Below are positions 1-64,000 of a DNA stretch of 64,000 nt, piece after piece. How positions within the stretch are numbered: position 1 is the first letter of the stretch; each line of letters opens with the position of its first letter. The stretch is from Escherichia coli phage Shin27. A program made the translations under genes and the position numbers. The notes beneath the pieces were generated by a model that had not been told where the DNA came from, ran no database searches, and was given only the letters and a program-made list of their open reading frames with translations. The stretch lies in the sequence record LC788709.1; one strand, given 5' to 3'.

Positions 1-189
1 TTTTTTTTTTTTTTTGAGAGGGTGCAAAACGAACCTCTTGCATTTTGCGTTTTCATATTGTACATAAGAACAGCCTAAGAATCAGCGAACTGTTAACATA
101 ACAGAACACGCGTTGCGTTGCTAGGATAATCAATGTTCAGGCTTGTTTCGCAGCAATATTTTTCAGTGACAGATTGCACTCCACTTATA

Positions 190-3100
190 CTACGGTAGTT
201 CTGTAATTGTTGGAGCATTTCCGTTAAGCATTGATTTTACAAGGTTTTTCAGTTCATATAACTCATTGCGTAATACGTTAATTTCCTCCTGTTGATTATC
301 AATCTTTGCTTTTTGCTCTTTGAATGCGTTAACAAGAAGTGCGACAACACCATTATAGTTAATGCCTTTGATTGCCTCGCCTTTTGGGTCTAGCTGACCA
401 TCGTTATTCAAAGAATGAACCGCTTCCGGCAAAACCCTTTCAACATCTTGTGCGATCAATCCAGCCTCAATACTATAAACGCTGTTTTCATCTTCAATTA
501 GATTGTTGCGCTTGTAGTAAGTATAACCAGTTAGATAATCAATTTTGTCGGATGCCGTTTCGATCTCTTTTAGATGTGCTTTTAATCTAATGTCAGACCT
601 GCTAACCCAATTTGATGCGCTACCATTTCCAGCACTATCAAAAATAAATTCAGCGCCCTTAACATAAAGATGTGTTTCAGCGCTGCCAGAAGTCCACGGA
701 ACAACATCCATGCCAGCTATCCAATCTTTCCCCCAATAAACAGATTTAAATATGGCAACCGCAGAATCAAATCCAGTGTGCTCAACAAGCAATCCAGACG
801 CACGACTACGCCAGTCGGCAAATGCACCACCCTCAACTTGACCAGCAATAAGAGCGTTTGGATCACCGCGCCTAACTCCATTTACATACATACCCCTTGC
901 GTAATCATCAGCATAAGATGATATGACCCTGTAAGTGTTTATTCCTGATGGAGTCCATGCAAATATTCTCGCTGAATCAGCAAACGCGCTTATGTGACCA
1001 TCACGATCCCATTTAAGACCTGAATCATGATCCCCAATTGCTATAGAGTAATCACCAAGAGCCGATTGAGCATCAGGACTTAATAACATCAATTGCTTAT
1101 CAGATCTTGCTATCCTGTACCATCCACCCCAAGAGCCATTATTGCAAATGATACCCCATTTATTGCCATTCATTGTGGTTGCAACAATATTTCCATACTC
1201 AACATGGCCGTTTGCATTTTTACGGTGAACATGCAATTCATACATCCACCAACCAGAGGCTTCAGGTGGTTGATATGTAACAAGTTCTCCGCTTGAGTAA
1301 TAACCGCTTTCTGCGTATGTTGACATAAACCCAAGAATGTTTGAAGTATCCGGGATGACAATTGCTTGACCACCAACAGGAGTGTTTAAGTTCTTTCTTG
1401 CTCCAACATCACTTGTTGCACCAGTGCCGCCCTGTTGAATTCCAAGAGGAACAAACTGTTGCGTTGCAGTATTCCAATAACCCCAGCCATCATTACCAAC
1501 CGTTAGGTATTTAATTGTATCTGGCGACTGAATAAATGTTTCACCATCACCCTGATTAAACCTGTTAACCTGAAAATTAATTCTCGCTTGAGCAACGTTT
1601 TCAGCACCAGTACCGCCAGCATCAATAGAAAGCGCAGATGTGCTGTTATTGTCATTACGCGTAACGCGCCATTCCCCATTGTTAGCGATCCGTAATTCAT
1701 AAGTCCATGCAGGATTACGAAAAGAATTATAAGCGCCAGCATATTGATCTTTTACAGAATTAACAGCCTCAACTTTTAGCGCCTCCCTTGCAAGGTCTTT
1801 GTTTGCAAGATCATTAAGGTTCTGATCCTTCTTTAACGACGCTTGCATAACCTGTTCTGCTGATGCAGCCGCTGTCTCCGCTCTATCTGCTGCACTGGTG
1901 GCATTAGTAGCTTTCTCTCCTGCTATTGTAGCGCTACCAGCGGCCTCCAGGGCCTTGTCTGTTGCTGTCGTTGCAGCAGTAGTGGCGGTATTTTTAAATA
2001 CCTCTGCTTCGTCTCTGTAGCCTTTGGTTGTGGTCATCGCTTGCGTAGCTGTATTCGCACTACCTGATGCACTTTGCTGAGCTAGCTTAGCAGCGTCTTC
2101 ACTAGCTTTTGAGTTAATTTCACTAGTCTTTGTATTAGTTTCTGAGTTTTTTGCTGCTAATGCTGATGTGGAGGCTTGTGCAGCGAATGCTTCTGCTTCA
2201 TCCCTGAATCCTTTGGAGTCAGAAGCAGAGGCAGCGGAATCAGCAGCATTAGTCTCACTAGTTTTTGCTGCTGCATATGCTGCTGCATTAGTCTCACTAG
2301 TTTTTGCATTAATCTCACTAGTTTTTGCATTAATCTCACTAGTTTTTGCTGCAGCTGATGATTCTTCACTAGTTTTTGCTGCTGCATATGCTGCTGCATT
2401 AGTCTCACTAGTTTTTGCATTAATCTCACTAGTTTTTGCATTAATCTCACTAGTTTTTGCTGCAGCTGATGATTCTATAGCAGTAGTTTCACTAATTTTT
2501 GCTGCAGCTGATGATTCTGCAGCTTTAGTAGCGGATGCAGCAGATTGAGAAGCAGAAATAGCAGACTGAGAAGCAGAAGCTTCAGAAGCTTCAGCAGAAA
2601 TAGCAGATTCATTCTCAGAATTCTTAGCATTAAGTTCTGAAGTCTTAGCAGCTATCTCGGAGTCTTTTGCAGTAGTAGCGTATTCTCCCGCCTCTGTAGC
2701 AGAACCAGCAGCAGCAATAGCCTGATTGGTAGATTCAGTAGCAGATGTAGCAGCATTTTGCTCAGAAGTAGCAGCAGCAGTCTTAGCAGCCTCAGCGTCC
2801 TTCTTAGCTTGTTCAGCTAATAGACGACTCTGTTCAGCATTTTGTGCAGCAAGTTCAGCAGAATCACGGAATCCTTTGGATTCCTCAGCTGACGTAGCAG
2901 AGGCATCAGCACTATCTTTAGATAAACCAGCTTGTCTCTCCGCTTCAGTAGCAGAAGCAGCAGATTGAGTTGCAGAAGTTTCTGAAGAGTTAGCGTAAAT
3001 TGCAGCTAGGTTCTCCGAGTCCTTAGCATTTGTTTCAGATTCTTTTGCTGCAATTTCAGAATCTTTTGCTGCCGCAGCAGAAGCAGCAGAGGCCTCAATA

Positions 3101-3240
3101 GCCCCTGTTAGTTCACTAGCAGTAATAGAACTAATAGAAGTACCTAAAACTACCGTATACTTAGGATATTTACTAGCAGTAGTTGTAGTGTCATCTATGT
3201 TCAGAATCTGCTGTACAATAATTTTAGTTTTAAGTGCCAT
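190..3240 (-). CDS. L-shaped tail fibre protein (T5 pb1-like) with A/S/T/E-rich repeat shaft and C-terminal intramolecular-chaperone-like domain
   Basis: 1016-aa ORF; low-complexity repeats; C-terminal ~150 aa resembles self-cleaving tail-fibre chaperone domains; distal end of tail module. Confidence 0.6.
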   Translation of the reverse strand: MALKTKIIVQQILNIDDTTTTASKYPKYTVVLGTSISSITASELTGAIEASAASAAAAKDSEIAAKESETNAKDSENLAAIYANSSETSATQSAASATEAERQAGLSKDSADASATSAEESKGFRDSAELAAQNAEQSRLLAEQAKKDAEAAKTAAATSEQNAATSATESTNQAIAAAGSATEAGEYATTAKDSEIAAKTSELNAKNSENESAISAEASEASASQSAISASQSAASATKAAESSAAAKISETTAIESSAAAKTSEINAKTSEINAKTSETNAAAYAAAKTSEESSAAAKTSEINAKTSEINAKTSETNAAAYAAAKTSETNAADSAASASDSKGFRDEAEAFAAQASTSALAAKNSETNTKTSEINSKASEDAAKLAQQSASGSANTATQAMTTTKGYRDEAEVFKNTATTAATTATDKALEAAGSATIAGEKATNATSAADRAETAAASAEQVMQASLKKDQNLNDLANKDLAREALKVEAVNSVKDQYAGAYNSFRNPAWTYELRIANNGEWRVTRNDNNSTSALSIDAGGTGAENVAQARINFQVNRFNQGDGETFIQSPDTIKYLTVGNDGWGYWNTATQQFVPLGIQQGGTGATSDVGARKNLNTPVGGQAIVIPDTSNILGFMSTYAESGYYSSGELVTYQPPEASGWWMYELHVHRKNANGHVEYGNIVATTMNGNKWGIICNNGSWGGWYRIARSDKQLMLLSPDAQSALGDYSIAIGDHDSGLKWDRDGHISAFADSARIFAWTPSGINTYRVISSYADDYARGMYVNGVRRGDPNALIAGQVEGGAFADWRSRASGLLVEHTGFDSAVAIFKSVYWGKDWIAGMDVVPWTSGSAETHLYVKGAEFIFDSAGNGSASNWVSRSDIRLKAHLKEIETASDKIDYLTGYTYYKRNNLIEDENSVYSIEAGLIAQDVERVLPEAVHSLNNDGQLDPKGEAIKGINYNGVVALLVNAFKEQKAKIDNQQEEINVLRNELYELKNLVKSMLNGNAPTITELP
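2245..2480. repeat. intragenic tandem repeats in tail fibre gene
   Basis: ~21-bp unit CTCACTAGTTTTTGC(A/T)... iterated about 8 times within two copies of a ~110-bp unit. Confidence 0.7.
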
Positions 3241-3662
3241 TATTGAGTTACTCCATCGCTGATGTATACTTTACCTTCCATAATACGGAAAGAATTGACT
3301 TCAGAGCCAATTACATCACGAGTCATTAGGATATCATAATAACCAGCAAAACGTTGTCTTGGGTTATACTTATCACGTTCTTTAGATGCTTTTTCACCAA
3401 TATTAGTAGTGTCTGCAATGGAAAGACTAATTGCAGCAGCACCTTGGGCAGCATCAATAATATGAGTTTTAAAATCAGCTAGAACCTCGGCGTTCTCATC
3501 TAAACTAGATTTAATAGTTCCTCGGAGTGAATATCCGGTTAAGTTAACAGGAACTTCTGTTGGTGGATATACACTGTCATCAACATCCATAAACTGCATG
3601 ATAAGACCATAAGGTACTTTCTCATCAACAACAATATCAATAACTCGGTTTTCTGTACTCAT
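3240..3662 (-). CDS. tail collar protein (T5 p132-like)
   Basis: 140-aa ORF between fibre and central-fibre genes; size and position match the T5 collar protein as recalled. Confidence 0.45.
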
Positions 3663-3667
3663 TATAA

Positions 3668-5725
3668 TTACCTTATATGGATATACCCACTATTTAGGTC
3701 TATCTTCATCTTGTAGTATGCTTCAGGGTTCCCTGATAATGCAGCATTTCTATCGTAGATTATATTAACACCTATTTGTGATAAGAAGGCATTTCCTGCC
3801 ACAATCTTATCAGCAGTTACAGTTCCATTAACAATCATGTTGCCATGAAGAACCATTGCAGGGTTAATCCATCCAGCCCCGTTCCATTGACGGGTAAATG
3901 CTGTTTGTGGAGCATTACTGTTAAATTGTGTTAAGACATCGTATTTAACTGGAGGTTTTCCAAAGTTATTTTGGAAGAATGCATTAGCCTGTCCATCATC
4001 CCAACCACCTAATCCAGGAATACCCATGGAGTACATCCCAGGACCACGCTGTCCATCATGTCCTATAGTACCTTCAGTACCACTCCACTGAACCACATCA
4101 GACCAGCTAGTACCTTCGAGAAGTTTGTTAGTAACTGGATCAAGTGTACCCGTAGTAGCATAGATATTTTGTGTCATATCTGTACGATTAGGTGGAGTTT
4201 TTGACCAACCAGGAGGTGGATAATCTTGTTCTAGCGGTTTAGCTGGTAGAGATGTTGCTAACTTATAAACAAATACTGTTTGTTTACCCTGTAATCCAGT
4301 ACCAATATCTACGTCACCATTTGGTGTTCCAATTACTACACCACTAGAAATACGTAGGGTAGTACCATCATAACGTATCCATTGTGTAGCATTACCAATG
4401 TCTAATTTAGCTTTGGCAGAGGTATTATCCATGCCCATCCAAATACCAGAGTTATTATCTCCCCAAGATTTACCTTGAGTGTAAATTGCTGGATTATCTT
4501 TACCAGACAAGTTAGTCATAATAAAGTTTGCAGCATTAATATCTCTAGTGATTACTTTACCATCAACGTTAACAATACGGTTTATAGGGTCGAAAGAAAT
4601 AGGTGCTTTACCTTCTTCATCTAGCAGACCAATGTTAATAGCACCAGTAGCTGCATCAATTAGGAATGTTTGTCTCCAGATTTCCCCATCTTTCATGCTG
4701 CCTTTAATAAAGGCATAGTTAACATCAATACCCGTCTCATTGACAAAGCTGTTGTCTAGAGGAGTATCTTCATTCAGAATAAATGTTACAGGAACTGACT
4801 CTGTTATATCTTGTTTATTTGGTCCCCAGGCAATTGATGATACCTTAAAAGTATGTTCAACTTTCCATGGGAATGATATAATTGTTGCAGCTCTGGCAGC
4901 ACCCACGTTTATCTTTTGAGCTTTAGCCCATCCGGTTTTAGCATATTCCTCGGAGTTTATGTAAGTAACCAAAAACTCACGAACGTTAGCACCAGCACCA
5001 CGTTCCCAATCCCACTCAATTCTAACATCATATCGTTCTTTACCATCTGCAATTCGTGCAGCTTTAAAAACAATATCGATAGGTGCGGTAGGAGGAACAA
5101 AGTTATAAGCTACAGTTAGAATACTAGGGAATTCATAGTATCCAGAAGAATCAACTGTAACACCATCAGGCATAGTTACTTGACCAGATATTCTGATCTT
5201 ATAATCTCCGATAGGAACTCCACCAAATTTAATAGTAGAACCTAAAGCCCCAATGTAATATTTAGTCCATGGACTGTCTTCAGTGGCTGTACTTTTTAAC
5301 TCAATAGTACAGTAGCTTGCTTCACCAGTTGTTTCCACAACAACTATCGGTGAGCCCACCCCAACATCCACGGGTTCTGACTCAGATCTTGCTGCAACAA
5401 TTATTGGCTTCTCTTTTGTTTTAAAGTTAGTTTCATTAGAGAGGTTAATACCAATTTTTGCATTTAAAAGTTCTGAGTCAATAATTGAGTCATAAAAAGC
5501 TCCCTGAACCTGATAGGTAGTTGAGGGAGTTAAGTTATTGATCATAACAAAGAAAGTGTCGATTCCAGTGAAATCTCTTCTATCCACTTCTTCGCCAAGT
5601 TTAAGCCAAAATGATCTACCGATAACATCGTAGTCGGTATAGATAGAATGCTGGATATACGCCATAGTATATCCAGTCATAATACTATTTAAGACCATCT
5701 TGGCTGGTGCATTATTCGAAATCAT
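3668..5725 (-). CDS. central straight fibre / tail tip protein (T5 pb4-like)
   Basis: 685-aa ORF directly downstream of the baseplate hub gene; size close to T5 pb4. Confidence 0.55.
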
Positions 5726-8575
5726 TTAAATAGATGCCCAATCCACAGATTGCTCGCCATTATCACCTTCTGCTCTTATACGGAAGCGTAACTTCCTATT
5801 AATACCTAGAGCATCCTCGTTATGAAGAGCATAGTCTGCCTTATTGTATATCAGTAGATAATCGTAGACATACTGATCTTCAATTCGTACACTTCTTAAT
5901 AAACGATCTAGGTTATCGTAGATTTCGAGAGTGTAGAAGATTCCATCAATAATATCTTCTTCTGGAATTCTATCCCAGGCCAACTTAACGTCTGGTCCTA
6001 CAAACTCCGATGCATCTCCTGAAGCTGTGTTAGTAACCCTGAAATTACTAACGACGCTTAAGTTTTTAGCAGAGTTAAGTTCTACCGATAGTGTTACAGG
6101 AGAACTTCGTCTACCATTAATATCTACAGCTCTAATCTCAAAGACTGCTAAACCAGCAGGTTCTCCAATAATTTCTTGGATCATTCGTAGATTTGGATTA
6201 GTTTCTAGTTGCTGTACTATATAAGGATCAGCATGCCCAGAGTGAACGATGGAGTAATAAACAACGTTATTAGTTAAGCTAGGAAGCCAAGATAGCTCAC
6301 CATTCTTACCAATAGATCCTACTTGTCCACCAGGTGTTGGTGTATACATAAAGTCTCTAGGAGGCAGTACGTTATTACTAACATCAGGAATATCATTACC
6401 ACTATTATCTACCTGTTCAGAGTTAATAAATACATCTTCTCCATACTCTTGTAGAGTAATATTAATCTTGCCTTCTCTTGAGTTCTCAACCTCATCTACT
6501 AGGAAGTATTTCTTATTCCACCCATAACGGTCATAAGTAAACGCTACTGGATCGTTGGGTTCAATACCAATGAAATGGTAAGGTAGAGAGAAAGATAGAG
6601 TTCGAGAGTAACGAGACTTTTTAAGTTCTCTATCAGCAAAACTACGTGCAGTGTAGTAGTTAGTAATGTTTGCAAAGGATAATTGCAGCTTTTTATCTAA
6701 TCCTTTATCCTGCTCTTTAAATATAGAGTTAAAGAATGTAATGGAGTTAGTTTTCCAGCTTAATGCGGGATCTAGTATAGAGGCTTGTACTGAGTTAAAC
6801 TTATTTCTACCAGTAGTATCTGATAGCTCCAGATCACCATAGGTATCTAAGAAGTCAATCTCTAATGGGGTGTTTGAGAACTTCTCAACAGTTATTCTAT
6901 ACTGTCCAGATAAGTTGTTGATAGCACCGCCATAAGACTCTATTAATCCCTGCACGTTTTTAAATACTGACTCAGAGGTATCGAGAATAGTATTCATTTG
7001 AACTATTTGTCTATTCTCTCCTACAGCATCAGTCCATCCAACGTATCTCCAGTAGGGCTGCCAAGAAACCTGATAGGATTCATCAATGATATCCAGGATA
7101 GCTGCTTCTTGAATAAGTTGCTGGAGAGGGAACTGATCAATAGTGATATTAGCACCGTAGCGGTCAGAGGTTAGGTAGTCCAGAGTTTGCCAGATACCAT
7201 TTAAGCTAGTCTTATCAGCAGTTACTCTACCATCTGAATGATAGATCTTAATCTTCTTACCTTGAACTTCAGCGCTAACTTCTGGAATTTCTGTTCTGTT
7301 TTCATTAATAGTAAAGCGAACAATAGCATAAGCAGTATCTAACAGTTTATAACGAGTGTCCCAGTATTCCGGTCCATTCTCATTCATGTTCTGTAGATAG
7401 AAACCTTTCTCTTTTGCAATGTTAACTAGAACATCAGCAGCAGATTGATCAGCCTTACCATGATAAGTCCAGATACGGATATCGCCATTACCATCATTAT
7501 ACTTATATTCCTGTCCATGAACAGAAGGTTCAGAGCTTGGTTGACCAGAAGCAATACGTTGCATGGTATCGCCAGCTACTTTCTTAGTACCAAAGCAAGT
7601 ACGAGACTTACTATCATTAGGATCAATACAGATCATTGGTACATCACCAAAGTAAAAATCTAGGAACCCATCAATCTCACCCTCACAGAAAGCGTATACT
7701 ACATATACGATATTAGGATTATGCAGTTCAGTATCTGCAAATACTGGGACTCCAGGAATTTTCTGAACTCCATATACTACTGGCAGGAATTTAGCAGCTA
7801 AGTTAAAATCAAGATCTACTTCCTTAGTTACAGTCTCATAGTATTTCTTTAGGCTATAGCTTCTAGAAAGACCAAATAACTTTTTCTTAGATTGTAACTT
7901 ATAACGTTCTTCCTGAACCTGATACTTAGCAAGAATAGAAATACTCTTGTTAGCATGAAAGAATCCGTAGTCCTCTTGATATTCAGGTCGTTTAGCACCA
8001 TTAGATGGAACTAATTGGCCAGCAACAATCTCAAGTCCCCTATGGTCAGCATCATCTGTGAAACGTCCGTTTACTCTATCAAAGTCATAGAATTGGTTTG
8101 AACAGTTCCATGTAATAACAGATGTACTAACTCCAGAAGTACCAATGTTATCCTTAATACCACCACCAGTGATTTTACCACGGAAGTAAAGTAAAGGACC
8201 ATTAGTATCTGGATCTACAGGAAGAATGTTACCTTCTTCATCAATAACCGCTTGATGGATTGAAATAGATCTATCTAGGAAGGATACACCATTTTGGACT
8301 AGTTTTAATACTTCATCCTCAGCAGTACCTGTGATAGTAAAAGAAAGGCTACCAATGGAAAGTTTTCTATTTTGTTTATGTGTTGTTATAGACTTAACTT
8401 TACCGGATGTGTAAAGAATACCATTATAAATTACATCCCTAAAATAGTCTGTAAGATAAATGTACGCAGAACTTGATCCGGTAGAGCTTGGCAATTCAAG
8501 AGTAATAAGGCATGCAGTTTTTATTTTATTATTGGTTCTTAGATACTCTCTTGCACTGTCAAGAATTTTCTTCAT
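5726..8575 (-). CDS. baseplate hub protein (T5 pb3-like)
   Basis: 949-aa ORF following the distal tail protein; size and position match T5 pb3 as recalled. Confidence 0.6.
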   Translation of the reverse strand: MKKILDSAREYLRTNNKIKTACLITLELPSSTGSSSAYIYLTDYFRDVIYNGILYTSGKVKSITTHKQNRKLSIGSLSFTITGTAEDEVLKLVQNGVSFLDRSISIHQAVIDEEGNILPVDPDTNGPLLYFRGKITGGGIKDNIGTSGVSTSVITWNCSNQFYDFDRVNGRFTDDADHRGLEIVAGQLVPSNGAKRPEYQEDYGFFHANKSISILAKYQVQEERYKLQSKKKLFGLSRSYSLKKYYETVTKEVDLDFNLAAKFLPVVYGVQKIPGVPVFADTELHNPNIVYVVYAFCEGEIDGFLDFYFGDVPMICIDPNDSKSRTCFGTKKVAGDTMQRIASGQPSSEPSVHGQEYKYNDGNGDIRIWTYHGKADQSAADVLVNIAKEKGFYLQNMNENGPEYWDTRYKLLDTAYAIVRFTINENRTEIPEVSAEVQGKKIKIYHSDGRVTADKTSLNGIWQTLDYLTSDRYGANITIDQFPLQQLIQEAAILDIIDESYQVSWQPYWRYVGWTDAVGENRQIVQMNTILDTSESVFKNVQGLIESYGGAINNLSGQYRITVEKFSNTPLEIDFLDTYGDLELSDTTGRNKFNSVQASILDPALSWKTNSITFFNSIFKEQDKGLDKKLQLSFANITNYYTARSFADRELKKSRYSRTLSFSLPYHFIGIEPNDPVAFTYDRYGWNKKYFLVDEVENSREGKINITLQEYGEDVFINSEQVDNSGNDIPDVSNNVLPPRDFMYTPTPGGQVGSIGKNGELSWLPSLTNNVVYYSIVHSGHADPYIVQQLETNPNLRMIQEIIGEPAGLAVFEIRAVDINGRRSSPVTLSVELNSAKNLSVVSNFRVTNTASGDASEFVGPDVKLAWDRIPEEDIIDGIFYTLEIYDNLDRLLRSVRIEDQYVYDYLLIYNKADYALHNEDALGINRKLRFRIRAEGDNGEQSVDWASI

Positions 8576-9186
8576 AGACTTTCCCTCAAGGAAAGTGAAA
8601 TACCAGTATATGTACCATTACTATTTAACGTAGAGCCAAAACTGTCTCCGTTCATTAATTTAGTTCTAAACAGAATACCATTAAATACCGGTTTCTCACT
8701 ACCCGTAGTAGTAATGAATAGATCAGGATAAACACTTATATTCCAAGTATTTCCTGCTGTGTTGATAGAAGTGATTTTGTACACTTTTGGATGGTTGGAC
8801 AATTTAAATAAATCGCCTGGTTTAGGCAGTCCACGAAGTGTACCTTTAGTGTCCATAATAACTATTGAACCTTTTTGTCCGGCAGGAATATTTACAGCAC
8901 TAGTATCACCACGAACTCGGAAAGCCTCATATTGTGGTAATAACACATCAATATAGCTACCTGTTCTTTTATAATCTAGAATGAATGAGTCTAATTTAGC
9001 AAATTCATCTGGGAATAATTCTGGATAAGAGATATTAATACCCCAATATTGAGCAGACACCTTAACCTCCCTAACTTTACCATTAGGTAATTCATCACGA
9101 ATCATAGGGTCATTGTCTACTAAGTTAACGCTTTCAAAACCTAACCCTGATAGCTCTGGGTTCGTGTATGGGTCTGGTAGTCTCAT
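8572..9186 (-). CDS. distal tail protein (T5 pb9-like)
   Basis: 204-aa ORF immediately after the tape measure gene. Confidence 0.6.
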   Translation of the reverse strand: MRLPDPYTNPELSGLGFESVNLVDNDPMIRDELPNGKVREVKVSAQYWGINISYPELFPDEFAKLDSFILDYKRTGSYIDVLLPQYEAFRVRGDTSAVNIPAGQKGSIVIMDTKGTLRGLPKPGDLFKLSNHPKVYKITSINTAGNTWNISVYPDLFITTTGSEKPVFNGILFRTKLMNGDSFGSTLNSNGTYTGISLSLRESL

Positions 9187-9212
9187 AGTTAATTTCTCCT
9201 CTTAATAACAAT

Positions 9213-9241
9213 ATTATAATAGGATTGGAAAATTTTATCAA
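9213..9241 (-). promoter_or_regulatory. sigma70-type promoter (TTGATA-N17-TATAAT) upstream of distal tail protein gene
   Basis: read on minus strand; follows the terminator hairpin after tape measure gene. Confidence 0.45.
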
Positions 9242-9257
9242 GAAATTTTTATTTTTC

Positions 9258-9290
9258 CATAAAGAAAAGGAGGACATAAAGTCCTCCTCC
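9258..9290 (-). terminator. rho-independent terminator after tape measure gene
   Basis: GC-rich hairpin GGAGGAC-ATAAA-GTCCTCC followed by U-run on minus strand. Confidence 0.5.
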
Positions 9291-9294
9291 AGTA

Positions 9295-12200
9295 TTAAGA
9301 ATTACCAAGTGATTTCAGGGTGGTTCCATTCTCATTAAGAGCCTGTTCTACGGCATCCCTGAAAGCAGCACTGTTGCTCGAAGCAAAGTCTCGGAAGCTA
9401 GCCGCATCCATCGTACTGATGTTCAGCACAATAGGTCTACCCGATGTACCCTTTGAAGATCCTTTGAGTTCATCAGTAGGAGTAGCCTTCATCGGAACCA
9501 TAGGAGTGATTACTTCGGTACCATGTTCACCCATCTGGTAACTAACTCCAGGATACATATTACCACCTTCTGCACGGGGTACGAAAGAGTTAGCATTACC
9601 AATCCCTTGATCTCCTCGAATATAAGAAAGCTCACCTGCGTTAGCCGACATAGAAACGTCTACGTTCTTCTGGCGCTCTCCAAGAGTTAAGTAACCAGCT
9701 GTCTCAGCACCAGAGTCCCCAATAGAAGACATACCAGATGCAGAGGATGCTTGAGCAAGAGCCATAGCACCTGCTAAACCAGCCGCAACCATCAGAGGAA
9801 TAGAGAATGGATACGGAACAGCTGTTGCTGCCTGCATCACCGCTACTGCCGTCTGGATAATGATTTGCTTCTTAGCCGCATCTTGCTGGATCTTGAGCTT
9901 TTCAGCCTCTAACTTCTTGATCTTAGCTTTAGATTGCTCAGATTTACCATCACGTTTCTGTTCTGCTGCAATAGCTGCATCAATAGCACTTACCTGTTGA
10001 CCAACACTATACTGAATCATTGAAGATACAGTTTGCATACCAGCCGCTACTAGAGAAGTGGTATCCAGAGATCCTTGTGAAAACTGGATCATAGCATTAG
10101 TTAGGTTACCCATGCTTTGTGCTACAGCAGTTGCTTCGGAGTTCAGTTCAGACAGCTTAGAAATAGCCTGGTCATAGGATGCCATTCTATTCTGCATATC
10201 CATATTTGCTTTATCATCTCCTTCCAGTCCAGTTGTTGGAGTGTAAACACCACCAACAGAAGAAGTGACTTGCTGCTGCATCTGAGCATCACGTTGCATC
10301 TTAAGCTGTGCTAGAGCTGCCGAAGTTTCTTGGATTTTACGCTTATACTCTTCCTGAGCTTGTGCATTTCCTTTTGTAATTTCCAGTAAACTTTGGTACA
10401 GAGCTTGCTGTTCGGTTAGTCTCTGAGATTCCCCCGTAACGTTTCTGCTAGTCTGTGAAATATTAAGAGCTCTTTCACGTCCAGAAGCCATTTCCCTTTG
10501 CTGATCCTGACGGAATTTCCAGATTTCACGTTCAATTTGTGCCTGAGCTCGTCTTGATTGTTCAGCTTCCTTCTGCTTATCAATCTGCTTGGAGTACCAC
10601 ACATACTTCTCTTTCTCGATAGTCAGTTCAAGGTTCAACTGAGCTAAACGATATTGAGTATCTGTCATAGTACGGTTATTCAGGAGAGCAATTTCACGAT
10701 CAACACCAAGAATCTTATCGGTATAGTCCTTAACCTTCTTCTGAGCTTCCATACCCTGGTTAGTGATCTTGATACGTTCTAGCTGAATCTTAGCTATCTC
10801 ACCTTCGATTGCTTTGTTACCCTTGTTAGTTTCTAGGACACGCTTAAGAGCTGCTTCCTGTTCTTCTAACTGTTGGATTTCCAGACGTCTACCAGCTTCC
10901 TGTGCTTTCTCTTTGTCCTTAGTCTGGCTATACACTTCGGCAATCTTCTGCTGAACTTCTAGCTGATTCTTAGTCTCATTACCAGTTAATTTTACATAAC
11001 CAGCAAGAGCTTGTGAAGCAGTCTTCATCTCACTAAGAGTATTATACCCTAAGTTCAGGCTCTTAACATACTCATCAGCATTTTTACCAGTACCCGCGGA
11101 TAGAGACTCAATAGTCTTAATCGTATCTGATAAGGATGCACTAGTTTTAGCCGCAGTATTAGTATTCTGAGCGATGTTCTGGATATCGTTAGCTAAATCA
11201 CTAGCAGTTTTCTTAGCCTGATCATATGCTTTCTGCTGTTCTGTCAGTCCTTTCAGAGTTGCAGAGTTGAAGTCATAAACCGCATCAGGGTCATTTGCAT
11301 CTTTCTGTAGGTTAATTTGCTTCTGGAATTCTGGATTAGCCTTAGCAGCTGCAGCACCAGCAGCTTGGTATGCCGATTTCCATGCATTAAGATTGCCAGT
11401 TGAATCCTCTACTTCCTTATCAAGACGCTCTACCTGGAGAGCTAATGCAGCAGTATCTGCAATAAATTTCTGGTTTTCTTCAGAAGATCCTATGCGAACT
11501 CCTCCTACTTCAAAACCTCCTGCAGCTAACCCTACCGGTGCACCTTGAGCAACTAAACGAATAGCCCCTGCTGTAGATGCATCTGCTTGCTGCATACGCT
11601 TATCTAGATCAGCTTTTAACTTATTACGCTTTTCTAGAGATTCTTTGTACATATCAAGAGCTTTATTATATCCTTCCTCAGAAGCGGAAAGACTTAAAGC
11701 TACAGCACCAACGTTAGTTGGGTCAATCTGACGGTTAGTTTCTTCCTGTGCTCTAGCAGCAGAGGCCGAGATAGATGCTTGAGAAGTATAGAACACTGCG
11801 TTGATAGAATCAATTACTGGCCCTAAATACTTAGCAGCAGCCTGTTGAACCTTTCTCAGTGCAGCATCAGCATTAGCAGCAAACTGTTCCCAGGGGGTTG
11901 CACGAAGTACATCATCAAGATAGCCGAAACGTTTAGTAGATTCAGCGATAACTGCGTTAGCATATGCTTGTTGCTTCTGGAAAGTAGAGAGACTATTAAC
12001 GTTATATGTAATACCTGTGTTAGCAGCATTTAACTGTTTAACGTAGTCTGCGTAAGCATCGTTAAGACGAATAGTAACACCAAGTTCGTCCAGAAGTTCG
12101 ATTTCTTGTTTAGATACACCCTTGATTACACGGTTAAGTGCATCAGTCATATCAACACCAAGAACAGCAGCAGCACGACGAGCTACTAGACCAAATTTAT

Positions 12201-13002
12201 TAAGTTGTTCAGCATCAAATCCATATGCAGAAGCAGAGGATGCCTGTCTCATTGCTTCTTCGAAGGAGATTGCATAACCAGCAGCCTCTTGTAGAGATCT
12301 AGCTAGAGTTTGTACAGGAGTACCTGTTTGAGTACCAACAATAGTACCAAACTTCTCAAGACGGTTTAACTGATCCCCCATCTTAAGTTGTTCGAAGGCA
12401 GATTGTAGAACGAACACGTTAGATGCGATAGCAGCATACATAAGAGGCAAACTACCGCCCACTTTAGCCATAGCTGCGAAATCACGAGTAGCACCACGTG
12501 CTGAACCAGAAGTATTACCAATTGCACGACTAGCACGTCCTGCGGAGGTAGTTGTATCGTTAAAGCCTCTAGCAGTATTGCCTAGTGCTCGGTTAGTATC
12601 ATATAATCTATCTTGAACTTTTTCGGTTGCAGCAGCTACATCGTTACCCATAGCCTTAACAGATTTACCCACATGTGTAAATCCAGACTCTAGCTTCTCA
12701 GATACTTCGATCATAGCAAGGGCAAGATCATCTAGCTTATCACCAATACCTTCAATGGATTTAGTGATACCAGCCATACCTCTACTAGCCTGCATTTTAG
12801 TTAGACTTTTAGCTGCTCTATCCGCCGCCCTCTCAATGGAGTAAAGAGTTTTGGGCATTTTTCCTAACTGCTCATTAGTCAGTTCGGAAGCGGCAGCAGC
12901 ATTTTCTAACGCATCGGAAACGTTCTCAATAGATTTTGCAGTACTGGTTGCCCCTTTCTGCTTTACATCTATAAGTAGTTCTCGTATTAGCTTATCAGTC
13001 AT
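9295..13002 (-). CDS. tail tape measure protein (T5 pb2-like)
   Basis: 1235-aa ORF, long Ala/Gln/Glu-rich coiled-coil, hydrophobic segment near C-terminus; position after chaperone genes. Confidence 0.8.
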   Translation of the reverse strand: MTDKLIRELLIDVKQKGATSTAKSIENVSDALENAAAASELTNEQLGKMPKTLYSIERAADRAAKSLTKMQASRGMAGITKSIEGIGDKLDDLALAMIEVSEKLESGFTHVGKSVKAMGNDVAAATEKVQDRLYDTNRALGNTARGFNDTTTSAGRASRAIGNTSGSARGATRDFAAMAKVGGSLPLMYAAIASNVFVLQSAFEQLKMGDQLNRLEKFGTIVGTQTGTPVQTLARSLQEAAGYAISFEEAMRQASSASAYGFDAEQLNKFGLVARRAAAVLGVDMTDALNRVIKGVSKQEIELLDELGVTIRLNDAYADYVKQLNAANTGITYNVNSLSTFQKQQAYANAVIAESTKRFGYLDDVLRATPWEQFAANADAALRKVQQAAAKYLGPVIDSINAVFYTSQASISASAARAQEETNRQIDPTNVGAVALSLSASEEGYNKALDMYKESLEKRNKLKADLDKRMQQADASTAGAIRLVAQGAPVGLAAGGFEVGGVRIGSSEENQKFIADTAALALQVERLDKEVEDSTGNLNAWKSAYQAAGAAAAKANPEFQKQINLQKDANDPDAVYDFNSATLKGLTEQQKAYDQAKKTASDLANDIQNIAQNTNTAAKTSASLSDTIKTIESLSAGTGKNADEYVKSLNLGYNTLSEMKTASQALAGYVKLTGNETKNQLEVQQKIAEVYSQTKDKEKAQEAGRRLEIQQLEEQEAALKRVLETNKGNKAIEGEIAKIQLERIKITNQGMEAQKKVKDYTDKILGVDREIALLNNRTMTDTQYRLAQLNLELTIEKEKYVWYSKQIDKQKEAEQSRRAQAQIEREIWKFRQDQQREMASGRERALNISQTSRNVTGESQRLTEQQALYQSLLEITKGNAQAQEEYKRKIQETSAALAQLKMQRDAQMQQQVTSSVGGVYTPTTGLEGDDKANMDMQNRMASYDQAISKLSELNSEATAVAQSMGNLTNAMIQFSQGSLDTTSLVAAGMQTVSSMIQYSVGQQVSAIDAAIAAEQKRDGKSEQSKAKIKKLEAEKLKIQQDAAKKQIIIQTAVAVMQAATAVPYPFSIPLMVAAGLAGAMALAQASSASGMSSIGDSGAETAGYLTLGERQKNVDVSMSANAGELSYIRGDQGIGNANSFVPRAEGGNMYPGVSYQMGEHGTEVITPMVPMKATPTDELKGSSKGTSGRPIVLNISTMDAASFRDFASSNSAAFRDAVEQALNENGTTLKSLGNS

Positions 13003-13011
13003 TTATTTTTC

Positions 13012-13046
13012 CCAATAAAAAAGGCTCTGGGCAAATCACCCAGAGC
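13012..13046 (-). terminator. rho-independent terminator
   Basis: hairpin GGCTCTGGG-CAAATCA-CCCAGAGCC followed by U6 on minus strand. Confidence 0.6.
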
Positions 13047-13082
13047 CAAGCCTCATCGTGGAACGCCCATTGGAGGAAACTT

Positions 13083-13451
13083 TTACTGAGCTCGAGATCT
13101 AGCATGCGGTTTAATGTTCGGAGTACGACCATTAGGTTTACTATGCTTCTCGGCTCTCTTACGAGCTGCATCTACAGCTTTCGAATCAAATATATTGATG
13201 ATGTGTAGAACAAACTCTTTCTCTATAGGATCAGTAATCCCATAGATATCAAATAAAACACCTAGTGCACTTTTGTCTTTTCCTATAAAGATAGGAAAGT
13301 CACCTGGTATGAAACAGTCAATAAGACTGTTATAAATATTCATACTAGTAGATACAATAGGTGGAAAATCTTCGAGTTCAACAGGCATTGCCTTAGGATC
13401 AGGTTCAATACCTAGTGACTCACAAAGCATTAAATATTGTTGTTTTGTCAT
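13083..13451 (-). CDS. tail assembly chaperone (putative)
   Basis: 122-aa ORF directly upstream of tape measure gene. Confidence 0.35.
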   Translation of the reverse strand: MTKQQYLMLCESLGIEPDPKAMPVELEDFPPIVSTSMNIYNSLIDCFIPGDFPIFIGKDKSALGVLFDIYGITDPIEKEFVLHIINIFDSKAVDAARKRAEKHSKPNGRTPNIKPHARSRAQ

Positions 13452-13512
13452 TTTAGATGCTGAGGATTTAATGCATTTATCTGCAAAATCGGCAACAGCA
13501 TCTAGTAACTGC

Positions 13513-13917
13513 TTACGCTTTTGAGCTACGAAAAGTGTCTAAGTGGAACACTGTCTGGTTGATCCAAGAATCAAACGCAGCAGAGTTCTGCATAAGCATG
13601 ATAGCATTATCGCGGCTAAATGGAACTTCAGTAGTAGGATCAGCTTCAGTTTCGATAAGCATCAGCTTCTCAACATCTCCAATCGTCAAGCCAGTCCAGC
13701 CAGCAATTGCAGTATCAACGAAAGCTTCAATAAACTTATCATCATCCTGAACCTGAATCATAGTACCGTTAACCCACTCATCACGCTTAGCGGAAGAGAT
13801 AACACGCTTAGATGCAGCACGAGACATGTAGTTCAGTTGCAGCTTGAAGTTAGGCATACCTGGGTAAGCCAGCTCAATAGTACGAGTTTCAAGGGTAATA
13901 TCTTTTAAATTGATCAT
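13513..13917 (-). CDS. tail assembly chaperone (putative)
   Basis: 134-aa ORF between tail-tube-proximal genes and tape measure. Confidence 0.35.
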   Translation of the reverse strand: MINLKDITLETRTIELAYPGMPNFKLQLNYMSRAASKRVISSAKRDEWVNGTMIQVQDDDKFIEAFVDTAIAGWTGLTIGDVEKLMLIETEADPTTEVPFSRDNAIMLMQNSAAFDSWINQTVFHLDTFRSSKA

Positions 13918-14813
13918 TTCTTTATTTCTCCAAAGAAGTCGATTCTTACCGGATCAGAGTCTGCAGTAGGGATTACATCCCATTCAACTCTGTATATATC
14001 CGAGAATTGTAGGCGTTTTGTTATACGTGCTGAAGGAAAATCAATCGAAATATGTTCATTTCGGATGGTTAATGGTATGTCAGTTTCGGGTTCAATATTA
14101 TAAAACATATCACCAGCAAATCGCTTGGTGTAGTAAAATGCAATTGTTGCCGAAGCATTCATTTCATTAACATAAGCTCTCTTATTATTATATATTTTGT
14201 TTATGTCAAATACGCTTTTATCTTCTCTCCAAGAACATTGTTGCTGGAATGACATAGAAGCGGATAAAAGAGCTGGTAAAACATTACTGTTGGTAGATAC
14301 TCTAGGAGGACTATATGACATAACTTTACCCTGAACAATAGAACCAGCAGGAGTAAAAGTAGACACCTCAGAGAACTTACCAGATTCAATTCCTACGTTT
14401 AGGATAGGAACGCTTTTATCTAGAGAAAAGTCTACAGTAGATACATAGCAATTCTCAAAGTATACACAGTTATTATCTTTATTAACTATGTATATATTAA
14501 ACATTGTTGGCTCAATATTTGTACTATAAAGTGGTAGTAAGAATGTGTTACCCTCTCGGTCAAAGCCCATCCATTCAAAGAAGTTAGCTTCAGTAAGGGT
14601 ATTACTAAAATTTATAGCCAGTGATATTGAAGATGGAGTTTGTGCATTAATAATAGAGTCAGCATAGTTGGTTCTACGATGGATAGTCCTACGAAGAGTT
14701 TTAAATTCCTCATAGGACGTATTGATATCGTAATTTGACAGGGCATCAAAATGATAAGCCCTGCCATCATACTCAACTATAACTTTTGACTCCCTCATTA
14801 GAGAGTAGTACAT
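13914..14813 (-). CDS. tail tip ring protein (T5 p140-like)
   Basis: 299-aa ORF downstream of tail tube gene; size matches T5 p140 as recalled. Confidence 0.4.
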   Translation of the reverse strand: MYYSLMRESKVIVEYDGRAYHFDALSNYDINTSYEEFKTLRRTIHRRTNYADSIINAQTPSSISLAINFSNTLTEANFFEWMGFDREGNTFLLPLYSTNIEPTMFNIYIVNKDNNCVYFENCYVSTVDFSLDKSVPILNVGIESGKFSEVSTFTPAGSIVQGKVMSYSPPRVSTNSNVLPALLSASMSFQQQCSWREDKSVFDINKIYNNKRAYVNEMNASATIAFYYTKRFAGDMFYNIEPETDIPLTIRNEHISIDFPSARITKRLQFSDIYRVEWDVIPTADSDPVRIDFFGEIKK

Positions 14814-14817
14814 TTAA

Positions 14818-16227
14818 TTAGCCACCAGAAGCAGTAACTGTAATGCTCTTAGTACCTTCTACACCAGAACCATCTTTAGCTACAGCTTTCACAGTAACTG
14901 CACCAGTCTTAGAAGCATCAGCGGTCAGTAAACCAGAAGTTGCATCAATAGTAGCAGCAGTACCAGAGGAAATAGACCAAGTTACTTCCTTATTAGTAGC
15001 TTCAGCAGGTAAAACGTCTACAGTCATCTGAAGAGTTGCGCTATTCTCAACGGAAGTTGTATCGCCCGCAGATTTAACAGTAATACCTGTTACCTTAACC
15101 GGAGCTGCTTTACCACCGTCACCAGTTGCAATCAGATTTGCAATAGTAGTTTTGGTGTACTTATTAGAGAAACCAAGATAACCTTCATCACCAGTATCCA
15201 GATCAGTAGGAATTGCTTTGAACTCTACAGAAGTACCAAGTACATCGTCAGTCTCAATAGTTGGGATGTTAACGTGAGCTTGCTTAGCAACTAGAACAGC
15301 GGCTGGGCGCTCATCATCATATTCACCGCCAAGTACTAGAGCGATTTCGAAACGGTTAACTACCTTCAGGGTCTTAATCAGATCTTTATACAGATCCATA
15401 GAACCTAGAGCTTTATCGCTAAGATAAGCGGTCAGAGAACCAGTTAATTCGAATGCACCAGTAAATGAACCGATTGGGATGTTAACACGGGACATGACGT
15501 TAGGAGTCAGATAGGTGATGTTGTTGTTAATTGTAAAGCTACCACCAGTGATCGGAATGTCATATGCCTTACCAGTATCCATATCCTTAATTTTGAGGAT
15601 AGTCAGTTTGTTCTTGATGTAAGAACCCTGGATAGTCATGTAAGTTTCATCATCAATACCCACAGTATCAGGATCAAAGGGAGCAGCGTCCAGAGGGATC
15701 AGCTGGTTACCATTACCCGACCAAGTTACACGACCGATATCTTCGATATCAACGTTTACTTCAGCCTGGTTGATCTGACAGGAATCGATGTAGCTCCATG
15801 CTTTATCAGTAAGGATGTAAATATGTAGCATTGCCAGCTCGTGGTATGCGTTATCCTTAAAGTTAACCATGAAGTTAGTTTCGTTAGTGTGAGCACCTGT
15901 ATCACCATCTAGGTTGATAGGCTTACCGCTAGAAAGAGCATGCCACAGCATGTAGTCCGGGACGATCTGCTTACTAGTAGTCTTATCTAAGTAAGGCAGG
16001 ATGTAAGTAGAGAAACTCCACTCAGCTGCGTTCAGGGAGTCGTTGAAACGTTTTGAACCACGAGTTGGACGCGGACCAGCTTCGTTAACAGTAATATCGG
16101 TTGAGTTACTGTCCTGACCCCAAGAAATATCATCTTGAACTAGAATCTCTTGCGTGTTGGTCTTATCGTGACCAGTCTTAACCGTAGACACGAAGATTCG
16201 AGTATTACGTAATAGTTGTAAAGACAT
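14818..16227 (-). CDS. major tail tube protein (T5 pb6-like) with C-terminal Ig-like domain
   Basis: 469-aa ORF; C-terminal T/S/V-rich Ig-like segment; position upstream of chaperones and tape measure. Confidence 0.7.
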   Translation of the reverse strand: MSLQLLRNTRIFVSTVKTGHDKTNTQEILVQDDISWGQDSNSTDITVNEAGPRPTRGSKRFNDSLNAAEWSFSTYILPYLDKTTSKQIVPDYMLWHALSSGKPINLDGDTGAHTNETNFMVNFKDNAYHELAMLHIYILTDKAWSYIDSCQINQAEVNVDIEDIGRVTWSGNGNQLIPLDAAPFDPDTVGIDDETYMTIQGSYIKNKLTILKIKDMDTGKAYDIPITGGSFTINNNITYLTPNVMSRVNIPIGSFTGAFELTGSLTAYLSDKALGSMDLYKDLIKTLKVVNRFEIALVLGGEYDDERPAAVLVAKQAHVNIPTIETDDVLGTSVEFKAIPTDLDTGDEGYLGFSNKYTKTTIANLIATGDGGKAAPVKVTGITVKSAGDTTSVENSATLQMTVDVLPAEATNKEVTWSISSGTAATIDATSGLLTADASKTGAVTVKAVAKDGSGVEGTKSITVTASGG

Positions 16228-16253
16228 TTATTTATATTCTCCTAATCTGTAAC

Positions 16254-16739
16254 TTATCTGCGAAGTGCCCTACGAGGTGGCTGATACCTCACTGTTACAT
16301 TTATTTCCGCTAAACCATATGGGGCCAGTAGACCCTCATCTGTAGCTACTGAGGTGATGCTCATATCAGTTGCCTCACATGGGAAGGTCGATCCATTAGG
16401 TTTACTAACAGTATATTCTAAATTTCCACCTGTGTCAATGACGGTTTTTATGTCAGCTACGAGTTTTTCAAGTTGCTCTTGAATATCTGTTTTCTCTTTA
16501 TCATACACGAGGATTGGAAGTTCTAAAAACACCCACTGTTGGCCTGAAGGAAGATACTGCCCAGTTTCAGTTCCGATATGGACTGCCACATAAGGAAATT
16601 CTCGGATTTCCTCGAATTTATAAGTTTGACGAGAAACGTTTCCATAAAGGTTATTGAAATACTCGTCAGGTTGTGAACCATCCATTTGTGTGGCGATTCG
16701 GTCAACCACTGCTTGTGCAATACTTGTTCTGTGATCCAT
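16254..16739 (-). CDS. tail terminator / completion protein (putative)
   Basis: 161-aa ORF between capsid and tail tube genes. Confidence 0.4.
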   Translation of the reverse strand: MDHRTSIAQAVVDRIATQMDGSQPDEYFNNLYGNVSRQTYKFEEIREFPYVAVHIGTETGQYLPSGQQWVFLELPILVYDKEKTDIQEQLEKLVADIKTVIDTGGNLEYTVSKPNGSTFPCEATDMSITSVATDEGLLAPYGLAEINVTVRYQPPRRALRR

Positions 16740-16742
16740 TTA

Positions 16743-17510
16743 TTAGGTTCCTTGATTAACCTTGATTTTATATCTAGAGTGAATCAGGTCTCTTGCAGCT
16801 TTTGCGATTGCTTCCCCAATAAGTTTTTGAGGGTTTCGAGCGCCAGGGTAAGGTCGTAGAGAAAGTCTTCGATATGTAGAAACTGCGGGGTTGAACACAG
16901 AGTAAGGACGAACCATATAGTTATACGTCACATTCAGCTCTGGAGCACCTTTACTAGTTTCTGCATCACGTAGCATAACGTCTTTAATCTTTAAGGAGTT
17001 AGCAAAGCGACCAGTTCTGAACTTCAATGGTGCCCCTGCTTTTTTCATATCCTTGATTAAATATTCCTTAGCAACTATCTCAAGAATAGCACGCATGTTA
17101 CTGTTCGATACGAAACGACCGGAAGCACCTGTTACTGCACCAGAATAGCCATCTTCAGTATCTCTAGGATCTCCAAAGTTTACCTGAACTCTACCGGTAG
17201 AACGTTTTTTACCAACAGCAGAACGTTTACCTGCTGTTGCTTGAATTAAATTCTCTAGAGCGCCTAAATCACCAGAAAGATCTAAATTAGAAGAAACAGC
17301 CTTCAGTATAGATGCTGTCCTAACATTTAATAAGTCTTGAGATACTGGTTTTGAGAATTTGAAAGATACCTGTGCAACTGTACCATCTCTTGTAGGATCT
17401 TTCAAACCTGTCTCAACTGTATACACAACAGTATTCTTATTATTCTCAGATCGTCCTGCAGTATCTAGCTGCTCTTTAATAATTTGTCTAGCTAGATCAG
17501 AAAGAGCCAT
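16743..17510 (-). CDS. head-tail joining / tail completion protein (putative)
   Basis: 255-aa ORF in connector region. Confidence 0.4.
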   Translation of the reverse strand: MALSDLARQIIKEQLDTAGRSENNKNTVVYTVETGLKDPTRDGTVAQVSFKFSKPVSQDLLNVRTASILKAVSSNLDLSGDLGALENLIQATAGKRSAVGKKRSTGRVQVNFGDPRDTEDGYSGAVTGASGRFVSNSNMRAILEIVAKEYLIKDMKKAGAPLKFRTGRFANSLKIKDVMLRDAETSKGAPELNVTYNYMVRPYSVFNPAVSTYRRLSLRPYPGARNPQKLIGEAIAKAARDLIHSRYKIKVNQGT

Positions 17511-18022
17511 TATACTCTCCTGTAGACTTCGATGATTGTACGAATATGCTCTGGAATACCAGACTTAGTATTGTTAAACGTAACTGTCTCACCACCAATA
17601 GTCTTGGCTTGACGATAATCTTGCTTATGCCAGTGGTCTACTAACAGACATGCTGCCAGTTTAAGATCTTCAGGCATTGGATTGAAACCACCTTGAGTAT
17701 ACTCTACATCCATATACCCTTCAGGAGGATTAAACTTAAGAAGAATAACACCATCAGGATACAGTTTAAACTGTTCCGGGTCTATTTCATTCTCGTTAAT
17801 AGTCATCTTTGTAATAGATGTGGCTGAAGGAGAACTCAGGAAATATTTCCTACGGCTAGGTTTTGTGGTAATTAATTGATCTACCGCATCTGCATCATCC
17901 ATACCTAGAAGGCTTGTAATCAGCGTATTGGCAGCTTTAATCATCATCTCAACCTGAGTTTCCATATCAGGACGTTTTAAATTCCCATATAGTTTATAAT
18001 CTTCAACAGTGATGATTTGCAT
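17510..18022 (-). CDS. head completion protein (putative)
   Basis: 170-aa ORF immediately downstream of major capsid gene. Confidence 0.4.
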   Translation of the reverse strand: MQIITVEDYKLYGNLKRPDMETQVEMMIKAANTLITSLLGMDDADAVDQLITTKPSRRKYFLSSPSATSITKMTINENEIDPEQFKLYPDGVILLKFNPPEGYMDVEYTQGGFNPMPEDLKLAACLLVDHWHKQDYRQAKTIGGETVTFNNTKSGIPEHIRTIIEVYRRV

Positions 18023-18031
18023 TTATTTTTC

Positions 18032-18060
18032 CCAATAAAAAAGGAGAGCCGAAGCTCTCC
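18032..18060 (-). terminator. rho-independent terminator after major capsid gene
   Basis: hairpin GGAGAGC-CGAA-GCTCTCC followed by U6 on minus strand. Confidence 0.6.
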
Positions 18061-18081
18061 TTATCGGCTGAAAAGCCTGTA

Positions 18082-19458
18082 TTAAGATGCAGCGTAAGCA
18101 CCAGATACAACGCCGTTTTCGAAGTAACGTTGCAGGTTAACACGCTGGGTAACGTAGTATGCATCACGCTGTTTGCCAGCTTGGCGCTCACGTTCAACAG
18201 TAACGGCACGCTGACGCGGCATTACGAAGTTATCTTTATAAACAATAACTGCGAATTCAGCGGAAGCAGCTTTAGCTGGGAAGTACTCAGAAACTACAAC
18301 CGGCAGACCGTAAATACGACCAACCTGACCCTGCAGTTTAACAGCATCGTTACCAACCTGGGCAACATCCTGCCATTCTTCATCTTCCAGCAGATCGTAG
18401 TAAGCATCCATAGATACGATCAGTACCAGTTTGCTTAGTTTCAGACCGTGACGGCCCAGTTTACGACGCAGCTTGGAGATAGTCTTAGCAGTTACCAGAA
18501 CAGAACCGTCAGCTTTAGCTTCGGTAACAACCTTAGCACCATCATCAGCAGCCAGTTTCAGCAGACCCTTAGGCTGACCAGTACCATTACCGGACATGAA
18601 AGCTTCTTCGATAGAAACAGCGTGTGCTTCGATCAGACGCTTACGCAGCAGAGGCAGCAGGGAGAAGATTGCATCTTCTTCAGTTTCATCAGTGATGAAG
18701 GATTTAGCAGCCAGCTTGTAAGTTTTGAAGCTGATTTCAGTCAGTTGACCTTTAACTTCGTCACCAACAGTTTCGTCAGTACCGAATTTGGAAGCATCTA
18801 CCCAAGTAGCACGACCAGCTTCTGGTTCAACGAGCATAGTAAGGATTTTGCTGGACATTGGCAGTTCATCGAACAGTGCACCAACTACCAGTTCCTTCTG
18901 CAGGTCACGGATAATACGGGTAGAGAAGATAGTTTCGTATGCTTCGCTAGACATGGAAACGGAAGAAGAACCGTTAACAGCTTTAACGTGAGCCTTACCA
19001 TGTTCAGTTTCGAATACGTCTTTCTCCATCATATAAGACAGAAGAACCAGTTTCTCAACTTCATCTTCGAAAGCATCCTGAGTGCCATAAAGAGCTTTAG
19101 CTACGCTATCACCAACGAAGGAACGACCTTCACGAGCTGCCAACAGAGACTTGATTTCGTCCTGAAGACCAACGATGGTTTCCTGTTGCTTTTCTACAGT
19201 CTGTGCAAACAGTTCTGCGCTCTTCTTAGACTTCTCATCCAGGTTCTTAACCAGATCCAGAGCTTCTTCCAGACGCTTACGGTCTTCACCAACAGCTTTA
19301 GATACTAGGTCGTTCATACGAGCCAGTTCTTTTTCTTCCTGCTCTTCACGCAGACGCTTAGCTTCCGCAGCTTTCTGAGCAGCAGTCAGACCTTCCAGAG
19401 ATTTAGCCAGATCACCCAGACCAAGTTCTTCCTTCAGCTTATTAATATCAATAGTCAT
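18082..19458 (-). CDS. major capsid protein precursor (T5 pb8-like, HK97 fold expected)
   Basis: 458-aa ORF following prohead protease; N-terminal coiled-coil scaffolding-like delta domain; size matches T5 pb8. Confidence 0.8.
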   Translation of the reverse strand: MTIDINKLKEELGLGDLAKSLEGLTAAQKAAEAKRLREEQEEKELARMNDLVSKAVGEDRKRLEEALDLVKNLDEKSKKSAELFAQTVEKQQETIVGLQDEIKSLLAAREGRSFVGDSVAKALYGTQDAFEDEVEKLVLLSYMMEKDVFETEHGKAHVKAVNGSSSVSMSSEAYETIFSTRIIRDLQKELVVGALFDELPMSSKILTMLVEPEAGRATWVDASKFGTDETVGDEVKGQLTEISFKTYKLAAKSFITDETEEDAIFSLLPLLRKRLIEAHAVSIEEAFMSGNGTGQPKGLLKLAADDGAKVVTEAKADGSVLVTAKTISKLRRKLGRHGLKLSKLVLIVSMDAYYDLLEDEEWQDVAQVGNDAVKLQGQVGRIYGLPVVVSEYFPAKAASAEFAVIVYKDNFVMPRQRAVTVERERQAGKQRDAYYVTQRVNLQRYFENGVVSGAYAAS

Positions 19459-19475
19459 TTTTAAATAATTCTCCG

Positions 19476-20108
19476 TTATTCTTTAACGTAGCCTAAAGCT
19501 ATCGCAAGTTTTTCTAGTTCAGAAAGATTACGTTCTTGAGCTGGGACAGCCTTAGAACTTGTTGCAGTAAAAGATTTGCGCCATTCAGTGTAATCGTGGC
19601 CATTCATACTCTTAGCGAGGTTGAACGTTGAGTCCTGATTACAAGGTACAGAAACTACCGAAACTTCGTATAGTTCTAAATCTTTAATAATAAATATGTC
19701 AGTAGCTTCATCCCATTCTGCGTCTAGGCAGCGGAATCCGATACTGAAGGTTTTCAGTACACCGTTTTTAATTAGTGAGAAGATAGCTGGATCAGAACTT
19801 TCATAAATCTCGCATTCAATTTCGAGACCCATTTCAGTAGGGTTAAGATCAATACACTTGCCGATTGGACGACGATGGTCGTGGCCGAAAAGAATAATCG
19901 GGTTTTTCATGTAGTTAGCAAGTGCATTAGACGTTTTCCATGCCGAAGCAGGAATTACGTCACCAGCGCGATCTTTACTAATTGTATTAGCGAATCCACG
20001 GATTTTTACAACACCCTCTTTGGATTCGCTATCAATAGACTTAATGTAAGCGTCTAAATGAACCGGTGCTGATTTTAACTTGTTATAGTCAATAGCAGCA
20101 TTTGTCAT
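19476..20108 (-). CDS. prohead protease (T5 pb11-like)
   Basis: 210-aa ORF between decoration and capsid genes; conserved His/Ser-containing protease-like core. Confidence 0.65.
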   Translation of the reverse strand: MTNAAIDYNKLKSAPVHLDAYIKSIDSESKEGVVKIRGFANTISKDRAGDVIPASAWKTSNALANYMKNPIILFGHDHRRPIGKCIDLNPTEMGLEIECEIYESSDPAIFSLIKNGVLKTFSIGFRCLDAEWDEATDIFIIKDLELYEVSVVSVPCNQDSTFNLAKSMNGHDYTEWRKSFTATSSKAVPAQERNLSELEKLAIALGYVKE

Positions 20109-20111
20109 TTA

Positions 20112-20594
20112 TTAAGCCTCCGGCGCAGGGTTGATAGTTGTTACACACTCATTAGAAGTAATGGAAGTAGATTTACTATCCGTTACAACAACTTTGTAAG
20201 TACCAGCATCTTCTGCAACAGCTGTAGCTTTGTTGAAATTAGGGCCAGTAACACCACTAAGTGGAGAACCGTCTTTAGTCCAAGCATAAGTATATGGTGC
20301 AGTACCACCAGTAACTGTTACGCCCAGATTAATTGCTGCACCAGTATCAACAGCTAGAGTTTTAGCCAAATTCTTCGTGAAAGCTAGAGCCGGAACAACC
20401 GGAGCAGTAACTTCGTATGCTTCTTTGAACTTATTCCAAACCTTGCGGTTGGTATGTGCAGTGGTCATTCCAAACTCTTTACGTAGAGTAGCGTAGTTTG
20501 GAACGAACTTGTGTGCTGCAACCGTAGCAAAGAAGATATGAGATTCTGGCAGCTTTTCACCAAAAATGGCCTTTAGACCATCATAATCAATCAT
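20112..20594 (-). CDS. capsid decoration protein with Ig-like domain (T5 pb10-like)
   Basis: 160-aa ORF downstream of portal; C-terminal Ig-like T/V/G-rich segment. Confidence 0.55.
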   Translation of the reverse strand: MIDYDGLKAIFGEKLPESHIFFATVAAHKFVPNYATLRKEFGMTTAHTNRKVWNKFKEAYEVTAPVVPALAFTKNLAKTLAVDTGAAINLGVTVTGGTAPYTYAWTKDGSPLSGVTGPNFNKATAVAEDAGTYKVVVTDSKSTSITSNECVTTINPAPEA

Positions 20595-21808
20595 TCTTTA
20601 TCCCCATCGGCAGTGCCTTGCGGTCTACCACCTTCTTGACCAGATACACCTGTTGCAGAACCAGCAACGTTAGCAGGAATACGAATCTTATTCATCTGCT
20701 CATCATCTAAAGGTTCAAGGTTAAGCTCTTCACGAGCCTCGTTACCAGTCATGATACCGTTATTAACCAAAGAGGTTAAATGTTTAGCCTCAGCTTCTTT
20801 ATCTGGCGTCAGTGCAGCTACTTCCTTAGTATTAGGAGTAACCTTGTAGCCAAAGAAGAAAGTAAGAGAACTAGTCAGCTTGTTCAGCATAGGAATGACA
20901 GTCATGTAATAGAACAATTCGATGTTTGGTCGAATGTTAGCATTATTACCACCATCAAGTAACACTTGCGGAACACCAAAGGCAAGACAGATGGATTTAT
21001 TAAATCCTTCGATATCTTCCTTGAAGTCTAGATCTTTAAAAGAGGATATTTGGGAGTACGGTTTTGCTTTCATACCACCATCTAGAATCAGGACAGTAGA
21101 CTGACCAGTACTAGGATTATAATCGAGTTGTAATTCTTCTTGTTTACGCTCACGCAATTTCTTGTTCAGGATTTCATCCGTCTCAAGAATAAGACCAATC
21201 ACAGTGCCGTTATCGAGGAACTTCTCTTTAAAGTTAAGCATTTTAGAACGCTTCTCAAGAGAGTCAATAACTGTAGCAACACGAGATTGTCCAGAAATTT
21301 GGGAGTTTGTGCCACACACGTAACTGTTATCCTTTATAAAGATAATCTCATCTACGCGATAGTCTATCTGGTTATTAAATATGAATTTTTTGATAAACTT
21401 ATTGGCATCTGCCTCTACTTGCATTAGTGCAGCAGGGACATGGTAAAGTGCTGTGCCATCCCAATAGATGTATGCACAACCCTCAAAAAGTAGGTCAGTG
21501 ACTACAAGTCTACGGAATGTGCTTATATCCATGAATGGATTAGGTCGTACATTTAAGAGAGTGTCTAGAGTCTTTGCCTTGACGCCATTAGCGTACGTGA
21601 CAATATTATATTTATCTCCGACAGTATAAGAACACTCCGCCGCACTATCGATAACCATGTTAGCAGTTCGGTTGAGAATCTCAATCTTACTGTAGGCTTG
21701 TCCAGTGGTAAATGGCTTACGGTTAGTGCGATGACTAACTGGTTCCATGTCTCTTATAATACGTTGACCCGGATTTAGCTTTTCAGTAATCCAGCTTTTT
21801 AAACCCAT
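20591..21808 (-). CDS. portal protein (T5 pb7-like)
   Basis: 405-aa ORF downstream of terminase; size and position typical. Confidence 0.75.
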   Translation of the reverse strand: MGLKSWITEKLNPGQRIIRDMEPVSHRTNRKPFTTGQAYSKIEILNRTANMVIDSAAECSYTVGDKYNIVTYANGVKAKTLDTLLNVRPNPFMDISTFRRLVVTDLLFEGCAYIYWDGTALYHVPAALMQVEADANKFIKKFIFNNQIDYRVDEIIFIKDNSYVCGTNSQISGQSRVATVIDSLEKRSKMLNFKEKFLDNGTVIGLILETDEILNKKLRERKQEELQLDYNPSTGQSTVLILDGGMKAKPYSQISSFKDLDFKEDIEGFNKSICLAFGVPQVLLDGGNNANIRPNIELFYYMTVIPMLNKLTSSLTFFFGYKVTPNTKEVAALTPDKEAEAKHLTSLVNNGIMTGNEAREELNLEPLDDEQMNKIRIPANVAGSATGVSGQEGGRPQGTADGDKE

Positions 21809-22332
21809 TATAAGAACCTTGCGAATCCTGATTTAGTTTCAGTCTTGACTTGTGTCTTTTCTTGAGGATTCTGTAGCTTTTCCTTTTGTTTAAGAACCCA
21901 TGCCTTCTGCTTATTAGCGGAAAAAAGAGGAGGTTCTTTAGTGTACACCTTATGTAATAGTTGGTGATGGTGTACACAAAGGGTAACAGTGTCATCTACT
22001 AGCTCATGCCTATATCTTTCATAGAATGCCGTCCTATTTGAGAGGACTGTTTCTTCGTCAGTGAAATCCAATTGGAGTTCTTTAGCAAATTTTTTGACTA
22101 GTAGAGACACTGTATGGTAATGATGAAGCTCTAATTCTTCACCACAACCACAGATTTCGCAGCGATCGGCTTTTTTATATTGACTTTTTATACCATCTCG
22201 CATGAGTGATATAGCATCACGTTTATATTTTACATTTCCTGCCACAGTATTCTCCTCAACTGTATGAATATAGTATACATAATCATGTCGAATTTGTAAA
22301 GGGGATTTTAAAATGCAGGAATGGGATACCAA
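21808..22332 (-). CDS. HNH endonuclease
   Basis: 174-aa ORF with CEICGC and HHY / VHHHQLLH motifs; inserted between terminase and portal. Confidence 0.5.
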   Translation of the reverse strand: MVSHSCILKSPLQIRHDYVYYIHTVEENTVAGNVKYKRDAISLMRDGIKSQYKKADRCEICGCGEELELHHYHTVSLLVKKFAKELQLDFTDEETVLSNRTAFYERYRHELVDDTVTLCVHHHQLLHKVYTKEPPLFSANKQKAWVLKQKEKLQNPQEKTQVKTETKSGFARFL

Positions 22333-22359
22333 CTGAGTAGTATCCCATCCTATACTTAT

Positions 22360-23676
22360 TTATTTCCCACGGGAAATTGAGTAAATTCCATAACGCAGTG
22401 CGTCACAAAGGTGAGAGTTCGCATCATGACGTGGTTTTTCACGTGATAATTTCTCTTCGCCTTCCTGGAAGTCCCACTTGTAGTTCGCTAGGGCGTGGAT
22501 CAATGAGGTACATGAAGCATCTACGATGATCTTACCTTGCTGGAACAGTGCTTGCAGGCATGCCAAACCATCTAGGACAGATTTCTTAGCAGGTGCAGAA
22601 GCGATTTCATGTTCATAGGCTAAGTCCTGACGGAACTGAGCAGCAGCGGAGTCTACAAATATACGATCAACATTATAACGATCTATGCAGTGTTGGATAT
22701 AAGCAGCGTGTTGAGCTGTAGTCTTTTCAGCTTGCTGATACTCTTCCAGTACGTAGTAAATATCTTCATCGTAGTGATACTTAATAGTAAGAACTGCTGT
22801 AGGATCACGATAACCAACGTCGATACCAAGTAATGTTTCGAATGCTTCATCATCTTTAAAGAAGTGACGCATACCCTTGAGGTCTTTAACATGCTCTATA
22901 GCATTGAAAGTATCAAAGATCTGACCTTCGAATACGGAGAAGTCAGCTTCATATTCTTGGCGGAAGTAGTTTTTACTAACAGTACGACGCGCTTCCTCGA
23001 TATCGTTCAGGTCAGCACGTGGGTTATCACGATATGTACCATGAATGGATACCCAGTTAGGTAACGTTTCGTTAAATCCTTTCTCGTAGAACTCTTTGAA
23101 CCAGTTACCACCACGAGGTGTGGAAATAAATAGAGCTTTAGAGTTTGGCTTATCTAGGGTAGGACGTAACTGAATATCGAAAGCTGCACCACCAACGTCG
23201 GAAATCGCTGCTTCGTCAAAAATGATGAAGTCATATGAACGACCAACCGCGGAGTCAGCCTGAGCCGCAGAAGCTAGTTTAAAGAGAGAACCATTCGCCA
23301 GTTCAATCTCTTTATCTTTGGCATTCTCACGTTCAGTCTGTAGTCCATACTTCTTAATAAGACCACGAATCTGAGACCAACCGATATTAGCTAGGGAGTA
23401 GTTAGGTGCAACTACCAGCACCTTCACATTAGGTTCCAGAAGTTTTAGGAACCCAAGTGTATATGCGATGAATGACTTACCTACACGACGTGATACACAT
23501 GCAGTCACGAAGCGGTGTTTTGGGTCTTCCAGCGCATTAATGATTGCAATCTGAGGGGCATTAGGTGTAATCCCCTCTTGAGCTAAAATGCTAGAGACTG
23601 GCAGACGGAAGAATCGTTTGTCAATACCAAAGTCAATAACATCTGTGGTGTTAATATAGTCTCTAGAGACTTTCAT
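22360..23676 (-). CDS. terminase large subunit
   Basis: 438-aa ORF; Walker A-like CVSRRVGKS, Walker B-like IIFDEAA, C-terminal nuclease acidic motifs. Confidence 0.85.
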   Translation of the reverse strand: MKVSRDYINTTDVIDFGIDKRFFRLPVSSILAQEGITPNAPQIAIINALEDPKHRFVTACVSRRVGKSFIAYTLGFLKLLEPNVKVLVVAPNYSLANIGWSQIRGLIKKYGLQTERENAKDKEIELANGSLFKLASAAQADSAVGRSYDFIIFDEAAISDVGGAAFDIQLRPTLDKPNSKALFISTPRGGNWFKEFYEKGFNETLPNWVSIHGTYRDNPRADLNDIEEARRTVSKNYFRQEYEADFSVFEGQIFDTFNAIEHVKDLKGMRHFFKDDEAFETLLGIDVGYRDPTAVLTIKYHYDEDIYYVLEEYQQAEKTTAQHAAYIQHCIDRYNVDRIFVDSAAAQFRQDLAYEHEIASAPAKKSVLDGLACLQALFQQGKIIVDASCTSLIHALANYKWDFQEGEEKLSREKPRHDANSHLCDALRYGIYSISRGK

Positions 23677-24158
23677 TATCTCTTACCTCCTCCTGCTAGA
23701 GCGGTAATAAGATTCATATAGTTTTCGTCACCACTTCCAGCAATAATATTATTCTGAATATTAGTCTGGTTAGCCGGAGTACGGGCTGCTGCCTTCACTT
23801 TCTCCAGTTCTACCATCATTTTCATTTCTTCCATCTTCATCTTGTGCGCCTTCCAGAGAATATCCATGATATCCTGGTCAGAACCCATGCCAGTTTCTTC
23901 AAGTTCTTCCAGCTTACGCTTGATAACTTCGTCAAGAACTCCGAATAAGCGGTCACGATTACGGAAGCCACTTTCCATAAAGATATCGTTGAGATAGTTT
24001 TTAACTTCCCCACGATTCATTATATCACGGAATGCAATCTCGGACATTCCAAGACTACGAGCGGCGGCAGGAACATCACTACCGCACTGTAAATAGGCTT
24101 CAATAACATCCATGCCTTCGGGAGACATGAGATCGGGAACTAATACATCATTTGCCAT
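23676..24158 (-). CDS. terminase small subunit (putative, HTH)
   Basis: 160-aa ORF translationally coupled upstream of large subunit; helix-turn-helix-like segment. Confidence 0.5.
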
Positions 24159-24168
24159 ATATCCTCCT

Positions 24169-25950
24169 TTAGGTTAGGCGTTGAACTGTTACACGTAGTC
24201 TTGGCAAGAAAACAGCTGCCGCTTCTGCAGCGTGAATGATAACACCCAACTCAACGTTGCCATTACCAAGGTTTTTAATAGTATAAATATATCCGTTCCT
24301 ACGGAAAGCAAACTCATCAGGCCTACTAGCCCAAGTCTGTGTATAACTATAGGAAGTTGTACTGTGATAAGGTACTAGATATCCAGGTGGCAGAGTAAGA
24401 ATCTGGTGGAATACACCATCACCAGCTGTATAACTTTGTTGACGTCTACCTTGTACCTGCCAAGCGCTACCGCCGTAAGTACGCACAGGCATTCCAGCAG
24501 TATTAAGATTACCCATAATAACTTCAGTAGTTAATATAACAGTAGAGTGAGCATTTGGTAATCCCAACCAAACTGTGGCCAAAGGTGTGTAGAAGTCACC
24601 AGCACCAGGGTAGGATGGAGTTATATCGTCCCCTACATAAGTACTTGCAACGTTGCCTGGGAATAACCTGAGTGGTACAGTACTAGGACTCCACACAGGT
24701 CCATGTTCATTACCAATGGAGTTGGTATTAGTATCTACATACCATTGTTTACCTACACCAAATTTATATAAGCTAATTTGAGAAGCTGCACCCCCATAGT
24801 TAACAGGAGACCACAACCCGCCATTACTAGAGCCGATAAATTCACATCGTGCAGTATTATCACCAAAAACTCCGGTATACGCAGCGTTATTACCAACATA
24901 CTCCATATCAGGGCGATAGCCTAAGTTTCCGAAAGCATTCTGGTTAATAAATTTATAGCCTGTATTTGGTAGGCTAACACCTTTAATAGTAAAATTAGAC
25001 GGAGATATTAGGATATCTGAACCGGTAAATGGATTACCAGAAACTCCCATACTACCATTAGAATAGCGCAGATTTAGCACATACCAAATAACCTTAGTTG
25101 GCGTAACGTTATACCAGTCCTGTACATATACCTTTCTAGCAGACTGAGCAGCCATATTAGAAGTAGAACCTCTACAAACATATATTTTTTCTGGGTATGC
25201 AGGAGATTGGTAAAGAACGTTTACGTTATCTGGTAGTACGCCTTTTTTACCTGCGAAGCCACGAATATTAGAACTACAAACATAAAACCAATCATGGCCT
25301 CTACCAGCAGAACCAATAGGCGCCTGCCAGTTAGGTTCCCAATAATCTGCGTTACCACCATCTAAAGGAACAGTAGAGACACCAGTTGGAAAACCCATAA
25401 GACTCCAGGCTCTGGCAATGGCTTCACCAGCAGAAACACCACCAGGTCTAAAGATCTGGAAACCAGAGGACTGTAGTAAACTGCCTCCAGAACCTTGCCT
25501 AGCAATAGATTCCTCATGACCAAGACCACCATTATAGATATAAGTACCATGAGCTAAACTATCACCGATCGCAAAAGCAGATGTTACAGATAATTCAGCA
25601 CCAGCACGTGGTGGGTCTTCAAAGAATGATAAGAACTGGCCAACCTGAGATTGAGTACCATTCAGAAATCCACGATGAGTACCGTTTATCTCAATAGCAG
25701 TTAATATAACTCTACCCGGATCATTGGATTTAATATTTATAATATCCCAAGGCATCTGAGTAACAAAGTATCCATTACCTGCATTACCTAGGGCTGCTTC
25801 ATAAGTCCCATCAACTAGGACAAATGGCATATCTGAGTGGAAGATACTATTAGTATTTGGAGAGTAGTGCTGATTTATATCACCACCATTAGCAGCGTTT
25901 AGAGATAATACAGTTTTACCATCACTAAATTTTCCTGCGAAAAAACTCAT
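24169..25950 (-). CDS. receptor-binding tail protein (T5 pb5/Oad-like)
   Basis: 593-aa Gly/Asn/Tyr-rich ORF at the end of the late module, divergent from a lipoprotein gene as for T5 oad-llp. Confidence 0.5.
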
Positions 25951-25975
25951 ACAATCTCCTTCTTTAAAAATGTAT

Positions 25976-26004
25976 TTGCTTAGATCCCTCTATTTTGCTA
26001 TAAT
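25976..26004 (+). promoter_or_regulatory. T5-type sigma70 promoter (TTGCTT-N17-TATAAT) for the llp-like gene
   Basis: consensus hexamers with 17-bp spacer, AT-rich leader ATATTTATAAATT, ~30 bp upstream of ATG at 26034. Confidence 0.6.
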
Positions 26005-26033
26005 ATATTTATAAATTAAACAGAGGAACGATT

Positions 26034-26300
26034 ATGAAAAAGTTACTAGCCATCGTAGTTGCAGCAGTAGTGTTGACGGGTTGTGTGCCAGCTCCCGAGC
26101 CATTTTGTAAGGCATATGTGAAGTCTTATGGTCATGTTGGTGAAGAACACTACGCTTTAGATATTCGAGAAGCACGTACTGTGGGCTACCGATTCCCTAA
26201 AACTCAGTTACGCACTAAGTTTGGGTGGTGGGATTTGTCACAGTTTGATCTCAAATATGGTGATTGCAAATTTAAACTAGAACAATCTGGTCACTTGTAA
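26034..26300 (+). CDS. llp: lipoprotein, Llp-like receptor-blocking / superinfection-exclusion candidate
   Basis: 88-aa ORF with signal peptide and lipobox LTGC; divergent from putative RBP gene; own sigma70 promoter. Confidence 0.55.
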   Translation: MKKLLAIVVAAVVLTGCVPAPEPFCKAYVKSYGHVGEEHYALDIREARTVGYRFPKTQLRTKFGWWDLSQFDLKYGDCKFKLEQSGHL

Positions 26301-26629
26301 TTAGTATAAAGTAAAAAGATCTCGAAGTAAACAAAAATTTTTATTTCTGGGATGAGGTACAGGTAGCAAACACAATGCAAGATGAAGAAAAGTCCTTTCA
26401 GGAACCTGTTAACTTTGAAATAAATCCCAGGAATAAAAAGCAATACATGATGCAATTGATGAAATCATTCAAGACGTCATAGAAGATACAATAGAAGACG
26501 TGATGGGAACATCCTTCTTACTAGAAGAATCCGGCTTCGACGAAGTAATGGATCTAATCGGGACAGTCGTAATGGTTCGTGCAATTGCTAGGGTATTCCA
26601 AATACCAAGACTATAGGAGAAGCAAAGAG

Positions 26630-26764
26630 ATGTCAGACGACAACAGAAGAAAGAACAGACGCGGGGAAGTGTACGAAAGTTGGATAAATAGTTTCGGATT
26701 CGGGACTGTGTTATTCTTTATCTTTGTACTCTTTTGGTTAGCAGCTATGGCGGGGTGGTTATAA
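26630..26764 (+). CDS. small membrane protein
   Basis: 44-aa ORF from ATG with AGGAG RBS, basic N-terminus and C-terminal TM helix; ORF track gives a longer GTG-start version from 26579. Confidence 0.35.
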   Translation: MSDDNRRKNRRGEVYESWINSFGFGTVLFFIFVLFWLAAMAGWL

Positions 26765-26868
26765 TGGAAGTAGTAATTATTACTTTACTAGTTGTGGTAA
26801 TTATAGGGCAGTGTATTTTAGATAACCACTTAGCTCGTATTGAACGTAAGCTGCGGGGAGATAAATAA
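26764..26868 (+). CDS. small membrane peptide
   Basis: 34-aa ORF, N-terminal TM helix, stop overlaps next start (TAATG). Confidence 0.3.
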   Translation: MEVVIITLLVVVIIGQCILDNHLARIERKLRGDK

Positions 26869-27062
26869 TGGATTGGTTAGGACTTATTACACTTGTAGTA
26901 TGGATTGTCTGGATTGTTGGATACATGACGTCACATCGTAATCGTATACAGAAGCTAGAGGATAAAGTCACCCAACTAAACATTAATATGGATAAGTTAC
27001 TGGACTCCCAACGTAATGATCGGGCGCGTATTCACCAACTTGAGAGGGAATTAGATGTTTAG
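26868..27062 (+). CDS. small membrane protein with coiled-coil tail
   Basis: 64-aa ORF, N-terminal TM, translationally coupled. Confidence 0.4.
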   Translation: MDWLGLITLVVWIVWIVGYMTSHRNRIQKLEDKVTQLNINMDKLLDSQRNDRARIHQLERELDV

Positions 27063-27300
27063 CTTTGTAGCTATCTTCATTATCGGAGTGCTTGCGGGGA
27101 TCTTCGGAACACTCGGGGCGATTAACAAGCATCGTGAATACGTTGCGGGAATATCGCGGGAGCTTTCGGAAAGGGAGCGGAGGTTTGCGGAGAAACGTGC
27201 GGAGTTTGAGCGGGAGTGGTCGGATGGATCTCGGGCGTCGCGGAGGAGATTTCGTATGTCAGAATCAGGAGACAAGCCGGTAGACCGGTGTTCCTCCTAA
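27055..27300 (+). CDS. small membrane protein with charged coiled-coil tail
   Basis: 81-aa ORF, N-terminal TM, R/E-rich C-terminus. Confidence 0.4.
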   Translation: MFSFVAIFIIGVLAGIFGTLGAINKHREYVAGISRELSERERRFAEKRAEFEREWSDGSRASRRRFRMSESGDKPVDRCSS

Positions 27301-27463
27301 GTTAGCGCTAATTACCAATTCTCGAAATCTCATAAGATTACACATGAAGGTGTGCCCAGAGGTTACCTAGATGAGAATGAGTCTCATTACCGCCCCGGTA
27401 CTTAGCAAGCTAATAGTCACACTATGTGATGATAACATAGTGTGACTATTTTATTTTTAATTG

Positions 27464-28198
27464 TTAGGCGACTTTTAATTTATCAATGAATTGTTGCGGG
27501 CTGCAACTATATTCTGCGCGTTCTTCCTCGGTCATACCTTCCCAACACATTTTTAAACGGTCGGCTAGGAATTGATAATCATTATCATCATCTAATGATT
27601 CATCAATAAAGGTTTCACCGATCAATGTTACGCCGATTGATAGGATATCATTAACGGCTTGAGCGTCCAGCGTTTTAAATCCAGCACTTGCCGCCGCCGA
27701 TAATACGCCTTTATGATCATCAATCATCGTAAAATCAGCGTTCGGATATAACTGTTTAAACAGTTCAAAGTAATAGCTTTTGTATACAGCGTCTTTACTA
27801 TGATATATTTCGCTAACCTTATCCGCTTCAAAGTATTTGTGTAATGTATCGCGAGAGAATACGCGGATATTGCTATTTCCGCGCCCTCGCAAGCCTTGTT
27901 TACGCAAATAAAAGTAATCGCTTTTAGACATAAGGCGCGCGGTACAAATAATATTTAAAGTATTTGCATCATTCATACATTGGCGCATATATTCAACCAA
28001 TGGCAATAAAGAATCCTGCATAATTAAATCATGTTTACAGGCTTCGCGTGAATACTTATTTAAATTTAAATTCCCGTTATCATCAAAGCAAGGCGCTACA
28101 CGGTGGAAAGAATTAATGATAGTTCCGTCTAAGTCCCAAATCATAACGCGGGAAATATGCGGGAAAGCGCGGGCAATATTCAAGGTTACTTGATTCAT
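27464..28198 (-). CDS. dmp: HAD-family 5'-deoxyribonucleotidase (T5 Dmp-like)
   Basis: 244-aa ORF with HAD motif I (IWDLDGTI); size and position next to A1-like gene. Confidence 0.65.
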   Translation of the reverse strand: MNQVTLNIARAFPHISRVMIWDLDGTIINSFHRVAPCFDDNGNLNLNKYSREACKHDLIMQDSLLPLVEYMRQCMNDANTLNIICTARLMSKSDYFYLRKQGLRGRGNSNIRVFSRDTLHKYFEADKVSEIYHSKDAVYKSYYFELFKQLYPNADFTMIDDHKGVLSAAASAGFKTLDAQAVNDILSIGVTLIGETFIDESLDDDNDYQFLADRLKMCWEGMTEEERAEYSCSPQQFIDKLKVA

Positions 28199-28285
28199 TT
28201 GTTACATTCTCCATTTAAGGGATTTAGGTTAATTCAATCTTGCCAGCTAATTATATTGGATTAGCTGGCAATGTTCAATTAACTA

Positions 28286-28678
28286 TTAATTAGTGAGGCC
28301 ATACGCTAGCGCGTCACCAATAAAGCTAATATCTTCACCATGTACGCTAGAACGAATCCCCGCGCAAGTGTAAACCATCGCGCTAGCTTCTGGATTGCAG
28401 ACCGGACACGGCTTAACAACTGCAAACGCTAGACCGGATTTAAGCGCATCAATAATAATTGTTTGCACTGTCAAAGTATCAGCGTAAACGCCTTTTGCTT
28501 TCGTATGGCTTGCCACTTTGCCGGTATCATAAGCAAAGGTAGTAACCTGCAAAGCGTCGTTATAATTCAGCAAATCAAAATTAACTTGCCCCGCCTCGAC
28601 GTGATAACGTTCACCATTAGAATAAACTAGAACGATGGAAGAAGTAGCACGATCAAAAGGAATGTTTTGGTTTTTCAT
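28286..28678 (-). CDS. hypothetical pre-early protein
   Basis: 130-aa ORF between dmp-like and A1-like genes. Confidence 0.4.
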   Translation of the reverse strand: MKNQNIPFDRATSSIVLVYSNGERYHVEAGQVNFDLLNYNDALQVTTFAYDTGKVASHTKAKGVYADTLTVQTIIIDALKSGLAFAVVKPCPVCNPEASAMVYTCAGIRSSVHGEDISFIGDALAYGLTN

Positions 28679-28710
28679 GTTTATGACTCCAGATTATTTA
28701 ATTACGGGAT

Positions 28711-28989
28711 TTATTGAAAAAATACATTTAAAGATAAATCAGTTTTACGAAAATATGTTTCGTCGCCGTCTTTCCTTTCTTGATTAAGGTAATCGCCTGT
28801 CATTACCTGAATATGATCTTTTTCGAAAAAGATCATATTTTCGCCAATATTACTATCCCATACGGCATACATTCCCGCGTACATTCCACGGGTAACTAAA
28901 TAAACGCAACTATCAAAAGACATTTCAGACCATGCAATATCTTCTAAACAATTGCTATCAGGGATAGATATATTAATTTTACTAGCCAT
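28711..28989 (-). CDS. hypothetical pre-early protein
   Basis: 92-aa ORF. Confidence 0.4.
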   Translation of the reverse strand: MASKINISIPDSNCLEDIAWSEMSFDSCVYLVTRGMYAGMYAVWDSNIGENMIFFEKDHIQVMTGDYLNQERKDGDETYFRKTDLSLNVFFQ

Positions 28990-29041
28990 TTAATAAACCT
29001 TTTATTAATGGCGGTATATTTCAACCGCCGATTAAATTTAA

Positions 29042-30706
29042 TTATGCAAAGAATTTACCGTTTTTGAAATCAATCAAAGTACGTTGCCCGTTTGCATAGG
29101 TAATTAAATGCGTTTGCGTCCAGCTTGACGCGCCCACGTTGTAGCCCATATCAAGGGAACCAGCAACGCCAGCGGTATAAACGCCGCCGTAAATGCTAGC
29201 CGTGTGAGTGTGACCAGTGTTAAGGCGTCCCAACTTTTTAAACTGCTTAGGATTGCCCCGACTGCCGTTAATGCCATTGTGACCATGTACGCCGCATTCA
29301 ATGCCAGCGATTTTAAAGGACTGGTCAGTAGTCAAAAAAATGGCGTTAAATTCGCATCCTGCAACGTTTCTAAGCGCATAATCTAACACGTTAAAGGTAT
29401 CATCCTTTTCAGCAATAGCGGCGTAAATCGCAGCGTTTAGACGGTGATACAGTTCCGCGTTTGCGGGATCATCTTTAATGTTTGCGTTACGATCATCTAA
29501 CCAGCGGGATAATGCTAAATCATGGTTAGATTCCACAATGATTGTTTGACTAAAATCACGTTCCATAGATTCTAATACGCGTCCAGTATCGATAAGATCA
29601 TCAATAACTTTATCACGTCCGGCGGCGTATTGTTTCGCAAGGAATACACCACTAGCGCGGTTATGATGGTTACGCGATGTAAAATCATGCACGTCATGAA
29701 TAAATTGATATTTCGGTTTAAGAATATCAAGCAAGCTGTTTTCACTAGCCCATGAAGCGACGGCGCAATCATCATCTAATTTTTCGGCGTGAATATCGCC
29801 ATATTGCAAGCCTAGAACATGATCGGACGTTTCAAAACATCCGGTAGGCATAGCGCAAACATTCAAATCATAGAACATTCCGCTTTCATCCATTGTTTCA
29901 ATCTGGCGAGCATAAAATTCGCCGTCGTCGTCGAACTCTACCAGCAAAGCGCCATAATTATGTAAAGCCTCAGCTTTTTGACCTGCTTTCTGCTGAATGT
30001 AGTTTTTAAGCGTAGCCGTTCCGGTTGAATACATACGGCACACTACTTCACCTTTTAACGCTGGCACACTTTCAGCGGTAATTTTAGCGTGACCAATTGC
30101 CAGACCTTCAATATTTAAAGCCGTGGCGGTTTCTGCGAATCCTGAAAGCGGGTAATCTGCCGTTGGTAAAACGTTAATTTCAGCCATGAAAGCAAAGCGG
30201 CGGTTATTTAAAAATACGTTTTTATCACAAACATATTTATCAAATGCGGGATCGTATTTAATACCGTTTGCCCCTTCCCCGTTCTGAAATCCGTTTTTGT
30301 TGTAAATGAATTTGCTAACAAGTAATTCAGCGCCGCAATATTCAGCGAATTTTTCCAGACTTGCTAAAAAGTTTTTATGCGGGAAAGTATTATTTTGAAT
30401 CGACGTTAGAATAAAACGGCGACCGGACTTAACTTCCCATTGCTCAACGGTGCTAGAAACAATTCCCGCCGCCTCTGGGCGATCATCGTTTTTAATCGCC
30501 TTTTCGGCTTTTGCCGCTTTCGGTTTCGCTGGTTTATTTGCTTCCAGCCAGTCACAAATTGCGGTCGAATGTTTCGGCGTACCATAAACAGCTTTTGAAA
30601 TATCGTCGCAAACTTCCAATTTAGTAGCGCGTAAACGCTTACCGTAGAAGTTAAAATCTGCGGCCATTTTCAAAATTTGAGCTTGTTTTTCTGCGGAAAT
30701 ATTCAT
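29042..30706 (-). CDS. A1: metallophosphoesterase, T5 A1-like (host DNA degradation / second-step transfer)
   Basis: 554-aa ORF with calcineurin-like motifs (GDIHAE, NHD, GHTHT); size matches T5 A1 as recalled. Confidence 0.65.
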   Translation of the reverse strand: MNISAEKQAQILKMAADFNFYGKRLRATKLEVCDDISKAVYGTPKHSTAICDWLEANKPAKPKAAKAEKAIKNDDRPEAAGIVSSTVEQWEVKSGRRFILTSIQNNTFPHKNFLASLEKFAEYCGAELLVSKFIYNKNGFQNGEGANGIKYDPAFDKYVCDKNVFLNNRRFAFMAEINVLPTADYPLSGFAETATALNIEGLAIGHAKITAESVPALKGEVVCRMYSTGTATLKNYIQQKAGQKAEALHNYGALLVEFDDDGEFYARQIETMDESGMFYDLNVCAMPTGCFETSDHVLGLQYGDIHAEKLDDDCAVASWASENSLLDILKPKYQFIHDVHDFTSRNHHNRASGVFLAKQYAAGRDKVIDDLIDTGRVLESMERDFSQTIIVESNHDLALSRWLDDRNANIKDDPANAELYHRLNAAIYAAIAEKDDTFNVLDYALRNVAGCEFNAIFLTTDQSFKIAGIECGVHGHNGINGSRGNPKQFKKLGRLNTGHTHTASIYGGVYTAGVAGSLDMGYNVGASSWTQTHLITYANGQRTLIDFKNGKFFA

Positions 30707-30814
30707 AACTAAATCAACTCCTATAAAGGGATAAATATTAATACTGGCAATATTGCCAAATATAACGCCTTGCCTGAAGTGAGGACAATTTAAAAGGCGT
30801 TATAATTTGCAATA

Positions 30815-31060
30815 TTATTCTAGAATTGGCATAAGACTAGAACTAAAACCGCAACTAATAGCCAGCGTTAAAAATATAATCGCTAGATATTTTTGTTTAT
30901 TAGCTTGACGTTTAAACATATCAGCGGCATAAGCTGAATTAATGCCGATAATAGAGATTATATATTTGCCGTAATTAAATATAAATATAGCGGCAACTAT
31001 AAATAAACCTAAAATAAACGCTTCACTAGGGAAGAAAATCATTTTAATAACTCCGGTCAA
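30815..31060 (-). CDS. small membrane protein
   Basis: 81-aa ORF with two predicted TM helices. Confidence 0.4.
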   Translation of the reverse strand: MTGVIKMIFFPSEAFILGLFIVAAIFIFNYGKYIISIIGINSAYAADMFKRQANKQKYLAIIFLTLAISCGFSSSLMPILE

Positions 31061-31100
31061 AGGGAAATTATAGCGGGGAATATTCCCCGCTAATTAGAAT

Positions 31101-31517
31101 TTATTCACCTGCGGCCTGTTTTACTTCCTCCGCTACGCCTAACAATTGCGCTACGGCGTCCAGCGTTTCCAGTTTAGCACTTTCAAGGCTTGCCAGATCG
31201 TCGGCATCTTTTACGATACCTGAATCAATGGCGTGTTTAGCGATGACGCGCACATAGTGAGCTTTACGAATTGAGCTACCGCCGCCAACTTTGCGAGGTT
31301 TATCGCTTTTCTGATAGGCTTTTGCGCTTGTCAGTTTAGAACGTACAGACACCGGACTAGCAGCACCAACGGCGGCGGCAATTTCTTTCAGGCCGTCACT
31401 GTTAGCAAATTCACTTCCGCTTTTAGCGACCATTTCAGAATACATAGAAACAGCTTTTTCGGTGTTTTCTTCGTTCCAAGAGAATTTTGCGGTTTTTTCG
31501 GTTTTAACGTTAGACAT
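31101..31517 (-). CDS. hypothetical pre-early protein (possible A2 equivalent by size and position)
   Basis: 138-aa ORF immediately upstream of A1-like gene. Confidence 0.35.
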   Translation of the reverse strand: MSNVKTEKTAKFSWNEENTEKAVSMYSEMVAKSGSEFANSDGLKEIAAAVGAASPVSVRSKLTSAKAYQKSDKPRKVGGGSSIRKAHYVRVIAKHAIDSGIVKDADDLASLESAKLETLDAVAQLLGVAEEVKQAAGE

Positions 31518-31805
31518 AATTTAATACTCCATTCAATTATTAATTAAGGGATTATGATTAACTAAATGTTAATCGCTATATATTCTATTAGCTAGAATAT
31601 ATATAACGGAAACATTTTATTTTTATTTCCAGTTTCAAGCGGTTTATTAATTCCCGAATATATTTATATTCTCACCTTACCCGGCTTGCCAGAGAATTAA
31701 TAAGGCAACATTGTATTTATACGCTGTTTATTATTCCGTTCACGCTAGGAATATTTCGAGTTATCTTTATTGCCTAACTAAGCATGATATGTAAGGCGCA
31801 TTAAT

Positions 31806-32057
31806 TTATGCGATAGCTTGCCATTTATCATCTTTCTGAATGATTTTTACAACGTCGCCAGATTTAACACGGACGTTATAAATAGGCTTGCCGTGGTTAC
31901 TGCGTTCCGTTTCCGCATAGACCGCTTCAATCTTATCAAAGGGATCAAGCGCCGCACCTTTAATACGTTCAGCTTTTCCAGTTAATTCATCCGTTTTAGT
32001 AACGAAAGGAATAAAAACGGATTGACCTACTTTCGGTGCGGTGATAACGTTTTGCAT
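31806..32057 (-). CDS. hypothetical protein
   Basis: 83-aa ORF with GGAG RBS. Confidence 0.4.
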   Translation of the reverse strand: MQNVITAPKVGQSVFIPFVTKTDELTGKAERIKGAALDPFDKIEAVYAETERSNHGKPIYNVRVKSGDVVKIIQKDDKWQAIA

Positions 32058-32223
32058 TTTTAATACTCCGGTTTATTGGGGGATTATTCCACAATAGCGC
32101 CTCGATACTTTGAAACGCTATTAGATTATAATCCGCTAGGAGTTAGCCTAAACATTACCGTTTTTCCAAATTGTTAAAGAGCAGTTACTACGGGGAACAT
32201 CTTAAAACCTATCGGCTAGCGTG

Positions 32224-32433
32224 TCAATCGTTTTTTAAACTTTTTTCGATTTGATGGGAGTTATATAAATCAATCATTATATTACGCCACACCATTTCCA
32301 GCCCTTGTTGCTTGCCTTTCTTGTATTGCTTGAATCTGTATTTTACAGATCGTTGCGCTACTGTCAACAAATTTTTTGTTCTGCTATCAAGCGACTTGAT
32401 AGGCTTGCCAGTGATCAAAAGCGTTTGTTTCAT
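32224..32433 (-). CDS. hypothetical basic protein
   Basis: 69-aa ORF with AAGGA RBS, Lys/Arg-rich. Confidence 0.35.
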   Translation of the reverse strand: MKQTLLITGKPIKSLDSRTKNLLTVAQRSVKYRFKQYKKGKQQGLEMVWRNIMIDLYNSHQIEKSLKND

Positions 32434-32840
32434 ATCGTCGATTCCTTATAATATCTAAGTTTACCGCCGATAGGCTTTAAGATGTTCCCTAATTTTTAAA
32501 GAGCATGGCAGGGTTTTGAAAGGTCAAACAGACTGTCAATCGCTGTTATCCCCGCCGTGTAGTTCGTCATTGCCGCCCTACGTGATAAATAATAGGAGAA
32601 TACCGAGAAGGGCGCAAGCGTATTTTTGTAAAGAAACGTAAAGAAAACCACTACTCGCAAACGTCCAGCGGCGCATTAAATTTAATGAAACGGGCGCGCG
32701 AATAACACCAAAACAACCATTTTAGCAAGTAATTTTTTTCATTTATATTTGCTTTGCCATACTTGACAAAATCTAAAATCCTCGTGGTGAGGTTTTCTCG
32801 GTGTATCCCTTATGATTGCCTATCCTTTCCTTTGAGGCGC

Positions 32841-32867
32841 TTAGAATGCGTTACAGAGCGTTTTAGA
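32841..32867. repeat. 27-bp exact direct repeat, copy 1
   Basis: TTAGAATGCGTTACAGAGCGTTTTAGA identical to 37085-37111. Confidence 0.8.
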
Positions 32868-33185
32868 CCCTGTTAATAACTTATACAAAAAGCAAAAATG
32901 AAATTTAATGAGTTATCCACTTGATTTTTCAAAAAAGTATTTTCTGCTGTTATTTTTCATTGACAAATAAGTTTAGACGTGCATTTATTGGTTAGCAGAC
33001 TAATAATCGCTAGGAGGATAATCACGCTGGTGGATTGTAACAGCCGAAACAGTTAGCGGACTATTAATACTTTAAAAACCTATTAGCCAACTAACTATTT
33101 CATAATATATAATATACACATAAATTAATGAGAAATAATAACTATGAGAAACTATCGGGCTAAGTGAGAACCACTATCATTTAGG

Positions 33186-33255
33186 TTATGCACAAAGCTA
33201 TCCACAGCACAAAATAACTTGACGCAATAGGCGACGTTTTGGCGACTTATCCACA
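33186..33255 (+). promoter_or_regulatory. DnaA-box cluster
   Basis: TTATGCACA 33186-33194, cTATCCACA 33198-33206, TTATCCACA 33247-33255. Confidence 0.5.
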
Positions 33256-33295
33256 GACTTATATACAGGTTATCCTACTGTATAAATATACAGGG
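33241..33295. repeat. inverted-repeat arm L (DnaA box + LexA-like box)
   Basis: TTATCCACA at 33247-33255 and TACTGTATAAATATACAG at 33276-33293; reverse-complement partner at 37141-37205. Confidence 0.65.
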
Positions 33296-33543
33296 TAGAA
33301 TGGTAGCAGTAACAACCGCAATCAAATTTAAGCGGCCTAGAACGCGCTACACGGCGTTTTCTCACTGCTACCCTTATTATAATAAAGCCTTGTGTACGCT
33401 TACAGAGAGCTAGAAATAGAAAACGCGCGATTATCATAAAAACGGGCAGTAGGCAAGGAATAAAAAACCTTTTCTTTTTTTCTTGCCCCTAGCGAACAAT
33501 TATCTATATCATTCACTCACCGATTAACGAGGGAGACAAAGAA

Positions 33544-34545
33544 ATGTCTACTGTAAGAATTGCAGTACCAGCAAACGCAACTATTATTAAAGGTAGTTTG
33601 CGCAACCTGCTAGATGGTAGTAGTGCGGCAAGTATTCAGCACACCGCCGCAATGGTTGAAAAAATTCACGAGGATATTTTAGATAATAATGATACTCATT
33701 ATTCAGTCGATGATTTCACGCTATTACTAGACCAGACAAGGGCGCTAGTAATTTTCAACCGTGATTATCACATTTTCCGTAATAGTCAGGGAACTGATAT
33801 TGATTTTATCATTGTTGGTTATAGTGAGTCTCATAGTGGTTACATTGCGCGATTATATAACGTGCAAGAAAAAGAGCAGGTAACAGCAACAAAAGTAAAT
33901 AATATCAGATTGGATAGTGTCGGATCGTTATTAAATAGTATCTGGCGTGAATTATCATCCAGTTATAAAGGTGCTGATAGTGACGCAATCGAAACAACTG
34001 GCGTATTGTGCTTTGAACGCGCTAGCGGTAACATGTTGATCCCTAACGATTATTTAGAGTATGGGAATGAATCAAACGTTGCAAACGCTGGATTTACACT
34101 TTTACCGCTTGACAATGTAGCAAAACAGGCTGTAAACTCTCAAACTTCAAGCGCAAATGCGCAAACTACTGAAAATAAAGGAAATATTATGTCTAAAGTA
34201 TCTTCTATCGTTGCCGCTAATAAATCCGCCGTTGTTAACGCTGCTAAACTGGAAGCGGGTAAAATTGCACTGACTCAAATCACAAAAGTAGCGGCGAAAA
34301 AAGCGCCGTTTATGATTAAAGGTTATATCGATACGCCGATCGGTCGCGTAGTGATCGCTAACCTGTTAAGCGTAGCGGTTGACCAGTACGCCCCGACTAA
34401 TGCGAAAGCGAAAGCGGTAGCAGGCGCGGCAATGGAAGCGGCAATGCTGGAAATGGTACAGAGTTTCAATATTGCGGAAATGATCGATGAAATGGTAAAA
34501 GGTATTGACATTTCTACTTTTACCACTAACACCGAAAGTGAGTAG
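33544..34545 (+). CDS. hypothetical protein, first gene of plus-strand pre-early cassette
   Basis: 333-aa ORF with GAGGGAG RBS; Ala/Lys-rich C-terminal half; no recognisable motif. Confidence 0.55.
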   Translation: MSTVRIAVPANATIIKGSLRNLLDGSSAASIQHTAAMVEKIHEDILDNNDTHYSVDDFTLLLDQTRALVIFNRDYHIFRNSQGTDIDFIIVGYSESHSGYIARLYNVQEKEQVTATKVNNIRLDSVGSLLNSIWRELSSSYKGADSDAIETTGVLCFERASGNMLIPNDYLEYGNESNVANAGFTLLPLDNVAKQAVNSQTSSANAQTTENKGNIMSKVSSIVAANKSAVVNAAKLEAGKIALTQITKVAAKKAPFMIKGYIDTPIGRVVIANLLSVAVDQYAPTNAKAKAVAGAAMEAAMLEMVQSFNIAEMIDEMVKGIDISTFTTNTESE

Positions 34546-34612
34546 TAATAACTAGCGGGGATTATTTCCCCGCGTTACTATTTCCCTGTTAATTGTTAGG
34601 AGACTACTTATT

Positions 34613-34921
34613 ATGCAACTGAATCAAATCATGTTGACGCAATTAGCCGAAAAAATGCCGAATAGCCCCCATGTTAATTATTCGGACGATCAAAGCAATA
34701 TTCCTATATGGGAAAAACAAGGCCGTCCCTTTTTATGGGAACATGTAGAAAGCGCGAATAATTATCATGCTTTCTTTGATCGTGGTTATGGCTGGCTATG
34801 TATTTTTGTAGACGAAACTTTGCTGGATTATGGAATGGATGAAATAGTCCGTGATGACGTAATTTTCTTAAATAAAGGATTTTACAGTGTAGCAAATTCT
34901 CTTTATTTCCCTGCTAATTAA
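34613..34921 (+). CDS. hypothetical protein
   Basis: 102-aa ORF with AGGAG RBS. Confidence 0.5.
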   Translation: MQLNQIMLTQLAEKMPNSPHVNYSDDQSNIPIWEKQGRPFLWEHVESANNYHAFFDRGYGWLCIFVDETLLDYGMDEIVRDDVIFLNKGFYSVANSLYFPAN

Positions 34922-34934
34922 TAGGAGGCTAGTT

Positions 34935-35429
34935 ATGTCAGAAGAAAAATATGGCTTTTCACTAGAAAGTGTGAATGAAGCTAAACACGATATGATAGTT
35001 TTAGTTGATTGTCATACTGGCTATTGCGGGGAAGGCTGGACGGAGGAACATTTTGTTCCCGCTGGCTGTGATCTGGACGCTTTCGCAAACGAACACGCAT
35101 ATGATAATGCTTCTCGTTTCGGTAGTGATGGGGAAGAAGATGAAGAAACAGGGGAATGGATTGAAAATGATAATGTTTATGCGAGTATTTATCATTATCA
35201 ATTGAGTAAATCCGGTATTTATGTAAATGGCGGCGATCCTATTAATACCGTTATGAAACTAATTATTAAACACGGTGGCGCGGAAATAATTGGTAACAAG
35301 GCGTTATTATATGCAAATCGATTAAAACAGCTTGTTTATATTCCTGATAATTCCCGTTGGGATGAATATGCCGTTTTACAGAAAGAACTAAAACGCTGTT
35401 TCGGTGTGGAAGCATTAGAAATAGTCTAA
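34935..35429 (+). CDS. hypothetical acidic protein (DNA-mimic / anti-restriction candidate)
   Basis: 164-aa ORF with TAGGAGG RBS; strongly acidic segment DGEEDEETGEWIENDN. Confidence 0.5.
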   Translation: MSEEKYGFSLESVNEAKHDMIVLVDCHTGYCGEGWTEEHFVPAGCDLDAFANEHAYDNASRFGSDGEEDEETGEWIENDNVYASIYHYQLSKSGIYVNGGDPINTVMKLIIKHGGAEIIGNKALLYANRLKQLVYIPDNSRWDEYAVLQKELKRCFGVEALEIV

Positions 35430-35536
35430 TGTAAAGTTTTGTAAAGGTCGCCTATTATGGCGACCTTTTTTGTTATAATGCCTTTACACCGAAACGGTGG
35501 GTTGAAAATTTTCCCTGATTTCTAGGAGGCGTTAAA

Positions 35537-35764
35537 ATGGTACATTCATCATCTTCTGCAATTTTTAACGGTATGGAATGGGTATCCGTTCCCGCTATTG
35601 TCAGCGTTATGGTTTCTGAGTTCGGCATAGGTAAAACTTATGTTACCATTCAGGGGCTTTACGACAATGACAAGATTGACCAGCAAACCGCCGGATTTTT
35701 GCTGGATGAATTGAAAGCTAACCATTGCACTAAAAAGCAAGCGGCAAAAATTGTTTTAATGTAA
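35537..35764 (+). CDS. hypothetical protein
   Basis: 75-aa ORF with TAGGAGG RBS. Confidence 0.45.
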   Translation: MVHSSSSAIFNGMEWVSVPAIVSVMVSEFGIGKTYVTIQGLYDNDKIDQQTAGFLLDELKANHCTKKQAAKIVLM

Positions 35765-35810
35765 TTAATAAAGGGGGTATATTATCCCCTAATTTCTAGG
35801 AGCTAATAAA

Positions 35811-35960
35811 ATGGTTATTTTTCGATCTATTCTAGCTAGTATCTTGGGCGCTATTTTATCACTGTTTGTAATAGCTTTCGGCGTTAACGTGGTTATTATT
35901 GGAGCAGGTATCGCTGGGTTTTCTTACTTGTTAGGCTGTATGACTGGTAAAGGGGAATAA
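35811..35960 (+). CDS. small membrane peptide
   Basis: 49-aa hydrophobic ORF with TAGGAG RBS; below ORF-track size cutoff. Confidence 0.35.
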   Translation: MVIFRSILASILGAILSLFVIAFGVNVVIIGAGIAGFSYLLGCMTGKGE

Positions 35961-35962
35961 AA

Positions 35963-36175
35963 ATGTTAAAGAATGTTTCCCTTGCCCGTTCTAAAGGTTT
36001 TAAGCTGGTGGATGTTAACACGTTCGAGCGTCCAGATTGTAAAATCGAATATGTAGCACGCAACAAAAACGCTTTCCGTGTTACTGAAAAGAAATTTGAC
36101 AAGCGCGGAAATTTGGTAGCCGAAACGGTTAAACACTTTGCTACTTTTTACGCTGCGTTTCGTGGGGTATTATGA
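35963..36175 (+). CDS. hypothetical protein
   Basis: 70-aa ORF tightly packed after preceding ORF. Confidence 0.45.
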   Translation: MLKNVSLARSKGFKLVDVNTFERPDCKIEYVARNKNAFRVTEKKFDKRGNLVAETVKHFATFYAAFRGVL

Positions 36176-36273
36176 GATCCTTATATATTGCTCTAGCGTT
36201 TGCTACCGTTGGCGTTGTTTGCTCATTCGCTGCATTTGTTCTAAAAATGTACCTGATATTTTCCCAGCTTTAG
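36172..36273 (+). CDS. small membrane peptide
   Basis: 33-aa hydrophobic ORF overlapping previous stop (ATGA). Confidence 0.25.
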   Translation: MRSLYIALAFATVGVVCSFAAFVLKMYLIFSQL

Positions 36274-36284
36274 GAGCTTGACAA

Positions 36285-36632
36285 ATGGTTATTTATGAGG
36301 GTAATCGCTTTGTTACTAATTGCCGTCCGGCATTATTAGCAAACTATTTAAATCAGCTTTCCCCTGTTTATAAAGGCGTGGTTAACATCTATGAAGGCAA
36401 AGCGCACTATAGAATTAATGCCGTTGTCGCTCGCGAGCTTGCCTTTCAGTTTCTTACTTTTAACTCATGCGATATTCAGGTTATGGGTGAGTCTTTGATT
36501 GCAGAAAATGAAGATGAATTTATTAACATTTTCCGCAAAGTATGTACAGAGCGCCTGATTATGAAAGGCGCATATATTCAATCAACCGCTGATAGTATTG
36601 AAACAGCGTTTCGAAAAATTGTAAATGAATAG
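36285..36632 (+). CDS. hypothetical protein
   Basis: 115-aa ORF with TAGGAG RBS. Confidence 0.5.
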   Translation: MVIYEGNRFVTNCRPALLANYLNQLSPVYKGVVNIYEGKAHYRINAVVARELAFQFLTFNSCDIQVMGESLIAENEDEFINIFRKVCTERLIMKGAYIQSTADSIETAFRKIVNE

Positions 36633-36755
36633 CTGGTGGCGTAAAACGCAATCCCATAAATCTAATAATACCGCTGGGAAACATTCCCAGCGTTTACGAT
36701 TTGGGAACGGCTTCACAATGTTAATAATAATCATTCTCATTCTAGGAGCAATGGC

Positions 36756-36995
36756 ATGGCTGTAAGAATTTTACGATATGTAGAACGTAAAGAAACCGAT
36801 ATTATGCAGCATCATTTAACTGATGGGCAATACGCGCAATTTTTAGAAATGCAGAAAAGCGGAGCTAGTACGGCGGCGCTAGGGGCGTGGATCAATTCAG
36901 TTTCAACGTGTACGCATTTTGATTCATACGGGTATACGCCAGCCGAAACCGTCCAGATCTTTGACGACTACGAGAAGGAATACATAGCAGACTAA
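36756..36995 (+). CDS. hypothetical protein, last gene of cassette
   Basis: 79-aa ORF with TAGGAG RBS. Confidence 0.45.
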   Translation: MAVRILRYVERKETDIMQHHLTDGQYAQFLEMQKSGASTAALGAWINSVSTCTHFDSYGYTPAETVQIFDDYEKEYIAD

Positions 36996-37084
36996 TAATA
37001 GCGGGGCGCAACTATCGGCCCCGCCTTTTCTGCCTGCAAACAAATTTCCCCTTATTAAAATACCTCCTCCAAAAATAAACGCGT

Positions 37085-37111
37085 TAGAATGCGTTACAGA
37101 GCGTTTTAGAG
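37085..37111. repeat. 27-bp exact direct repeat, copy 2
   Basis: identical to 32841-32867. Confidence 0.8.
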
Positions 37112-37140
37112 CTATATTAGAGTTATTCACTACGTAGGAA

Positions 37141-37205
37141 TACTGTATATTTATACAGTAGAATAACCTGTGGATAAGTCAGTGGATAACGCCTCAAAAT
37201 CGCTA
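37141..37205. repeat. inverted-repeat arm R (LexA-like box + DnaA boxes)
   Basis: TACTGTATATTTATACAGTA at 37141-37160, TGTGGATAA at 37169-37177. Confidence 0.65.
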
Positions 37206-37251
37206 GGATTTTGTCAAGTCAAATCGTGCTGTTAATAAACCTGTGGATAAC
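37169..37251 (-). promoter_or_regulatory. DnaA-box cluster
   Basis: reverse complement of TTATCCACA at 37169-37177 and 37243-37251, near-match at 37181-37189. Confidence 0.5.
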
Positions 37252-37269
37252 TTAAATAGCAGTGTTTCT

Positions 37270-37420
37270 CACTTCGCTTTCTAAATGCGAATCATTCTCA
37301 TTATGCGACTCATTCGTATTCAATTCTGTAAATGATAATCATTCCCATTCCACTTTCTAAATGCGAGTAGTTCTCATTCGCATTCAACTTCTCAAATGCG
37401 AATCAATCTCATTATCAGTT
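37270..37420. repeat. three copies of ~25-bp motif (CTTTCTAAATGCGAATCATTCTCATT family)
   Basis: copies near 37277, 37344, 37385. Confidence 0.6.
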
Positions 37421-37463
37421 GCATTTCGGCAGGCAGGGCATTTTCTATTTGCCCTGCGCTTTT

Positions 37464-38065
37464 GTGCAAATCCGACATCTGCCCCCACGGATTACGTGCC
37501 AGCGTGCATGTGCGAATCCGACAATTTTTGGTAGTGTGCAAATCCGATGGGAAATATTTTTTATATGTGCGAATCCGACAATGAATTTTCCTAAAAACTC
37601 CAGCAATCCGCAACTGCGATGCAATCCAGCTGGATTTACTAGAGTATGCGCAAATCCGACATGAGTTTATTTGTGCAAAACCGACAAGATTTTTGTGACT
37701 TCGATGAGAGGGTGTGTGATTGTGAGGGTTTGGGGAGAAGTGCGAATCCGATGAGATTTTGGGAGGAACTACGGAAGGAGCAGCGGTGATGGTGCTTTAG
37801 CACCGGTTTGCTGCATTTTTGAGGATAATGCGGGATGTTTTGGCTAGAATTGAGATTAGGGGAGATAAAGCGAAATTTTATTAGCAAAATGGGGCAAAAT
37901 CGCTTGACAAGTGAAAATTCCTGTGGCTCTAAAAAACTCAGGCAAATATGGGCCTTCGGCCCGAAATAATGCTGCTATTTTCAGTGTTCCTAAAAACTTT
38001 GGAGACTCCTATCAATGTGCAAATCCGACCATAAATTTCTAGAAACACAGTGTGCAAATCCGATA
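37464..38065. repeat. dispersed array of ~10 copies of 14-bp motif GTGCRAATCCGAYR
   Basis: copies at 37464, 37510, 37538, 37567, 37648, 37673, 37740, 38017, 38052, degenerate at ~37603; irregular spacing. Confidence 0.75.
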
Positions 38066-38230
38066 GCAATTTCCAGAAATGTGTTTTGGAAAAATGTCTC
38101 CTAGAAATAACCGCCCTCCCTATAACCGCCCTGTATTAAACCGCCTATTGCTGGAGTTTCTAGGAACATGAAAACCGCCTGAGTTGGCGAGAGTTTTCCT
38201 AGAAACTTAGGAGTCTACTAGAAAGTGTTG
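38030..38230. repeat. cluster of TTCTAGAA-type palindromes and AACCGCC repeats
   Basis: TTTCTAGAAAC, TCCTAGAAA, TTTCTAGGAAC, TTCCTAGAAAC plus four AACCGCC copies at 38100-38170. Confidence 0.6.
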
Positions 38231-38528
38231 TGCTATCCTAGCAGATGAGCGGCAACAGGTGTATCATCTTGAACATTAATTTATCTATTCAACAGTATTA
38301 GTTTTTATATAAGTATAAGATCCCCAGGGGATTGTGAGAGATGCTCCACCCCTGGGATACGAATTGCGTGAGATGGTACAAAACTTCTGAAGATTTCCCT
38401 AGCCCTCCGACAAGCTACGGGGGAAATAGAAGTTTCCCATCCACCATCCGTATCCGGGTGGATCTCTTTATTCTATGTTATTTCATAGAGTTATTATAAC
38501 ATGCAGAAATCATAACGTCAAGTAGAGT

Positions 38529-39419
38529 TTATTCATCGAACATGAGATTTCCTTTCATCCCCATCTCCGCATACTCCATGAGTTCTCCTAGGGATCTCAC
38601 AGGGTAATCTACTTTACTGAAGTTATCATAGATCTTACATGAACTCTCGTACAACTCGTTAGGTATCTGCAATTTGTTATCAGTTAGCTTCTCATAACGT
38701 GTAGAAGATTTTGTACCTTCAAACAGAACTGCAATAACTGCGGCGATTTGTTTGGTAAGATCATCTGCTCCTAGAATTATTCTATTAATAGCAATCGTTA
38801 CTTCATGCTTAGGTTTCACAGGTGGAAGGATAGGCTTGAGATCCTTAGGTAAAGGTTCTGTTCCTAGGAATCCTTCTTTTGTGCGGAACCAATAATTATC
38901 TAGATCAGATATTGTCTTAGACTTATTCCATATAGTGAAGCAAGGTTTATTTCCTTCACGATCTCTGTATTCACGAACTGGAAGATAATGATCAGGGAAT
39001 GAGTTGAGTGCATCATGCATTGGTGAGCCTGTCTTTTTAAATGACAAACCGTACAACTCATTATAATTCATAACTTCATCTTCATAAACATGGAAATCTT
39101 TATATGCTGGAAGATTAAACCATTCCTGAAGTGAATGAACTGCAAAACGTTGTGCCCAAGCATGCATCACAAGAACTCTGTACTCTTTTACTTCATCTTT
39201 TGGAGAAGTACCTCTAACTGTTCTAGCTGACCGAATACAGAACATCTCAACAACACGTCTCTCGTTTAAAGAAAGCTCAGAGTAACAACGTTCATGGCAA
39301 CCTTCTAGCATTTCTAGAAGTTCACGTAGTTTCTCTACATCGACCGGTGGAAAAGGTCTCTCTTCCACCGCGAATTTACCAACTACACCTTTCGGCTTTC
39401 TATTACTATAAAATCCCAT
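38529..39419 (-). CDS. hypothetical early protein
   Basis: 296-aa ORF, last gene before the repeat region. Confidence 0.5.
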   Translation of the reverse strand: MGFYSNRKPKGVVGKFAVEERPFPPVDVEKLRELLEMLEGCHERCYSELSLNERRVVEMFCIRSARTVRGTSPKDEVKEYRVLVMHAWAQRFAVHSLQEWFNLPAYKDFHVYEDEVMNYNELYGLSFKKTGSPMHDALNSFPDHYLPVREYRDREGNKPCFTIWNKSKTISDLDNYWFRTKEGFLGTEPLPKDLKPILPPVKPKHEVTIAINRIILGADDLTKQIAAVIAVLFEGTKSSTRYEKLTDNKLQIPNELYESSCKIYDNFSKVDYPVRSLGELMEYAEMGMKGNLMFDE

Positions 39420-40030
39420 TAACGACCTCTAGCCTTATCTGCATCAATAGCTTCGAATACTTTCGTTAACATTTCTTCAAGCTCACCTTCTTTGCTAGGA
39501 TTGCTCAAACGAATAGTATATGAGTTCCTAGAAACTCCTGAGTCTTCTTGTGCTCCGCGATCTTTTGCAAAGCCCATCATTGCAACGCCAGCTTTATTCC
39601 ACTCGTCTACGCTAGATGCTTCCCCAAATTTATATGATTGCGTATTGCTTACCACGCCACCACAAGGAACATTGTGCATATCCGGCATTAATCTTTTATC
39701 GGAATTATTCAGCATTGCGATTGGTCCCGACTGCCACGGATCTCGAATAGTCACTGGAGTACTCGGGCGGTTCACTTCAGTCTTCACGAGTTTGTATCCA
39801 GCATCGATTAGTGCATTAATCAGATTATCAGCCGGGATACGAGCCGTGCCAAAGATAGCACGAGCATTCATAAGCTTAGCCTGAAATTCCTTGCAACCTT
39901 GAAGATCAGTGTGCAAAAACGACAGTTGCATAGATTTAAACTGTACTGTAGCAGTCAGATCTTTAAAGCTGTAATCCCATGTGTCGAGTTCATGATCTGC
40001 AACTACTTTAATGGTTTGTTGTGTAAACAT
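39419..40030 (-). CDS. hypothetical early protein
   Basis: 203-aa ORF. Confidence 0.5.
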   Translation of the reverse strand: MFTQQTIKVVADHELDTWDYSFKDLTATVQFKSMQLSFLHTDLQGCKEFQAKLMNARAIFGTARIPADNLINALIDAGYKLVKTEVNRPSTPVTIRDPWQSGPIAMLNNSDKRLMPDMHNVPCGGVVSNTQSYKFGEASSVDEWNKAGVAMMGFAKDRGAQEDSGVSRNSYTIRLSNPSKEGELEEMLTKVFEAIDADKARGR

Positions 40031-40215
40031 TATTTATTCTCCAGTTTATCTAACAGCTTACGAGCTGCGATATTGTGTTGTTTAATTTCTCTGTTAAGAA
40101 TCTCGTTCTCACAGTTTAACTCTAGATTCTTAGTATTAAGACGACTGCAAATCAGTATCAAGCCTAGAATAGTTAAGAGTGAACCGCCCAGTAATATAAG
40201 AAGTAATGTTTCCAT
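40030..40215 (-). CDS. small membrane protein
   Basis: 61-aa ORF with N-terminal TM. Confidence 0.35.
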   Translation of the reverse strand: METLLLILLGGSLLTILGLILICSRLNTKNLELNCENEILNREIKQHNIAARKLLDKLENK

Positions 40216-40448
40216 TATTTGATTCCCATGTAACGTTTAAGATAAACAATGAAGTCTTCCGGTGCATGCTCTAGGCTACCTTGAGCCACGAATAACTTCA
40301 GAGCTTCACGTTGTAGTTTAAGAGTCGCCACCTCGCCACGTAACTTTGTTAGATCCTCTGCTAATTCTCTGGCTCTACGCATAATAACGAAAGATACAAG
40401 TATTACTATGAATAACATAACTACTAAGACGCTTGCTACAATTTCCAT
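40215..40448 (-). CDS. small membrane protein
   Basis: 77-aa ORF with N-terminal TM and coiled coil. Confidence 0.35.
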   Translation of the reverse strand: MEIVASVLVVMLFIVILVSFVIMRRARELAEDLTKLRGEVATLKLQREALKLFVAQGSLEHAPEDFIVYLKRYMGIK

Positions 40449-40735
40449 TAGTTACCCCAAATTAACATCCAACTCTTATCAAAGTTAGATACTCTATTAA
40501 TTAATTCGCCCATAGAAATGTTATTGTTGTCTATGGCTTCTTGTACAAACTCTTTACCGAAATCATCTACTAGGTATTCTGTACCATTTATAATAATCTT
40601 GTAGAGAGCTGGGACTAAAGGATGTTGATGATTAAGAGGACTCTCGTTAACAATTATCTCATTCTTTCCCCACGTCGTCTTGAACAGTTTGTGAGAGAGT
40701 AGAGCTAAGGGGTTTGACCAGACTACGTACTCCAT
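40448..40735 (-). CDS. hypothetical protein
   Basis: 95-aa ORF; overlaps 3' end of upstream ORF by 77 nt in another frame. Confidence 0.35.
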   Translation of the reverse strand: MEYVVWSNPLALLSHKLFKTTWGKNEIIVNESPLNHQHPLVPALYKIIINGTEYLVDDFGKEFVQEAIDNNNISMGELINRVSNFDKSWMLIWGN

Positions 40736-41201
40736 CTTTCTTTAACTCCTGTTTTAACTTTTGATCTTTATTATACCAAATTATGTGCTCACCGTCAACT
40801 ACAAATTTGTGGAAAGGTGCTGGTACGGTGTACACTCCATATTCTGTTAAGCGTGTCACAACTTTATGTGCACATAATCGGCAACCATGTCCTTCTAAGT
40901 GAGACCGTGCAGTTTGCAAGAAGTAACCATCATGATCTGGACAATAGATCTCAACTTGCTGTTGCATAGTTCTATACTTAACTCTCTCGTATCCAAAGAA
41001 CTTACCATGTGCTTCTACAGCTCTCCTGATAAAGATTAGATTAAGTGCATCTTGCTGGAAGTCTGGATGAAGTTGTTTGAGTTTAATTCTATTAATAGAT
41101 CCATCTGATTTAGTGAATCTATTTATGGGAAACTGTAATGCTTCCTCATAAAGTAATTCGTTTATTTTATCTCTCATAGTATACACGAAAGGCCAGAACA
41201 A
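40659..41201 (-). CDS. hypothetical protein (Cys/His-containing)
   Basis: 180-aa ORF; HEGHGCRLC motif; 3' end overlaps next ORF. Confidence 0.4.
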   Translation of the reverse strand: MFWPFVYTMRDKINELLYEEALQFPINRFTKSDGSINRIKLKQLHPDFQQDALNLIFIRRAVEAHGKFFGYERVKYRTMQQQVEIYCPDHDGYFLQTARSHLEGHGCRLCAHKVVTRLTEYGVYTVPAPFHKFVVDGEHIIWYNKDQKLKQELKKDGVRSLVKPLSSTLSQTVQDDVGKE

Positions 41202-41222
41202 TTAAGTCCTGGCCTCTAGAAA

Positions 41223-41645
41223 TTAGGTAGCGTCAATGCTCACTAAATCCGTTATAAATTCACCTGATTCCATAGGGATAGAGATCGCAGGGTCACATTC
41301 ACAGGAGGTTATCCATTCGTCCCATTTACTATCAAGTAAAGAGATAAAGCTATCAGGACTTCCTCTTTCTTTATACCTAGCTAAATATTCTTCTTTTAGC
41401 TCTCGTTCTGGATAAAGCAAAATAAAATCTATTCCAGCAGCATGAAGAGCATCTCGTACTTCTTTATGGCTAGAAACTAAGATCAGTTTACCTTCTTCTA
41501 TAGCTTGTGAAATGTGCTCAATATAGTTTGCTGGAAAGTTATCCTTCGGGAACTTAGAAGAATCCGAATCTAGTACACGTGGAAAACACTTAGTGAAGTA
41601 AGTCTTACCGCACCCTGGAAAAGCAGATATAACATTAAATTGCAT
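41223..41645 (-). CDS. P-loop NTPase-like small protein
   Basis: 140-aa ORF with Walker A-like FPGCGKT at N-terminus. Confidence 0.45.
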   Translation of the reverse strand: MQFNVISAFPGCGKTYFTKCFPRVLDSDSSKFPKDNFPANYIEHISQAIEEGKLILVSSHKEVRDALHAAGIDFILLYPERELKEEYLARYKERGSPDSFISLLDSKWDEWITSCECDPAISIPMESGEFITDLVSIDAT

Positions 41646-41655
41646 AATTATTTCC

Positions 41656-42039
41656 TTAATGAAGTTGCTTGCCGTTTAAGGCCATATCAGCGGTTTCCAG
41701 AAGAGATTCAGTAATCTCACGAGAAACTAGATATTCATCAATTGAGTGGCGGCGTTTGCAGGCATAAGCATTAACAATCAGATCTAGAGCACCAAGAACA
41801 TCATGAATAGTTACTTCTTCATCCTTGTCTAACTCTTCTTTGGTAATCTCAATTAACTGGCCAACTGCCATTAAAAGCCCAAGAATATCTGCTGTTTCGC
41901 CTGCCACCAGCGGATTAGCACATCCTACTGTAAGATCGAAAGCATGATTGACAATTGACTGCCCATCAACGCTTCCTTCCTCAATCTGCTTCTCCAACTG
42001 CTTCATCTGCTCTAGCACTGGATTTTTCTTTTGTGTCAT
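41656..42039 (-). CDS. hypothetical protein
   Basis: ORF trimmed to internal ATG with AGGAAA RBS; ORF track gives 41656..42105. Confidence 0.4.
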   Translation of the reverse strand: MTQKKNPVLEQMKQLEKQIEEGSVDGQSIVNHAFDLTVGCANPLVAGETADILGLLMAVGQLIEITKEELDKDEEVTIHDVLGALDLIVNAYACKRRHSIDEYLVSREITESLLETADMALNGKQLH

Positions 42040-42448
42040 GGTAAAGATTTCCTGTATCAGTTGGAAGGAATGCCGATTGTGCCTTCGGCGGATGTTGTTT
42101 AGCAATCCAGTTGAGGATCAGTACACGGCTAGGAACGATATCGGTATTATACCAGAAATCATGAACCCAATGTCGTGCATTTTCAAACTTACCGAACTTA
42201 TACGCTTTCTTGAACAGCTCAAAACCAAAACAGTCAGGTGCAAAATCTACATCACGATAAGGAATTACCTTAGATCCGGTGAGATCTTGAATCGCTGCGT
42301 TAATCTCTGTATGCGAGAACTTCGTTTCATGGAAAGTATTAAAGAAGCGGTAATTAAAACGTCCGTTCGTTTCGACAAACAACTGGATGAATAAATCATT
42401 AAATTGGCCATCAAACCAGTAATTCTGTAATCTTTGCAGTGCTGTCAT
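41981..42448 (-). CDS. hypothetical protein
   Basis: 155-aa ORF. Confidence 0.4.
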   Translation of the reverse strand: MTALQRLQNYWFDGQFNDLFIQLFVETNGRFNYRFFNTFHETKFSHTEINAAIQDLTGSKVIPYRDVDFAPDCFGFELFKKAYKFGKFENARHWVHDFWYNTDIVPSRVLILNWIAKQHPPKAQSAFLPTDTGNLYHDTKEKSSARADEAVGEAD

Positions 42449-42645
42449 TTACGAACCCCATTTATTGCTGCGATAACGCCTTCATACATGAAAGGAAGAA
42501 CTTGTGAAATGTGGAAATCTTGGACTGTCCAACCAGCTTCTTGATACATAATGTTAATGATTGCACAACTTAACATAAAAGCTGGTAGAATTATAAAGTA
42601 ATCCCACGTTGCTTTCTGCAAGTTAGGGTTATAAAAATTAATCAT
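42445..42645 (-). CDS. small membrane protein
   Basis: 66-aa ORF with TM helices. Confidence 0.35.
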   Translation of the reverse strand: MINFYNPNLQKATWDYFIILPAFMLSCAIINIMYQEAGWTVQDFHISQVLPFMYEGVIAAINGVRK

Positions 42646-42745
42646 CTGTTTTTAAGTCTCCGTATTACTTTGGCCTGCTCAACGATTATGAAAGCGGCAA
42701 CCACTAAACCGAAGATTAGGATTGCCGTAACAGTTGTTAAATCAA

Positions 42746-43078
42746 TCAAGGCAGACGCCAAATATAATGGGCTGTCCAAAGTGTTTCTGGTTCATCGTCA
42801 TGATGCATCACTAGGGACTCTGGAGAATAACTATTAGCCAGTTCTTTACGAACCATCTCACGTTCTTCGCCAGTTTCAATATTTTTAACAATCACTTTCA
42901 TATTAAGAGGAGTTAGCTCAGAAAGTGGTCGCCATAAGTCTTCCAGATCTGTTTTAGTTTTATTCTGGATGGATTGCAAGACTTCTAGTGTCTGAGGATC
43001 TACATTAATAAACCCACGTTCAGTAACAAAACCTAGAAACTCGTCCAGCAGGGTTAATTCACTAAAATTAAGCTTCAT
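42746..43078 (-). CDS. hypothetical protein
   Basis: 110-aa ORF. Confidence 0.4.
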   Translation of the reverse strand: MKLNFSELTLLDEFLGFVTERGFINVDPQTLEVLQSIQNKTKTDLEDLWRPLSELTPLNMKVIVKNIETGEEREMVRKELANSYSPESLVMHHDDEPETLWTAHYIWRLP

Positions 43079-43313
43079 CTTTCAGAATATCCTCGATCAT
43101 GTCAGAAGATTGCTGTAGTTCGTCTACAATGCGTTTAACGTCAGTTTTTGTCACTTTACAGGCCAACATCGTGAACAGCATTGCAACGATGATGATAGGA
43201 ACTGGCAGAACAAACAGTGCTACTTTAGCAACGTTCTTCGGGGTCCAGGTATGATACTTAGTAACCAGAACACCAACAATAACCAGATAAAAAGCTAAGA
43301 TAATTAACATCAT
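43068..43313 (-). CDS. small membrane protein
   Basis: 81-aa ORF with two TM helices. Confidence 0.35.
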   Translation of the reverse strand: MMLIILAFYLVIVGVLVTKYHTWTPKNVAKVALFVLPVPIIIVAMLFTMLACKVTKTDVKRIVDELQQSSDMIEDILKDEA

Positions 43314-43591
43314 TTCTTAATCTCCGTGATTACCTGAGCGCGCAGGACTTTAATAGGAAGTTTAGTGTTACCAACAAGAGTTTCAATATTCGTTAGCTTT
43401 TCTTTAAGAAGATCTGAGCGTCTTTGTGCTAATTCGATATCTTCTTCCTGTTCAACGAGACGTTTAACTAGCCCATCATTGGTGAGGCGCATCCTATCCA
43501 TATTTTTATTAGCATTAATAATGCCAATGATTCCACCAATTGCTGCTAAAGTCGTGAGAACCAGTAATCCAATTAAAATTTCTGTTATCAT
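43310..43591 (-). CDS. small membrane protein with coiled coil
   Basis: 93-aa ORF with N-terminal TM. Confidence 0.35.
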   Translation of the reverse strand: MITEILIGLLVLTTLAAIGGIIGIINANKNMDRMRLTNDGLVKRLVEQEEDIELAQRRSDLLKEKLTNIETLVGNTKLPIKVLRAQVITEIKK

Positions 43592-43995
43592 TTAAATACT
43601 CCATTAGCACACCACATGGATGGTGGGACTTCTTCTACATTTCCATAAAATTTGATCTTAAATAAGACACTACCTTTATTTTGGCAGAAAATCTTTCCTT
43701 CCTCTACCATAATTTTTGCTTGATTTGTGTCACCAGATCTTAAAACATCTATTACTGTAACCCCTGTAAATCTGGAGAATTGTTCATCAGCATATTCACC
43801 TTGTTGACGGTGTCTCTGCTCCATTTCCATGGCTGCTTTCTTTGCCTCTTCCCATTTATCCTTATGCTGGGTTGGGGCTTCCTTAACTTCTACTTTATCA
43901 CGCTGGTTAAGCATGAAATCGGTAACACCGAGTGTGATAGCTAGAGAGACTAGGGCATTCAGCCCTAGTACAAGTAAGAATTTTCCATTAGTCAT
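43588..43995 (-). CDS. membrane-anchored protein
   Basis: 135-aa ORF with N-terminal TM. Confidence 0.4.
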   Translation of the reverse strand: MTNGKFLLVLGLNALVSLAITLGVTDFMLNQRDKVEVKEAPTQHKDKWEEAKKAAMEMEQRHRQQGEYADEQFSRFTGVTVIDVLRSGDTNQAKIMVEEGKIFCQNKGSVLFKIKFYGNVEEVPPSMWCANGVFK

Positions 43996-44264
43996 TATTT
44001 CTTACCTTTCAGTTGCTTAACTTCACGCTCAAAAGATGCTGCACGACGTTCGGCAGTTGCCTGATGCTCTTTCGCAAAACGTGCTTCTTGTTTCGCAAGG
44101 TTGAATGCCATAGCATTCTTGTTCAGAGAATCATACATCTTTTTCATTGCCGGAATAGACATCTTCATGAGCTGACCTTCAAACCCTTGCATGTCCAACA
44201 GGATAGCCAATACGTTTGCCATTTCAGTTTTAGTCATGTTTTCCATTTGAACTTCCTCTCTCAT
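43995..44264 (-). CDS. hypothetical protein
   Basis: 89-aa ORF directly downstream of a T5-type promoter. Confidence 0.4.
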   Translation of the reverse strand: MREEVQMENMTKTEMANVLAILLDMQGFEGQLMKMSIPAMKKMYDSLNKNAMAFNLAKQEARFAKEHQATAERRAASFEREVKQLKGKK

Positions 44265-44278
44265 TAATTTATAAATAT

Positions 44279-44307
44279 ATTATATAAGATTTCTGGACAT
44301 TTAGCAA
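44279..44307 (-). promoter_or_regulatory. T5-type early promoter (TTGCTA-N17-TATAAT)
   Basis: minus-strand hexamers with 17-bp spacer and conserved AT-rich leader. Confidence 0.55.
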
Positions 44308-44312
44308 GTAAA

Positions 44313-44843
44313 TTATTTATTTAATTCTTCTAATGCTGGAAGCAACCCGCGAAAGACTTCCTTAACTGCTAGCTCTCCGTGAAGCTCTTCCCTTAGTATA
44401 TTAGCTGCTTCAACAGCTAAATTTAGATCTTGGTATCTAAAGTAGCCACCATGTACTGGAGTACTTTCAGAATTTCTGGCTTGGACTCTCCATTGCTGGA
44501 GATCTTTCTTCCAGCTAACCCCTAGATATCCAGAATTAGATTGTGCGACTTTATTACGATTATTTTCCTGAGATGTGGCATCCTTTAGATTACACCATCT
44601 GTTATCTTTTCTTATATTATTTAAGTGATGAACTAAACCTGGGATATAACCCTCCATATACAGGAAAGCTAATCTATGGGCTGCATATCTTTTTCTGTTT
44701 ATCCCGATAAATATATAACCATCTTTATCGGGACTGCCAGCGATAGCTCCAGCTTTAGCTCTACCCTTACTGACTTTCCTTATAAAGTCTCCTGTATCGG
44801 GATTATATTCAAATAGTTCTTTTAGTAGTTCTTGTGTTATCAT
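44313..44843 (-). CDS. HNH homing endonuclease (HNH_3/AP2-like)
   Basis: 176-aa ORF; motifs YAAHRLAF, HHLNNIRKDNRWCNL. Confidence 0.6.
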   Translation of the reverse strand: MITQELLKELFEYNPDTGDFIRKVSKGRAKAGAIAGSPDKDGYIFIGINRKRYAAHRLAFLYMEGYIPGLVHHLNNIRKDNRWCNLKDATSQENNRNKVAQSNSGYLGVSWKKDLQQWRVQARNSESTPVHGGYFRYQDLNLAVEAANILREELHGELAVKEVFRGLLPALEELNK

Positions 44844-45275
44844 TTACCAATCGTTAACGAAACCTGAGAACTCAGAAGCAAAGACTAACTCAAATTTCTC
44901 AGCAATTTCAGGATGATCTTTACAGATCAGTTCAATGCACTTCTCAGGTTCCATACCATCTTCTTCAGGATCACCGTAATACTTGTCCCAAAGATCATCA
45001 GGAATAACTTGCTCAGCTAGATCTTGGAAGTTCACTAACTGATAGCGTGGAGTATCCTCATTAATAAAGATCTCATGCAATTCCTCAGATACTTCTCCCT
45101 TATAATCGGAAATTAGCAGAGCATTGCAAGCAAAACATTCCCACATCATCAAACGCTCAGAAATCGGGTTCGATTTGTCTTGAACATAGGACTGAAAGAC
45201 TGCCTTAAAAGTAGCTTTAACTTGCTCAAACTTATCTGCTGTTGCGATTAAAAGTGCTTTATCAATCTTTTGCAT
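44844..45275 (-). CDS. hypothetical acidic protein
   Basis: 143-aa ORF downstream of a T5-type promoter. Confidence 0.45.
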   Translation of the reverse strand: MQKIDKALLIATADKFEQVKATFKAVFQSYVQDKSNPISERLMMWECFACNALLISDYKGEVSEELHEIFINEDTPRYQLVNFQDLAEQVIPDDLWDKYYGDPEEDGMEPEKCIELICKDHPEIAEKFELVFASEFSGFVNDW

Positions 45276-45305
45276 TTTGATTCCTTCTCATCAATTTATA
45301 AAGTA

Positions 45306-45334
45306 ATTATACAGAAAACTAAGCATTTTAGCAA
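45306..45334 (-). promoter_or_regulatory. T5-type early promoter (TTGCTA-N17-TATAAT)
   Basis: as above, upstream of 44844..45275. Confidence 0.55.
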
Positions 45335-45436
45335 ATGAAGTTTTAAAATAAAAGGCCTAAGCCTAGGCCCGTAAAGAAAGAGATAAGAACTACTATCCCT
45401 ATTGCTATAAATATCTCACGAGCCATGCCATCAAAA

Positions 45437-46027
45437 TCAAACATTGATATCTCCCCTCAATACCGCTGCCACATCTTCATCGATTTGGAGTATTTCACCA
45501 GTAGTGCAGTTAACCACTTTATCATAGCTTGTGAACTTGCCAGACACAATATCCTCTAGAGGAATAGGAGTCTTGCTCATCTCAAAAGAGACGTTGATAT
45601 AACGTGGGTCACGCACAGAATTGGTGTGCACATGTCCGTGAATGTTTAGCTTACCACGAAGTTCTGCTTCGTGCAATGGACAATGTGACAGCCAAAACTT
45701 CTTGCCACCACCTGTTTGCTTACCTAGAGCCTGAATATCATCATAAACGTCTACAAGATCTTTAATACGCAGACCCTGACGTTCAGCATCGTGGTTGCCC
45801 ATGATTAATTGGTTAGGCACATTGTAGATAACCGACTTCAATTTAGCCAACCCTTCACGCCCCACGGCAATATCTCCTAGCAATACAAGTTTTGTACGCT
45901 TGCCAATGTGCTTGGACAAAGTATCTAGGATATATTCATCGTGCTCTTTCCTGTTCTTAAACCACGGACGGAAGCGAAGAGTTCCAGGATGGTCTAGGTG
46001 CAAATCCGACCAGAATTTAACTTTCAT
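45437..46027 (-). CDS. calcineurin-like metallophosphoesterase
   Basis: 196-aa ORF with DLHLDH, GDIAVG, GNHD, GHVH motifs. Confidence 0.55.
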   Translation of the reverse strand: MKVKFWSDLHLDHPGTLRFRPWFKNRKEHDEYILDTLSKHIGKRTKLVLLGDIAVGREGLAKLKSVIYNVPNQLIMGNHDAERQGLRIKDLVDVYDDIQALGKQTGGGKKFWLSHCPLHEAELRGKLNIHGHVHTNSVRDPRYINVSFEMSKTPIPLEDIVSGKFTSYDKVVNCTTGEILQIDEDVAAVLRGDINV

Positions 46028-46233
46028 TACTTATTCCTTACACAAGTTGAGGTAATAGTATAACTATCGTAGAATATACCTTTTGTGAGTCCAATTTGGA
46101 TGCTGGAATTATCCAGCTTACCTCCAGCTACGTCACACAAGTGTCTAGTATCTTCTGCGGTGAATCTCATACTATTATCATAAGGATCACATCCAGCTAG
46201 TATTAGTACTGATACTAGTAGTAATCTCTTCAT
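46027..46233 (-). CDS. small lipoprotein
   Basis: 68-aa ORF with signal peptide and lipobox LAGC. Confidence 0.4.
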   Translation of the reverse strand: MKRLLLVSVLILAGCDPYDNSMRFTAEDTRHLCDVAGGKLDNSSIQIGLTKGIFYDSYTITSTCVRNK

Positions 46234-46601
46234 TACAGAACTTCCTCCGCATATTTATTCCAACCCTGACAATAACTACTAATACCACGAAGTTTGAATA
46301 TTTCATCATAAACCTCATGGTGCTCTTTTGCTTCTTGATATCCTTTGTCAAGTTCTTCTTGTCGTGCTTGCTCAAAATCAACACGATTCTCTAGCATTTT
46401 CCAGACTTTTTCATACTCTGGCCAGTCATGCTCTACCACAACGGTTTTGAGATCCTCTTTTCCACGTTGTGCTCGACTATACCACAGTTTGGATAAGATA
46501 TGTTCCAAAGTGGTAAAGTTGCTTTGAGTGATATGCCCTAATTCTAGGGCTTTCTCAATATCAGACAACTTTATAACTACATAACGTTCTTCACGTTCCA
46601 T
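46233..46601 (-). CDS. hypothetical protein
   Basis: 122-aa ORF. Confidence 0.4.
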   Translation of the reverse strand: MEREERYVVIKLSDIEKALELGHITQSNFTTLEHILSKLWYSRAQRGKEDLKTVVVEHDWPEYEKVWKMLENRVDFEQARQEELDKGYQEAKEHHEVYDEIFKLRGISSYCQGWNKYAEEVL

Positions 46602-47464
46602 TATAGAATCCTCTGTACACCACAGCTATCATTTTTATCTGTGGTAAATGTCAAGATCTTACCAGCTTCATCATTAACTTGCGCAACCGTCAACTGCCCG
46701 TTGAAAACACCGCCAGTATCGAGATAAACACGGTTCTTGTACAGAATTGGGTAAGGAACACCAGTGTGGCCATGGAATACGAAATCTACACTTTCAACTT
46801 CTGGCACTTCCACAGTCAGTTCATCTTTAAATCCTGCATAACGCTGGAAATAGGGGTGCTCTGCACCTTGCTTAGACAGATGAAAACCAATTTCCTGAAT
46901 TACATCACGATCCCATAGATATGGCTCAATGTAATAACTAGGATGATCATTAGGATCATTTTCACTTGCAGCGATATGATCAATAATATCATCCCAATTA
47001 GGTGTATGTACATCGAATCCCGCATCTTTATACTGGAATGGTATTCCACCATGAACAACACCATATTTCTTGCCACGATGGAGTACAGTCATGAATACTG
47101 GCATTTTAACTGCCATATCTTCTGCGATACCTTTAATTGTATCGGTATCTAGATCATTCATTGCCCACATTCCACCATTATACATCCAGTTGGCGTAGTC
47201 ACCAGCAATCATAAACTGATCATGGTTGCCACGAACGCTGCGGAAGCGTGGGTTATATAAGAATTTGGCTAGAACCTGTAAGTTCTGCGGGCCACGGTCA
47301 ATTAAGTCGCCAACACAGACAACATAGTCACGCTTCTCTTTATATCCTGCTAGTTTAAGAGCATCTTCCAGCATATCATTACAGCCGTGAATATCTCCTA
47401 CGAAGAACAGGTTAACATCGTCTGGTACTACTAACATTTCATGCAGGTTAAATTCTTTTTTCAT
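46601..47464 (-). CDS. Ser/Thr protein phosphatase (PPP family)
   Basis: 287-aa ORF with GDIHGC, GDLIDRG, GNHD motifs. Confidence 0.7.
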   Translation of the reverse strand: MKKEFNLHEMLVVPDDVNLFFVGDIHGCNDMLEDALKLAGYKEKRDYVVCVGDLIDRGPQNLQVLAKFLYNPRFRSVRGNHDQFMIAGDYANWMYNGGMWAMNDLDTDTIKGIAEDMAVKMPVFMTVLHRGKKYGVVHGGIPFQYKDAGFDVHTPNWDDIIDHIAASENDPNDHPSYYIEPYLWDRDVIQEIGFHLSKQGAEHPYFQRYAGFKDELTVEVPEVESVDFVFHGHTGVPYPILYKNRVYLDTGGVFNGQLTVAQVNDEAGKILTFTTDKNDSCGVQRIL

Positions 47465-47495
47465 TATCTGGTTCCTTTCTCAAGTTTATAGGTAT

Positions 47496-47524
47496 ATTAT
47501 ATCAAAATTTTAAGCGTTTAGCAA
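47496..47524 (-). promoter_or_regulatory. T5-type early promoter (TTGCTA-N17-TATAAT)
   Basis: immediately after terminator 47527-47557, upstream of phosphatase gene. Confidence 0.55.
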
Positions 47525-47526
47525 AT

Positions 47527-47557
47527 AAAGAAAAACCCAGATCAGCTAAGATCTGGG
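47527..47557 (-). terminator. rho-independent terminator
   Basis: hairpin CCCAGATC-AGCTAA-GATCTGGG followed by U-run on minus strand. Confidence 0.6.
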
Positions 47558-47566
47558 TTGGATTTA

Positions 47567-47857
47567 TTAATCTTCTGGATTATCTTCCAGGAAGTTTTTG
47601 ATTGCATCGTGCATAGTTTCCTTACGAAGCTGACGACCAATCAGAATGTGGTTGGCTTCCACACGACCATTCGGTAGACGATCTGCTAGAACTACTACAG
47701 GAACTTGTCTAACACCGAACTTCTGCATAAGTTCTGTATTATCAGTCTCTTTATGAACTTCTAGACTGTAGCCCTGTACTACTTTATCGAATACAGGCTC
47801 GAAAAGTTTACATGGGTTGCAAGTGGAACCTTTTAATAGATATATTAATTTACTCAT
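47567..47857 (-). CDS. thioredoxin/glutaredoxin-like protein
   Basis: 96-aa ORF with CNPC redox motif near N-terminus. Confidence 0.5.
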   Translation of the reverse strand: MSKLIYLLKGSTCNPCKLFEPVFDKVVQGYSLEVHKETDNTELMQKFGVRQVPVVVLADRLPNGRVEANHILIGRQLRKETMHDAIKNFLEDNPED

Positions 47858-48260
47858 GTTTATTAATGGCCTCCAAAAAGCCTTTCATTACCTTGACAGT
47901 TGCAGTGCTAAGATCTAAGGTAGCACCTAAGCACTCGGATACAGCAGCTTGATAAGGGGCTTTTAGCCTGCCTTCCGGTACTTGTACTTTCTTATAGGTT
48001 TTCTTCTTGACTTTATCCAGCATCGTTTCAAGAACATTGAGAGGCAACTTCTGACCTTCAATATTCACGCCAAGCTCTTCCATTAGCATGGTATTTAAGT
48101 CAATACGAGTAAGTTTCTTGCCCTTGCTAGACATACGAATTCCCGCCTTTTTCTCAAGTTTTGCACGCTCTGGTGAATCGAGGTCACGTAATGCGATGTT
48201 CAATTCATACGGAGCCATATTGTAATGGTTAGCCATCTGAGTATAGTAACGATCTGACAT
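47850..48260 (-). CDS. hypothetical protein
   Basis: 136-aa ORF. Confidence 0.4.
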   Translation of the reverse strand: MSDRYYTQMANHYNMAPYELNIALRDLDSPERAKLEKKAGIRMSSKGKKLTRIDLNTMLMEELGVNIEGQKLPLNVLETMLDKVKKKTYKKVQVPEGRLKAPYQAAVSECLGATLDLSTATVKVMKGFLEAINKHE

Positions 48261-48293
48261 TTGTGAAACTCCTCTGATTCAATTTATATAAAT

Positions 48294-48322
48294 ATTATAT
48301 AAAAATTTCAGCGGAAAGTCAA
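48294..48322 (-). promoter_or_regulatory. T5-type early promoter (TTGACT-N17-TATAAT)
   Basis: upstream of 47850..48260. Confidence 0.55.
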
Positions 48323-48335
48323 CTACTTTTTTATA

Positions 48336-48752
48336 TTAGTGTGCTTGATGTGGGAATCTCTTCCTAACTAAGTACATAGTTATTGGATATATTGAATACA
48401 TAAGTATAGGGGAGAAAAGGGTGAAATAAGCCGTGACTCCCCCAGCTAACATTAGTGGTATCAATGCTAGAGTAAGGGCCATAAGAATCATACCGAATGA
48501 GACAGCCAGGGCTACTGTGATGCAGTTCTCTAACTCCATCCAAAGCCAACAATATTTCGTATTCCTCTGGCAGTTGCATTTGCAAACGCCGAATGTGCCC
48601 ATAATTATATACTCTAGCCCATGAACGACTTTCTTTAATGTATCATTTTGGGTAACTAGTGCGACAACAGTGAGAATTATCATTAAGATGAAAATTACTA
48701 GGCTTATTTTCCATATTCCTAGTAATATCATGGTGAATAGTTCTGCAAACAT
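48336..48752 (-). CDS. multi-pass membrane protein (lysis-associated candidate)
   Basis: 138-aa ORF with 3-4 TM helices and a Cys cluster; adjacent to endolysin. Confidence 0.4.
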   Translation of the reverse strand: MFAELFTMILLGIWKISLVIFILMIILTVVALVTQNDTLKKVVHGLEYIIMGTFGVCKCNCQRNTKYCWLWMELENCITVALAVSFGMILMALTLALIPLMLAGGVTAYFTLFSPILMYSIYPITMYLVRKRFPHQAH

Positions 48753-48827
48753 GGCTTTCTCCTATCATTAAGTTTTTAAAGCCCCCTTTGCTTTAAAAGG
48801 CGGGAATTACCCCGCCTTGATTTATTA

Positions 48828-49241
48828 TCAGACTAATTCTACGTGACCACCGTCGTAAGTACCACGATCGATCTCATCATGATAATCACCAGAACTATTC
48901 CAGTCGGCACCAAAACGAAGTTTGACACCAAGTTCCTTACCGGCTTGTTCAAAAGCCTTCTTAACAGCCCAAAATGCTTCCAGATCTTTCCAATCAATCT
49001 TTCCATTAATATATGGTGCAAAATCGATAGCGTCTCCAGTTACATGCTTACTCTTGCTAGGGTCTTTCAAAAATGAAGTACCATTAGCAATGTTTTGGGC
49101 ACTTTGTGCTACTGTACGAATACCCTGTACGATTGTGAAATCATATGGAGATAATTCTAAAGCCCTACGAGCTACCTTTTGTAGCTCGGGCTTAACAGTT
49201 GCTAATTGTTTTTCGCTATTTTTACCAAATTTAAAACTCAT
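48828..49241 (-). CDS. lys: endolysin, M15-type peptidoglycan peptidase (T5 Lys-like)
   Basis: 137-aa ORF with VanY/M15-like HVTGDAIDF and DGGHVE motifs; size equals T5 endolysin as recalled. Confidence 0.7.
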   Translation of the reverse strand: MSFKFGKNSEKQLATVKPELQKVARRALELSPYDFTIVQGIRTVAQSAQNIANGTSFLKDPSKSKHVTGDAIDFAPYINGKIDWKDLEAFWAVKKAFEQAGKELGVKLRFGADWNSSGDYHDEIDRGTYDGGHVELV

Positions 49242-49894
49242 ATAGATCTACCTAATGATCTCCGTTGTGGGGAACAGAGCTTTGCTAAGTACTCATTAAA
49301 TTGTTCCGAATCAGCTGTATCTACGGGTTTATCCTTCCATGCAATACCTATGTATCCAGCATAGATATTATTTAGGTTGAAATATGGACAAGTGTAGACG
49401 TAATTAAAAGTAATGTTCTTAAATGCTGGTATATTTGACCCAGTATATTTATTTACTTTTACACTTAAATCCGCAGCGTAGTTAAAGCCTTCCAGGTGAC
49501 GTCTATAAAGTTCAGACGTCTTATTTACTGCTTTATCGGCCAAGTCAGCCCTATCCAATTGCGCATTGCTTTCCCATGCAATAATGTTTGAATAATCATT
49601 TATAGCATCTGGTTTATACTTTACTACAAAAACGGCATCCGCACCAGTCTGGGAGAAAAGAACCATACTCTTTTCTCGTGCTACATTAGGAAAGTTATCT
49701 ATCCTTTGGGTTTGAACATCCTGTAAAACCGAAGACGTGGAGAAAGTCTTTAAAAATGACATCACCTCGCTAGTGTTACTTACAAACAAGAAAATAATGA
49801 CAGCAACTAAGATAGTTAGCAGACGTTTTAGTAGTGAAGCTGGATCTTTCGCTTCTTGTAGCAGTATCGTTAATAGTTGTATAAACTTTTCCAC
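49238..49894 (-). CDS. membrane protein upstream of endolysin (holin candidate)
   Basis: 218-aa ORF with single N-terminal TM; translationally coupled to endolysin. Confidence 0.4.
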   Translation of the reverse strand: MEKFIQLLTILLQEAKDPASLLKRLLTILVAVIIFLFVSNTSEVMSFLKTFSTSSVLQDVQTQRIDNFPNVAREKSMVLFSQTGADAVFVVKYKPDAINDYSNIIAWESNAQLDRADLADKAVNKTSELYRRHLEGFNYAADLSVKVNKYTGSNIPAFKNITFNYVYTCPYFNLNNIYAGYIGIAWKDKPVDTADSEQFNEYLAKLCSPQRRSLGRSI

Positions 49895-49917
49895 TTGTAA
49901 CCTCCTCTAACCACTAC

Positions 49918-49946
49918 CATTATACTAATTCTAGAGTAAAATTACA
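49918..49946 (-). promoter_or_regulatory. sigma70-type promoter (TTGTAA-N17-TATAAT) upstream of lysis cassette
   Basis: upstream of 49238..49894. Confidence 0.45.
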
Positions 49947-50007
49947 ATGTGTTTTTTAAGATCACTTCTGGAGCACAATTTTTTGTCGTTGTCAAGAAGA
50001 ATTTTAG

Positions 50008-50041
50008 GCAAAAGAAAAGCCAGAGTCGTTAAACTCTGGCT
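50008..50041 (-). terminator. rho-independent terminator after ClpP-like gene
   Basis: hairpin GCCAGAG-TCGTTAAAC-TCTGGC followed by U-run on minus strand. Confidence 0.55.
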
Positions 50042-50050
50042 TAAAACTAC

Positions 50051-50650
50051 TTACACTTCTCCATGTTCTTCTGGATGCGGGGCTTGAGCTTTACTACACT
50101 GCTCTTTACGATAATTCGCCAAAATTTCAATACGCTTATTGATTTCTTTGCTGTTGAGATAGATATTCTTATTCTCTTTTACCATATCCTCGATTTCGTC
50201 GACAGAGAAGAACGGAAAGTAAATATCTAGCATCATATCTTCTACAAACTGGTTGTAGGATTCATAGGCTTTCTTGATTTCTTGACCTTTCTCGCAGAAT
50301 CCGCCAGAGAACGTATGTCCCATAAGCGTAGCATGTGGATGTACAACCCAACCGTGGCAAGACAGGAAGATTGTGCAGTAAGCAGAAGCACTAGGACCGA
50401 GCAGGTGTCCAATAACAGTTCCACGACAGTTAGCGATTAGGTTAGATAGTTGTGCAGCAGTATCAACGTAACCACCCGGCCCATTAATCATCAGATTAAT
50501 TTCATCATCTTCACCAGCCTGCATCAGTATCATGGATAGGTCACGATACTCATCCGGTGAGCCTAATTCTTCATCAAAGAAAAAGGTATATTCGTTAGAT
50601 TGGCGAACAGTGTGAAACAGGTTAGTCTTTTCTTCTTTCTTATTAGTCAT
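50051..50650 (-). CDS. ClpP-like serine protease
   Basis: 199-aa ORF; INGPGG, GPSASAY, LMGHTFSGG segments resemble the ClpP core. Confidence 0.55.
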   Translation of the reverse strand: MTNKKEEKTNLFHTVRQSNEYTFFFDEELGSPDEYRDLSMILMQAGEDDEINLMINGPGGYVDTAAQLSNLIANCRGTVIGHLLGPSASAYCTIFLSCHGWVVHPHATLMGHTFSGGFCEKGQEIKKAYESYNQFVEDMMLDIYFPFFSVDEIEDMVKENKNIYLNSKEINKRIEILANYRKEQCSKAQAPHPEEHGEV

Positions 50651-50662
50651 AGTGATCCTTAA

Positions 50663-51415
50663 TTATCCAACTAGTGGTTCTAGTTCTAAGTCACAGAAGT
50701 GGTACACATCGGTACGAAGTGCATCAAGTCCGTTGAAGGTATTCTCAAATTTATGAGAAATGTATTTTTCAGGAATACCGCTTTCAGACGGATGATCTGT
50801 CTCGATGCGATACTTATTAGTAATACCAGATTCAACCTTAATAAGCATGGAATCCATATCTAGAGTATTGGTTTCCATGATTAGCTCTCCCTCATTGGGG
50901 AAACGCACATCGGTAACGATTGCGACGTCTGGGTCGTCTTTATCGATGGATTGCTCCAGAATTATGAGCCAAATGCGTTCATGCACCAGCTGCCTTCCTA
51001 ACTCAGTACCTACAAGCTGTAGCATTTTTCTTGGGGAGATAAATACGCTATACAGCGCATCATCAGCTTGCCCAATTAACTGCTGAGGATCAAGGTATTT
51101 TCCTTCAAAAATCGGCCAAACGTACGAGAAGTCCTCAAACTTATCGATACCATACTTAAACCATACGTCTCTAGCTCGCTCCAATTGAGATTGTGTGACC
51201 GTAAACCATTGGTCAATCTCTTTTCCCCTGCGCTCTCCCAGAAACTCTGGAGTTACCCCGAGGATTACGGATGCAAGTTCGTAAACGGGTTTAGCAAAAC
51301 TGTAACGACGGGATAAACACGTTGGGAACGTGTCATTACACCAGTCAATCATTAATTCTGCAACGGTATCTTTTCCCGCACCAGCCTCACCATGTAAACC
51401 GACTAATACTGACAT
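50663..51415 (-). CDS. deoxynucleoside monophosphate kinase-like P-loop protein
   Basis: 250-aa ORF with N-terminal GEAGAGKDT P-loop as in phage dNMP kinases. Confidence 0.5.
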   Translation of the reverse strand: MSVLVGLHGEAGAGKDTVAELMIDWCNDTFPTCLSRRYSFAKPVYELASVILGVTPEFLGERRGKEIDQWFTVTQSQLERARDVWFKYGIDKFEDFSYVWPIFEGKYLDPQQLIGQADDALYSVFISPRKMLQLVGTELGRQLVHERIWLIILEQSIDKDDPDVAIVTDVRFPNEGELIMETNTLDMDSMLIKVESGITNKYRIETDHPSESGIPEKYISHKFENTFNGLDALRTDVYHFCDLELEPLVG

Positions 51416-51768
51416 TAATCTTTCCTATTTGTAATGGGTGGATAGTAAACTAAGCAACGTTTTTCTTGTAAATCTTGACGATAGAAGCAAACCATACCAG
51501 TCAGTCGTGAAATGTAAGAGTAAACTGCTTCCTCGCATTTTGCTTTTGCATTCCAATCTTTGTAAGGTACAACAACTACTACGCCATCTTCGCCATTCGT
51601 AGCTAATTTCTTTTCGAATTTGAAATCAAAGCTACACGGCTGAAGTCCTTTAGGCCAGTCAACATGGGCTTGCTTTAACTCATGTGAAGGCTCTGGTTTT
51701 ATTTCTTCTGCACAGCCTGTGATTGTGATTGCGGCTGCGAGCAGTACTCCAAGTTTCCAGTTAAGCAT
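51415..51768 (-). CDS. lipoprotein
   Basis: 117-aa ORF with signal peptide and lipobox ITGC. Confidence 0.45.
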   Translation of the reverse strand: MLNWKLGVLLAAAITITGCAEEIKPEPSHELKQAHVDWPKGLQPCSFDFKFEKKLATNGEDGVVVVVPYKDWNAKAKCEEAVYSYISRLTGMVCFYRQDLQEKRCLVYYPPITNRKD

Positions 51769-52148
51769 GCTAATCTTTCCTCGAACTCCTTACTCTGCTT
51801 TTTAGCAATTAATGTAACCAATCCAGGCTTTGCAGCTATAATGTCTTGACGACTAAGTGCTTTATCAAGCTGACTAATTTTCTTGTCTAGATCTGCTTGG
51901 GAAACATTATTCATTGTGAAATACTGATTCATACGAGTTTCACGAAGTTCACTTTCAGCTTTCACATTATTAAGGGAAGTCTCTAGGGACGTAATCTTTT
52001 TAGTAGCTACTGCAAGATCACCTGCTAGAGTCTCAACCTTATTTACTAAGTGATAAGCACCGAATCCGATACCTATCGCAAGACCAGCTCCCAGGATATA
52101 CCACTTACCTTGCCATATTCCTGAAAGAAGTTTTTGTATCAAATCCAT
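51699..52148 (-). CDS. membrane-anchored coiled-coil protein
   Basis: 149-aa ORF; N-terminal TM; overlaps neighbours. Confidence 0.4.
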   Translation of the reverse strand: MDLIQKLLSGIWQGKWYILGAGLAIGIGFGAYHLVNKVETLAGDLAVATKKITSLETSLNNVKAESELRETRMNQYFTMNNVSQADLDKKISQLDKALSRQDIIAAKPGLVTLIAKKQSKEFEERLACLTGNLEYCSQPQSQSQAVQKK

Positions 52149-52803
52149 GTGCTGCTAACCTGTCTTTATCTGATACGGTAATCATATCAGGCTCACCAGT
52201 TCCTAGTACACCGAAGATATACTGTTCGAGAACTTGGTGTAAACGGTATAAGTTACTTTCAATTTCCTGCCACGGAATACCTGACTGGTGGAAACGAATG
52301 TTTGTCTGAATTACGAAGTTACGAACATCATCGTTATCGTTCTTCTTAATACCTTTCACATATGCAATTGGTACGCGCAGTTCAGATAAGATACGTTCTG
52401 CTTTAGGTTTTGCTTCAACCAACATATCTCGCATGGTTTCACGAACATCACCACGATTCTTGTCTAGTAAGTAAGAACGGGCATGTAATCCCATTTCTTC
52501 CATTTTATCAAATACAGCATCGATGTTGAACGTTTTGAAACTGAATGCCGGATGCCAGCAGGACAGCTCATGTAACCAGTAAACTTCACCTGCAATAAAC
52601 AGCGGATTTACTGAGTATTCGAAATCACCACGGAAGGATAAGGAACCTTCACGAAACACCTGACGATTATGAACAATATTCTTTTCTACATCGTCGGTTA
52701 CTTTTACTCGCAGCTCTTCAGTTTTACGCTCCCAGACACGATCTGGATCAAATAAACTATTCTGCAAATCGTATACATCATTGAACTTTGAAATGATTCT
52801 CAT
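52105..52803 (-). CDS. hypothetical protein
   Basis: 232-aa ORF downstream of a T5-type promoter. Confidence 0.5.
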   Translation of the reverse strand: MRIISKFNDVYDLQNSLFDPDRVWERKTEELRVKVTDDVEKNIVHNRQVFREGSLSFRGDFEYSVNPLFIAGEVYWLHELSCWHPAFSFKTFNIDAVFDKMEEMGLHARSYLLDKNRGDVRETMRDMLVEAKPKAERILSELRVPIAYVKGIKKNDNDDVRNFVIQTNIRFHQSGIPWQEIESNLYRLHQVLEQYIFGVLGTGEPDMITVSDKDRLAAHGFDTKTSFRNMAR

Positions 52804-52834
52804 AAATTATCCTTTTGCCTCAATCTATAAACAT

Positions 52835-52863
52835 ATTATACAATACTTGTGGCATCTGAGCAA
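52835..52863 (-). promoter_or_regulatory. T5-type early promoter (TTGCTC-N17-TATAAT)
   Basis: upstream of 52105..52803, after terminator 52876-52913. Confidence 0.5.
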
Positions 52864-52875
52864 CTGAAATTTTAT

Positions 52876-52913
52876 TACAAAAATAGCCCAGTCGCAAAAT
52901 TGCAGGCTGGGCT
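52876..52913 (-). terminator. rho-independent terminator
   Basis: hairpin AGCCCAG...CTGGGCT followed by U-run on minus strand. Confidence 0.5.
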
Positions 52914-52948
52914 TTGTCATTATTATTCTTGCTAGGAGGTGATTATCA

Positions 52949-53338
52949 TCACTCTTGTTTACTTAATTCTCTAGCACGACGTAGCGATCCAGCGGTTCTC
53001 CATAGTTTAATGTCGTCAACAACTTCTTTGTAGGGAGCAATAGTAAGACCTAGCGGCCCCGCTACCAACAGTCCAAAGAAACCAATTACACGCATGTAAA
53101 GCAAGCATTCTTTGGGAGTCATTGACTGGACAGCCTGTCTTTCCTCAGCACTGTCGAACTCGTGTTCTCGATCGTCTAAACGTAGGTACTTAATAAACCA
53201 TTCAGCAGAATATTCATCCAGATGACGAATAACTGCAATAGCATAGCCTAAACCAATAATAAACCATGCTGCTACAATGAATAAAATAAAGCTCATGATA
53301 TCTCCAGTTAAAGTTGAGGTCAGCGACCAACTCACCAC
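52949..53338 (-). CDS. membrane protein
   Basis: 129-aa ORF with 3 TM helices. Confidence 0.45.
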   Translation of the reverse strand: MVSWSLTSTLTGDIMSFILFIVAAWFIIGLGYAIAVIRHLDEYSAEWFIKYLRLDDREHEFDSAEERQAVQSMTPKECLLYMRVIGFFGLLVAGPLGLTIAPYKEVVDDIKLWRTAGSLRRARELSKQE

Positions 53339-53413
53339 TTACCGCACTAAAGGGGCACGACTCCCTTATCCGTAACAGTTGCAGGTGACGCAACTCGGTC
53401 CTACGCGAGTTCT

Positions 53414-53698
53414 TTACTTGCTCTGCATTTCAGCGCGAAACTTTTTCATCTTACGAGTTTTACGGAAGAAGAAGTAAGTAGCTACTGGCCCGAACAAGGT
53501 GTCCATGATAAGCATACCTGACATAATGAATTTGAACATCTTTTCATTGTCAAATTCTGCTAATTCTGGTGGACGATATTTGTTTATAACATAAAGAATA
53601 ACATCTTTATTTTTAGAGATATACAGATCATCAATCAGGCTGTAAATCGCGACAACTGCACCAATAACAAACCACAAAGCAAATGGAGAGATAATCAT
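53414..53698 (-). CDS. membrane protein
   Basis: 94-aa ORF with 2 TM helices. Confidence 0.4.
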   Translation of the reverse strand: MIISPFALWFVIGAVVAIYSLIDDLYISKNKDVILYVINKYRPPELAEFDNEKMFKFIMSGMLIMDTLFGPVATYFFFRKTRKMKKFRAEMQSK

Positions 53699-53988
53699 TT
53701 AAGATCCTTTTCATCAATTAGAATAGTAACAAACAATGGTACACAACCTGGGCACAAATCTTTACCAAACTTTTCCATCACATCCCAAAGTGGTAAAGTA
53801 ATCACACCATTCTTAACTCTAGGATCTGTATACTCAGCTATTCGTTTATTTGCAAAATCAGTAGCTAAATCTGAGTTATGCTCGTAGCTATAATCAGTCC
53901 AGAATTTAACATGATCCTTTCTAAGATATTCTAGTACAGCATCAGTTGCTGGAATCTGTACTAGACTGTTGAGATTTAGCTCTTTCAC
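53695..53988 (-). CDS. hypothetical protein
   Basis: 97-aa ORF. Confidence 0.4.
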   Translation of the reverse strand: MKELNLNSLVQIPATDAVLEYLRKDHVKFWTDYSYEHNSDLATDFANKRIAEYTDPRVKNGVITLPLWDVMEKFGKDLCPGCVPLFVTILIDEKDLK

Positions 53989-54439
53989 GTTCTTCTCTCC
54001 GACGTTTGCGTTCTTTCATCATGTAAGCTGCTACAACTTCATGATAGTAGTCATTAATGTTATCTTCTGGCAAGAAATGTTTAATTGTTTCTAGCTGACA
54101 GATAACACGGTAAAGATGTTTATTTGGTAGACATAGTTTCATGCCCATAACAAATCCAGAGAAGCCTGGAACACTGAACATGGGTTGGGCTTCTACGTTG
54201 CCCTCTGGATTGATACTAAGTTCAATCGAGATGCCCATTTTCATGCTATAAAGCTGACAGCCTTCACCATTGCCAAATCTTGACCAAACAGTGAAGTCCT
54301 CATCTATCTGATCTTGGATTTCTTCGACTGCATGTTTAATTCTAGGGTCTAAATTACTCATCTTCACCTTCAAAGTCGCAGTCATAACGGCAAGTAAAAG
54401 AATCAGAACTATTAGTACGTTGAGTAGTGATTTCACCAC
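53942..54439 (-). CDS. membrane-anchored protein
   Basis: 165-aa ORF with N-terminal TM. Confidence 0.4.
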   Translation of the reverse strand: MVKSLLNVLIVLILLLAVMTATLKVKMSNLDPRIKHAVEEIQDQIDEDFTVWSRFGNGEGCQLYSMKMGISIELSINPEGNVEAQPMFSVPGFSGFVMGMKLCLPNKHLYRVICQLETIKHFLPEDNINDYYHEVVAAYMMKERKRRREERERAKSQQSSTDSSN

Positions 54440-54653
54440 GTTTACTAACAGTAACAGCCGGAGTAGAGAAGTTTTTATTAGTATATATTTCTACTTTGCC
54501 ATTACGTTCTTTTACATCACGTACTTTACCATATTCGGTGGTAATGCCATTCTGCTGAACTTTAACATTACCATTTTTCATAGAAACTTTGGTAGATGCC
54601 AGAGAACCGAAACTAACTGCTGAAATTACTAGAGCAATAATAAACTTATTCAT
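54354..54653 (-). CDS. secreted small protein
   Basis: 99-aa ORF with N-terminal signal peptide. Confidence 0.35.
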   Translation of the reverse strand: MNKFIIALVISAVSFGSLASTKVSMKNGNVKVQQNGITTEYGKVRDVKERNGKVEIYTNKNFSTPAVTVSKRGEITTQRTNSSDSFTCRYDCDFEGEDE

Positions 54654-54925
54654 TATTCTTCTCCTTCACAATCGGAACAGTAGGAACCTTCTTCAGAACG
54701 ATCATGCTCTGGACACCACCAATTACAGTTACCACACTGGAAGACTTCAGCACTACTACAAGTTTCCATTAGAAGATCTTCAATTTCAGTATCTTCCATA
54801 TGTACGCCTTTCTCGGCTAACATTTCCTGAAATACTATAGCAGACTCGAATAAACTATTGCAACTGCCTTGCATATAGGAAACGATGAATATTCTAGCCA
54901 TTTCATTAATTTCTGCTTCTTTCAT
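54653..54925 (-). CDS. Cys-rich zinc-ribbon-like protein
   Basis: 90-aa ORF with CGNCNWWC and CSDC motifs. Confidence 0.4.
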   Translation of the reverse strand: MKEAEINEMARIFIVSYMQGSCNSLFESAIVFQEMLAEKGVHMEDTEIEDLLMETCSSAEVFQCGNCNWWCPEHDRSEEGSYCSDCEGEE

Positions 54926-54955
54926 TTCAAAGCCCTCTCATCAATTTATATAAAT

Positions 54956-54984
54956 ATTATATCAAAAGGAGAGGGTTTTAGCAA
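54956..54984 (-). promoter_or_regulatory. T5-type early promoter (TTGCTA-N17-TATAAT)
   Basis: upstream of 54653..54925. Confidence 0.55.
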
Positions 54985-55001
54985 ATGAATTATTTACGAA
55001 A

Positions 55002-55397
55002 TTAGTCGTAGCACCACCATAACCCACGCTTACGCAGATCATGATCGCGATTATAGTCGTAATTTTCTGGATCTTTCATCACACGATGAAGTTCGCGACG
55101 GTTTCCCTGACGAACCATTTTGTTAGAATGCCACTTAACATTCCTACTAACAGAATCCCACCAGTGCCCATCTTTCTTCTCGTTACGGATGATATTTTCC
55201 TGAATCTCCTTCTCAATTTCATCCCAAGTTTTAGCCCATGCTTCATTGGATCGAACTTGATAATACTTCCACTGCTTACCCTCCCTATCCGTGTAGGTAT
55301 ACGGAATACGGATATTAGTGCTATGAAAATTATAAGTAGAACGATGTGCATCACGCCAGTGACGATCACCAGATTGTTTACGATATGTACGGCTCAT
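55002..55397 (-). CDS. hypothetical basic protein
   Basis: 131-aa ORF, Arg/Lys/Trp-rich. Confidence 0.4.
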   Translation of the reverse strand: MSRTYRKQSGDRHWRDAHRSTYNFHSTNIRIPYTYTDREGKQWKYYQVRSNEAWAKTWDEIEKEIQENIIRNEKKDGHWWDSVSRNVKWHSNKMVRQGNRRELHRVMKDPENYDYNRDHDLRKRGLWWCYD

Positions 55398-55455
55398 ATT
55401 ACCTCCATTAAGTCTTTTAAATTAACTTAATGTGGGCGAACTTCAAAATATAACA

Positions 55456-55641
55456 TCAGTAATCTCCGTTGTTGTTGTATACTACCCCACTGCTCGGGAG
55501 TTCTTCTACTATCACATCCTCGAATTCTATAGAACTTCTATGGTTTCTAGTCAGTTCGATTGCTTCTTCTGCAGTTTCTGCAACGACAATAGCTGTACCA
55601 CCTAACCACAGGCCGCTATAGTTCACTTTAAAAATTTTCAT
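55456..55641 (-). CDS. hypothetical protein
   Basis: 61-aa ORF. Confidence 0.3.
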   Translation of the reverse strand: MKIFKVNYSGLWLGGTAIVVAETAEEAIELTRNHRSSIEFEDVIVEELPSSGVVYNNNGDY

Positions 55642-55659
55642 TTCGAAAATCCTACATAC

Positions 55660-55695
55660 AAGAAAACCCCAGACTACCTATTCAATAGCTGGGGT
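55660..55695 (-). terminator. terminator-like hairpin
   Basis: CCCCAG...CTGGGG stem with large loop flanked by T/A runs. Confidence 0.35.
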
Positions 55696-55705
55696 TTATT
55701 ATTAA

Positions 55706-56005
55706 TTAGATAATTTCGACAATATCCTGAGTTACAAAACCGTCGAATTCATCAGAGATACCACCTGTAAAGGTGATGCCCATAATCATTGCATCCATCT
55801 TTTTAATCTCCGAGATTTTCATGCCTGCTTTACTATTCTTATAGTATTTGCGAGGATTCCCACACATCCAACAAGAACAGATGCAAGGAGTGGTAGTGAT
55901 AATGCCTAACCGCTTAGGACTTTCTTCATGTGGGAAGACTGTCCAATACTTTTTGCGATTGTTTTTCACACGTTGCCGGTGATGGCGTCTTAATGCTCGA
56001 TCCAC
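55706..56005 (-). CDS. Cys-rich small protein
   Basis: 99-aa ORF with CICSCWMC motif. Confidence 0.35.
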   Translation of the reverse strand: MDRALRRHHRQRVKNNRKKYWTVFPHEESPKRLGIITTTPCICSCWMCGNPRKYYKNSKAGMKISEIKKMDAMIMGITFTGGISDEFDGFVTQDIVEII

Positions 56006-56086
56006 ACATTTCTCCTAAAACTTGGGAGATAAATGGAGTTTGCTCGACTACCTTGCGTAGCTGGGAGAAATCGTATCCAAACCCCA

Positions 56087-56455
56087 TTATATCGCCTGAG
56101 TAAATGTACGACTAATAACGTCGTTCTGTTGTTCACGCGTCAATGCGTTAAATCGAACAGCATAGCCAGAGACACGGATGGTCAACTGAGGATATTTTTC
56201 AGGATGTTTCTGTGCATCCAAAAGCTGATCACGGCTTAACACATTGACATTTAGGTGCTGACCACCCTCGACTTGAGGAACCACTTCCACATCTACAATG
56301 CGAAAGGCCTCAGGGTCAAAGTGAGGTGTGATACCTTCTAGATCTTCGACTAGAACTTTCTGTTTAAGTTCACCATCTTTAGAATATAGTTGAATGATCT
56401 GATTGTTATGAACAATGTTAATTACGCCAGACTTAAGACTTTGATATGCTTTCAT
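56087..56455 (-). CDS. grcA: autonomous glycyl radical cofactor (GrcA/YfiD-like)
   Basis: 122-aa ORF; C-terminal [10 protein letters not shown]...[24 protein letters not shown] matches the glycyl-radical signature RVSGY and the E. coli GrcA C-terminus as recalled. Confidence 0.7.
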
Positions 56456-56820
56456 TAGATCTCCCTGATGTTAGAATTTGGCTCAGCTTTTTGTTAACCC
56501 AGAAGCAAGATAAAAACTGGAAGGCAGGCTTGCTTATTAAGTGAATACCCGATAATCGCTCGTAGTCCGGCTTGTGGATTGATAGTCCCATTCAGTTTAA
56601 TAAGCACAGGAGCTTTGATTTTAACGTTGCGATCTTCCAGGTCTGTTGCAACTACGTGATTGCTCACGCTAAGACAATGGCTATCTAAAGTCTTAGCTTC
56701 TACATTTATACTCCTGGATAGCATGGAGTTGCAGTCTACTTCCTGCTGTCACGCCCGGCCATTTATAGAATGTGGACTCTCTTCTCAGCAGGATCTGGTA
56801 CAATGACCTGATCCTCTGTT

Positions 56821-56896
56821 TGGTAGTTAGTAGTGGATTTGAACCACTGTAGTCGCTCCGTATGAAGGAGGTGCATAACCACTCTGCCAACTAACT
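56821..56896 (-). tRNA. tRNA-Met(CAT): tRNA with CAT anticodon (Met / initiator / Ile2 not distinguishable)
   Basis: hand fold: 7-bp acceptor, T-loop TTCAAAT, anticodon loop TTCATAC, encoded CCA. Confidence 0.6.
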
Positions 56897-56902
56897 ATAA
56901 TT

Positions 56903-56978
56903 TGGTACTCCGACTTGGGATCGAACCAAGATTTGACGATTATCGGTCGCCTGTTCTAACCGTTTGAACTATCGGAGC
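56903..56978 (-). tRNA. tRNA-Ile(GAT): tRNA-Ile (GAT) candidate
   Basis: hand fold: acceptor GCTCCGA/TCGGAGT, T-loop TTCGATC, anticodon loop CCGATAA (C at position 33), CCA encoded. Confidence 0.5.
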
Positions 56979-56979
56979 A

Positions 56980-57273
56980 TTACATCATTTCGTCTAAGTA
57001 AGAAGTATACTGGTATTTAGCTTCTCCAGTTTTATCTACTTCGACTTCTGTTCTAGGTACTTTTCGTACCAGACCGTGAATCATCTTGTACTGAATAGAC
57101 TTAGATGGTTCGTGATCTTTTGGAAATACTTGTTTAACCGTTACTACTTTGAAGCCTTCACGAGGTGTTAGCACAACAACTTGATCACCTTCTTTTATTT
57201 TCCAAGACTCAGGAAATTCGTAAGTGTAGCGTTGACCACCCGTTTGGAACACGACAGAAAGATAACGTTTCAT
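56980..57273 (-). CDS. hypothetical protein
   Basis: 97-aa ORF between tRNA genes, downstream of a T5-type promoter. Confidence 0.4.
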   Translation of the reverse strand: MKRYLSVVFQTGGQRYTYEFPESWKIKEGDQVVVLTPREGFKVVTVKQVFPKDHEPSKSIQYKMIHGLVRKVPRTEVEVDKTGEAKYQYTSYLDEMM

Positions 57274-57303
57274 TTGGTTTCCCTCTCATTAATTTATGTA
57301 AAT

Positions 57304-57332
57304 ATTATAACAAGAAATAAGAGAGAAGGCAA
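57304..57332 (-). promoter_or_regulatory. T5-type early promoter (TTGCCT-N17-TATAAT)
   Basis: upstream of 56980..57273 and the first tRNAs. Confidence 0.5.
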
Positions 57333-57347
57333 ATGAATTTTTAAATT

Positions 57348-57422
57348 TGGTGCTCCCACCAGGAATCGAACCCGGTTCAGATGCTTACAAGGCAACTGCA
57401 TCGCCAGCAATGCTTTAGGAGC
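57348..57422 (-). tRNA. tRNA-Thr(TGT): tRNA-Thr (TGT)
   Basis: hand fold: acceptor GCTCCTA/TGGGAGC, D-stem GCAT/ATGC, anticodon loop CTTGTAA, T-loop TTCGATT. Confidence 0.6.
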
Positions 57423-57589
57423 AATAAACCCGTTATTTCAACGGAATTTCTTTTTCAAATACAGGAGACTTATCAGACATTACTGTCATAGCCAACTGCT
57501 GTAGAAATTCGAATGAGAGTTTTAAACGTTCTTCACCCAACTCAACCTCAACACACTTCATTTGCTTATCAACCTTTAGCTTTAGATTA

Positions 57590-57811
57590 TCAGCCCTCTT
57601 CGGGTTCTCTTTGCTCAGCTATTGCTAGCCAGTCTGGTAAAAGAAACTTAGTACGAAATTCTTCATATGTTTCTTCTGGATGAAAGCTATAGCCTTGCTT
57701 TTCATCATTTAATAAAACCGAACCGTCTTCCTGTTCATAAGCTCGGTATGTTTCACCAATAATTAAAACTCGTCTATTGGGGTTTTTATTACGAAACTCA
57801 AAAACGTCCAT
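57590..57811 (-). CDS. hypothetical protein
   Basis: 73-aa ORF. Confidence 0.35.
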   Translation of the reverse strand: MDVFEFRNKNPNRRVLIIGETYRAYEQEDGSVLLNDEKQGYSFHPEETYEEFRTKFLLPDWLAIAEQREPEEG

Positions 57812-57826
57812 AACGTTTCCTTAAGT

Positions 57827-57901
57827 TGGTGCGGGATACGAGAGTCGAACTCGTGTCTACTGGTTGGAAGCCAGTTATTCTAGCCACTGAACTAATCACG
57901 C
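57827..57901 (-). tRNA. tRNA-Gly(TCC): tRNA-Gly (TCC)
   Basis: hand fold: anticodon arm ACTGG-CTTCCAA-CCAGT, T-loop TTCGACT, CCA encoded; one acceptor mismatch. Confidence 0.6.
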
Positions 57902-57907
57902 ATAAAT

Positions 57908-57983
57908 TGGCTGGAGAAGGAGGAATCGAACCTACCATTAACGGAGTCAAAGGCCGTTGTGCTAACCGTTACACTACTCTCCA
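57908..57983 (-). tRNA. tRNA-Gln(TTG): tRNA-Gln (TTG)
   Basis: hand fold: U1-A72 acceptor, anticodon loop CTTTGAC, T-loop TTCGATT. Confidence 0.6.
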
Positions 57984-57989
57984 AGTATT

Positions 57990-58065
57990 TGGCTGGGATG
58001 CCACGGATCGAACGTGGAACCTTCGGAGTCAGAGGCCGACGATCTGCCAATTGATCTACATCCCA
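57990..58065 (-). tRNA. tRNA-Gln(CTG): tRNA-Gln (CTG)
   Basis: hand fold: U1-A72 acceptor TGGGATG/CATCCCA, D-stem GATC/GATC, anticodon loop CTCTGAC. Confidence 0.6.
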
Positions 58066-58072
58066 ATAATTT

Positions 58073-58273
58073 TTATTCTACAGGAACCGTGGCAATTGGA
58101 TCTGGTTCTTCTAGACGTTTACCATTATGGTCAACACGAATAATACCACAACCTTCACAGATTACAACAGCACCATAGCCTTCTTTAACTTCGGCTTCTG
58201 TAATCAGACCAGAAAGATCACCAGTATCTTTGCCCCACATATCGATAGAGCATTCTTTGCAGAAATCAGCCAT
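58073..58273 (-). CDS. Cys-rich zinc-ribbon-like small protein
   Basis: 66-aa ORF with CKEC and CEGC pairs. Confidence 0.35.
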   Translation of the reverse strand: MADFCKECSIDMWGKDTGDLSGLITEAEVKEGYGAVVICEGCGIIRVDHNGKRLEEPDPIATVPVE

Positions 58274-58287
58274 ATTTTAGTTCCTGT

Positions 58288-58362
58288 ATAAGTTAATTGG
58301 TGCATCCTCAGGGAATCGAACCCCGATCGTAAAGTTCGTAGCTTTACATTCTTTCCGTTGAA
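58288..58362 (-). tRNA. tRNA-Arg(ACG): tRNA-Arg (ACG)
   Basis: hand fold: anticodon arm TAAAG-CTACGAA-CTTTA, T-loop TTCGATT, CCA encoded. Confidence 0.65.
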
Positions 58363-58367
58363 ATAAG

Positions 58368-58444
58368 GACGCATATTTGGGGTGGCTAGTGGAATTCGAA
58401 TCCACATAGGCCTGATTCACAATCAGGATCATTAACCAATTATG
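58368..58444 (-). tRNA. tRNA-His(GTG): tRNA-His (GTG)
   Basis: hand fold: acceptor GTGGCTA/TAGCCAC, discriminator C, anticodon arm CCTGA-TTGTGAA-TCAGG. Confidence 0.65.
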
Positions 58445-58699
58445 ATATAGCCACAATTGAATACTATTAGGGGATGATCAGTCCTCCATTTGGCCGTCTA
58501 AGGTACCAAAGTTAGTCATTCTGCGCACAGGTTTTTCTCCTGATTCTTTATTGCGAATGCTCTCTAATAATACTCAATTGTGGCGGCTCTCCGAAACTCT
58601 TCTACTCTAGCCTTAGCAGCTTACTCCCGAACGCATGTCGGGAAAGTCTTACTAAGAACATCAAATAGCACCGTTACACTTTGAGCCATTAATGTATCA

Positions 58700-58835
58700 A
58701 GAAGCAGAAGGACTTGAACCTTCACGAGATAGACCATTTATCTCAGCCTCGTTTTCGGGTATCTTATGAGGAGTGGATGTTCCCCTTACGCCCTTTAGGA
58801 AGCCCCGTCTACCGATTCCGGCATACTTCAAGATT
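58700..58835 (-). ncRNA. tRNA-like element of atypical length (no canonical cloverleaf found)
   Basis: contains GGTTCAAGTCC T-arm and GAATCGGTAGA D-loop-like motifs but ~130 nt and no pairing acceptor stem by hand. Confidence 0.25.
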
Positions 58836-58925
58836 TGGCAGAAGATAATGGAGTCGAACCATCACCGTATCACTACAGCGGGCCGGTTTTCAAGACCGGT
58901 TACGTACCACTACGTCCTATCTTCT
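58836..58925 (-). tRNA. tRNA-Ser(TGA): tRNA-Ser (TGA), class II
   Basis: hand fold: perfect acceptor AGAAGAT/ATCTTCT, anticodon arm CCGGT-CTTGAAA-ACCGG, long variable arm, CCA encoded. Confidence 0.7.
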
Positions 58926-59152
58926 AGTATTTGTTCTACTTCTTTTCGAAGATCTTCTGGATTATCATGATAGGTTGTTTGCCATACATAAATAACTCCA
59001 GTATCACATGCTTTATCAAATATTTCTCGCTCAGGAAGTTTCATGCCCATTGCGTACTTGATATGAAACTCTAAAGCTTGCTTACTAGGGAATGTATGAC
59101 GCAAGAAAAACTTATCATTAACTAAATCCAACATCATAATCTTGACTTTCAT
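58910..59152 (-). CDS. hypothetical protein
   Basis: 80-aa ORF; 3' end overlaps tRNA-Ser by ~16 nt. Confidence 0.35.
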   Translation of the reverse strand: MKVKIMMLDLVNDKFFLRHTFPSKQALEFHIKYAMGMKLPEREIFDKACDTGVIYVWQTTYHDNPEDLRKEVEQILEDRT

Positions 59153-59173
59153 TTATATTCCCTATTAGTTGTT

Positions 59174-59266
59174 TGGCGGAAGAAGAGAGATTCGAACTCT
59201 CAAGCCTGCTTTAACAAGTCAGCCACTTTCCAAGCGGTTTTCGTCACCTAATCGATTTGCTCTTCC
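59174..59266 (-). tRNA. tRNA-Ser(GGA): tRNA-Ser (GGA) candidate, class II
   Basis: hand fold: acceptor GGAAGAG/TTCTTCC, anticodon loop TTGGAAA, long variable arm, T-loop TTCGAAT. Confidence 0.55.
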
Positions 59267-59440
59267 GTAGATCTCAGGATTAAATCATAAACTTCATTAG
59301 CAGATACTGGAAGTATGAGATTATACATCTTTTGGTCATACCTCTGACCATACTCTATAAACACATACTCTTTAGTTAATGTATTAACAGCTAACCAGAT
59401 ATCAGTTATAGGAGTTTTCATCATGAGTTAATCCAATGTT

Positions 59441-59521
59441 TGGTAGGGATGGAGGGACTCGAACCCACACCCGAAGACTAGAACCTAAATCTAGCGCGTC
59501 TGCCAATTTCGCCACATCCCC
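59441..59521 (-). tRNA. tRNA-Leu(TAG): tRNA-Leu (TAG)
   Basis: hand fold: acceptor GGGGATG/CATCCCT, D-loop AAATTGGCAGA, anticodon arm CTAGA-TTTAGGT-TCTAG, extended variable region. Confidence 0.6.
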
Positions 59522-59528
59522 ATTTTAT

Positions 59529-59747
59529 TTAGTTAGAAATAAATAGTAACCCTGCAACAATGGAACCTATGCCACTGAATACCATTATCAGCATAGCTTC
59601 TAAGCTGATAAAGCGGACGTTATATGGAGCGCCCCAAGAATAATCAGTAAAGAAAGTTTTCTTTTCTTTAGCTAAATCTTTAATAGTTCTAAAATAGATA
59701 GCTAGTGCTAAAGCTACAAGAACTACAGAGGCTGCTAAGAATACCAT
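59529..59747 (-). CDS. small membrane protein
   Basis: 72-aa ORF with two TM helices. Confidence 0.35.
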   Translation of the reverse strand: MVFLAASVVLVALALAIYFRTIKDLAKEKKTFFTDYSWGAPYNVRFISLEAMLIMVFSGIGSIVAGLLFISN

Positions 59748-59766
59748 ATTATTTCCTTAATTTGTT

Positions 59767-59842
59767 TGGTGGAGTCACTCAGAATTGAACTGAGTTCCAC
59801 TGCTTGCAAGGCAGTAAGTTTAACCAAATAACCTATGACCCC
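59767..59842 (-). tRNA. tRNA-Ala(TGC): tRNA-Ala (TGC)
   Basis: hand fold: G3-U70 in acceptor, anticodon arm ACTGC-CTTGCAA-GCAGT. Confidence 0.65.
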
Positions 59843-59847
59843 GAATT

Positions 59848-59926
59848 TGGTGGAGAATAAGAGATTCGAACTCTTCTGATATCCTCGGTGCAAGCGAGGT
59901 GTCCACTCCAAGCAGACCCATTCCCC
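59848..59926 (-). tRNA. tRNA-Ala(TGC): second tRNA with TGC anticodon (Ala-like, 7-nt variable loop)
   Basis: hand fold: acceptor GGGGAAT/ATTCTCC with G3-U70, anticodon arm CCTCG-CTTGCAC-CGAGG, T-loop TTCGAAT. Confidence 0.5.
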
Positions 59927-59929
59927 AAA

Positions 59930-60165
59930 ATCTTTAAGTTTACTAAGGCTATTAGCTCGGTGTGCGTATTACCCTCAGACATTAGCCAGTAGAGGATAAC
60001 CGCTCTTCACAAACCCGATACACTATTCAGTTGCCGCTGAATCTAGTGGACTAATCTAGAACTTATTGCAAAGTATCCCCCGCCATTAAGGGTCTACTTG
60101 CAATTGTGCTTTTTGGCAGCCAGTCCTAGGTCGAGCTAATACCTTAGTGAACTTTGATGAGGATT
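59930..60165 (-). ncRNA. ORF-free ~235-nt segment in tRNA array (candidate stable small RNA)
   Basis: no ORF >= 60 aa on either strand, lies downstream of promoter 60189-60217 and upstream of tRNAs. Confidence 0.2.
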
Positions 60166-60188
60166 TCTCCTCATCAATTTATATAAAT

Positions 60189-60217
60189 ATTATAACAAGA
60201 AATTAAGCATCAAGCAA
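60189..60217 (-). promoter_or_regulatory. T5-type early promoter (TTGCTT-N17-TATAAT)
   Basis: upstream of the ORF-free segment and tRNAs 59767-59926. Confidence 0.55.
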
Positions 60218-60569
60218 GTACATTTTTAGCGATTTCTTGTATTTCCTTAACGTCACTAACGAAAAGGTAATCAGAGCTTCCAGAGTGCATACTCTGCATA
60301 ACCACACCATCCTCTGGTGCATCTTCTTTCAAAGTAATACCTAACCAGAACTCGGCAAAACTAGGTGTTACCTCACCTTGACTTGCCTTGAATACATCGG
60401 CTTCTGTGATCTCCTGACCAGTAGAGAGTCCCATGTACGGTACGTTCAGATCAATATCTTTGTAAAACTCAGCTAGATCTTGTTCGAAGTCCCAACCTTT
60501 AGAGATAGCGAACTCCATTGTTACATGACCGAAATAGCCTTGAACCTTGCTTGATAATTGCATTTGCAA
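60210..60569 (-). CDS. hypothetical acidic protein
   Basis: 119-aa ORF. Confidence 0.4.
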   Translation of the reverse strand: MQMQLSSKVQGYFGHVTMEFAISKGWDFEQDLAEFYKDIDLNVPYMGLSTGQEITEADVFKASQGEVTPSFAEFWLGITLKEDAPEDGVVMQSMHSGSSDYLFVSDVKEIQEIAKNVLA

Positions 60570-60588
60570 TTCCTTATTTTGAGTTAAT

Positions 60589-60662
60589 TGGTACTCGGTG
60601 ATAGAATCGAACTATCGCAACCGCCGTGTAAAGACGGGGTTCTCCCATTAAACTAACCGAGC
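60589..60662 (-). tRNA. tRNA-Val(TAC): tRNA-Val (TAC)
   Basis: hand fold: anticodon arm CCGTC-TTTACAC-GGCGG, T-arm GATAG-TTCGATT-CTATC. Confidence 0.65.
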
Positions 60663-60666
60663 AATT

Positions 60667-60744
60667 TGGTGGATTGCCTGGGATTCGAACCCAGAACTGA
60701 CGGATTAAAGGTCCGCTACTCTTATCCGGTTGAGCTAGCAATCC
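60667..60744 (-). tRNA. tRNA-Lys(TTT): tRNA-Lys (TTT)
   Basis: hand fold: perfect acceptor GGATTGC/GCAATCC, anticodon loop CCTTTAA (C at position 33), T-loop TTCGAAT. Confidence 0.6.
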
Positions 60745-61208
60745 AATTTTTCTACTAATAATTTAAAAGCATCTAGTACAGGTACTTCAAACCATTCCCC
60801 GGATACTCTGTAGTCTTTGAGAAGATTATGTAACTCTTTCTCCGTACGTCTTTTATCTGACGAAAATCTGAAATGGTGTAGCTTGTAGTCTCTATTAGGT
60901 GAATAGGTTTGATAACTTGCTAACCTCTCATTTACATCTATAGTCATACCTATTTTATACATGCCTGGCCATGCGGGATTACCGATTACATATACAAAAC
61001 CTTCCGTTATAGGTATTTTATGTTCTCTTTTGTATTTTAAGAGATTTAAAGCTGCCATTCGATAACAGAATTTAAATTCTGAAGTTTTTAACTTACCCTC
61101 TTTACCAGAAATTTCATTATATTTGCTCATATAAGCTCTTATAAGCTTATCATCTATAATAAAATTATCAGGAAGGTTTAAGGCAGCTAAAACTTTATTA
61201 ATTAGCAT
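60735..61208 (-). CDS. T5orf172 / GIY-YIG-like domain protein
   Basis: 157-aa ORF; GFVYVIGNP...GMYKIGMT segment resembles T5orf172-type domain. Confidence 0.4.
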   Translation of the reverse strand: MLINKVLAALNLPDNFIIDDKLIRAYMSKYNEISGKEGKLKTSEFKFCYRMAALNLLKYKREHKIPITEGFVYVIGNPAWPGMYKIGMTIDVNERLASYQTYSPNRDYKLHHFRFSSDKRRTEKELHNLLKDYRVSGEWFEVPVLDAFKLLVEKLDC

Positions 61209-61383
61209 AAACTTCCTTAATAGAGTAGACTTTCAAGTAAGGATGATTAATACCAAATTCCGCCATTACTTCATTTTCATCTTTACCATAATGGGCTAGT
61301 GGATACTTCTTACGATCTTTACTAGAACGTAAATCACTTACTTTTAAACGAAATAATTTCATTTCGAAATCCTTCTATTAAAT

Positions 61384-61461
61384 TGGAAGCGGGTGCAGGA
61401 ATCGAACCTACCTCTTTCTAGCTTATGAGACTAGCGATCTCTACCAGAGATCTAACCCGCA
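61384..61461 (-). tRNA. tRNA-Met(CAT): tRNA with CAT anticodon and unpaired 1:72 position (initiator-like feature)
   Basis: hand fold: D-stem GATC/GATC, anticodon arm CTAGT-CTCATAA-GCTAG, T-loop TTCGATT, CCA encoded. Confidence 0.5.
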
Positions 61462-61467
61462 ATTGTT

Positions 61468-61545
61468 TGGTCTCCGTGGGAGGATTTGAACCCCCGACCC
61501 TATCGCCCCAAACGAAACGCTCTGGCCAAACTGAGCTACACGGAG
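61468..61545 (-). tRNA. tRNA-Pro(TGG): tRNA-Pro (TGG)
   Basis: hand fold: perfect acceptor CTCCGTG/CACGGAG, D-arm GCTC/GAGC, anticodon loop TTTGGGG, T-loop TTCAAAT. Confidence 0.65.
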
Positions 61546-61577
61546 AATATTCTTTGTTAACTCACTTTATAAAATAT

Positions 61578-61606
61578 ATTATACAGAGAATTAAGCTAAA
61601 TAGCAA
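61578..61606 (-). promoter_or_regulatory. T5-type early promoter (TTGCTA-N17-TATAAT)
   Basis: upstream of tRNA-Pro and the CAT tRNA. Confidence 0.55.
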
Positions 61607-61624
61607 CTACATTTTTTAATAAAT

Positions 61625-61855
61625 TTACTTATTGCGTAGGCCACCTGGAGGGTTCAAGCCCCACGGCTGACAAAGAAGTTTGCGAGACTTCTCTTAAACG
61701 CCAGAATAGACCCGCCGATCTATCGGAACCTACTCAATAAGTAAACTTTCGTTTACCTACACCTACCTGGTCGGGAGGATTTTCAGCGACTAGAACCGGC
61801 CGGAAACTCATCGCCTTGTTTATCTAGGAGTCCGTTCTCTAGGAAGCAGAAACCT
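61625..61855 (-). ncRNA. ORF-free ~230-nt segment in tRNA array (candidate stable small RNA)
   Basis: no ORF, between tRNA-Gly(GCC) and promoter 61578-61606. Confidence 0.2.
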
Positions 61856-61860
61856 AAATT

Positions 61861-61934
61861 TGGTGCGGTCGGAGGGAATCGAACCCTCAACTTCTGGTTG
61901 GCAACCAAAAATTATACCTTTTAACTACGAACGC
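61861..61934 (-). tRNA. tRNA-Gly(GCC): tRNA-Gly (GCC)
   Basis: hand fold: anticodon arm TTTGG-TTGCCAA-CCAGA, T-loop TTCGATT, CCA encoded. Confidence 0.6.
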
Positions 61935-61944
61935 ATAATAAGTC

Positions 61945-62060
61945 AATCTAGGCAGGACTTGAACCTGCTATCACTTGTGCGGATTTACGAGAACCATTCT
62001 TTCACTCGAATCGAACGAGCTTCTACCCTCGGCAAGCTGGTGTCCCCTCTCCACCACGCT
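61945..62060 (-). ncRNA. tRNA-like fragments (possible tRNA pseudogene or atypical RNA)
   Basis: two T-arm-like motifs (GCAGG-TTCAAGT-CCTGC and GCTCG-TTCGATT-CGAG) without a complete cloverleaf by hand. Confidence 0.2.
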
Positions 62061-62147
62061 AGAATGATAATTAGTGCCTGCTCCTTTGAATCAAGAAGTC
62101 CACCCCGGACTTTGGGTCTTTGCAGTACATCACGCTGCTCTGATGTT

Positions 62148-62224
62148 TGGTACACCCACTAGGACTTGAACCTAGAACCTACCGCTTAAGAGGCGGTAGC
62201 TCTAACCAATTGAGCTATGGATGT
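62148..62224 (-). tRNA. tRNA-Lys(CTT): tRNA-Lys (CTT)
   Basis: hand fold: D-arm GCTC-AATTGGTTA-GAGC, anticodon arm ACCGC-CTCTTAA-GCGGT, T-arm CTAGG-TTCAAGT-CCTAG. Confidence 0.6.
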
Positions 62225-62230
62225 ATAATT

Positions 62231-62305
62231 TGGCGGTACTAAGGGTAATCGAAACCCTACCTCTCCCGTGACAGGGGAGTATCCTAACCGTTAGACTATA
62301 GTACC
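62231..62305 (-). tRNA. tRNA-Asp(GTC): tRNA-Asp (GTC)
   Basis: hand fold: perfect acceptor GGTACTA/TAGTACC, anticodon arm CTCCC-CTGTCAC-GGGAG. Confidence 0.65.
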
Positions 62306-62877
62306 TTTAACTTTTTAAGTTCTTTAGGATTGCCTCCTAAAGAAGTGTATCTTTTACGCAACCCATTATCTGAATAACTTAACTTTCTCCCTGCACCTGA
62401 CCAGCCTAGCTCTCTTACTGTAACCTCGATTATTTCTTTAGTTATAGAGATATCTTTTGGTTTATGTGAAGAGCACTCCTGACATTTTTCAGCTTTTAAA
62501 GAAATAGCTTTACCACAATCCTTACAACAATTATCATGGTTTAGTTTACTAAATCCTTTATCTTTTAAAGTCTTTTCTAGATGCTGCTCTTTTGTGAGCA
62601 CTTGTAAGTTATTAAGACCCCAATAAGTAATGTCTGTGTTAATATGGTCAACTTCTAGTTCAGAGTCTAGACTTGGTAATTTCTTAAATGCACATGCTAA
62701 AATCCTATGTACACCGGTATTTCTCTGTTGACCATTTTTATGGAGACGTATAGATAAGTATCCGTAATTACTGGTTATTTGGGTTAGTATTTTGTTTGAT
62801 TTGATACTAAATACTAACCCATCCAAACTTACTAAGTACTCCTCAAACCCTGGAATGGGTAAGGATATTCCGTGCAT
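62296..62877 (-). CDS. HNH homing endonuclease
   Basis: 193-aa ORF; NUMOD4-like N-terminus, HNH core VDHINTD...NNLQVLTKEQH; abuts tRNA-Asp. Confidence 0.6.
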   Translation of the reverse strand: MHGISLPIPGFEEYLVSLDGLVFSIKSNKILTQITSNYGYLSIRLHKNGQQRNTGVHRILACAFKKLPSLDSELEVDHINTDITYWGLNNLQVLTKEQHLEKTLKDKGFSKLNHDNCCKDCGKAISLKAEKCQECSSHKPKDISITKEIIEVTVRELGWSGAGRKLSYSDNGLRKRYTSLGGNPKELKKLKVL

Positions 62878-62880
62878 AAT

Positions 62881-63066
62881 TTACTCAGTTTTGAGTTTTT
62901 CGATAGCTTCCTCAACCTCTTTTAGAGCTTCACGACGCTCTACTTGACCTTGAAGTTCTTCAAGAAGTTCAGCTTTCAGAGCCTTAATAATATTACCACG
63001 AACCTTAATATTATTAATCAGATTATCACGATCAGCTTCTAGTCGAGCAATTGCACGAGTTGTCAT
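62881..63066 (-). CDS. small coiled-coil protein
   Basis: 61-aa ORF. Confidence 0.3.
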   Translation of the reverse strand: MTTRAIARLEADRDNLINNIKVRGNIIKALKAELLEELQGQVERREALKEVEEAIEKLKTE

Positions 63067-63169
63067 ATCTATTTCCTCAGTTGTTAATGAAAAATGGTAT
63101 CTGTGACTGAATTCGATATCAGCAATGATAGCTGGTTGGCTACCGGTTTACTTAACTCTACACAGAATA

Positions 63170-63252
63170 TGGCGGGCCGTGTAGGATTCGAACCTACGTT
63201 GTCTTTCGACATGGATTAACAGTCCACCGCCAAACCGCTTGGCTAACGACCC
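63170..63252 (-). tRNA. tRNA-Asn(GTT): class II-like tRNA (Tyr-type architecture) with GTT (Asn) anticodon
   Basis: hand fold: 3-bp D-stem GCC/GGC, anticodon arm GTGGA-CTGTTAA-TCCAT, 13-nt variable arm, T-arm GTAGG-TTCGAAT-CCTAC, discriminator G. Confidence 0.5.
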
Positions 63253-63259
63253 TAAAATT

Positions 63260-63335
63260 TGGACGACCGCATGAGATTCGAACTCACATAAGGAGGTTTT
63301 GCAGGCCTCCGCCTAAGCCATTCAGCCAACGGTCG
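63260..63335 (-). tRNA. tRNA-Cys(GCA): tRNA-Cys (GCA)
   Basis: hand fold: anticodon loop CTGCAAA, T-loop TTCGAAT, CCA encoded. Confidence 0.55.
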
Positions 63336-63513
63336 ATTTATCTTGCTTTTCGAGATTAGTAAACTCTAGATCTTTAGAATGTCCTATAGATCTAGCATAA
63401 TAGCCATCTCCAGCATCGTAGCCTGATTTACCGCACTCACACATCTTAAACTCTCTATAATGAGTGAAAATATGTTCAGAACCACAACACTTAAATTTAA
63501 CTAACATTTTCAT
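63322..63513 (-). CDS. Cys-rich zinc-ribbon-like small protein
   Basis: 63-aa ORF with CCGSEH and CECG motifs. Confidence 0.35.
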   Translation of the reverse strand: MKMLVKFKCCGSEHIFTHYREFKMCECGKSGYDAGDGYYARSIGHSKDLEFTNLEKQDKSTVG

Positions 63514-63752
63514 TTAACACGCTCCGGTAAATCTTCGAGTTTATATTGAGTAGCCACATTAGCAGCATCTAGTAACAAACCCATATGTTTAAGAATCCTA
63601 GTGATAGCCTCGCCTTCTGCTTCTTCTACAAAAGTGCGTAGTTGAATGAAGTCAATACCCCCATCCATACCAGAGAAAATGTTTAGTAAGCGAAGCATTA
63701 CCAGCTTACGTTCTTTCAATTCTTGTTCTGTCATGTTGCTTCTCCAGTTCAA
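63510..63752 (-). CDS. hypothetical protein
   Basis: 80-aa ORF directly downstream of a T5-type promoter. Confidence 0.4.
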   Translation of the reverse strand: MNWRSNMTEQELKERKLVMLRLLNIFSGMDGGIDFIQLRTFVEEAEGEAITRILKHMGLLLDAANVATQYKLEDLPERVK

Positions 63753-63763
63753 TTTATGTAATA

Positions 63764-63792
63764 ATTATACAGAACTTTAAGCGGTTAAGCAA
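63764..63792 (-). promoter_or_regulatory. T5-type early promoter (TTGCTT-N17-TATAAT)
   Basis: upstream of 63510..63752. Confidence 0.55.
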
Positions 63793-63801
63793 CTACATTT
63801 T

Positions 63802-64000
63802 TTAAGAATTTGATGCCTTTCTTTTTCTTCTTATATTTCCACGTTAACGGGTTCTGTCGATTATGAACGCTTGAGATCTTTGTCTCGTCAAAGTTCTTCA
63901 AAACCATGTAATCACAGGCCAACTGTTCTAGTGGGATGTGATCTCCATCAAAAGCATAAACATAAGGCTGTTGACTAGCACGATAATGATAGACTTTGTT
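63802..64000 (-). CDS. hypothetical protein, 3' portion only (gene start beyond window)
   Basis: open minus-strand frame running to window edge, stop near 63802. Confidence 0.3.

What the first reader, a model, noticed from the sequence alone, without database searches (positions are those of the whole stretch)
33544..34545. Largest cassette protein (333 aa) with no recognisable motif
It is the first and longest ORF of the plus-strand cassette. The N-terminal half looks globular and the C-terminal half is Ala/Lys-rich and predicted helical. I cannot match it to any family by eye.
Basis: seen in the sequence. Interest (0 to 1): 0.5.

Follow-up and report, generated by a model that had tools for sequence, protein, structure and literature searches.

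The report
T5.011-type toxic pre-early phage protein
The 333-aa ORF is the ortholog of phage T5 pre-early gene 011, a host-toxic protein of unknown mechanism, and it seems to be a nested gene whose conserved 118-aa helical C-terminal module is shared by hundreds of other phage proteins and is probably also made on its own.

Summary
The ORF is real: ATG 33544, a strong Shine-Dalgarno (SD) ribosome-binding site, a conserved promoter and a terminator. The window comes from a T5-like Epseptimavirus. The ORF is the ortholog of T5.011, which is Pfam DUF7566 and the first gene of the rightward pre-early operon on first-step-transfer DNA.

Published work shows T5.011 is dispensable, toxic to E. coli and disturbs the nucleoid. 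Its function is unknown.

New here:
- **Three parts.** An acidic alpha/beta N-domain (1-189, dN/dS ~0.27), a disordered linker, and a 118-aa helical C-domain under extreme purifying selection (dN/dS 0-0.04). Neither domain matches a PDB fold.
- **A widespread module.** The C-domain occurs in about 730 clusters (50% identity), always C-terminal, behind at least 55 unrelated N-terminal regions (HIRAN in 24 of 134). It is stand-alone in several phages.
- **Signs of internal expression.** A conserved Met (M216) with an upstream SD and unstructured mRNA marks its start family-wide. T5-like phages also carry a conserved sigma70-like promoter and a trough of synonymous variation there.

So a nested 12.3-kDa product is likely but unproven, and a synonymous-recoding test was negative. 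The mechanism (DNA- or nucleoid-directed host takeover) is inferred. The database label "DNA N-6-adenine methyltransferase" is unsupported.

The parts
33483..33512 (+). Promoter of the rightward pre-early operon, equivalent to T5 P11. The -35 is TTGCCC (33483-33488), the spacer is 18 nt, and the -10 is TATCAT (33507-33512). An A/T-rich tract lies upstream.
   Evidence: Consensus scan. The -35, -10 and the whole 5'UTR are conserved with T5, STWB21 and 26175I. T5 carries an annotated promoter at the equivalent place, 6411-6489. P11 transcripts were shown by primer extension in T5 (PMC7472727).
33529..33535 (+). Shine-Dalgarno GAGGGAG of the full-length ORF
   Evidence: Sequence. Duplex energy with the anti-SD is -8.5 kcal/mol. 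Invariant in T5-like relatives.
33544..34545 (+). Full-length ORF of 333 aa and 35.9 kDa, the ortholog of T5.011 (DUF7566). The stop is TAG at 34543-34545.
   Evidence: It is 100% identical to a hypothetical protein of Escherichia coli phage Shin27 (P0001).
33544..34110 (+). N-domain, aa 1-189: acidic (pI 4.8), alpha/beta, fast-evolving and lineage-specific. The hallmark motif is KGxLRNLLDG (aa 16-25), and D87 is invariant.
   Evidence: AF2 pLDDT 80-94. It is 40% identical to T5, with dN/dS 0.25-0.29. No PDB fold match. Not HIRAN (hhalign probability 0.1).
34111..34188 (+). Disordered inter-domain linker, aa 190-215. It carries nucleotide-level conservation.
   Evidence: pLDDT below 50. dS is 0 among three Epseptimaviruses whose N-domain dS is 0.6-1.0. 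A trough of synonymous differences is seen at aa ~188-211 in both the Epseptimavirus-like and the Tequintavirus-like sets.
34109..34138 (+). Internal sigma70-like promoter candidate: -35 TTGACA (34109-34114), an 18-nt spacer, and -10 TAAACT (34133-34138).
   Evidence: It scores 10 of 12 and ties for the best + strand match in 5 kb. TTGACA is present in 19 of 25 distinct T5-like genes. The TAnnnT frame of the -10 is visible in the 24 sequences that align there (L063 does not), although the encoded middle residue varies. It is not found in non-T5 lineages. It has not been shown experimentally.
34178..34182 (+). Internal Shine-Dalgarno core AAGGA, 6 nt upstream of ATG 34189
   Evidence: Sequence. 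Energy is -5.6 kcal/mol, in the top 4% of positions in the gene. ACTGAAAAyAAAGGAAA is nearly invariant in 25 T5-like genes. An equivalent SD is found in 15 of 20 independent fused lineages.
34189..34545 (+). C-domain, aa 216-333, and the putative nested product of 118 aa and 12.3 kDa that would start at M216. It has a basic first helix (+6), a hydrophobic helical core and an acidic tail (-5).
   Evidence: AF2 pLDDT 92 and pTM 0.72. It is 90-97% identical to T5, with ordinary synonymous divergence and dN/dS 0-0.04. It is a widespread module.
34555..34573 (+). Terminator-like hairpin GCGGGGATTATTTCCCCGC directly after the ORF
   Evidence: T5 has an annotated putative rho-independent terminator at the same place, 7534-7559.

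Best explanation
The ORF is the Epseptimavirus ortholog of phage T5 pre-early gene 011. It is the first and most promoter-proximal gene of the rightward operon on the first-step-transfer DNA, so it is made in the first minutes of infection.

It is a modular host-takeover protein:
- **N-domain.** A fast-evolving, acidic, lineage-specific domain that probably provides target specificity.
- **Linker.** A flexible stretch of about 25 residues.
- **C-domain.** A 118-aa helical domain that is almost frozen in sequence. This domain is an autonomous phage module. Other phages encode it alone or fuse it behind dozens of unrelated N-terminal domains, most often the DNA-3'-end-binding HIRAN domain.

I infer that the gene is nested. 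Besides the 36-kDa protein, ribosomes start at M216 (SD AAGGA 34178-34182, ATG 34189). In T5-like phages an internal promoter (34109-34138) may also feed this start. The result would be a free 12.3-kDa C-domain.

I further infer that free and fused C-domains assemble together. In that model the conserved module acts as an oligomerisation or effector platform, and it brings the variable N-domains to a conserved host target connected with DNA or the nucleoid.

What is shown: orthology, genomic position, domain structure, selection pattern, module distribution, and the sequence signals. Toxicity, the nucleoid phenotype and dispensability are taken from the literature on T5.011. What is inferred: use of the internal start, co-assembly, and the DNA-directed target.
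For: **Orthology and synteny.** The DNA is 97% identical to Epseptimaviruses. The ORF is the same gene as T5.011 by tblastn and alignment. A1, A2, P11, the terminator and the iss (injection stop signal) repeats are in the same order as in T5. A Proteus Novosibvirus and a Klebsiella T5-like phage have a similar layout.

**Family.** DUF7566 at E=1.9e-140.

**Two modules.** AF2 models. N-domain dN/dS is 0.25-0.29 and C-domain dN/dS is 0.00-0.04, with dS of 0.2-0.9, so the C-domain's conservation is selection and not recent transfer.

**Module distribution.**
- A profile search found 730 clusters. In the 147 of the 150 listed that a C-domain model matched, the match ends 0-26 residues from the protein's C-terminus.
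- The N-terminal regions fall into at least 55 BLAST groups.
- HIRAN occurs in 24 of 134 members, and ExoX-like_C in 1.
- True stand-alone genes lie inside long contigs: L020/L041, L029, L031, L038, L044 and L084.

**Internal start.**
- A Met lies at the domain boundary in 135 of 147 representatives.
- An SD with dG <= -5.4 is present in 15 of 20 dereplicated fused lineages, against 9.5% of control positions (P=4e-12). In 19 of 20 lineages the mRNA around that ATG is among the least structured in the gene.
- Stand-alone homologs start at the same Met with strong SDs.
- T5-like phages show a synonymous-variation trough at aa 188-211 in both clades, together with a conserved TTGACA-18-TAnnnT and an invariant AAAGGAAA.

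**Literature.** T5.011 is toxic (PMC8201957). It is toxic and dispensable, and gives elongated cells with uneven DAPI staining. The wild-type gene could not be cloned, whereas a synonymous recoded gene could. That fits an internal expression signal in the native DNA (bioRxiv 10.64898/2026.04.02.716235).
Against: **No direct evidence of a 12-kDa product.** I found no proteomic, Ribo-seq or TSS data for T5.

**The synonymous-recoding test was not significant.** Fisher P was 0.46. The SD-likeness is therefore carried by the K/E/G amino acids of the linker, which could be selected for protein reasons.

**Other weak points in the internal-start case.**
- A-rich linker codons would by themselves lower mRNA structure.
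- Five of 20 fused lineages lack a good SD.
- The internal promoter is a 10/12 consensus match with an 18-nt spacer, and it is confined to T5-like phages.
- Low synonymous variation in the linker could reflect a recombination junction between shuffled modules. Two C-domain alleles are seen behind similar N-domains.

**The target is not established.**
- The DNA-directed target rests on fusion partners in other phages and on one microscopy phenotype in T5.
- The window's own N-domain is acidic and is not HIRAN.
- No oligomer prediction could be run.
- The gene is naturally deleted in DT57C and Gostya9.
Confidence: 0.55

Rival explanations
1. There is a single product only. The gene makes just the 36-kDa two-domain protein. 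The boundary Met, the SD-like purine run, the open mRNA and the promoter-like hexamers are by-products. They could come from a flexible K/E/G/T/N-rich linker, be fossils of an old fusion of two genes, or belong to a conserved junction used for homologous recombination between modules.
For: The recoding test found no excess SD strength beyond what the amino-acid sequence dictates. The linker is low-complexity and disordered. Module shuffling is visible, because similar N-domains carry two different C-domain alleles joined at the conserved QTSSANAQTTENKG stretch. Five of 20 lineages lack a good SD. All 'stand-alone' clusters I first saw were contig-end truncations.
Against: A Met has no obvious structural role at a linker-domain boundary, yet it is kept in 135 of 147 representatives behind unrelated N-termini. 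The signals persist across old divergences: T5, Epseptimavirus and Klebsiella T5-like phages have N-domains 35-40% identical. The -10 keeps TAnnnT while the encoded residue changes. Genuine stand-alone genes start at exactly this Met. Native T5.011 could not be cloned but recoded 011 could.
Confidence: 0.3
2. A specific mechanism: protection of DNA ends, or inhibition of RecBCD. In this reading gp011 would be the unassigned pre-early function that shields incoming linear T5 DNA from host exonuclease. The acidic N-domain would act as a DNA mimic in T5-like phages, HIRAN would bind 3' ends directly in other phages, and the C-domain would multimerise them.
For: FST genes of T5 and BF23 are reported to protect against RecBCD, with no gene named in the passage I read (PMC10644984). 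HIRAN is the commonest fusion partner (24 of 134). The N-domain has pI 4.8. From general knowledge, not tested here: heterogeneous nucleoids, mild elongation and plasmid-cloning difficulty resemble the effects of RecBCD loss or Gam expression. The T5.011 phenotype itself comes.
Against: No similarity to Gam, gp5.9, Abc2 or any DNA mimic appeared in the fold searches. The gene is dispensable on laboratory recBCD+ hosts and is naturally absent from DT57C. The argument is purely circumstantial.
Confidence: 0.12
3. The free C-domain is the unidentified 11-kDa pre-early polypeptide that co-purifies with host RNA polymerase, and it modulates transcription.
For: Early studies found pre-early proteins of 60 kDa (A1) and 11 kDa with RNAP, and the 11-kDa species was never assigned to a gene (PMC7472727). 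The predicted nested product is 12.3 kDa.
Against: Several other pre-early ORFs have a similar size. A modern RNAP purification recovered A1 and gpT5.026 but no such protein. A DNA-end-binding HIRAN fused to an RNAP binder is hard to rationalise. No AsiA-like or Rsd-like fold match was found.
Confidence: 0.06
4. The protein is a DNA N-6-adenine methyltransferase, as many UniRef and GenBank entries call members of this cluster.
For: The name appears only as given by sources for close homologs, for example phage STG2 and many UniRef clusters.
Against: No methyltransferase family was hit in Pfam, NCBIfam or PHROGs. No (D/N/S)PP(Y/F/W) motif is visible on reading the sequence. No Rossmann-type methyltransferase fold match was found. 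T5-like phage DNA actually lacks Dam methylation (PMC10644984).
Confidence: 0.01
5. The protein is a virion or scaffold-like protein. Two records label homologs 'putative virion structural protein' or 'putative capsid protein', and nested C-terminal products are typical of protease/scaffold genes.
For: Annotation of HMD-P3 and Uniso31 homologs. There is a formal analogy with lambda C/Nu3.
Against: The gene lies in the pre-early FST operon, which is expressed before the rest of the genome even enters the cell. It is dispensable and naturally deleted in some phages. Its neighbours in other phages are early or metabolic genes, not morphogenesis genes.
Confidence: 0.02

Closest known systems
Phage T5 gene T5.011 (gp011; Pfam DUF7566, phrog_4263)
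   Same: It is an ortholog. It has the same length class (333 vs 336 aa) and the same position as first gene after the P11 promoter, followed by a terminator, in the terminal-repeat FST DNA. The two-domain layout is the same, and the C-domain is about 95% identical.
   Different: The N-domain is only about 40% identical. The window lacks the HNH gene hegG that precedes 011 in T5. Toxicity and the nucleoid phenotype have been shown only for the T5 protein.
Nested in-frame genes of phages that yield a C-terminal domain as a second product (filamentous phage gene II/X, phiX174 A/A*, lambda C/Nu3, T7 4A/4B). Recalled from established knowledge.
   Same: There is an internal SD and ATG in frame at a domain boundary. 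The predicted short product equals the C-terminal domain of the long one. Homologs of the short product exist as separate genes.
   Different: No sequence or fold relationship. Here the short product has not been demonstrated. The same C-module is combined with dozens of unrelated N-domains, which those systems do not show.
HIRAN-domain proteins (Pfam PF08797; the DNA 3'-end-binding module of HLTF-type proteins)
   Same: HIRAN is the commonest N-terminal partner of the same C-domain in other phages (24 of 134). This suggests that the family works on DNA ends or forks.
   Different: The window's N-domain is not HIRAN: there is no Pfam hit and hhalign probability is 0.1.
T4 Ndd and other early phage nucleoid-disrupting or host-takeover toxins (functional analogy only, from general knowledge)
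   Same: An early, non-essential, host-toxic protein that perturbs nucleoid organisation (the T5.011 phenotype).
   Different: No homology. The phenotype of 011 is mild (uneven DAPI staining, slight elongation). The molecular target is unknown.

Membership tests
T5.011 / DUF7566 family | Full-length match to the family profile | tested here: met
   PF24450 at E=1.9e-140, residues 1-333 against profile positions 1-336. phrog_4263 at E=1.4e-159.
T5.011 / DUF7566 family | Position: first gene of the rightward pre-early operon in the terminal repeat, between the A2-side divergent genes and the injection stop signal, preceded by P11 and followed by a terminator | tested here: met
   A1 and A2 lie at 29042-31517 on the minus strand. 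The promoter and 5'UTR are conserved with T5. The hairpin is at 34555-34573 and the iss-type repeats at 37.2-38.3 kb.
T5.011 / DUF7566 family | Toxicity to E. coli and nucleoid disorganisation on ectopic expression; dispensable for infection | not testable with these tools
   Shown for T5.011 only (PMC8201957; bioRxiv 10.64898/2026.04.02.716235).
Nested in-frame gene (internal translation start) | In-frame ATG with a Shine-Dalgarno at proper spacing, conserved across relatives | tested here: met
   AAGGA at 34178-34182 and ATG at 34189. Found in 15 of 20 independent fused lineages against a 9.5% control rate, P=4e-12.
Nested in-frame gene (internal translation start) | Selection acting on the nucleotide sequence beyond what the protein requires | tested here: inconclusive
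   For: dS is 0 in the linker, there is a synonymous trough in both T5-like clades, and TAnnnT is kept while the residue varies. Against: the family-wide synonymous-recoding test gave P=0.46.
Nested in-frame gene (internal translation start) | The short product exists in cells | not testable with these tools
   No Ribo-seq or N-terminomics for T5 was found. Stand-alone homologous genes do exist.
DNA N-6-adenine methyltransferase (database label of homologs) | SAM-binding Rossmann fold with motif I and catalytic (D/N/S)PP(Y/F/W) motif IV | tested here: not met
   No methyltransferase profile was hit. No such motif is visible on reading the sequence. No methyltransferase among the fold matches.
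HIRAN domain proteins | Match to the HIRAN profile in the N-terminal region | tested here: not met
   No PF08797 hit for the window protein. Profile-profile probability is 0.1. HIRAN is present only in paralogous fusions.
Known anti-phage defence or counter-defence protein families (PADLOC models) | Match to a PADLOC profile | tested here: not met
   0 families for the window protein.

The most novel reading that the evidence does not exclude
The C-terminal 118 aa would be a previously unrecognised, autonomous early-protein module of virulent phages. It is present in about 730 sequence clusters at 50% identity and nearly absent from cellular genomes. It would be expressed both free and fused from nested genes. 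In T5-like phages it would even have its own promoter and ribosome-binding site buried in the linker of gene 011. The free and fused forms would co-assemble into a platform that delivers interchangeable N-terminal 'warheads' (HIRAN, the T5-type acidic domain and dozens of others) to one conserved host target on DNA. This could account for one of the unassigned T5 pre-early functions, such as protection of phage DNA from host or phage nucleases.
Probability: 0.3. Interest if true: 0.7.

Novelty: new member of a known kind. Interest (0 to 1): 0.5.

Why it matters
T5's two-step DNA injection makes its pre-early genes a classic model of host takeover. Several pre-early activities still have no gene assigned: protection of phage DNA while host DNA is destroyed, resistance to RecBCD and restriction, and blocking of host methylases.

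Gene 011 is one of the few toxic pre-early genes, and the 2026 preprint says it "resists functional predictions".

Three results give the first concrete handles for experiments:
- The protein is built from a hyper-conserved module that is shared by hundreds of phage proteins.
- That module is repeatedly fused to a DNA-end-binding domain.
- It probably has its own expression signals inside the gene.

The obvious experiments are to express the halves separately, look for the 12-kDa product, and pull down partners of the C-domain.

The analysis also offers an explanation for why the native gene cannot be cloned. It flags a mis-annotation (methyltransferase) that has spread through UniRef. If the nested-gene reading is wrong, the finding is an ordinary ortholog of a known hypothetical phage protein.

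Tried and rejected
- **Sequence search of the PDB** with the C-domain profile found nothing.
- **Family libraries.** NCBIfam and PADLOC gave nothing for the window protein. PHROGs gave only families of unknown function.
- **HIRAN in disguise.** I tested whether the T5-type N-domain is a divergent HIRAN and rejected it (hhalign probability 0.1).
- **Short 'stand-alone' clusters.** I had taken P0132, P0187 and P0270 as evidence of free C-domains. They are contig-end truncations, some at a 15-nt tandem repeat in the linker. Only ORFs inside contigs with an upstream stop were kept.
- **Synonymous-recoding test** for SD selection was negative. An earlier count of GGR glycine codons at the motif (6 of 6 against a 33% background) is suggestive, but the sample is small and was chosen after the fact.
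- **Internal promoter outside T5-like phages** was not found.
- **Flanking genes of stand-alone C-domains** are not homologous to the N-domains of fused members. Their neighbours (DUF3310, ThiF-like, TROVE, SNF2, PDDEXK) show no consistent pattern.
- **Collection scans.** The scan with the broad C-domain alignment failed for lack of a conserved stretch. Narrower pattern scans recover only part of the family, so 'absent from bacterial genomes' (1 MAG contig) is a weak statement.
- **Older literature.** Three papers (Davison 2015; McCorquodale 1977 and 1981) are not held in the library.

Full report
**What is there.** The ORF at 33544-34545 (+) is real. It has an ATG start, with GAGGGAG nine bases upstream, and encodes 333 aa. 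No competing ORF longer than 69 aa overlaps it on either strand. It is the first and longest ORF of a + strand block running from 33.5 to 37.0 kb.

**Where the window comes from.** The surrounding DNA is 96-97% identical to Salmonella/Escherichia Epseptimavirus genomes of the Demerecviridae, the T5-like phages. The protein is 100% identical to a hypothetical protein of Escherichia coli phage Shin27.
- The neighbours are the T5 pre-early genes A1 (29042-30706, minus strand) and A2 (31101-31517, minus strand).
- Downstream lies a repeat-rich non-coding region like the T5 injection stop signal.
- In the annotated T5 genome, the equivalent gene is T5.011. It encodes 336 aa and is the first gene of the rightward pre-early operon in the terminal repeat, the part of the genome that enters the cell first.
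- The promoter (-35 at 33483-33488, -10 at 33507-33512), the 5'UTR and the SD are conserved with T5. This promoter, P11, was verified in T5 by primer extension (PMC7472727).
- A hairpin follows the stop codon at 34555-34573, where T5 has an annotated terminator.

**Family and literature.** The protein matches Pfam DUF7566 end to end (E=1.9e-140) and phrog_4263. Both families have unknown function.
- T5.011 was one of three of 13 tested T5 genes found toxic in E. coli (PMC8201957).
- A 2026 preprint confirmed the toxicity and showed that genes 011-017 are dispensable. It described slightly elongated cells with uneven DAPI staining.
- The same preprint reported that the wild-type gene could not be cloned, whereas a synonymous recoded version could. 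It stated that 011 "resists functional predictions".
- The gene is naturally deleted in DT57C and Gostya9.
- The label "DNA N-6-adenine methyltransferase" carried by many database entries has no support. No methyltransferase profile, motif or fold was found.

**Anatomy.** AlphaFold2 gives three parts:
- a confident alpha/beta N-domain (1-189, pLDDT 80-94);
- a disordered linker (190-213);
- an all-helical C-domain (216-333), predicted at pLDDT 92 and pTM 0.72 once a deep alignment is used.

The N-domain is acidic (pI 4.8). The C-domain has a basic first helix (+6), a hydrophobic core and an acidic tail (-5), and this charge pattern holds across 135 family members.

**Two very different evolutionary regimes.** Against T5, the N-domain is 40% identical and the C-domain is 90-97% identical. 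Codons for identical residues differ about as often in both halves. dN/dS is 0.25-0.29 for the N-domain and 0.00-0.04 for the C-domain, with dS of 0.2-0.9. The C-domain's near-identity is therefore due to extreme purifying selection on the protein and not to recent DNA exchange.

**The C-domain is a widespread module.**
- A profile search of 1.84 billion representative proteins found 730 clusters at E <= 1e-3. Most of the 150 listed match only the last ~120 profile positions.
- In the 147 of those 150 that a C-domain model matched, the match ends 0-26 residues from the C-terminus of proteins of 84-544 aa.
- The N-terminal regions of the listed representatives fall into at least 55 BLAST groups. 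The two largest are the T5.011 type (25 members) and a HIRAN type (26 members).
- Pfam finds HIRAN in 24 of 134 members and ExoX-like_C in one.
- The module occurs in T5-like phages of Klebsiella and Proteus at the same pre-early position. It also occurs in jumbo phages of Vibrio and Acinetobacter and in many metagenomic phage contigs, among early or nucleotide-metabolism genes.
- A limited pattern scan of 185,579 prokaryotic genomes returned only one MAG contig.
- Genuine stand-alone C-domain genes exist inside long contigs. They have an upstream stop codon and a strong SD of their own.
- Several short "stand-alone" clusters turned out to be contig-end truncations and were discarded.

**Evidence for an internal start.** In 135 of 147 representatives a Met lies within a few residues of the start of the C-domain. 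It is preceded by a K/Q/T-E/G-x-x motif, whatever the N-terminal domain.
- At the DNA level this motif is an SD core 5-10 nt from the ATG. In the window it reads AAGGA at 34178-34182, followed by ATG at 34189.
- Among 20 dereplicated fused lineages, 15 have an SD duplex energy <= -5.4 kcal/mol, against 9.5% of control positions in the same genes (P=4e-12).
- In 19 of 20, the 60 nt around the ATG are among the least structured stretches of the gene.

**Further signals in T5-like phages.**
- The 26 linker codons show dS = 0 among three Epseptimaviruses whose N-domain dS is 0.6-1.0.
- A sliding profile over 26 distinct genes shows a trough of synonymous differences at aa 188-211 in both the Epseptimavirus-like and the Tequintavirus-like sets.
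- That stretch contains a sigma70-like promoter (TTGACA at 34109-34114, 18 nt, TAAACT at 34133-34138). It scores 10/12, tying for the best + strand match in 5 kb.
- Across 25 distinct genes, the -35 is TTGACA in 19. The -10 keeps TAnnnT in the 24 sequences that align there (L063 does not), while the encoded middle residue changes (N, P, Q or R). ACTGAAAAyAAAGGAAA is nearly invariant.
- The reported failure to clone native T5.011, but not a recoded copy, is what such an internal expression signal would predict.

**Evidence against an internal start.**
- A synonymous-recoding test shows no SD strength beyond what the amino acids dictate (Fisher P=0.46).
- A-rich linker codons would lower mRNA structure anyway.
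- Five of 20 lineages lack a good SD.
- The promoter-like site is confined to T5-like phages.
- The conserved linker could be a recombination junction, since two C-domain alleles occur behind similar N-domains.
- No experimental data on translation or transcription starts in T5 were found.

I therefore rate the nested 12.3-kDa product as likely but unproven.

**Mechanism.**
- *Shown here:* orthology, position, expression signals, modular structure, selection pattern and module distribution.
- *From the literature on T5.011:* toxicity, dispensability and the nucleoid phenotype.
- *Inferred:* the conserved C-domain is an assembly or effector platform made both free and fused, the variable N-domains provide specificity, and the target is DNA-related. 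The DNA link rests on the HIRAN and ExoX-like fusions and on the nucleoid phenotype.

More specific readings are possible but only circumstantial. One is protection of phage DNA ends against RecBCD, a function that has been attributed to the FST genes. Another is identity with the unassigned 11-kDa pre-early polypeptide associated with RNA polymerase.

**Verdict.** The ORF is a new member of a known family of unknown function. The nested-gene signal and the breadth of the C-terminal module are new, testable leads.

Noticed in passing
window 32913-33255 (+) and 37169-37250 (-): DnaA-box sequences (TTATCCACA) cluster on both sides of the + strand cassette in opposite orientation. All three perfect matches in the 64-kb window lie in these two clusters, with near-matches beside them. 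The window-wide count is not above chance; only the clustering is notable. This matches the DnaA-box repeat regions discussed for T5 two-step injection.
   Followed up: partly
window 37253-38205: A repeat-rich non-coding region sits where T5 has its injection stop signal. It holds 8 copies of an 18-nt unit (TGTGCRAATCCGACA core) at 37462-38067, three 50-nt repeats at 37253-37413, and a 23-nt inverted repeat at 37585-37607 and 38147-38169.
   Followed up: partly
window 34246-34310 (aa ~235-255 of the ORF): A second trough of synonymous variation lies inside the C-domain coding region (0.03-0.09 against a typical 0.15-0.45). It is seen within Epseptimaviruses and between clades. It is close to a G+C-rich inverted repeat, CGGCG-AAAAAAG-CGCCG, at 34292-34308. 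It is unexplained.
   Followed up: no
L082 1-60 and L083 1-70 (Tequintavirus-like metagenome contigs): The linker of some T5-type 011 genes contains 3-4 tandem copies of a 15-nt unit AACACTCAAAGCGTT (NTQSV). Assemblies break there. Gene callers then report the C-domain as a separate 118-aa protein starting at the internal ATG.
   Followed up: yes
window 32460-33540: The divergent intergenic region upstream of the ORF has no ORF over 55 aa. T5 carries the HNH homing endonuclease hegG (T5.010) between T5.009 and T5.011, so the endonuclease is absent here.
   Followed up: partly
database entries for homologs (for example Salmonella phage STG2 and many UniRef clusters): The name 'DNA N-6-adenine methyltransferase' has spread through this family without any supporting domain. 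Two other records call homologs 'putative virion structural protein' and 'putative capsid protein'.
   Followed up: yes
L003 2483-6194 (Vibrio phage 2.275.O) and L049 6143-6853 (Acinetobacter phage ME3): In two unrelated jumbo phages the C-domain gene lies near metallophosphoesterase or 5'-3' deoxyribonucleotidase genes. These are the same enzyme classes as T5 pre-early A1 and dmp. Other loci do not show this association.
   Followed up: partly
window 36285-36632 (+): A 115-aa ORF matches phrog_4379. By position it corresponds to T5.015, the protein described in PMC8201957 as the Ung-dependent nickase. The NC_005859 record instead puts that product name on T5.014.
   Followed up: no

What the first reader, a model, noticed from the sequence alone, without database searches (positions are those of the whole stretch)
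37141..37251. Mirror copy of the LexA-box/DnaA-box module at the other end of the cassette
TACTGTATATTTATACAGTA (37141-37160) differs from the textbook LexA operator at about one position and is followed by reverse-oriented DnaA boxes at 37169-37177 and 37243-37251. Together with 33241-33295 it forms an inverted pair bracketing the cassette, a geometry typical of looping or repression elements and of recombination boundaries.
Basis: seen in the sequence. Interest (0 to 1): 0.6.

Follow-up and report, generated by a model that had tools for sequence, protein, structure and literature searches.

The report
Phage T5 injection-stop repeat, LexA box
This is the already-described conserved inverted repeat beside the DNA 'injection stop' region of T5-like phages. 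Its DnaA boxes are published, but its palindrome is also a near-perfect site for the host SOS repressor LexA, kept across the whole phage family, which gives a testable lead on how these phages pause genome delivery.

Summary
TACTGTATATTTATACAGTA (37141-37160) is one mismatch from the LexA consensus. It is followed by two pairs of reverse DnaA boxes and is one arm of a 135-nt inverted repeat (33159-33293 / 37143-37277). The window is a T5-like phage (Demerecviridae). The module is T5's 'palindrome D' plus IRD'-spacer-IRC', and its partner is IRC-spacer-IRD. The inverted pair, its eight DnaA boxes and the variable genes between the copies are already published (Heusterspreute 1987 and Wang 2005 as cited in Davison 2020). 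They are proposed to be part of the injection stop signal. I found no mention of LexA in the searchable literature. The CTGTAT/ATACAG half-sites are the most conserved columns of the module, while the centre varies. The motif persists next to DnaA boxes in Klebsiella, Pantoea, Pectobacterium, Proteus, Aeromonas and Vibrio relatives whose A1 proteins are only 32-74% identical. It overlaps no promoter. Both modules are present in 30 of 30 relatives, and homology breakpoints pile up at their inner edges. In Sugarlandvirus the whole cassette is inverted between them. The most likely role is a landing pad for pre-existing host LexA and DnaA on first-step-transfer DNA. That role, and LexA binding itself, are inferred and have not been tested.

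The parts
37141..37160 (.). LexA-operator-like palindrome TACTGTATATTTATACAGTA, equivalent to T5 'palindrome D' (AY587007 9330-9349)
   Evidence: Sequence read. One mismatch to the consensus, with 0.01 such sites expected. PWM score 25.9 bits, above all recalled E. coli operators. T5 annotation.
37169..37189 (-). DnaA box pair 1: TTATCCACA (37169-37177) and TTATCCACT (37181-37189), 3 bp apart, 8 bp from the LexA-like 20-mer
   Evidence: The geometry is the same in T5, Spivey, AAS21, Stubb and Vibrio phage Cody.
37230..37250 (-). DnaA box pair 2: TTATTAACA (37230-37238, variant) and TTATCCACA (37242-37250), 3 bp apart
   Evidence: (D15). Matches Davison's description of paired boxes.
37143..37277 (.). 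Right arm of the 135-nt inverted repeat, equivalent to T5 IRD'-spacer-IRC' (T5 9332-9462)
   Evidence: I1. Mapped to T5. Present in 30 of 30 related loci and in 541 phage records.
33159..33293 (.). Left arm of the inverted repeat, equivalent to T5 IRC-spacer-IRD (T5 6022-6152). It carries the LexA-like box 33276-33295 (TACTGTATAAATATACAGGG) and DnaA boxes 33186-33194, 33198-33206, 33247-33255 and 33259-33267.
37084..37110 (+). 27-nt 'IRB-like' element TTAGAATGCGTTACAGAGCGTTTTAGA on the cassette side of the LexA-like box. An identical copy lies at 32841-32867 and a degenerate mirrored copy at 33337-33363.
   Evidence: D5. The ...ACAGAGCGTTTTAGAG core is conserved next to the LexA-like box even in Vibrio phages Cody and River4.
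37001..37030 (+). Intrinsic terminator-like hairpin (GCGGGGC...GCCCCGC followed by CTTTT) that ends the cassette operon
   Evidence: Read directly from the sequence; the tool's scan did not list it. It aligns with the stretch of T5 (9208 onward) that carries palindrome C, annotated there as a putative terminator. The order terminator, IRB-like element, LexA box, DnaA boxes is kept in Spivey.
33483..33512 (+). Promoter-like site TTGCCC-18-TATCAT upstream of the first cassette gene. It corresponds to T5 pre-early promoter T5P4, upstream of gene 011.
   Evidence: The promoter upstream of gene 011 is described as experimentally characterised in the paper read.
33544..36995 (+). Accessory pre-early gene cassette of 8 ORFs. 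The first is a 333-aa DUF7566 protein. The cassette is mosaic among relatives.
37253..37421 (+). Iterons corresponding to T5 DRC/DRE repeats (consensus about TTTCTAAATGCGAATCATTCTCATT). Several resemble Fur boxes.
   Evidence: (D2, D3, D6). T5 annotation.
37433..37459 (+). Palindrome GCAGGGCA...TGCCCTGC followed by CCCTGCGC, the equivalent of T5 palindrome J and the major 7.9% nick site
   Evidence: Assigned by homology only.
37462..38069 (+). Array of TGTGCAAATCCGACA-type repeats (T5 DRD). The terminal-repeat end maps by homology to T5 at about 37880-37950.
   Evidence: (D1, D4). The terminal-repeat end of this particular phage was not determined.

Best explanation
The region 37141-37277 is the injection-stop-side copy (palindrome D plus IRD'-spacer-IRC') of the conserved inverted-repeat pair in the terminal repeat of T5-like phages. 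Its partner, 33159-33295, is IRC-spacer-IRD. Each copy is a composite site for host proteins: a near-consensus LexA operator, then 8 bp away two pairs of DnaA boxes that point towards it.

I propose that it is not a promoter operator. Instead it acts as a landing pad for proteins already present in the uninfected cell, namely one LexA dimer and DnaA oligomers. These would load onto the first-step-transfer DNA as soon as it enters. The resulting nucleoprotein complexes would sit at both borders of the accessory pre-early operon. The right-hand complex would lie just inside the point where DNA transfer pauses. It would contribute to holding, organising or insulating the paused DNA until the phage proteins A1 and A2 restart transfer.

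What is shown: the identity of the element, its family-wide conservation, and a constraint pattern of the LexA type.

What is inferred: that LexA and DnaA actually bind.

What is speculative: the link to the pause.

My rough probabilities are 0.95 for the identity, about 0.65 for LexA occupancy in vivo, and about 0.25-0.3 for a role in the pause itself.
For: Identity:
- The window is a T5-like phage.
- The module aligns to T5 9208-10584 and, in reverse, to 6022-6152. GenBank AY587007 annotates palindrome D, IRD', IRC', IRC and IRD at those positions.
- Davison describes the same pairs of DnaA boxes 3 bp apart and proposes a role in the injection stop.

LexA-type constraint:
- The two boxes score 25.9 and 22.8 bits on a LexA matrix. 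Recalled E. coli operators score a median of 19.0 and a maximum of 24.8. The next best site in the window scores 14.5.
- Across 31 and 32 distinct T5-like copies, the half-sites CTGTAT and ATACAG have entropy of 0.00-0.19 bit. The spacers and outer flanks have 0.37-0.69 bit, and the 4-nt centre of the right-hand box has 0.44 bit.
- In 137 kb from eight divergent Demerecviridae there are 9 exact CTGTAT-N4-ATACAG sites against 0.01 in shuffles. Six of the nine lie within 50 bp of a DnaA box matching at 8 or 9 of 9 positions. The centres differ between lineages (ATGGAT, ATCC). The A1 proteins of six of these phages are only 32-74% identical to the window's.
- Mutated half-sites are never compensated in the partner half. 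The hairpin is also weak, at -4.9 kcal/mol. Selection therefore acts on sequence, not on structure.

Not a promoter: no promoter-like site overlaps either box.

Independence from cassette orientation: in Spivey the cassette is inverted, yet the order terminator, IRB-like element, LexA box, DnaA boxes still ends the operon.
Against: - No binding data exist for LexA or DnaA on this DNA. The BF23 paper states that experimental studies of these sites are lacking.
- It is physically unclear how proteins bound on the cytoplasmic side could stop DNA that is still entering.
- The T5 mutant deleted from hegG to 017 is viable, with small plaques. If the deletion is contiguous it removes the left module. 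The endpoints were not available to me.
- Natural phages exist with a damaged core: ATAG in the right box of S114, and TTGT in four left boxes.
- T5 is generally held to grow on recA1 laboratory strains (my own knowledge, not checked here). If so, LexA cleavage cannot be required.
- All known hosts share the same LexA motif, so host-specific motif switching could not be tested.
- The set of E. coli operators used for the matrix was recalled from memory.
Confidence: 0.5

Rival explanations
1. The palindrome is the site of a phage protein, and its likeness to a LexA box is incidental or is mimicry. Candidates are the A2 DNA-binding dimer or an A1/A2 cleavage complex, as in Davison's 'restriction site' model.
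For: A2 is a DNA-binding dimer that is essential for second-step transfer. Davison proposes that A1/A2 cut at a palindrome in this region. A2 is conserved in all the Demerecviridae checked except Aeromonas phage AhSzw-1, where tblastn found no match although a gene there is annotated A2. The A2 model has a helix-turn-helix-like N-terminal domain.
Against: The site matches the host LexA core at 12 of 12 positions in phages whose A2 proteins are only 34-62% identical. A co-evolving protein-site pair would be expected to drift. The A2 model is all-helical, with no LexA-like winged helix and no significant PDB match. Davison places the proposed cut to the right of the block, not at palindrome D.
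Confidence: 0.2
2. The modules are transcriptional insulators or roadblocks. Protein-bound sites back up the terminator, so RNA polymerase leaving the accessory operon in either orientation cannot run into the DNA still held in the entry channel or into the A2 operon.
For: The order terminator, IRB-like element, LexA box, DnaA boxes lies at the 3' end of the operon both in the window and in Spivey, where the operon is inverted. The LexA-like boxes are the innermost elements of both arms.
Against: In the window the left copy lies upstream of the cassette promoter, where no transcription is expected. Single repressor roadblocks are leaky (established knowledge). There are no transcript data.
Confidence: 0.12
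3. The pair matters mainly as a substrate for homologous recombination. It would drive inversion and shuffling of the accessory cassette, so selection is for evolvability and not for an infection function.
For: The cassette is inverted in Sugarlandvirus relative to T5, AAS21 and the window. Breakpoints cluster at the inner edges of the modules. The distance between the copies ranges from 1.7 to 4.1 kb.
Against: Recombination needs homology, not particular motifs. Yet only the LexA- and DnaA-type motifs survive in Vibrio and Aeromonas relatives, where the rest of the arm has diverged. Many breakpoints lie inside the cassette. No invertase domain was found in the cassette proteins.
Confidence: 0.1
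4. It is a classical SOS-regulated promoter. LexA would repress a weak promoter (TTATCC-16-TATAAA, which overlaps the DnaA box and the LexA box), making a phage transcript inducible by DNA damage.
For: A match of 8 of 12 positions to the sigma-70 hexamers can be read across the DnaA box and the LexA box (my own reading). DnaA and LexA do co-regulate uvrB in E. coli (abstract of PMC6015884, listed).
Against: The site falls below the scan threshold and was not reported. The centre of the palindrome flips between AA and TT among relatives, which changes the would-be -10 element. The right copy would fire antisense into a terminator with no gene behind it. Only three pre-early promoters are described as experimentally characterised in T5, and none lies here.
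Confidence: 0.05
5. It is a purely structural DNA element, a cruciform or hairpin, recognised by its shape.
For: It is a palindrome. As single-stranded DNA it folds better than shuffled sequence (z = -2.8).
Against: The stem is only 8 bp and AT-rich (-4.9 kcal/mol). The left copy is no better than shuffles (z = -1.4). There are no compensatory changes; the sequence itself is kept.
Confidence: 0.03

Closest known systems
T5 IRD'-spacer-IRC' / IRC-spacer-IRD inverted repeats (repeat regions 3 and 2 of the T5 left terminal repeat; Heusterspreute 1987 and Wang 2005 as cited by Davison, bioRxiv 10.1101/866236)
   Same: It is homologous sequence at 77-87% identity, in the same position between the accessory pre-early operon and the DRC/DRD repeats. 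It has the same arm of about 131-135 nt, the same two pairs of DnaA boxes 3 bp apart, and the same partner upstream of the gene 011 homologue.
   Different: Nothing structural differs; this is another member of the same family. The published descriptions that I could read never call palindrome D a LexA operator (0 occurrences of 'LexA' or 'SOS'). They also did not include Aeromonas or Vibrio relatives.
SOS boxes (LexA operators) of Gammaproteobacteria, e.g. at recA, sulA and umuDC
   Same: It has the CTGTAT-N4-ATACAG palindrome with an AT-rich centre, scores as high as the best chromosomal operators, and shows conserved half-sites with a free centre.
   Different: It does not overlap a promoter, and no gene is evidently controlled by it. 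It sits in a virulent phage, in non-coding DNA, fused to DnaA boxes. Binding is untested.
Non-origin DnaA-box clusters (datA, DARS1/2) and oriC
   Same: It has clusters of oriented 9-mers with fixed short spacing. Davison points out the resemblance to oriC.
   Different: There is no evidence of origin function or of a titration role. According to Davison, T5 replication origins map near the middle of the genome. Here the boxes are paired with a LexA-type site and duplicated in inverted orientation 1.7-4.1 kb apart.
Invertible DNA segments bounded by inverted repeats (Gin/Cin/Hin type)
   Same: Inverted repeats bracket a gene block that is found in both orientations among relatives.
   Different: No invertase domain was found among the eight cassette proteins scanned. 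The inversion is seen only between distant genera, which fits rare homologous recombination.

Membership tests
T5-family IRD'-spacer-IRC' / IRC-spacer-IRD repeat pair (injection-stop region) | Sequence homology to the T5 elements at 9332-9462 and 6022-6152 | tested here: met
   blastn of T5 against the window: T5 9208-10584 aligns to 37019-38329 at 77%, 6022-6152 aligns to 37273-37143 at 77%, and 9332-9463 aligns to 33293-33162 at 75%. The right module is 87% identical to T5's.
T5-family IRD'-spacer-IRC' / IRC-spacer-IRD repeat pair (injection-stop region) | Two copies in inverted orientation. One lies between the divergent pre-early promoters and the gene 011 homologue. The other lies after the accessory operon and before the DRC/DRD repeats, inside the terminal repeat. 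| tested here: met
   (I1). The DRC- and DRD-type repeats follow at 37253-38069.
T5-family IRD'-spacer-IRC' / IRC-spacer-IRD repeat pair (injection-stop region) | Two pairs of DnaA or DnaA* boxes per copy, 3 bp apart within a pair, with a spacer of fixed length between the pairs | tested here: met
   Pairs at 37169-77/37181-89 and 37230-38/37242-50, and at 33186-94/33198-206 and 33247-55/33259-67. The spacer shows no indels in 29 of 31 right-module sequences.
T5-family IRD'-spacer-IRC' / IRC-spacer-IRD repeat pair (injection-stop region) | Acts as, or belongs to, the signal that halts DNA transfer at about 8% of the genome | not testable with these tools
   This has never been shown experimentally even for T5. 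Two-step transfer has been verified only in T5 and BF23.
LexA operator (SOS box), Gammaproteobacteria type | CTGT-N8-ACAG palindrome close to the consensus TACTGTATATATATACAGTA | tested here: met
   1 and 3 mismatches to the consensus, with 0.01 such sites expected by chance. Scores of 25.9 and 22.8 bits (the matrix was built from operators recalled from memory).
LexA operator (SOS box), Gammaproteobacteria type | Evolutionary constraint on the half-sites but not on the centre | tested here: met
LexA operator (SOS box), Gammaproteobacteria type | Overlaps or closely follows a promoter and represses a gene | tested here: not met
   No promoter-like site lies at either box. The nearest is 33483-33512, about 190 bp from the left box. 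The consensus scan covers sigma-70 promoters only.
LexA operator (SOS box), Gammaproteobacteria type | Bound by LexA and released on RecA-stimulated cleavage | not testable with these tools
   This needs EMSA, footprinting or ChIP.
Replication origin or DnaA-titration locus (oriC, datA, DARS) | Cluster of consensus DnaA boxes | tested here: met
   4 of the window's 8 TTWTNCACA matches lie in the two arms.
Replication origin or DnaA-titration locus (oriC, datA, DARS) | Origin firing, or control of DnaA-ATP/ADP | not testable with these tools
   Davison reports that T5 origins map near the genome centre.
Site-specific invertible segment | A recombinase (invertase) encoded in or beside the segment | tested here: not met
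   Pfam found only DUF families, or nothing, for the eight cassette ORFs scanned (one 49-aa ORF was not scanned) and for the neighbouring ORFs.

The most novel reading that the evidence does not exclude
A virulent phage family uses the host SOS repressor itself, together with DnaA and perhaps Fur, as a structural part of the brake that pauses two-step genome delivery. Pre-existing LexA would bind the operator as the injection-stop module emerges into the cell. Its removal would help time the restart. Removal could come from A1/A2 action or from RecA-stimulated cleavage once A1 starts degrading host DNA. This would link the two unexplained phenotypes of A1: host DNA breakdown and second-step transfer.
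Probability: 0.1. Interest if true: 0.8.

Novelty: already known. Interest (0 to 1): 0.42.

Why it matters
How T5 stops after injecting 8% of its genome has been an open question since Lanni's work of 1968. The only recent model (Davison 2020) rests on the DnaA boxes of this same repeat and has not been tested. Here a second host-protein site, a top-scoring LexA operator, is shown to be fused at fixed spacing to the DnaA boxes, and it is conserved from enterobacterial to Vibrio and Aeromonas members of the family. That finding strengthens the idea that the element is read by host proteins. It also adds simple experiments: lexA(Def) and lexA(Ind-) hosts, LexA EMSA and ChIP, and operator point mutants. 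If LexA does not bind or does not matter, the element stays an ordinary, already catalogued T5 repeat.

Tried and rejected
1. Literature search for any link between LexA and T5. Six full-text searches and term look-ups in three T5 papers found nothing relevant. Davison's 2015 review, together with the Heusterspreute 1987 and Wang 2005 papers, is not held. An older mention therefore cannot be excluded.

2. Reaching distant relatives in IMG/VR. An A2 alignment was too divergent to search with. Single A1 queries from Vibrio, Proteus and Aeromonas phages returned only the same genomes. I used GenBank records instead.

3. Test for host-specific LexA motif switching. A1-like genes in Dinoroseobacter and Rhizobium phages sit in structural or replication modules with no T5-like pre-early region. 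The test does not apply.

4. A2 as a LexA-like binder. There was no Pfam hit in the local library and no significant PDB sequence hit (best E-value 0.89). An AlphaFold model (pLDDT 83.5) is all-helical, and its best Foldseek E-value is 1.0.

5. Known RNA families. There was nothing near the modules.

6. Origin in a host chromosome or plasmid. There was no match in 5,426 E. coli genomes or in 72,556 plasmids.

7. Using flank swapping to pin down the inversion endpoints in Spivey. This was inconclusive, because the IRB-like element lies on the inner side of both modules.

Full report
**What is in the sequence.** Positions 37141-37160 read TACTGTATATTTATACAGTA. This is one mismatch from the 20-nt LexA consensus. 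The window contains only two 20-mers within three mismatches of that consensus, this one and 33276-33295 (TACTGTATAAATATACAGGG). Shuffles give 0.01. They are also the only two CTGT-N8-ACAG matches in 64 kb.

Downstream lie TGTGGATAA at 37169-37177 and at 37242-37250. Each has a one-mismatch partner 3 bp away, at 37181-37189 and 37230-37238. Window-wide, DnaA consensus boxes are not enriched (8 against 8.1 expected). However, four of the eight lie in the two arms. The arms, 33159-33293 and 37143-37277, form a 135-nt inverted repeat at 75% complementarity (I1).

**What it is.** The 6-kb region around the module (32500-38500) matches 539 phage records, almost all of them Salmonella, Escherichia and Klebsiella T5-like phages. 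The A1 protein is 100% identical to that of E. coli phage Wa28. The module itself is 100% identical to that of Salmonella phage SB10.

Mapping onto T5 (AY587007) places 37141-37160 on the annotated 'palindrome D' (9330-9349). The right arm falls on 'inverted repeat D'' and 'inverted repeat C''. The left arm falls on 'inverted repeat C' and 'D' (6022-6152). To the right follow the T5-type DRC/DRE iterons, the equivalent of palindrome J with the 7.9% nick sequence, and the DRD repeats. By homology the end of the terminal repeat falls at about 37880-37950.

Davison's preprint (10.1101/866236) describes exactly this pair in 25 phages. It reports eight DnaA or DnaA* boxes in pairs 3 bp apart, known in part since 1987. 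It notes a highly variable coding region between the copies and proposes that the repeats are part of the injection stop signal. A 2023 paper notes that no experiment has tested these sites. The module, the mirror geometry, the DnaA boxes and the variable cassette are therefore already known.

**What seems not to be known.** Davison's text contains no mention of LexA or SOS. Nor do the BF23 paper or a 2026 T5 preprint. Six full-text searches found nothing that links LexA to T5-like phages. The 1987, 2005 and 2015 papers are not held, so this is absence of evidence only.

**Is the LexA-like box under selection as such?** I built a LexA matrix from E. coli operators recalled from memory. On it the two boxes score 25.9 and 22.8 bits. 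The operators themselves have a median of 19.0 and a maximum of 24.8, and the next best site in the window scores 14.5.

Across 31 distinct right copies and 32 distinct left copies from T5-like genomes, the half-sites are the most conserved columns of the whole module, at 0.00-0.19 bit of entropy. The 4-nt centre of the right-hand box (0.44 bit), the spacers and the outer flanks (0.37-0.69 bit) vary more.

The stronger test is divergent genera. I examined loci from Klebsiella (Spivey), Pantoea (AAS21), Pectobacterium (My1), Proteus (Stubb), Aeromonas (AhSzw-1) and Vibrio (70E37.1, Cody, River4) phages. The A1 proteins of six of them are 74% down to 32% identical to the window's. In 137 kb from these loci there are 9 exact CTGTAT-N4-ATACAG sites against 0.01 in shuffles. 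Further sites have one mismatch, all in the pre-early non-coding regions. Six of the nine lie beside a DnaA box matching at 8 or 9 of 9 positions.

The unit [DnaA box]-3-[DnaA box]-7/8-[20-mer] is retained from T5 to Vibrio phage Cody. Centres and outer bases differ between lineages (ATGGAT in Aeromonas, ATCC in Vibrio). This is the constraint expected of a LexA site.

Damaged half-sites do occur: ATAG in S114, TTGT in four left copies, and CCAG or CTGG variants. They are never compensated in the other half. The hairpin is also weak. The selection is therefore on sequence and not on structure.

**Who reads it?** Host LexA and DnaA have the same specificity in all these hosts (established knowledge). 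A 1-mismatch operator on naked incoming DNA should be bound by free LexA. That is an inference.

The main rival reader is the phage A2 protein, a DNA-binding dimer needed for second-step transfer. A2 proteins are 34-62% identical across these phages. An AlphaFold model (pLDDT 83.5) is all-helical with a helix-turn-helix-like N-terminal part. It shows no LexA-like winged helix and has no significant structural match. This does not exclude A2, but nothing ties it to CTGT-N8-ACAG.

**What it is not.** Neither box overlaps a promoter-like site. The cassette promoter (33483-33512, the T5P4 equivalent) is about 190 bp from the left box. The right box lies about 110 bp beyond the operon's terminator, with no gene behind it. 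No Rfam family matches near the modules. The module is absent from E. coli chromosomes and from plasmids.

**Cassette boundaries and recombination.** Both modules are present in all 30 independent T5-like loci. Between them, presence drops to 10-40% for several blocks. Homology breakpoints peak at 33300-33349 (17 loci), just inside the left box, and at 37000-37049 (24 loci), at the terminator. Equally strong peaks occur at internal gene boundaries. The region is therefore a mosaic and not a single exchangeable cassette.

In Spivey (Sugarlandvirus) the homologues of the first cassette gene (DUF7566) and of the seventh lie on the same strand as A1. In the window, T5 and AAS21 they lie on the opposite strand. 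A strong terminator, the IRB-like element, the LexA-like box and the reversed DnaA boxes still follow the operon's end in Spivey. The whole unit has thus been inverted between the repeats at least once. No invertase is encoded in the cassette, which fits rare homologous recombination.

**Mechanism.** I commit to this reading: the module is a landing pad for pre-existing host proteins (a LexA dimer plus DnaA oligomers) on first-step-transfer DNA. It is present at both borders of the accessory operon. The right copy lies about 290-330 bp inside the mapped shear and nick position of T5. It contributes to the paused state or to its organisation or insulation.

Several points weigh against a strict brake role:
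- Tethering on the cytoplasmic side does not obviously stop entry.
- A T5 deletion from hegG to 017 is viable with small plaques. It probably removes the left copy, but the endpoints are unverified.
- Natural core mutants exist.
- T5 is held to grow on recA1 strains (my own knowledge), so LexA cleavage cannot be essential.

Hence an overall confidence of 0.5, with the breakdown given in the explanation section.

**Verdict.** As an object, however, it is already described in the T5 literature. The added value is the family-wide LexA-operator identity of 'palindrome D', which appears to be unreported and is easy to test.

Noticed in passing
window 27373-37398, notably 37287, 37328 (GTAAATGATAATCATTCCC) and 37398; T5 L002 9574-9621; L043 4843; L044 4023-4185; L045 3377; L046 3258: 19-mers resembling Fur boxes (at least 14 of 19 matches to GATAATGATAATCATTATC) cluster in the terminal repeat. 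20 of the window's 25 hits lie there, against a mean of 4 per 64 kb in shuffles. The DRC/DRE iterons just outside the LexA/DnaA module are of this type in enterobacterial, Proteus and Aeromonas relatives, but not in the Vibrio phages. A third host-protein site class may sit in the injection-stop region.
   Followed up: partly
window 32841-32867, 37084-37110 and 33337-33363; L048 about 3600-3631; L055 about 4220-4250: A 27-nt element, TTAGAATGCGTTACAGAGCGTTTTAGA, occurs twice identically and once in degenerate form. It always lies on the cassette side of a LexA-like box or at T5 'IRB'. Its core ACAGAGCGTTTTAGAG is retained directly upstream of the LexA-like box in Vibrio phages Cody and River4, although their A1 proteins are only about 31% identical. 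What binds it is unknown.
   Followed up: partly
L047 about 9968-9986, L048 about 3661-3679, L055 about 4280-4298: In Vibrio T5-like phages the A2-proximal LexA-like box is followed within about 10 bp by TGGCAC/TGGCAT-N5-TTGCT. This matches the sigma-54 -24/-12 consensus and faces the A2-A1 operon. No such motif was seen in the window.
   Followed up: no
window 37150-37151 and 33285-33286; loci L002-L042: The central dinucleotide of the LexA-like palindrome is AA or TT in different T5-like phages, and never AT or TA in this sample. The change recurs in several lineages. It looks like repeated small inversions of the palindrome centre, not stepwise point mutation.
   Followed up: partly
L043 (Klebsiella phage Spivey) 5023-8492: The accessory pre-early cassette is inverted relative to T5 and the window. 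Homologues of the DUF7566 gene and of the seventh cassette gene (36% and 32% amino-acid identity) lie on the A1 strand. Davison describes this region in Type 3 phages as replaced and read in the opposite direction. At least part of it is an inversion.
   Followed up: yes
window 33544-34545: The first cassette gene (333 aa, DUF7566, the T5 gene 011 homologue) is mosaic within itself. Its C-terminal third (from about 34100) is shared by most relatives, while its N-terminal two-thirds are shared by only 13% of loci. The 2026 T5 preprint reports gene 011 as toxic and unclonable.
   Followed up: no
GenBank records MK947458 (H81), PQ569711 (H101) and MK770119 (L044 3311-5244): In several deposited genomes the non-coding repeat region, including this module, is annotated with short 'hypothetical protein' CDSs. 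AAS21 carries a run of ORFs of 25-75 codons across it. These are probably annotation artefacts.
   Followed up: no
window 29042-30706 compared with 32500-38500: A1 is 100% identical at the protein level to E. coli phage Wa28, but the adjacent 6 kb is only 94% identical in DNA to Wa28. The 221-nt module is 100% identical to that of Salmonella phage SB10. This points to recent mosaicism within the terminal repeat.
   Followed up: no

What the first reader, a model, noticed from the sequence alone, without database searches (positions are those of the whole stretch)
37260..38230. Dense multi-family short-repeat region at the junction with the early genes
About 10 copies of GTGCRAATCCGAYR, three copies of an AAATGCGA...TCTCATT motif, several TTCTAGAA palindromes and four AACCGCC repeats sit in roughly 1 kb with no credible ORF. 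The T5 injection-stop region at the end of the first-step-transfer DNA is described as repeat- and palindrome-rich, so this may be the equivalent, or a set of binding sites or a replication origin.
Basis: partly seen in the sequence, partly recalled or inferred. Interest (0 to 1): 0.6.

Follow-up and report, generated by a model that had tools for sequence, protein, structure and literature searches.

The report
T5-type injection-stop repeat region
This gene-free, repeat-packed stretch is the counterpart of the long-known "injection stop signal" region of phage T5, at the right edge of the terminal repeat of a T5-like phage, so it is real and conserved but already described.

Summary
The repeats are real and far beyond chance. 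There are 9 same-strand copies of GTGCRAATCCGAY (0.06 expected), 3 AAATGCGA..TCTCATT units and 4 AACCGCC. Exact TTCTAGAA occurs only once, but a wider CTARAAACT family is present. None of the 11 ORFs of 43 aa or more is conserved.

The region is collinear, element for element, with T5 "Repeat Region 3". That region is annotated in T5 GenBank records as direct repeats C and D, palindromes C-J, the 7.9% nick and "injection stop signal (iss)". BF23, which also injects in two steps, has it too.

The window holds a collapsed ~10.6 kb terminal repeat, 27354-37929, with dmp, A1 and A2. The finding lies in the 1.5 kb gap between the pre-early and early genes.

- Terminal repeat end: four independent mappings place the physical right end inside the finding, at 37929|37930. 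It lies in a 110-bp conserved block and within one CTARAAACT-type copy.
- D-repeats: they bracket this end in four phage lineages. Their core is invariant while spacing and copy number change, which suggests protein-binding sites.
- Missed module: the paired DnaA boxes, the favoured iss candidate, start at 37141, just left of the finding.

Novelty: already known. The mechanism remains untested in any T5-like phage.

The parts
27354..37929 (.). Terminal repeat (single collapsed copy, ~10.6 kb) carrying the pre-early genes dmp (27464-28198 -), A1 (29042-30706 -) and A2 (31101-31517 -)
   Evidence: The left end maps to position 1 of Sw2 and T5. The right end maps to 37929 from T5 AY587007 10139, T5 NC_005859 10219, Sw2 9816 (PhageTerm) and BF23 9743 (PhageTerm). 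Gene identities come from PHROG.
33159..33293 (.). IRC-spacer-IRD, the inverted partner of the arm at 37143-37277, with two pairs of DnaA-type boxes
   Evidence: 135 nt, 75% complementary, 3849 nt apart. Sequence read.
37002..37028 (+). GC-rich hairpin plus T-run that ends the last pre-early operon (position of T5 palindrome C / terminator)
   Evidence: Sequence. Mapping of the T5 terminator 9275-9296 to 37002-37028.
37084..37110 (.). 27-nt direct repeat TTAGAATGCGTTACAGAGCGTTTTAGA, with a perfect second copy at 32841-32867
37141..37160 (.). Palindrome D (TACTGTATATTTATACAGTA)
   Evidence: Mapping from the T5 annotation. Conservation 0.93 over 17 relatives.
37143..37277 (.). IRD'-spacer-IRC' inverted-repeat arm, the main published candidate for the stop signal
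   Evidence: Conservation 0.85-0.96.
37169..37189 (-). DnaA-box pair 1: TGTGGATAA gtc AGTGGATAA (a consensus box and a 1-mismatch box, 3 bp apart)
   Evidence: Arrangement as described for T5-like phages in bioRxiv 10.1101/866236.
37230..37250 (-). DnaA-box pair 2: TGTTAATAA acc TGTGGATAA
37279..37420 (.). Direct repeat C units. Each holds an imperfect palindrome AATGCGA-N6-TCTCATT, with cores at 37283-37302, 37359-37378 and 37394-37413 and a degenerate unit at 37326-37342. The nominal T5 shear point 9618 maps to 37401.
37433..37457 (.). Palindrome J (GCAGGGCA...TGCCCTGC); the stem is kept and the loop is longer than in T5
37452..37460 (-). Sequence of the T5 major single-strand interruption (7.9% nick), CCCTGCGC|TTTT, 4 nt before the first D-repeat
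   Evidence: T5 annotations map here. Conservation 0.93-1.0. The nick itself is not testable from sequence.
37463..37477 (+). Direct repeat D copy 1 (TGTGCAAATCCGACA)
   Evidence: Conservation 1.0.
37509..37523 (+). Direct repeat D copy 2
   Evidence: 0.95
37535..37549 (+). Direct repeat D copy 3
   Evidence: 0.86
37566..37580 (+). Direct repeat D copy 4
   Evidence: 0.85
37647..37661 (+). Direct repeat D copy 5 (one mismatch, GCGC)
   Evidence: 0.87
37672..37686 (+). Direct repeat D copy 6 (one mismatch, AAAACC)
   Evidence: 0.76
37739..37753 (+). Extra, lineage-specific D-repeat copy (absent from T5)
   Evidence: Conservation only 0.31.
37650..37900 (+). G/T-rich stretch, GC skew +0.4 to +0.65: the top strand of the last ~280 nt before the repeat end
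   Evidence: Also G-rich in My1.
37585..37607 (.). Left arm of a 23-nt inverted repeat (91% complementary) whose right arm is 38147-38169. The pair brackets the end of the terminal repeat.
   Evidence: Both arms are conserved in T5 and Sw2.
37870..37980 (.). Strongly conserved non-repetitive block spanning the physical right end of the terminal repeat (...TTGACAAGTGAAAATTCCTGTGGCTC|TAAAAAACTC..., cut at 37929|37930)
   Evidence: Conservation 0.82-0.95. Six full-length relatives' records end at or within 1 nt of the aligned position. Four mapped repeat ends.
37928..37940 (+). CTARAAACT-family copy that contains the repeat end (window: TCTAAAAAACTC, one extra A; relatives: YC|TAAAAACTC)
   Evidence: In about 20 relatives an exact motif copy sits at D-repeat 1 +463..465, which is the repeat end.
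37950..37962 (.). Hairpin GGGCC-TTC-GGCCC, 21 nt outside the repeat end
   Evidence: Conservation 0.93.
38016..38030 (+). Direct repeat D copy 7 of T5 (outside the terminal repeat)
   Evidence: 0.92
38051..38065 (+). Direct repeat D copy 8 of T5 (outside the terminal repeat). T5 copy 9 is deleted here.
   Evidence: 0.89
37987..38224 (.). CTARAAACT / TTCTAGAA family, both orientations: 37989+, 38036-38046 (the only exact TTCTAGAA), 38071, 38100, 38154-, 38198+ and 38218. A perfect 12-nt inverted pair lies at 38155-38166 / 38196-38207.
38109..38179 (+). Four AACCGCC(C) repeats (38109, 38124, 38139, 38173; spacing 15, 15, 34)
   Evidence: Conservation 0.8-0.9. Present in T5, BF23, My1 and Klebsiella phages.

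Best explanation
This is the counterpart, in an Epseptimavirus-like T5 relative, of T5 'Repeat Region 3', the injection-stop (iss) region. It is a 1.5-kb gene-free cis-acting region between the pre-early genes and the early genes, spanning the right end of the ~10.6-kb terminal repeat. It has three modules. (1) Left module, 37141-37460, rich in palindromes. It holds a 135-nt inverted-repeat arm with two pairs of DnaA-type boxes, the AATGCGA..TCTCATT units, palindrome J and the conserved nick sequence. This is the DNA at the end of the first-step-transfer segment and the most likely stop signal. The leading 8-9% of the genome enters the cell and transfer halts here. The likely cause is that this segment is held by a host protein at the membrane (DnaA is the published candidate) and/or adopts a structure, or jams at the nick. 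Transfer resumes once the pre-early proteins A1 and A2 are made. (2) Middle module, 37463-37930: same-strand, unstructured D-repeats with extended consensus T-GTGCRAATCCGAY-A-N4-TTT. These are most likely iterated binding sites for one sequence-specific protein. (3) The physical end of the terminal repeat, at 37929|37930 inside a 110-bp conserved block, followed outside the repeat by more D-repeats, CTARAAACT-type palindromes and AACCGCC repeats. This part most likely serves genome-end formation during packaging. Shown here: homology, anatomy, conservation, and the position of the repeat end. Inferred: every functional step.
For: Collinear alignment with T5 and Sw2; every T5-annotated element maps to a window counterpart except D-repeat copy 9, which is deleted here. 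The T5 RefSeq 'iss' feature, nick and repeat end also map. 518-544 T5-like phage records match the region. BF23 has the same set, and its PhageTerm repeat end maps to 37929. dmp, A1 and A2 lie upstream, and the receptor-binding protein gene lies just left of the repeat. The inverted partner arm with DnaA-type boxes is at 33159-33293. The D-repeat is enriched about 150-fold. D-repeat cores are better conserved than their spacers (0.88 against 0.72, permutation p = 0.0016). The core is exact in Pectobacterium phage My1 and in Klebsiella Sugarlandvirus phages, although spacing and copy number differ. D-repeats bracket the annotated repeat end in T5, BF23/Sw2, My1 and IME260. Folding as single-stranded DNA gives z = -3.2 for the left module, +0.6 for the D-repeat array and -3.4 for the right module. 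Six full-length records end at or within 1 nt of the aligned position. Literature: bioRxiv 10.1101/866236; PMC2771126 reports in-vitro ejection pauses at nick positions.
Against: No functional experiment exists for any of these repeats in any T5-like phage (PMC10644984; PMC13250531). The first-step boundary is known only as about 7.9-8% of the genome, so it cannot be said which repeats are inside the cell at the pause. DnaA-type 9-mers are not enriched in the window overall (8 found, 7.8 expected); only their paired clustering is notable. Purified receptor triggers complete ejection in vitro (cited), so the DNA alone does not give an absolute stop. No binding protein for the D-repeats could be named: A2 has no Pfam or PDB relative. 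A viable T5 mutant lacking genes hegG to 017 may lack the partner arm, which would make the two-arm model unnecessary; the exact deletion limits were not checked.
Confidence: 0.85

Rival explanations
1. The D-repeats, the conserved block at 37870-37980 and the CTARAAACT and AACCGCC elements are mainly the genome-end (packaging / terminase) signal, not part of the injection stop. On a concatemer, the packaging enzyme would bind the iterated sites on both sides, cut at 37929|37930, and fill the head leftward. The right end would go in first because the left end comes out first. This can coexist with an injection stop in the left module.
For: The repeat end lies inside the finding. It sits in the best-conserved non-repetitive block and within one CTARAAACT-type copy in about 20 relatives. 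D-repeats bracket the end in four phage lineages. Right genome ends are strongly conserved while left ends are not. A 23-nt inverted repeat brackets the end. Own knowledge, not tested here: T7 has short-repeat arrays flanking its terminal repeat, and SPP1 has terminase-binding sites on both sides of its cut.
Against: No data on T5 packaging signals were found. The packaging direction is inferred only from the last-in-first-out rule. No comparable repeat cluster lies at the left end of the repeat. The CTARAAACT motif is absent from My1 and only its A-run variant is present in IME260. IME260's annotated end lies 20 nt to the right of the T5-type position.
Confidence: 0.35
2. The stop is intrinsic to the virion. 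The conserved single-strand nick at 37459|37460, possibly with the adjacent palindromes, makes the DNA jam in the connector or tail. The repeats are then secondary.
For: The nick sequence and the first D-repeat are the most conserved 25 nt of the region (0.93-1.0). The nick maps at 7.9%, the same figure as the first-step DNA. In-vitro single-particle ejection pauses at nick positions (PMC2771126).
Against: Many particles eject without pausing, and ejection completes in vitro. The other major nicks do not cause an A1/A2-dependent arrest. From my own memory, not checked here, nick-deficient T5 mutants are viable. In My1 the CTGCGC motif does not abut the first D-repeat. This reading does not explain why about 1.3 kb of repeats is conserved.
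Confidence: 0.15
3. The region is a replication origin: DnaA boxes plus iteron-like D-repeats.
For: Four DnaA-type boxes lie within 82 bp, four more lie in the partner arm, and there are nine iteron-like direct repeats.
Against: T5 origins were mapped by electron microscopy near the middle of the genome, and the replication genes arrive only with the second step (cited in bioRxiv 10.1101/866236). No AT-rich unwinding element adjoins the boxes; GC is 0.34-0.37 there against 0.40 overall. The region would be present twice per genome, at the extreme ends.
Confidence: 0.05
4. The region is only a buffer between convergent operons, holding terminators, or it hides small genes or a non-coding RNA.
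For: A terminator-type hairpin ends the pre-early operon at 37002-37028. Terminator-like sites on the - strand lie at 38332-38320 and 38190-38175. A strong promoter-like site at 38521-38493 points leftward.
Against: Promoter-like sites are not above shuffle expectation (7 against 5.5). There is no Rfam match. No ORF is conserved. The conserved elements are repeats and palindromes, which a spacer would not need to keep across four phage lineages.
Confidence: 0.05

Closest known systems
Phage T5 injection stop signal region, 'Repeat Region 3' (AY587007 9194-10409; NC_005859 'iss' 9140-10149; Heusterspreute et al. 1987 as cited; Davison, bioRxiv 10.1101/866236)
   Same: Same position between the pre-early and early genes across the right end of the terminal repeat. 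Same order of elements: palindrome D, IRD'-spacer-IRC' with paired DnaA boxes, direct repeats C, palindrome J, nick sequence, direct repeats D1-8, repeat end, and AACCGCC. The window is 71-75% identical to T5-type relatives over about 1.45 kb of aligned sequence. The inverted partner arm lies about 3.8 kb upstream.
   Different: One extra D-repeat (37739), and T5 copy 9 is deleted. There are three full C units plus one degenerate unit instead of four. Palindrome J has a longer loop. There is one extra A at the repeat end. Both boxes at 37169 and 37242 are consensus, whereas T5 has one consensus box.
Phage BF23 non-coding region at the first-step / second-step border (OR083247, 8.6-10.3 kb; PMC10644984)
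   Same: 8 D-repeats, 4 AACCGCC, 4 AAATGNGA units, the nick motif, and a repeat end at the same aligned base.
   Different: 74% identity. BF23 belongs to Tequintavirus, whereas the window is closest to Epseptimavirus-type Salmonella and Escherichia phages (93-97%).
Chromosomal origin-type DnaA box clusters (E. coli oriC)
   Same: Closely spaced DnaA-type 9-mers, two of the four perfect TTATCCACA.
   Different: No unwinding element or other origin features were seen. T5 origins map elsewhere. The published proposal is DNA capture by membrane-bound DnaA, not replication initiation.
Terminal-repeat junctions and packaging sites of other phages (T7 repeat arrays beside the terminal repeat; SPP1 pac with binding sites on both sides of the cut): own knowledge, not tested here
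   Same: Arrays of short direct repeats flank a precisely cut genome end.
   Different: No sequence similarity was sought or found. The T5 repeat is 10 kb against 160 bp in T7. No biochemical data exist for T5.

Membership tests
T5-type injection-stop region (Repeat Region 3) | Gene-free region between the last pre-early operon and the first early genes, spanning the right end of the long terminal repeat | tested here: met
   The gap runs 36996-38528. No ORF is conserved. The repeat end is at 37929. dmp, A1 and A2 lie upstream.
T5-type injection-stop region (Repeat Region 3) | Collinear sequence homology with T5 9194-10409 | tested here: met
   Alignment A1, feature mapping, and 256-396 phage records covering at least 80% of the query.
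T5-type injection-stop region (Repeat Region 3) | IRD'-spacer-IRC' arm with two pairs of DnaA-type boxes 3 bp apart, and an inverted partner arm upstream | tested here: met
   Arms at 37143-37277 and 33159-33293, 135 nt, 75% complementary. Boxes read.
T5-type injection-stop region (Repeat Region 3) | Direct repeats C (palindromic AAATGNGA..TCTCATT units) followed by the nick sequence CCCTGCGC | tested here: met
T5-type injection-stop region (Repeat Region 3) | Array of about nine direct repeats D (TGTGCRAATCCGAYA) on one strand | tested here: met
   9 copies in the region against 0.06 expected for the whole window. T5-like spacing of 46, 26, 31, 81, 25.
T5-type injection-stop region (Repeat Region 3) | DNA transfer actually pauses here until A1 and A2 are made | not testable with these tools
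   Needs infection experiments. Not mapped at nucleotide level even in T5.
T5-type injection-stop region (Repeat Region 3) | A single-strand interruption is present at the conserved site in virion DNA | not testable with these tools
   Only the sequence motif can be seen (37452-37459).
DnaA-dependent replication origin | A cluster of DnaA boxes next to an AT-rich unwinding element, at the mapped site of initiation | tested here: not met
   The boxes are present, but no adjacent AT-rich element was seen. T5 origins are reported mid-genome.
Packaging / terminus-formation site of a phage with exact terminal repeats | Contains the physical genome end | tested here: met
   37929|37930
Packaging / terminus-formation site of a phage with exact terminal repeats | Bound and cut by the phage terminase | not testable with these tools
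   No biochemical data were found.
Known RNA families (Rfam 15) | Match at or above the gathering score | tested here: not met
   Best E-values were 0.63 and 0.68, both to eukaryotic families and far below their thresholds.

The most novel reading that the evidence does not exclude
The D-repeat iterons and the CTARAAACT family are not part of the injection stop at all. Instead they are the hitherto undefined packaging-initiation and end-cutting signal of T5-like phages. The cut falls inside one CTARAAACT copy, in a conserved block bracketed by iterons on both sides. The true stop signal would then be confined to the DnaA-box and palindrome module left of the nick.
Probability: 0.3. Interest if true: 0.5.

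Novelty: already known. Interest (0 to 1): 0.2.

Why it matters
How T5 halts DNA entry after 8% of its genome has been an open question for over fifty years, and this region is the accepted candidate. The window adds one more natural variant but no new kind of element. Two points from the comparison could help design experiments. First, the region has three modules with different properties: palindromic, unstructured iterons, and palindromic again. Second, the physical end of the terminal repeat lies between the iterons, in a conserved block, so mutations intended to test the stop signal may instead hit genome-end formation.

Tried and rejected
- Rfam at a permissive threshold gave nothing credible.
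- The promoter scan was not above shuffle expectation. The TTGACA at 37905 has no acceptable -10 hexamer (and my reading of the sequence).
- Hidden genes: ORFs are not conserved and have no PHROG hits.
- Naming the D-repeat binding protein failed. A2 has no Pfam or PDB relative. From memory, the motif did not convincingly fit the CRP, Fis, IHF or LacI-family consensus sequences; this was not a formal test.
- A shared cut-site motif at the left and right ends of the repeat: only a weak resemblance (CCT.TGG), and the left ends differ between records, so this was dropped.
- The Serratia phage Kamaji hit was the other inverted-repeat arm, between divergent operons, not this region, so it was not used.
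- Helical phasing of the D-repeats: the spacings of 46, 26, 31, 81, 25 and 67 show no common period.
- Literature searches on T5 packaging signals and on Chi sites in T5 found nothing relevant.
- Davison's 2015 review was not held in the library.
- Searches were input errors.

Full report
**Observation.**

- GTGCRAATCCGAY, allowing one mismatch, occurs 10 times in the 64-kb window against 0.06 expected. Nine copies lie between 37464 and 38064, all on the + strand, and the tenth is at 45998.
- The AAATGCGA..TCTCATT unit occurs three times.
- AACCGCC occurs four times, at 38109-38179.
- Exact TTCTAGAA occurs only once. A looser family, YCTARAAACTY, has 4 of its 6 exact window copies here.
- The interval between the stop codon at 36995 (+) and the stop codon at 38529 (-) is 1.5 kb.
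- Of 11 ORFs of 43 aa or more, ten are intact in 0 or 1 of 17 relatives and one in 4 of 17. The two longest have no PHROG hit.
- Rfam gives nothing, and promoter-like sites are not above shuffle expectation.

**Identity.**
Megablast finds 518 phage records, nearly all T5-like Salmonella, Escherichia and Klebsiella phages, with the best at 93%. The window aligns collinearly with T5 and with Salmonella phage Sw2. T5 record AY587007 annotates this stretch element by element: palindromes C-J, inverted repeats D' and C', direct repeats B, C1-4, D1-9 and A2-3, and 'major single-stranded nick 1, 7.9%'. Each element except D-repeat copy 9 maps to a window counterpart.

The T5 RefSeq record annotates 'injection stop signal (iss)' at 9140-10149. 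This maps to about 36873-37859 in the window. Its nick maps to 37459|37460.

Davison (bioRxiv 10.1101/866236) calls this stretch Repeat Region 3. He describes the same three repeat classes and the paired DnaA boxes in 25 T5-like phages.

BF23, the other phage known to inject in two steps, has 8 D-repeats, 4 AACCGCC, 4 C-type units and the nick motif.

**Context.**
Upstream lie dmp, A1 ('DNA transfer protein') and A2 ('DNA binding protein'). Left of those is the receptor-binding tail protein gene. Position 1 of Sw2 and of T5 aligns to window 27354 and 27353 respectively. The window therefore holds one collapsed copy of a ~10.6-kb terminal repeat, 27354-37929, in a circularly permuted assembly.

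The 135-nt arm at 37143-37277 has its inverted partner at 33159-33293. Each arm carries two pairs of DnaA-type boxes 3 bp apart. The finding's left limit (37260) cuts through this arm.

**What the comparison adds.**

*(a) The repeat end lies inside the finding.* Four mappings place the right end of the terminal repeat at window 37929: T5 10139, T5 RefSeq 10219, Sw2 9816 (PhageTerm) and BF23 9743 (PhageTerm). Six full-length relatives' records end at or within 1 nt of the aligned position...TTGACAAGTGAAAATTYCTGTGGCYC. So the finding contains the physical genome end. Its last 300 bp (two D-repeats, the CTAGAAA elements and AACCGCC) lie outside the repeat and are present once per genome.

*(b) Conservation profile.* Over 17 relatives, conservation peaks at these places:

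| Element | Window position | Conservation |
|---|---|---|
| DnaA-box arm | 37143-37277 | 0.85-0.96 |
| Nick sequence plus D-repeat 1 | about 37450-37477 | 0.93-1.0 |
| D-repeats 2-3 | 37509-37549 | 0.86-0.95 |
| Non-repetitive block spanning the repeat end | 37870-37980 | 0.82-0.95 |
| D-repeats 7-8 | 38016-38065 | 0.89-0.92 |
| AACCGCC | 38109-38179 | 0.8-0.9 |

Conservation is low at 37740-37850.

*(c) The D-repeat core is under selection.* D-repeat cores are better conserved than their spacers (0.88 against 0.72, permutation p = 0.0016). An extended consensus appears: T-GTGCRAATCCGAY-A-N4-TTT. The core is exact in Pectobacterium phage My1 and in Klebsiella Sugarlandvirus phages, where spacing and copy number differ. 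In T5, BF23/Sw2, My1 and IME260 the copies bracket the annotated repeat end. In IMG/VR, multi-copy clusters occur only in contigs of 95-123 kb, almost all of them 104-123 kb, the size of T5-like genomes.

*(d) Three modules by folding.* Folded as single-stranded DNA, 37130-37470 gives z = -3.2, the D-repeat array 37460-37930 gives z = +0.6, and 37930-38240 gives z = -3.4. The array behaves as plain binding sites, and its flanks as palindrome clusters.

*(e) The cut falls in a motif copy.* In about 20 relatives, an exact CTARAAACT-family copy sits at the repeat end (YC|TAAAAACTC). The window copy has one extra A. A 23-nt inverted repeat (37585-37607 / 38147-38169) brackets the end.

*(f) End asymmetry.* Right genome ends are strongly conserved and left ends are not.

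**Mechanism.**
Nothing here has been tested functionally in any T5-like phage (PMC10644984; PMC13250531). My preferred reading is modular.

- The left module is the stop signal. The published proposal is capture by membrane-bound DnaA, with A1 and A2 needed to resume.
- The conserved nick may contribute, because in-vitro ejection pauses at nick positions (PMC2771126).
- The D-repeats are iterated sites for one sequence-specific protein. I could not name it: A2 has no Pfam or PDB relative.
- The conserved block at the repeat end, with its flanking elements, most likely serves genome-end formation.

A packaging role for the D-repeats themselves is a serious rival, which I put at about 0.35. It is not exclusive of a stop signal in the left module. 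It rests on position, and on the inference that the right end is packaged first because the left end is ejected first.

A replication origin is unlikely. T5 origins map mid-genome, and no unwinding element adjoins the boxes.

A viable T5 mutant lacking genes hegG to 017 (bioRxiv 10.64898/2026.04.02.716235) suggests that much of the DNA between the two arms, and possibly the partner arm itself, is dispensable. I did not verify the deletion limits.

**Verdict.**
The feature is already known and is annotated in the reference genome of the family. Interest is low for the scan. The modular anatomy and the position of the repeat end inside the region are worth keeping in mind for anyone designing stop-signal mutants.

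Noticed in passing
window 33026, 36004, 36632 (+ strand) and 41904 (- strand): There are four Chi octamers (GCTGGTGG) against 0.9 expected. The three on the + strand lie in the right third of the terminal repeat, 1.3, 1.9 and 4.9 kb from its right end. They are oriented to be recognised by RecBCD entering from the right genome end. In most of the relatives with enough upstream sequence, 1-3 Chi(+) sites lie 0.65-1.75 kb left of D-repeat 1, and there are almost no Chi(-) sites. They occur in at least four different sequence contexts. In one context the octamer is invariant while flanking wobble positions vary. The held library had no paper on this.
   Followed up: partly
window 27369-27397: A C-repeat-like palindrome (ATGAGA-atgag-TCTCAT) lies 17 nt inside the left genome end. 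It is present in Sw2 but not in T5. It is followed by ACCGCCCC, which is conserved in T5 and Sw2 and resembles the AACCGCC repeats outside the right end.
   Followed up: partly
window 38521-38493 (- strand): This is the best sigma-70-like site of the area (TTGACG-17-TATAAT, with TG). It lies just after the stop codon of the last early gene and points leftward into the non-coding region. T5 has TTGACA-17-TATCAT at the aligned place. The stretch it would transcribe (38330-38480) is poorly conserved.
   Followed up: partly
window 45998-46010 and 39909-39923: An exact D-repeat core lies inside the - strand ORF 45437-46027. A degenerate copy (GTGCAAAAACGAC) lies inside ORF 39419-40030. Several relatives carry an exact copy at about that place, about 1.8 kb right of D-repeat 8.
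   Followed up: partly
window 37650-37900: GC skew is strongly positive (+0.4 to +0.65), so the top strand of the last ~280 nt before the right genome end is G/T-rich. This also holds in Pectobacterium phage My1, where the stretch even contains a Chi octamer.
   Followed up: no
window 32841-32867 and 37084-37110 (weaker copy at 33337-33363): A perfect 27-nt direct repeat, TTAGAATGCGTTACAGAGCGTTTTAGA, lies a short distance upstream of each of the two inverted-repeat arms. It is conserved in T5 and Sw2 at the second site.
   Followed up: no
window 24169-27353 / 27354: The receptor-binding tail protein gene and small downstream ORFs run directly into the left end of the terminal repeat. The source record is therefore a circularly permuted assembly with the two terminal repeats collapsed into one.
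   Followed up: yes
L114 / L129 (Klebsiella phage IME260, record position 10277): The annotated terminal-repeat end of IME260 lies 20 nt to the right of the conserved ...TTCCTGTGGCTC|TAAAAAAC position used by T5, BF23 and Sw2, although IME260 has that motif. This is either a real shift of the cut or a difference in how the ends were determined.
   Followed up: no
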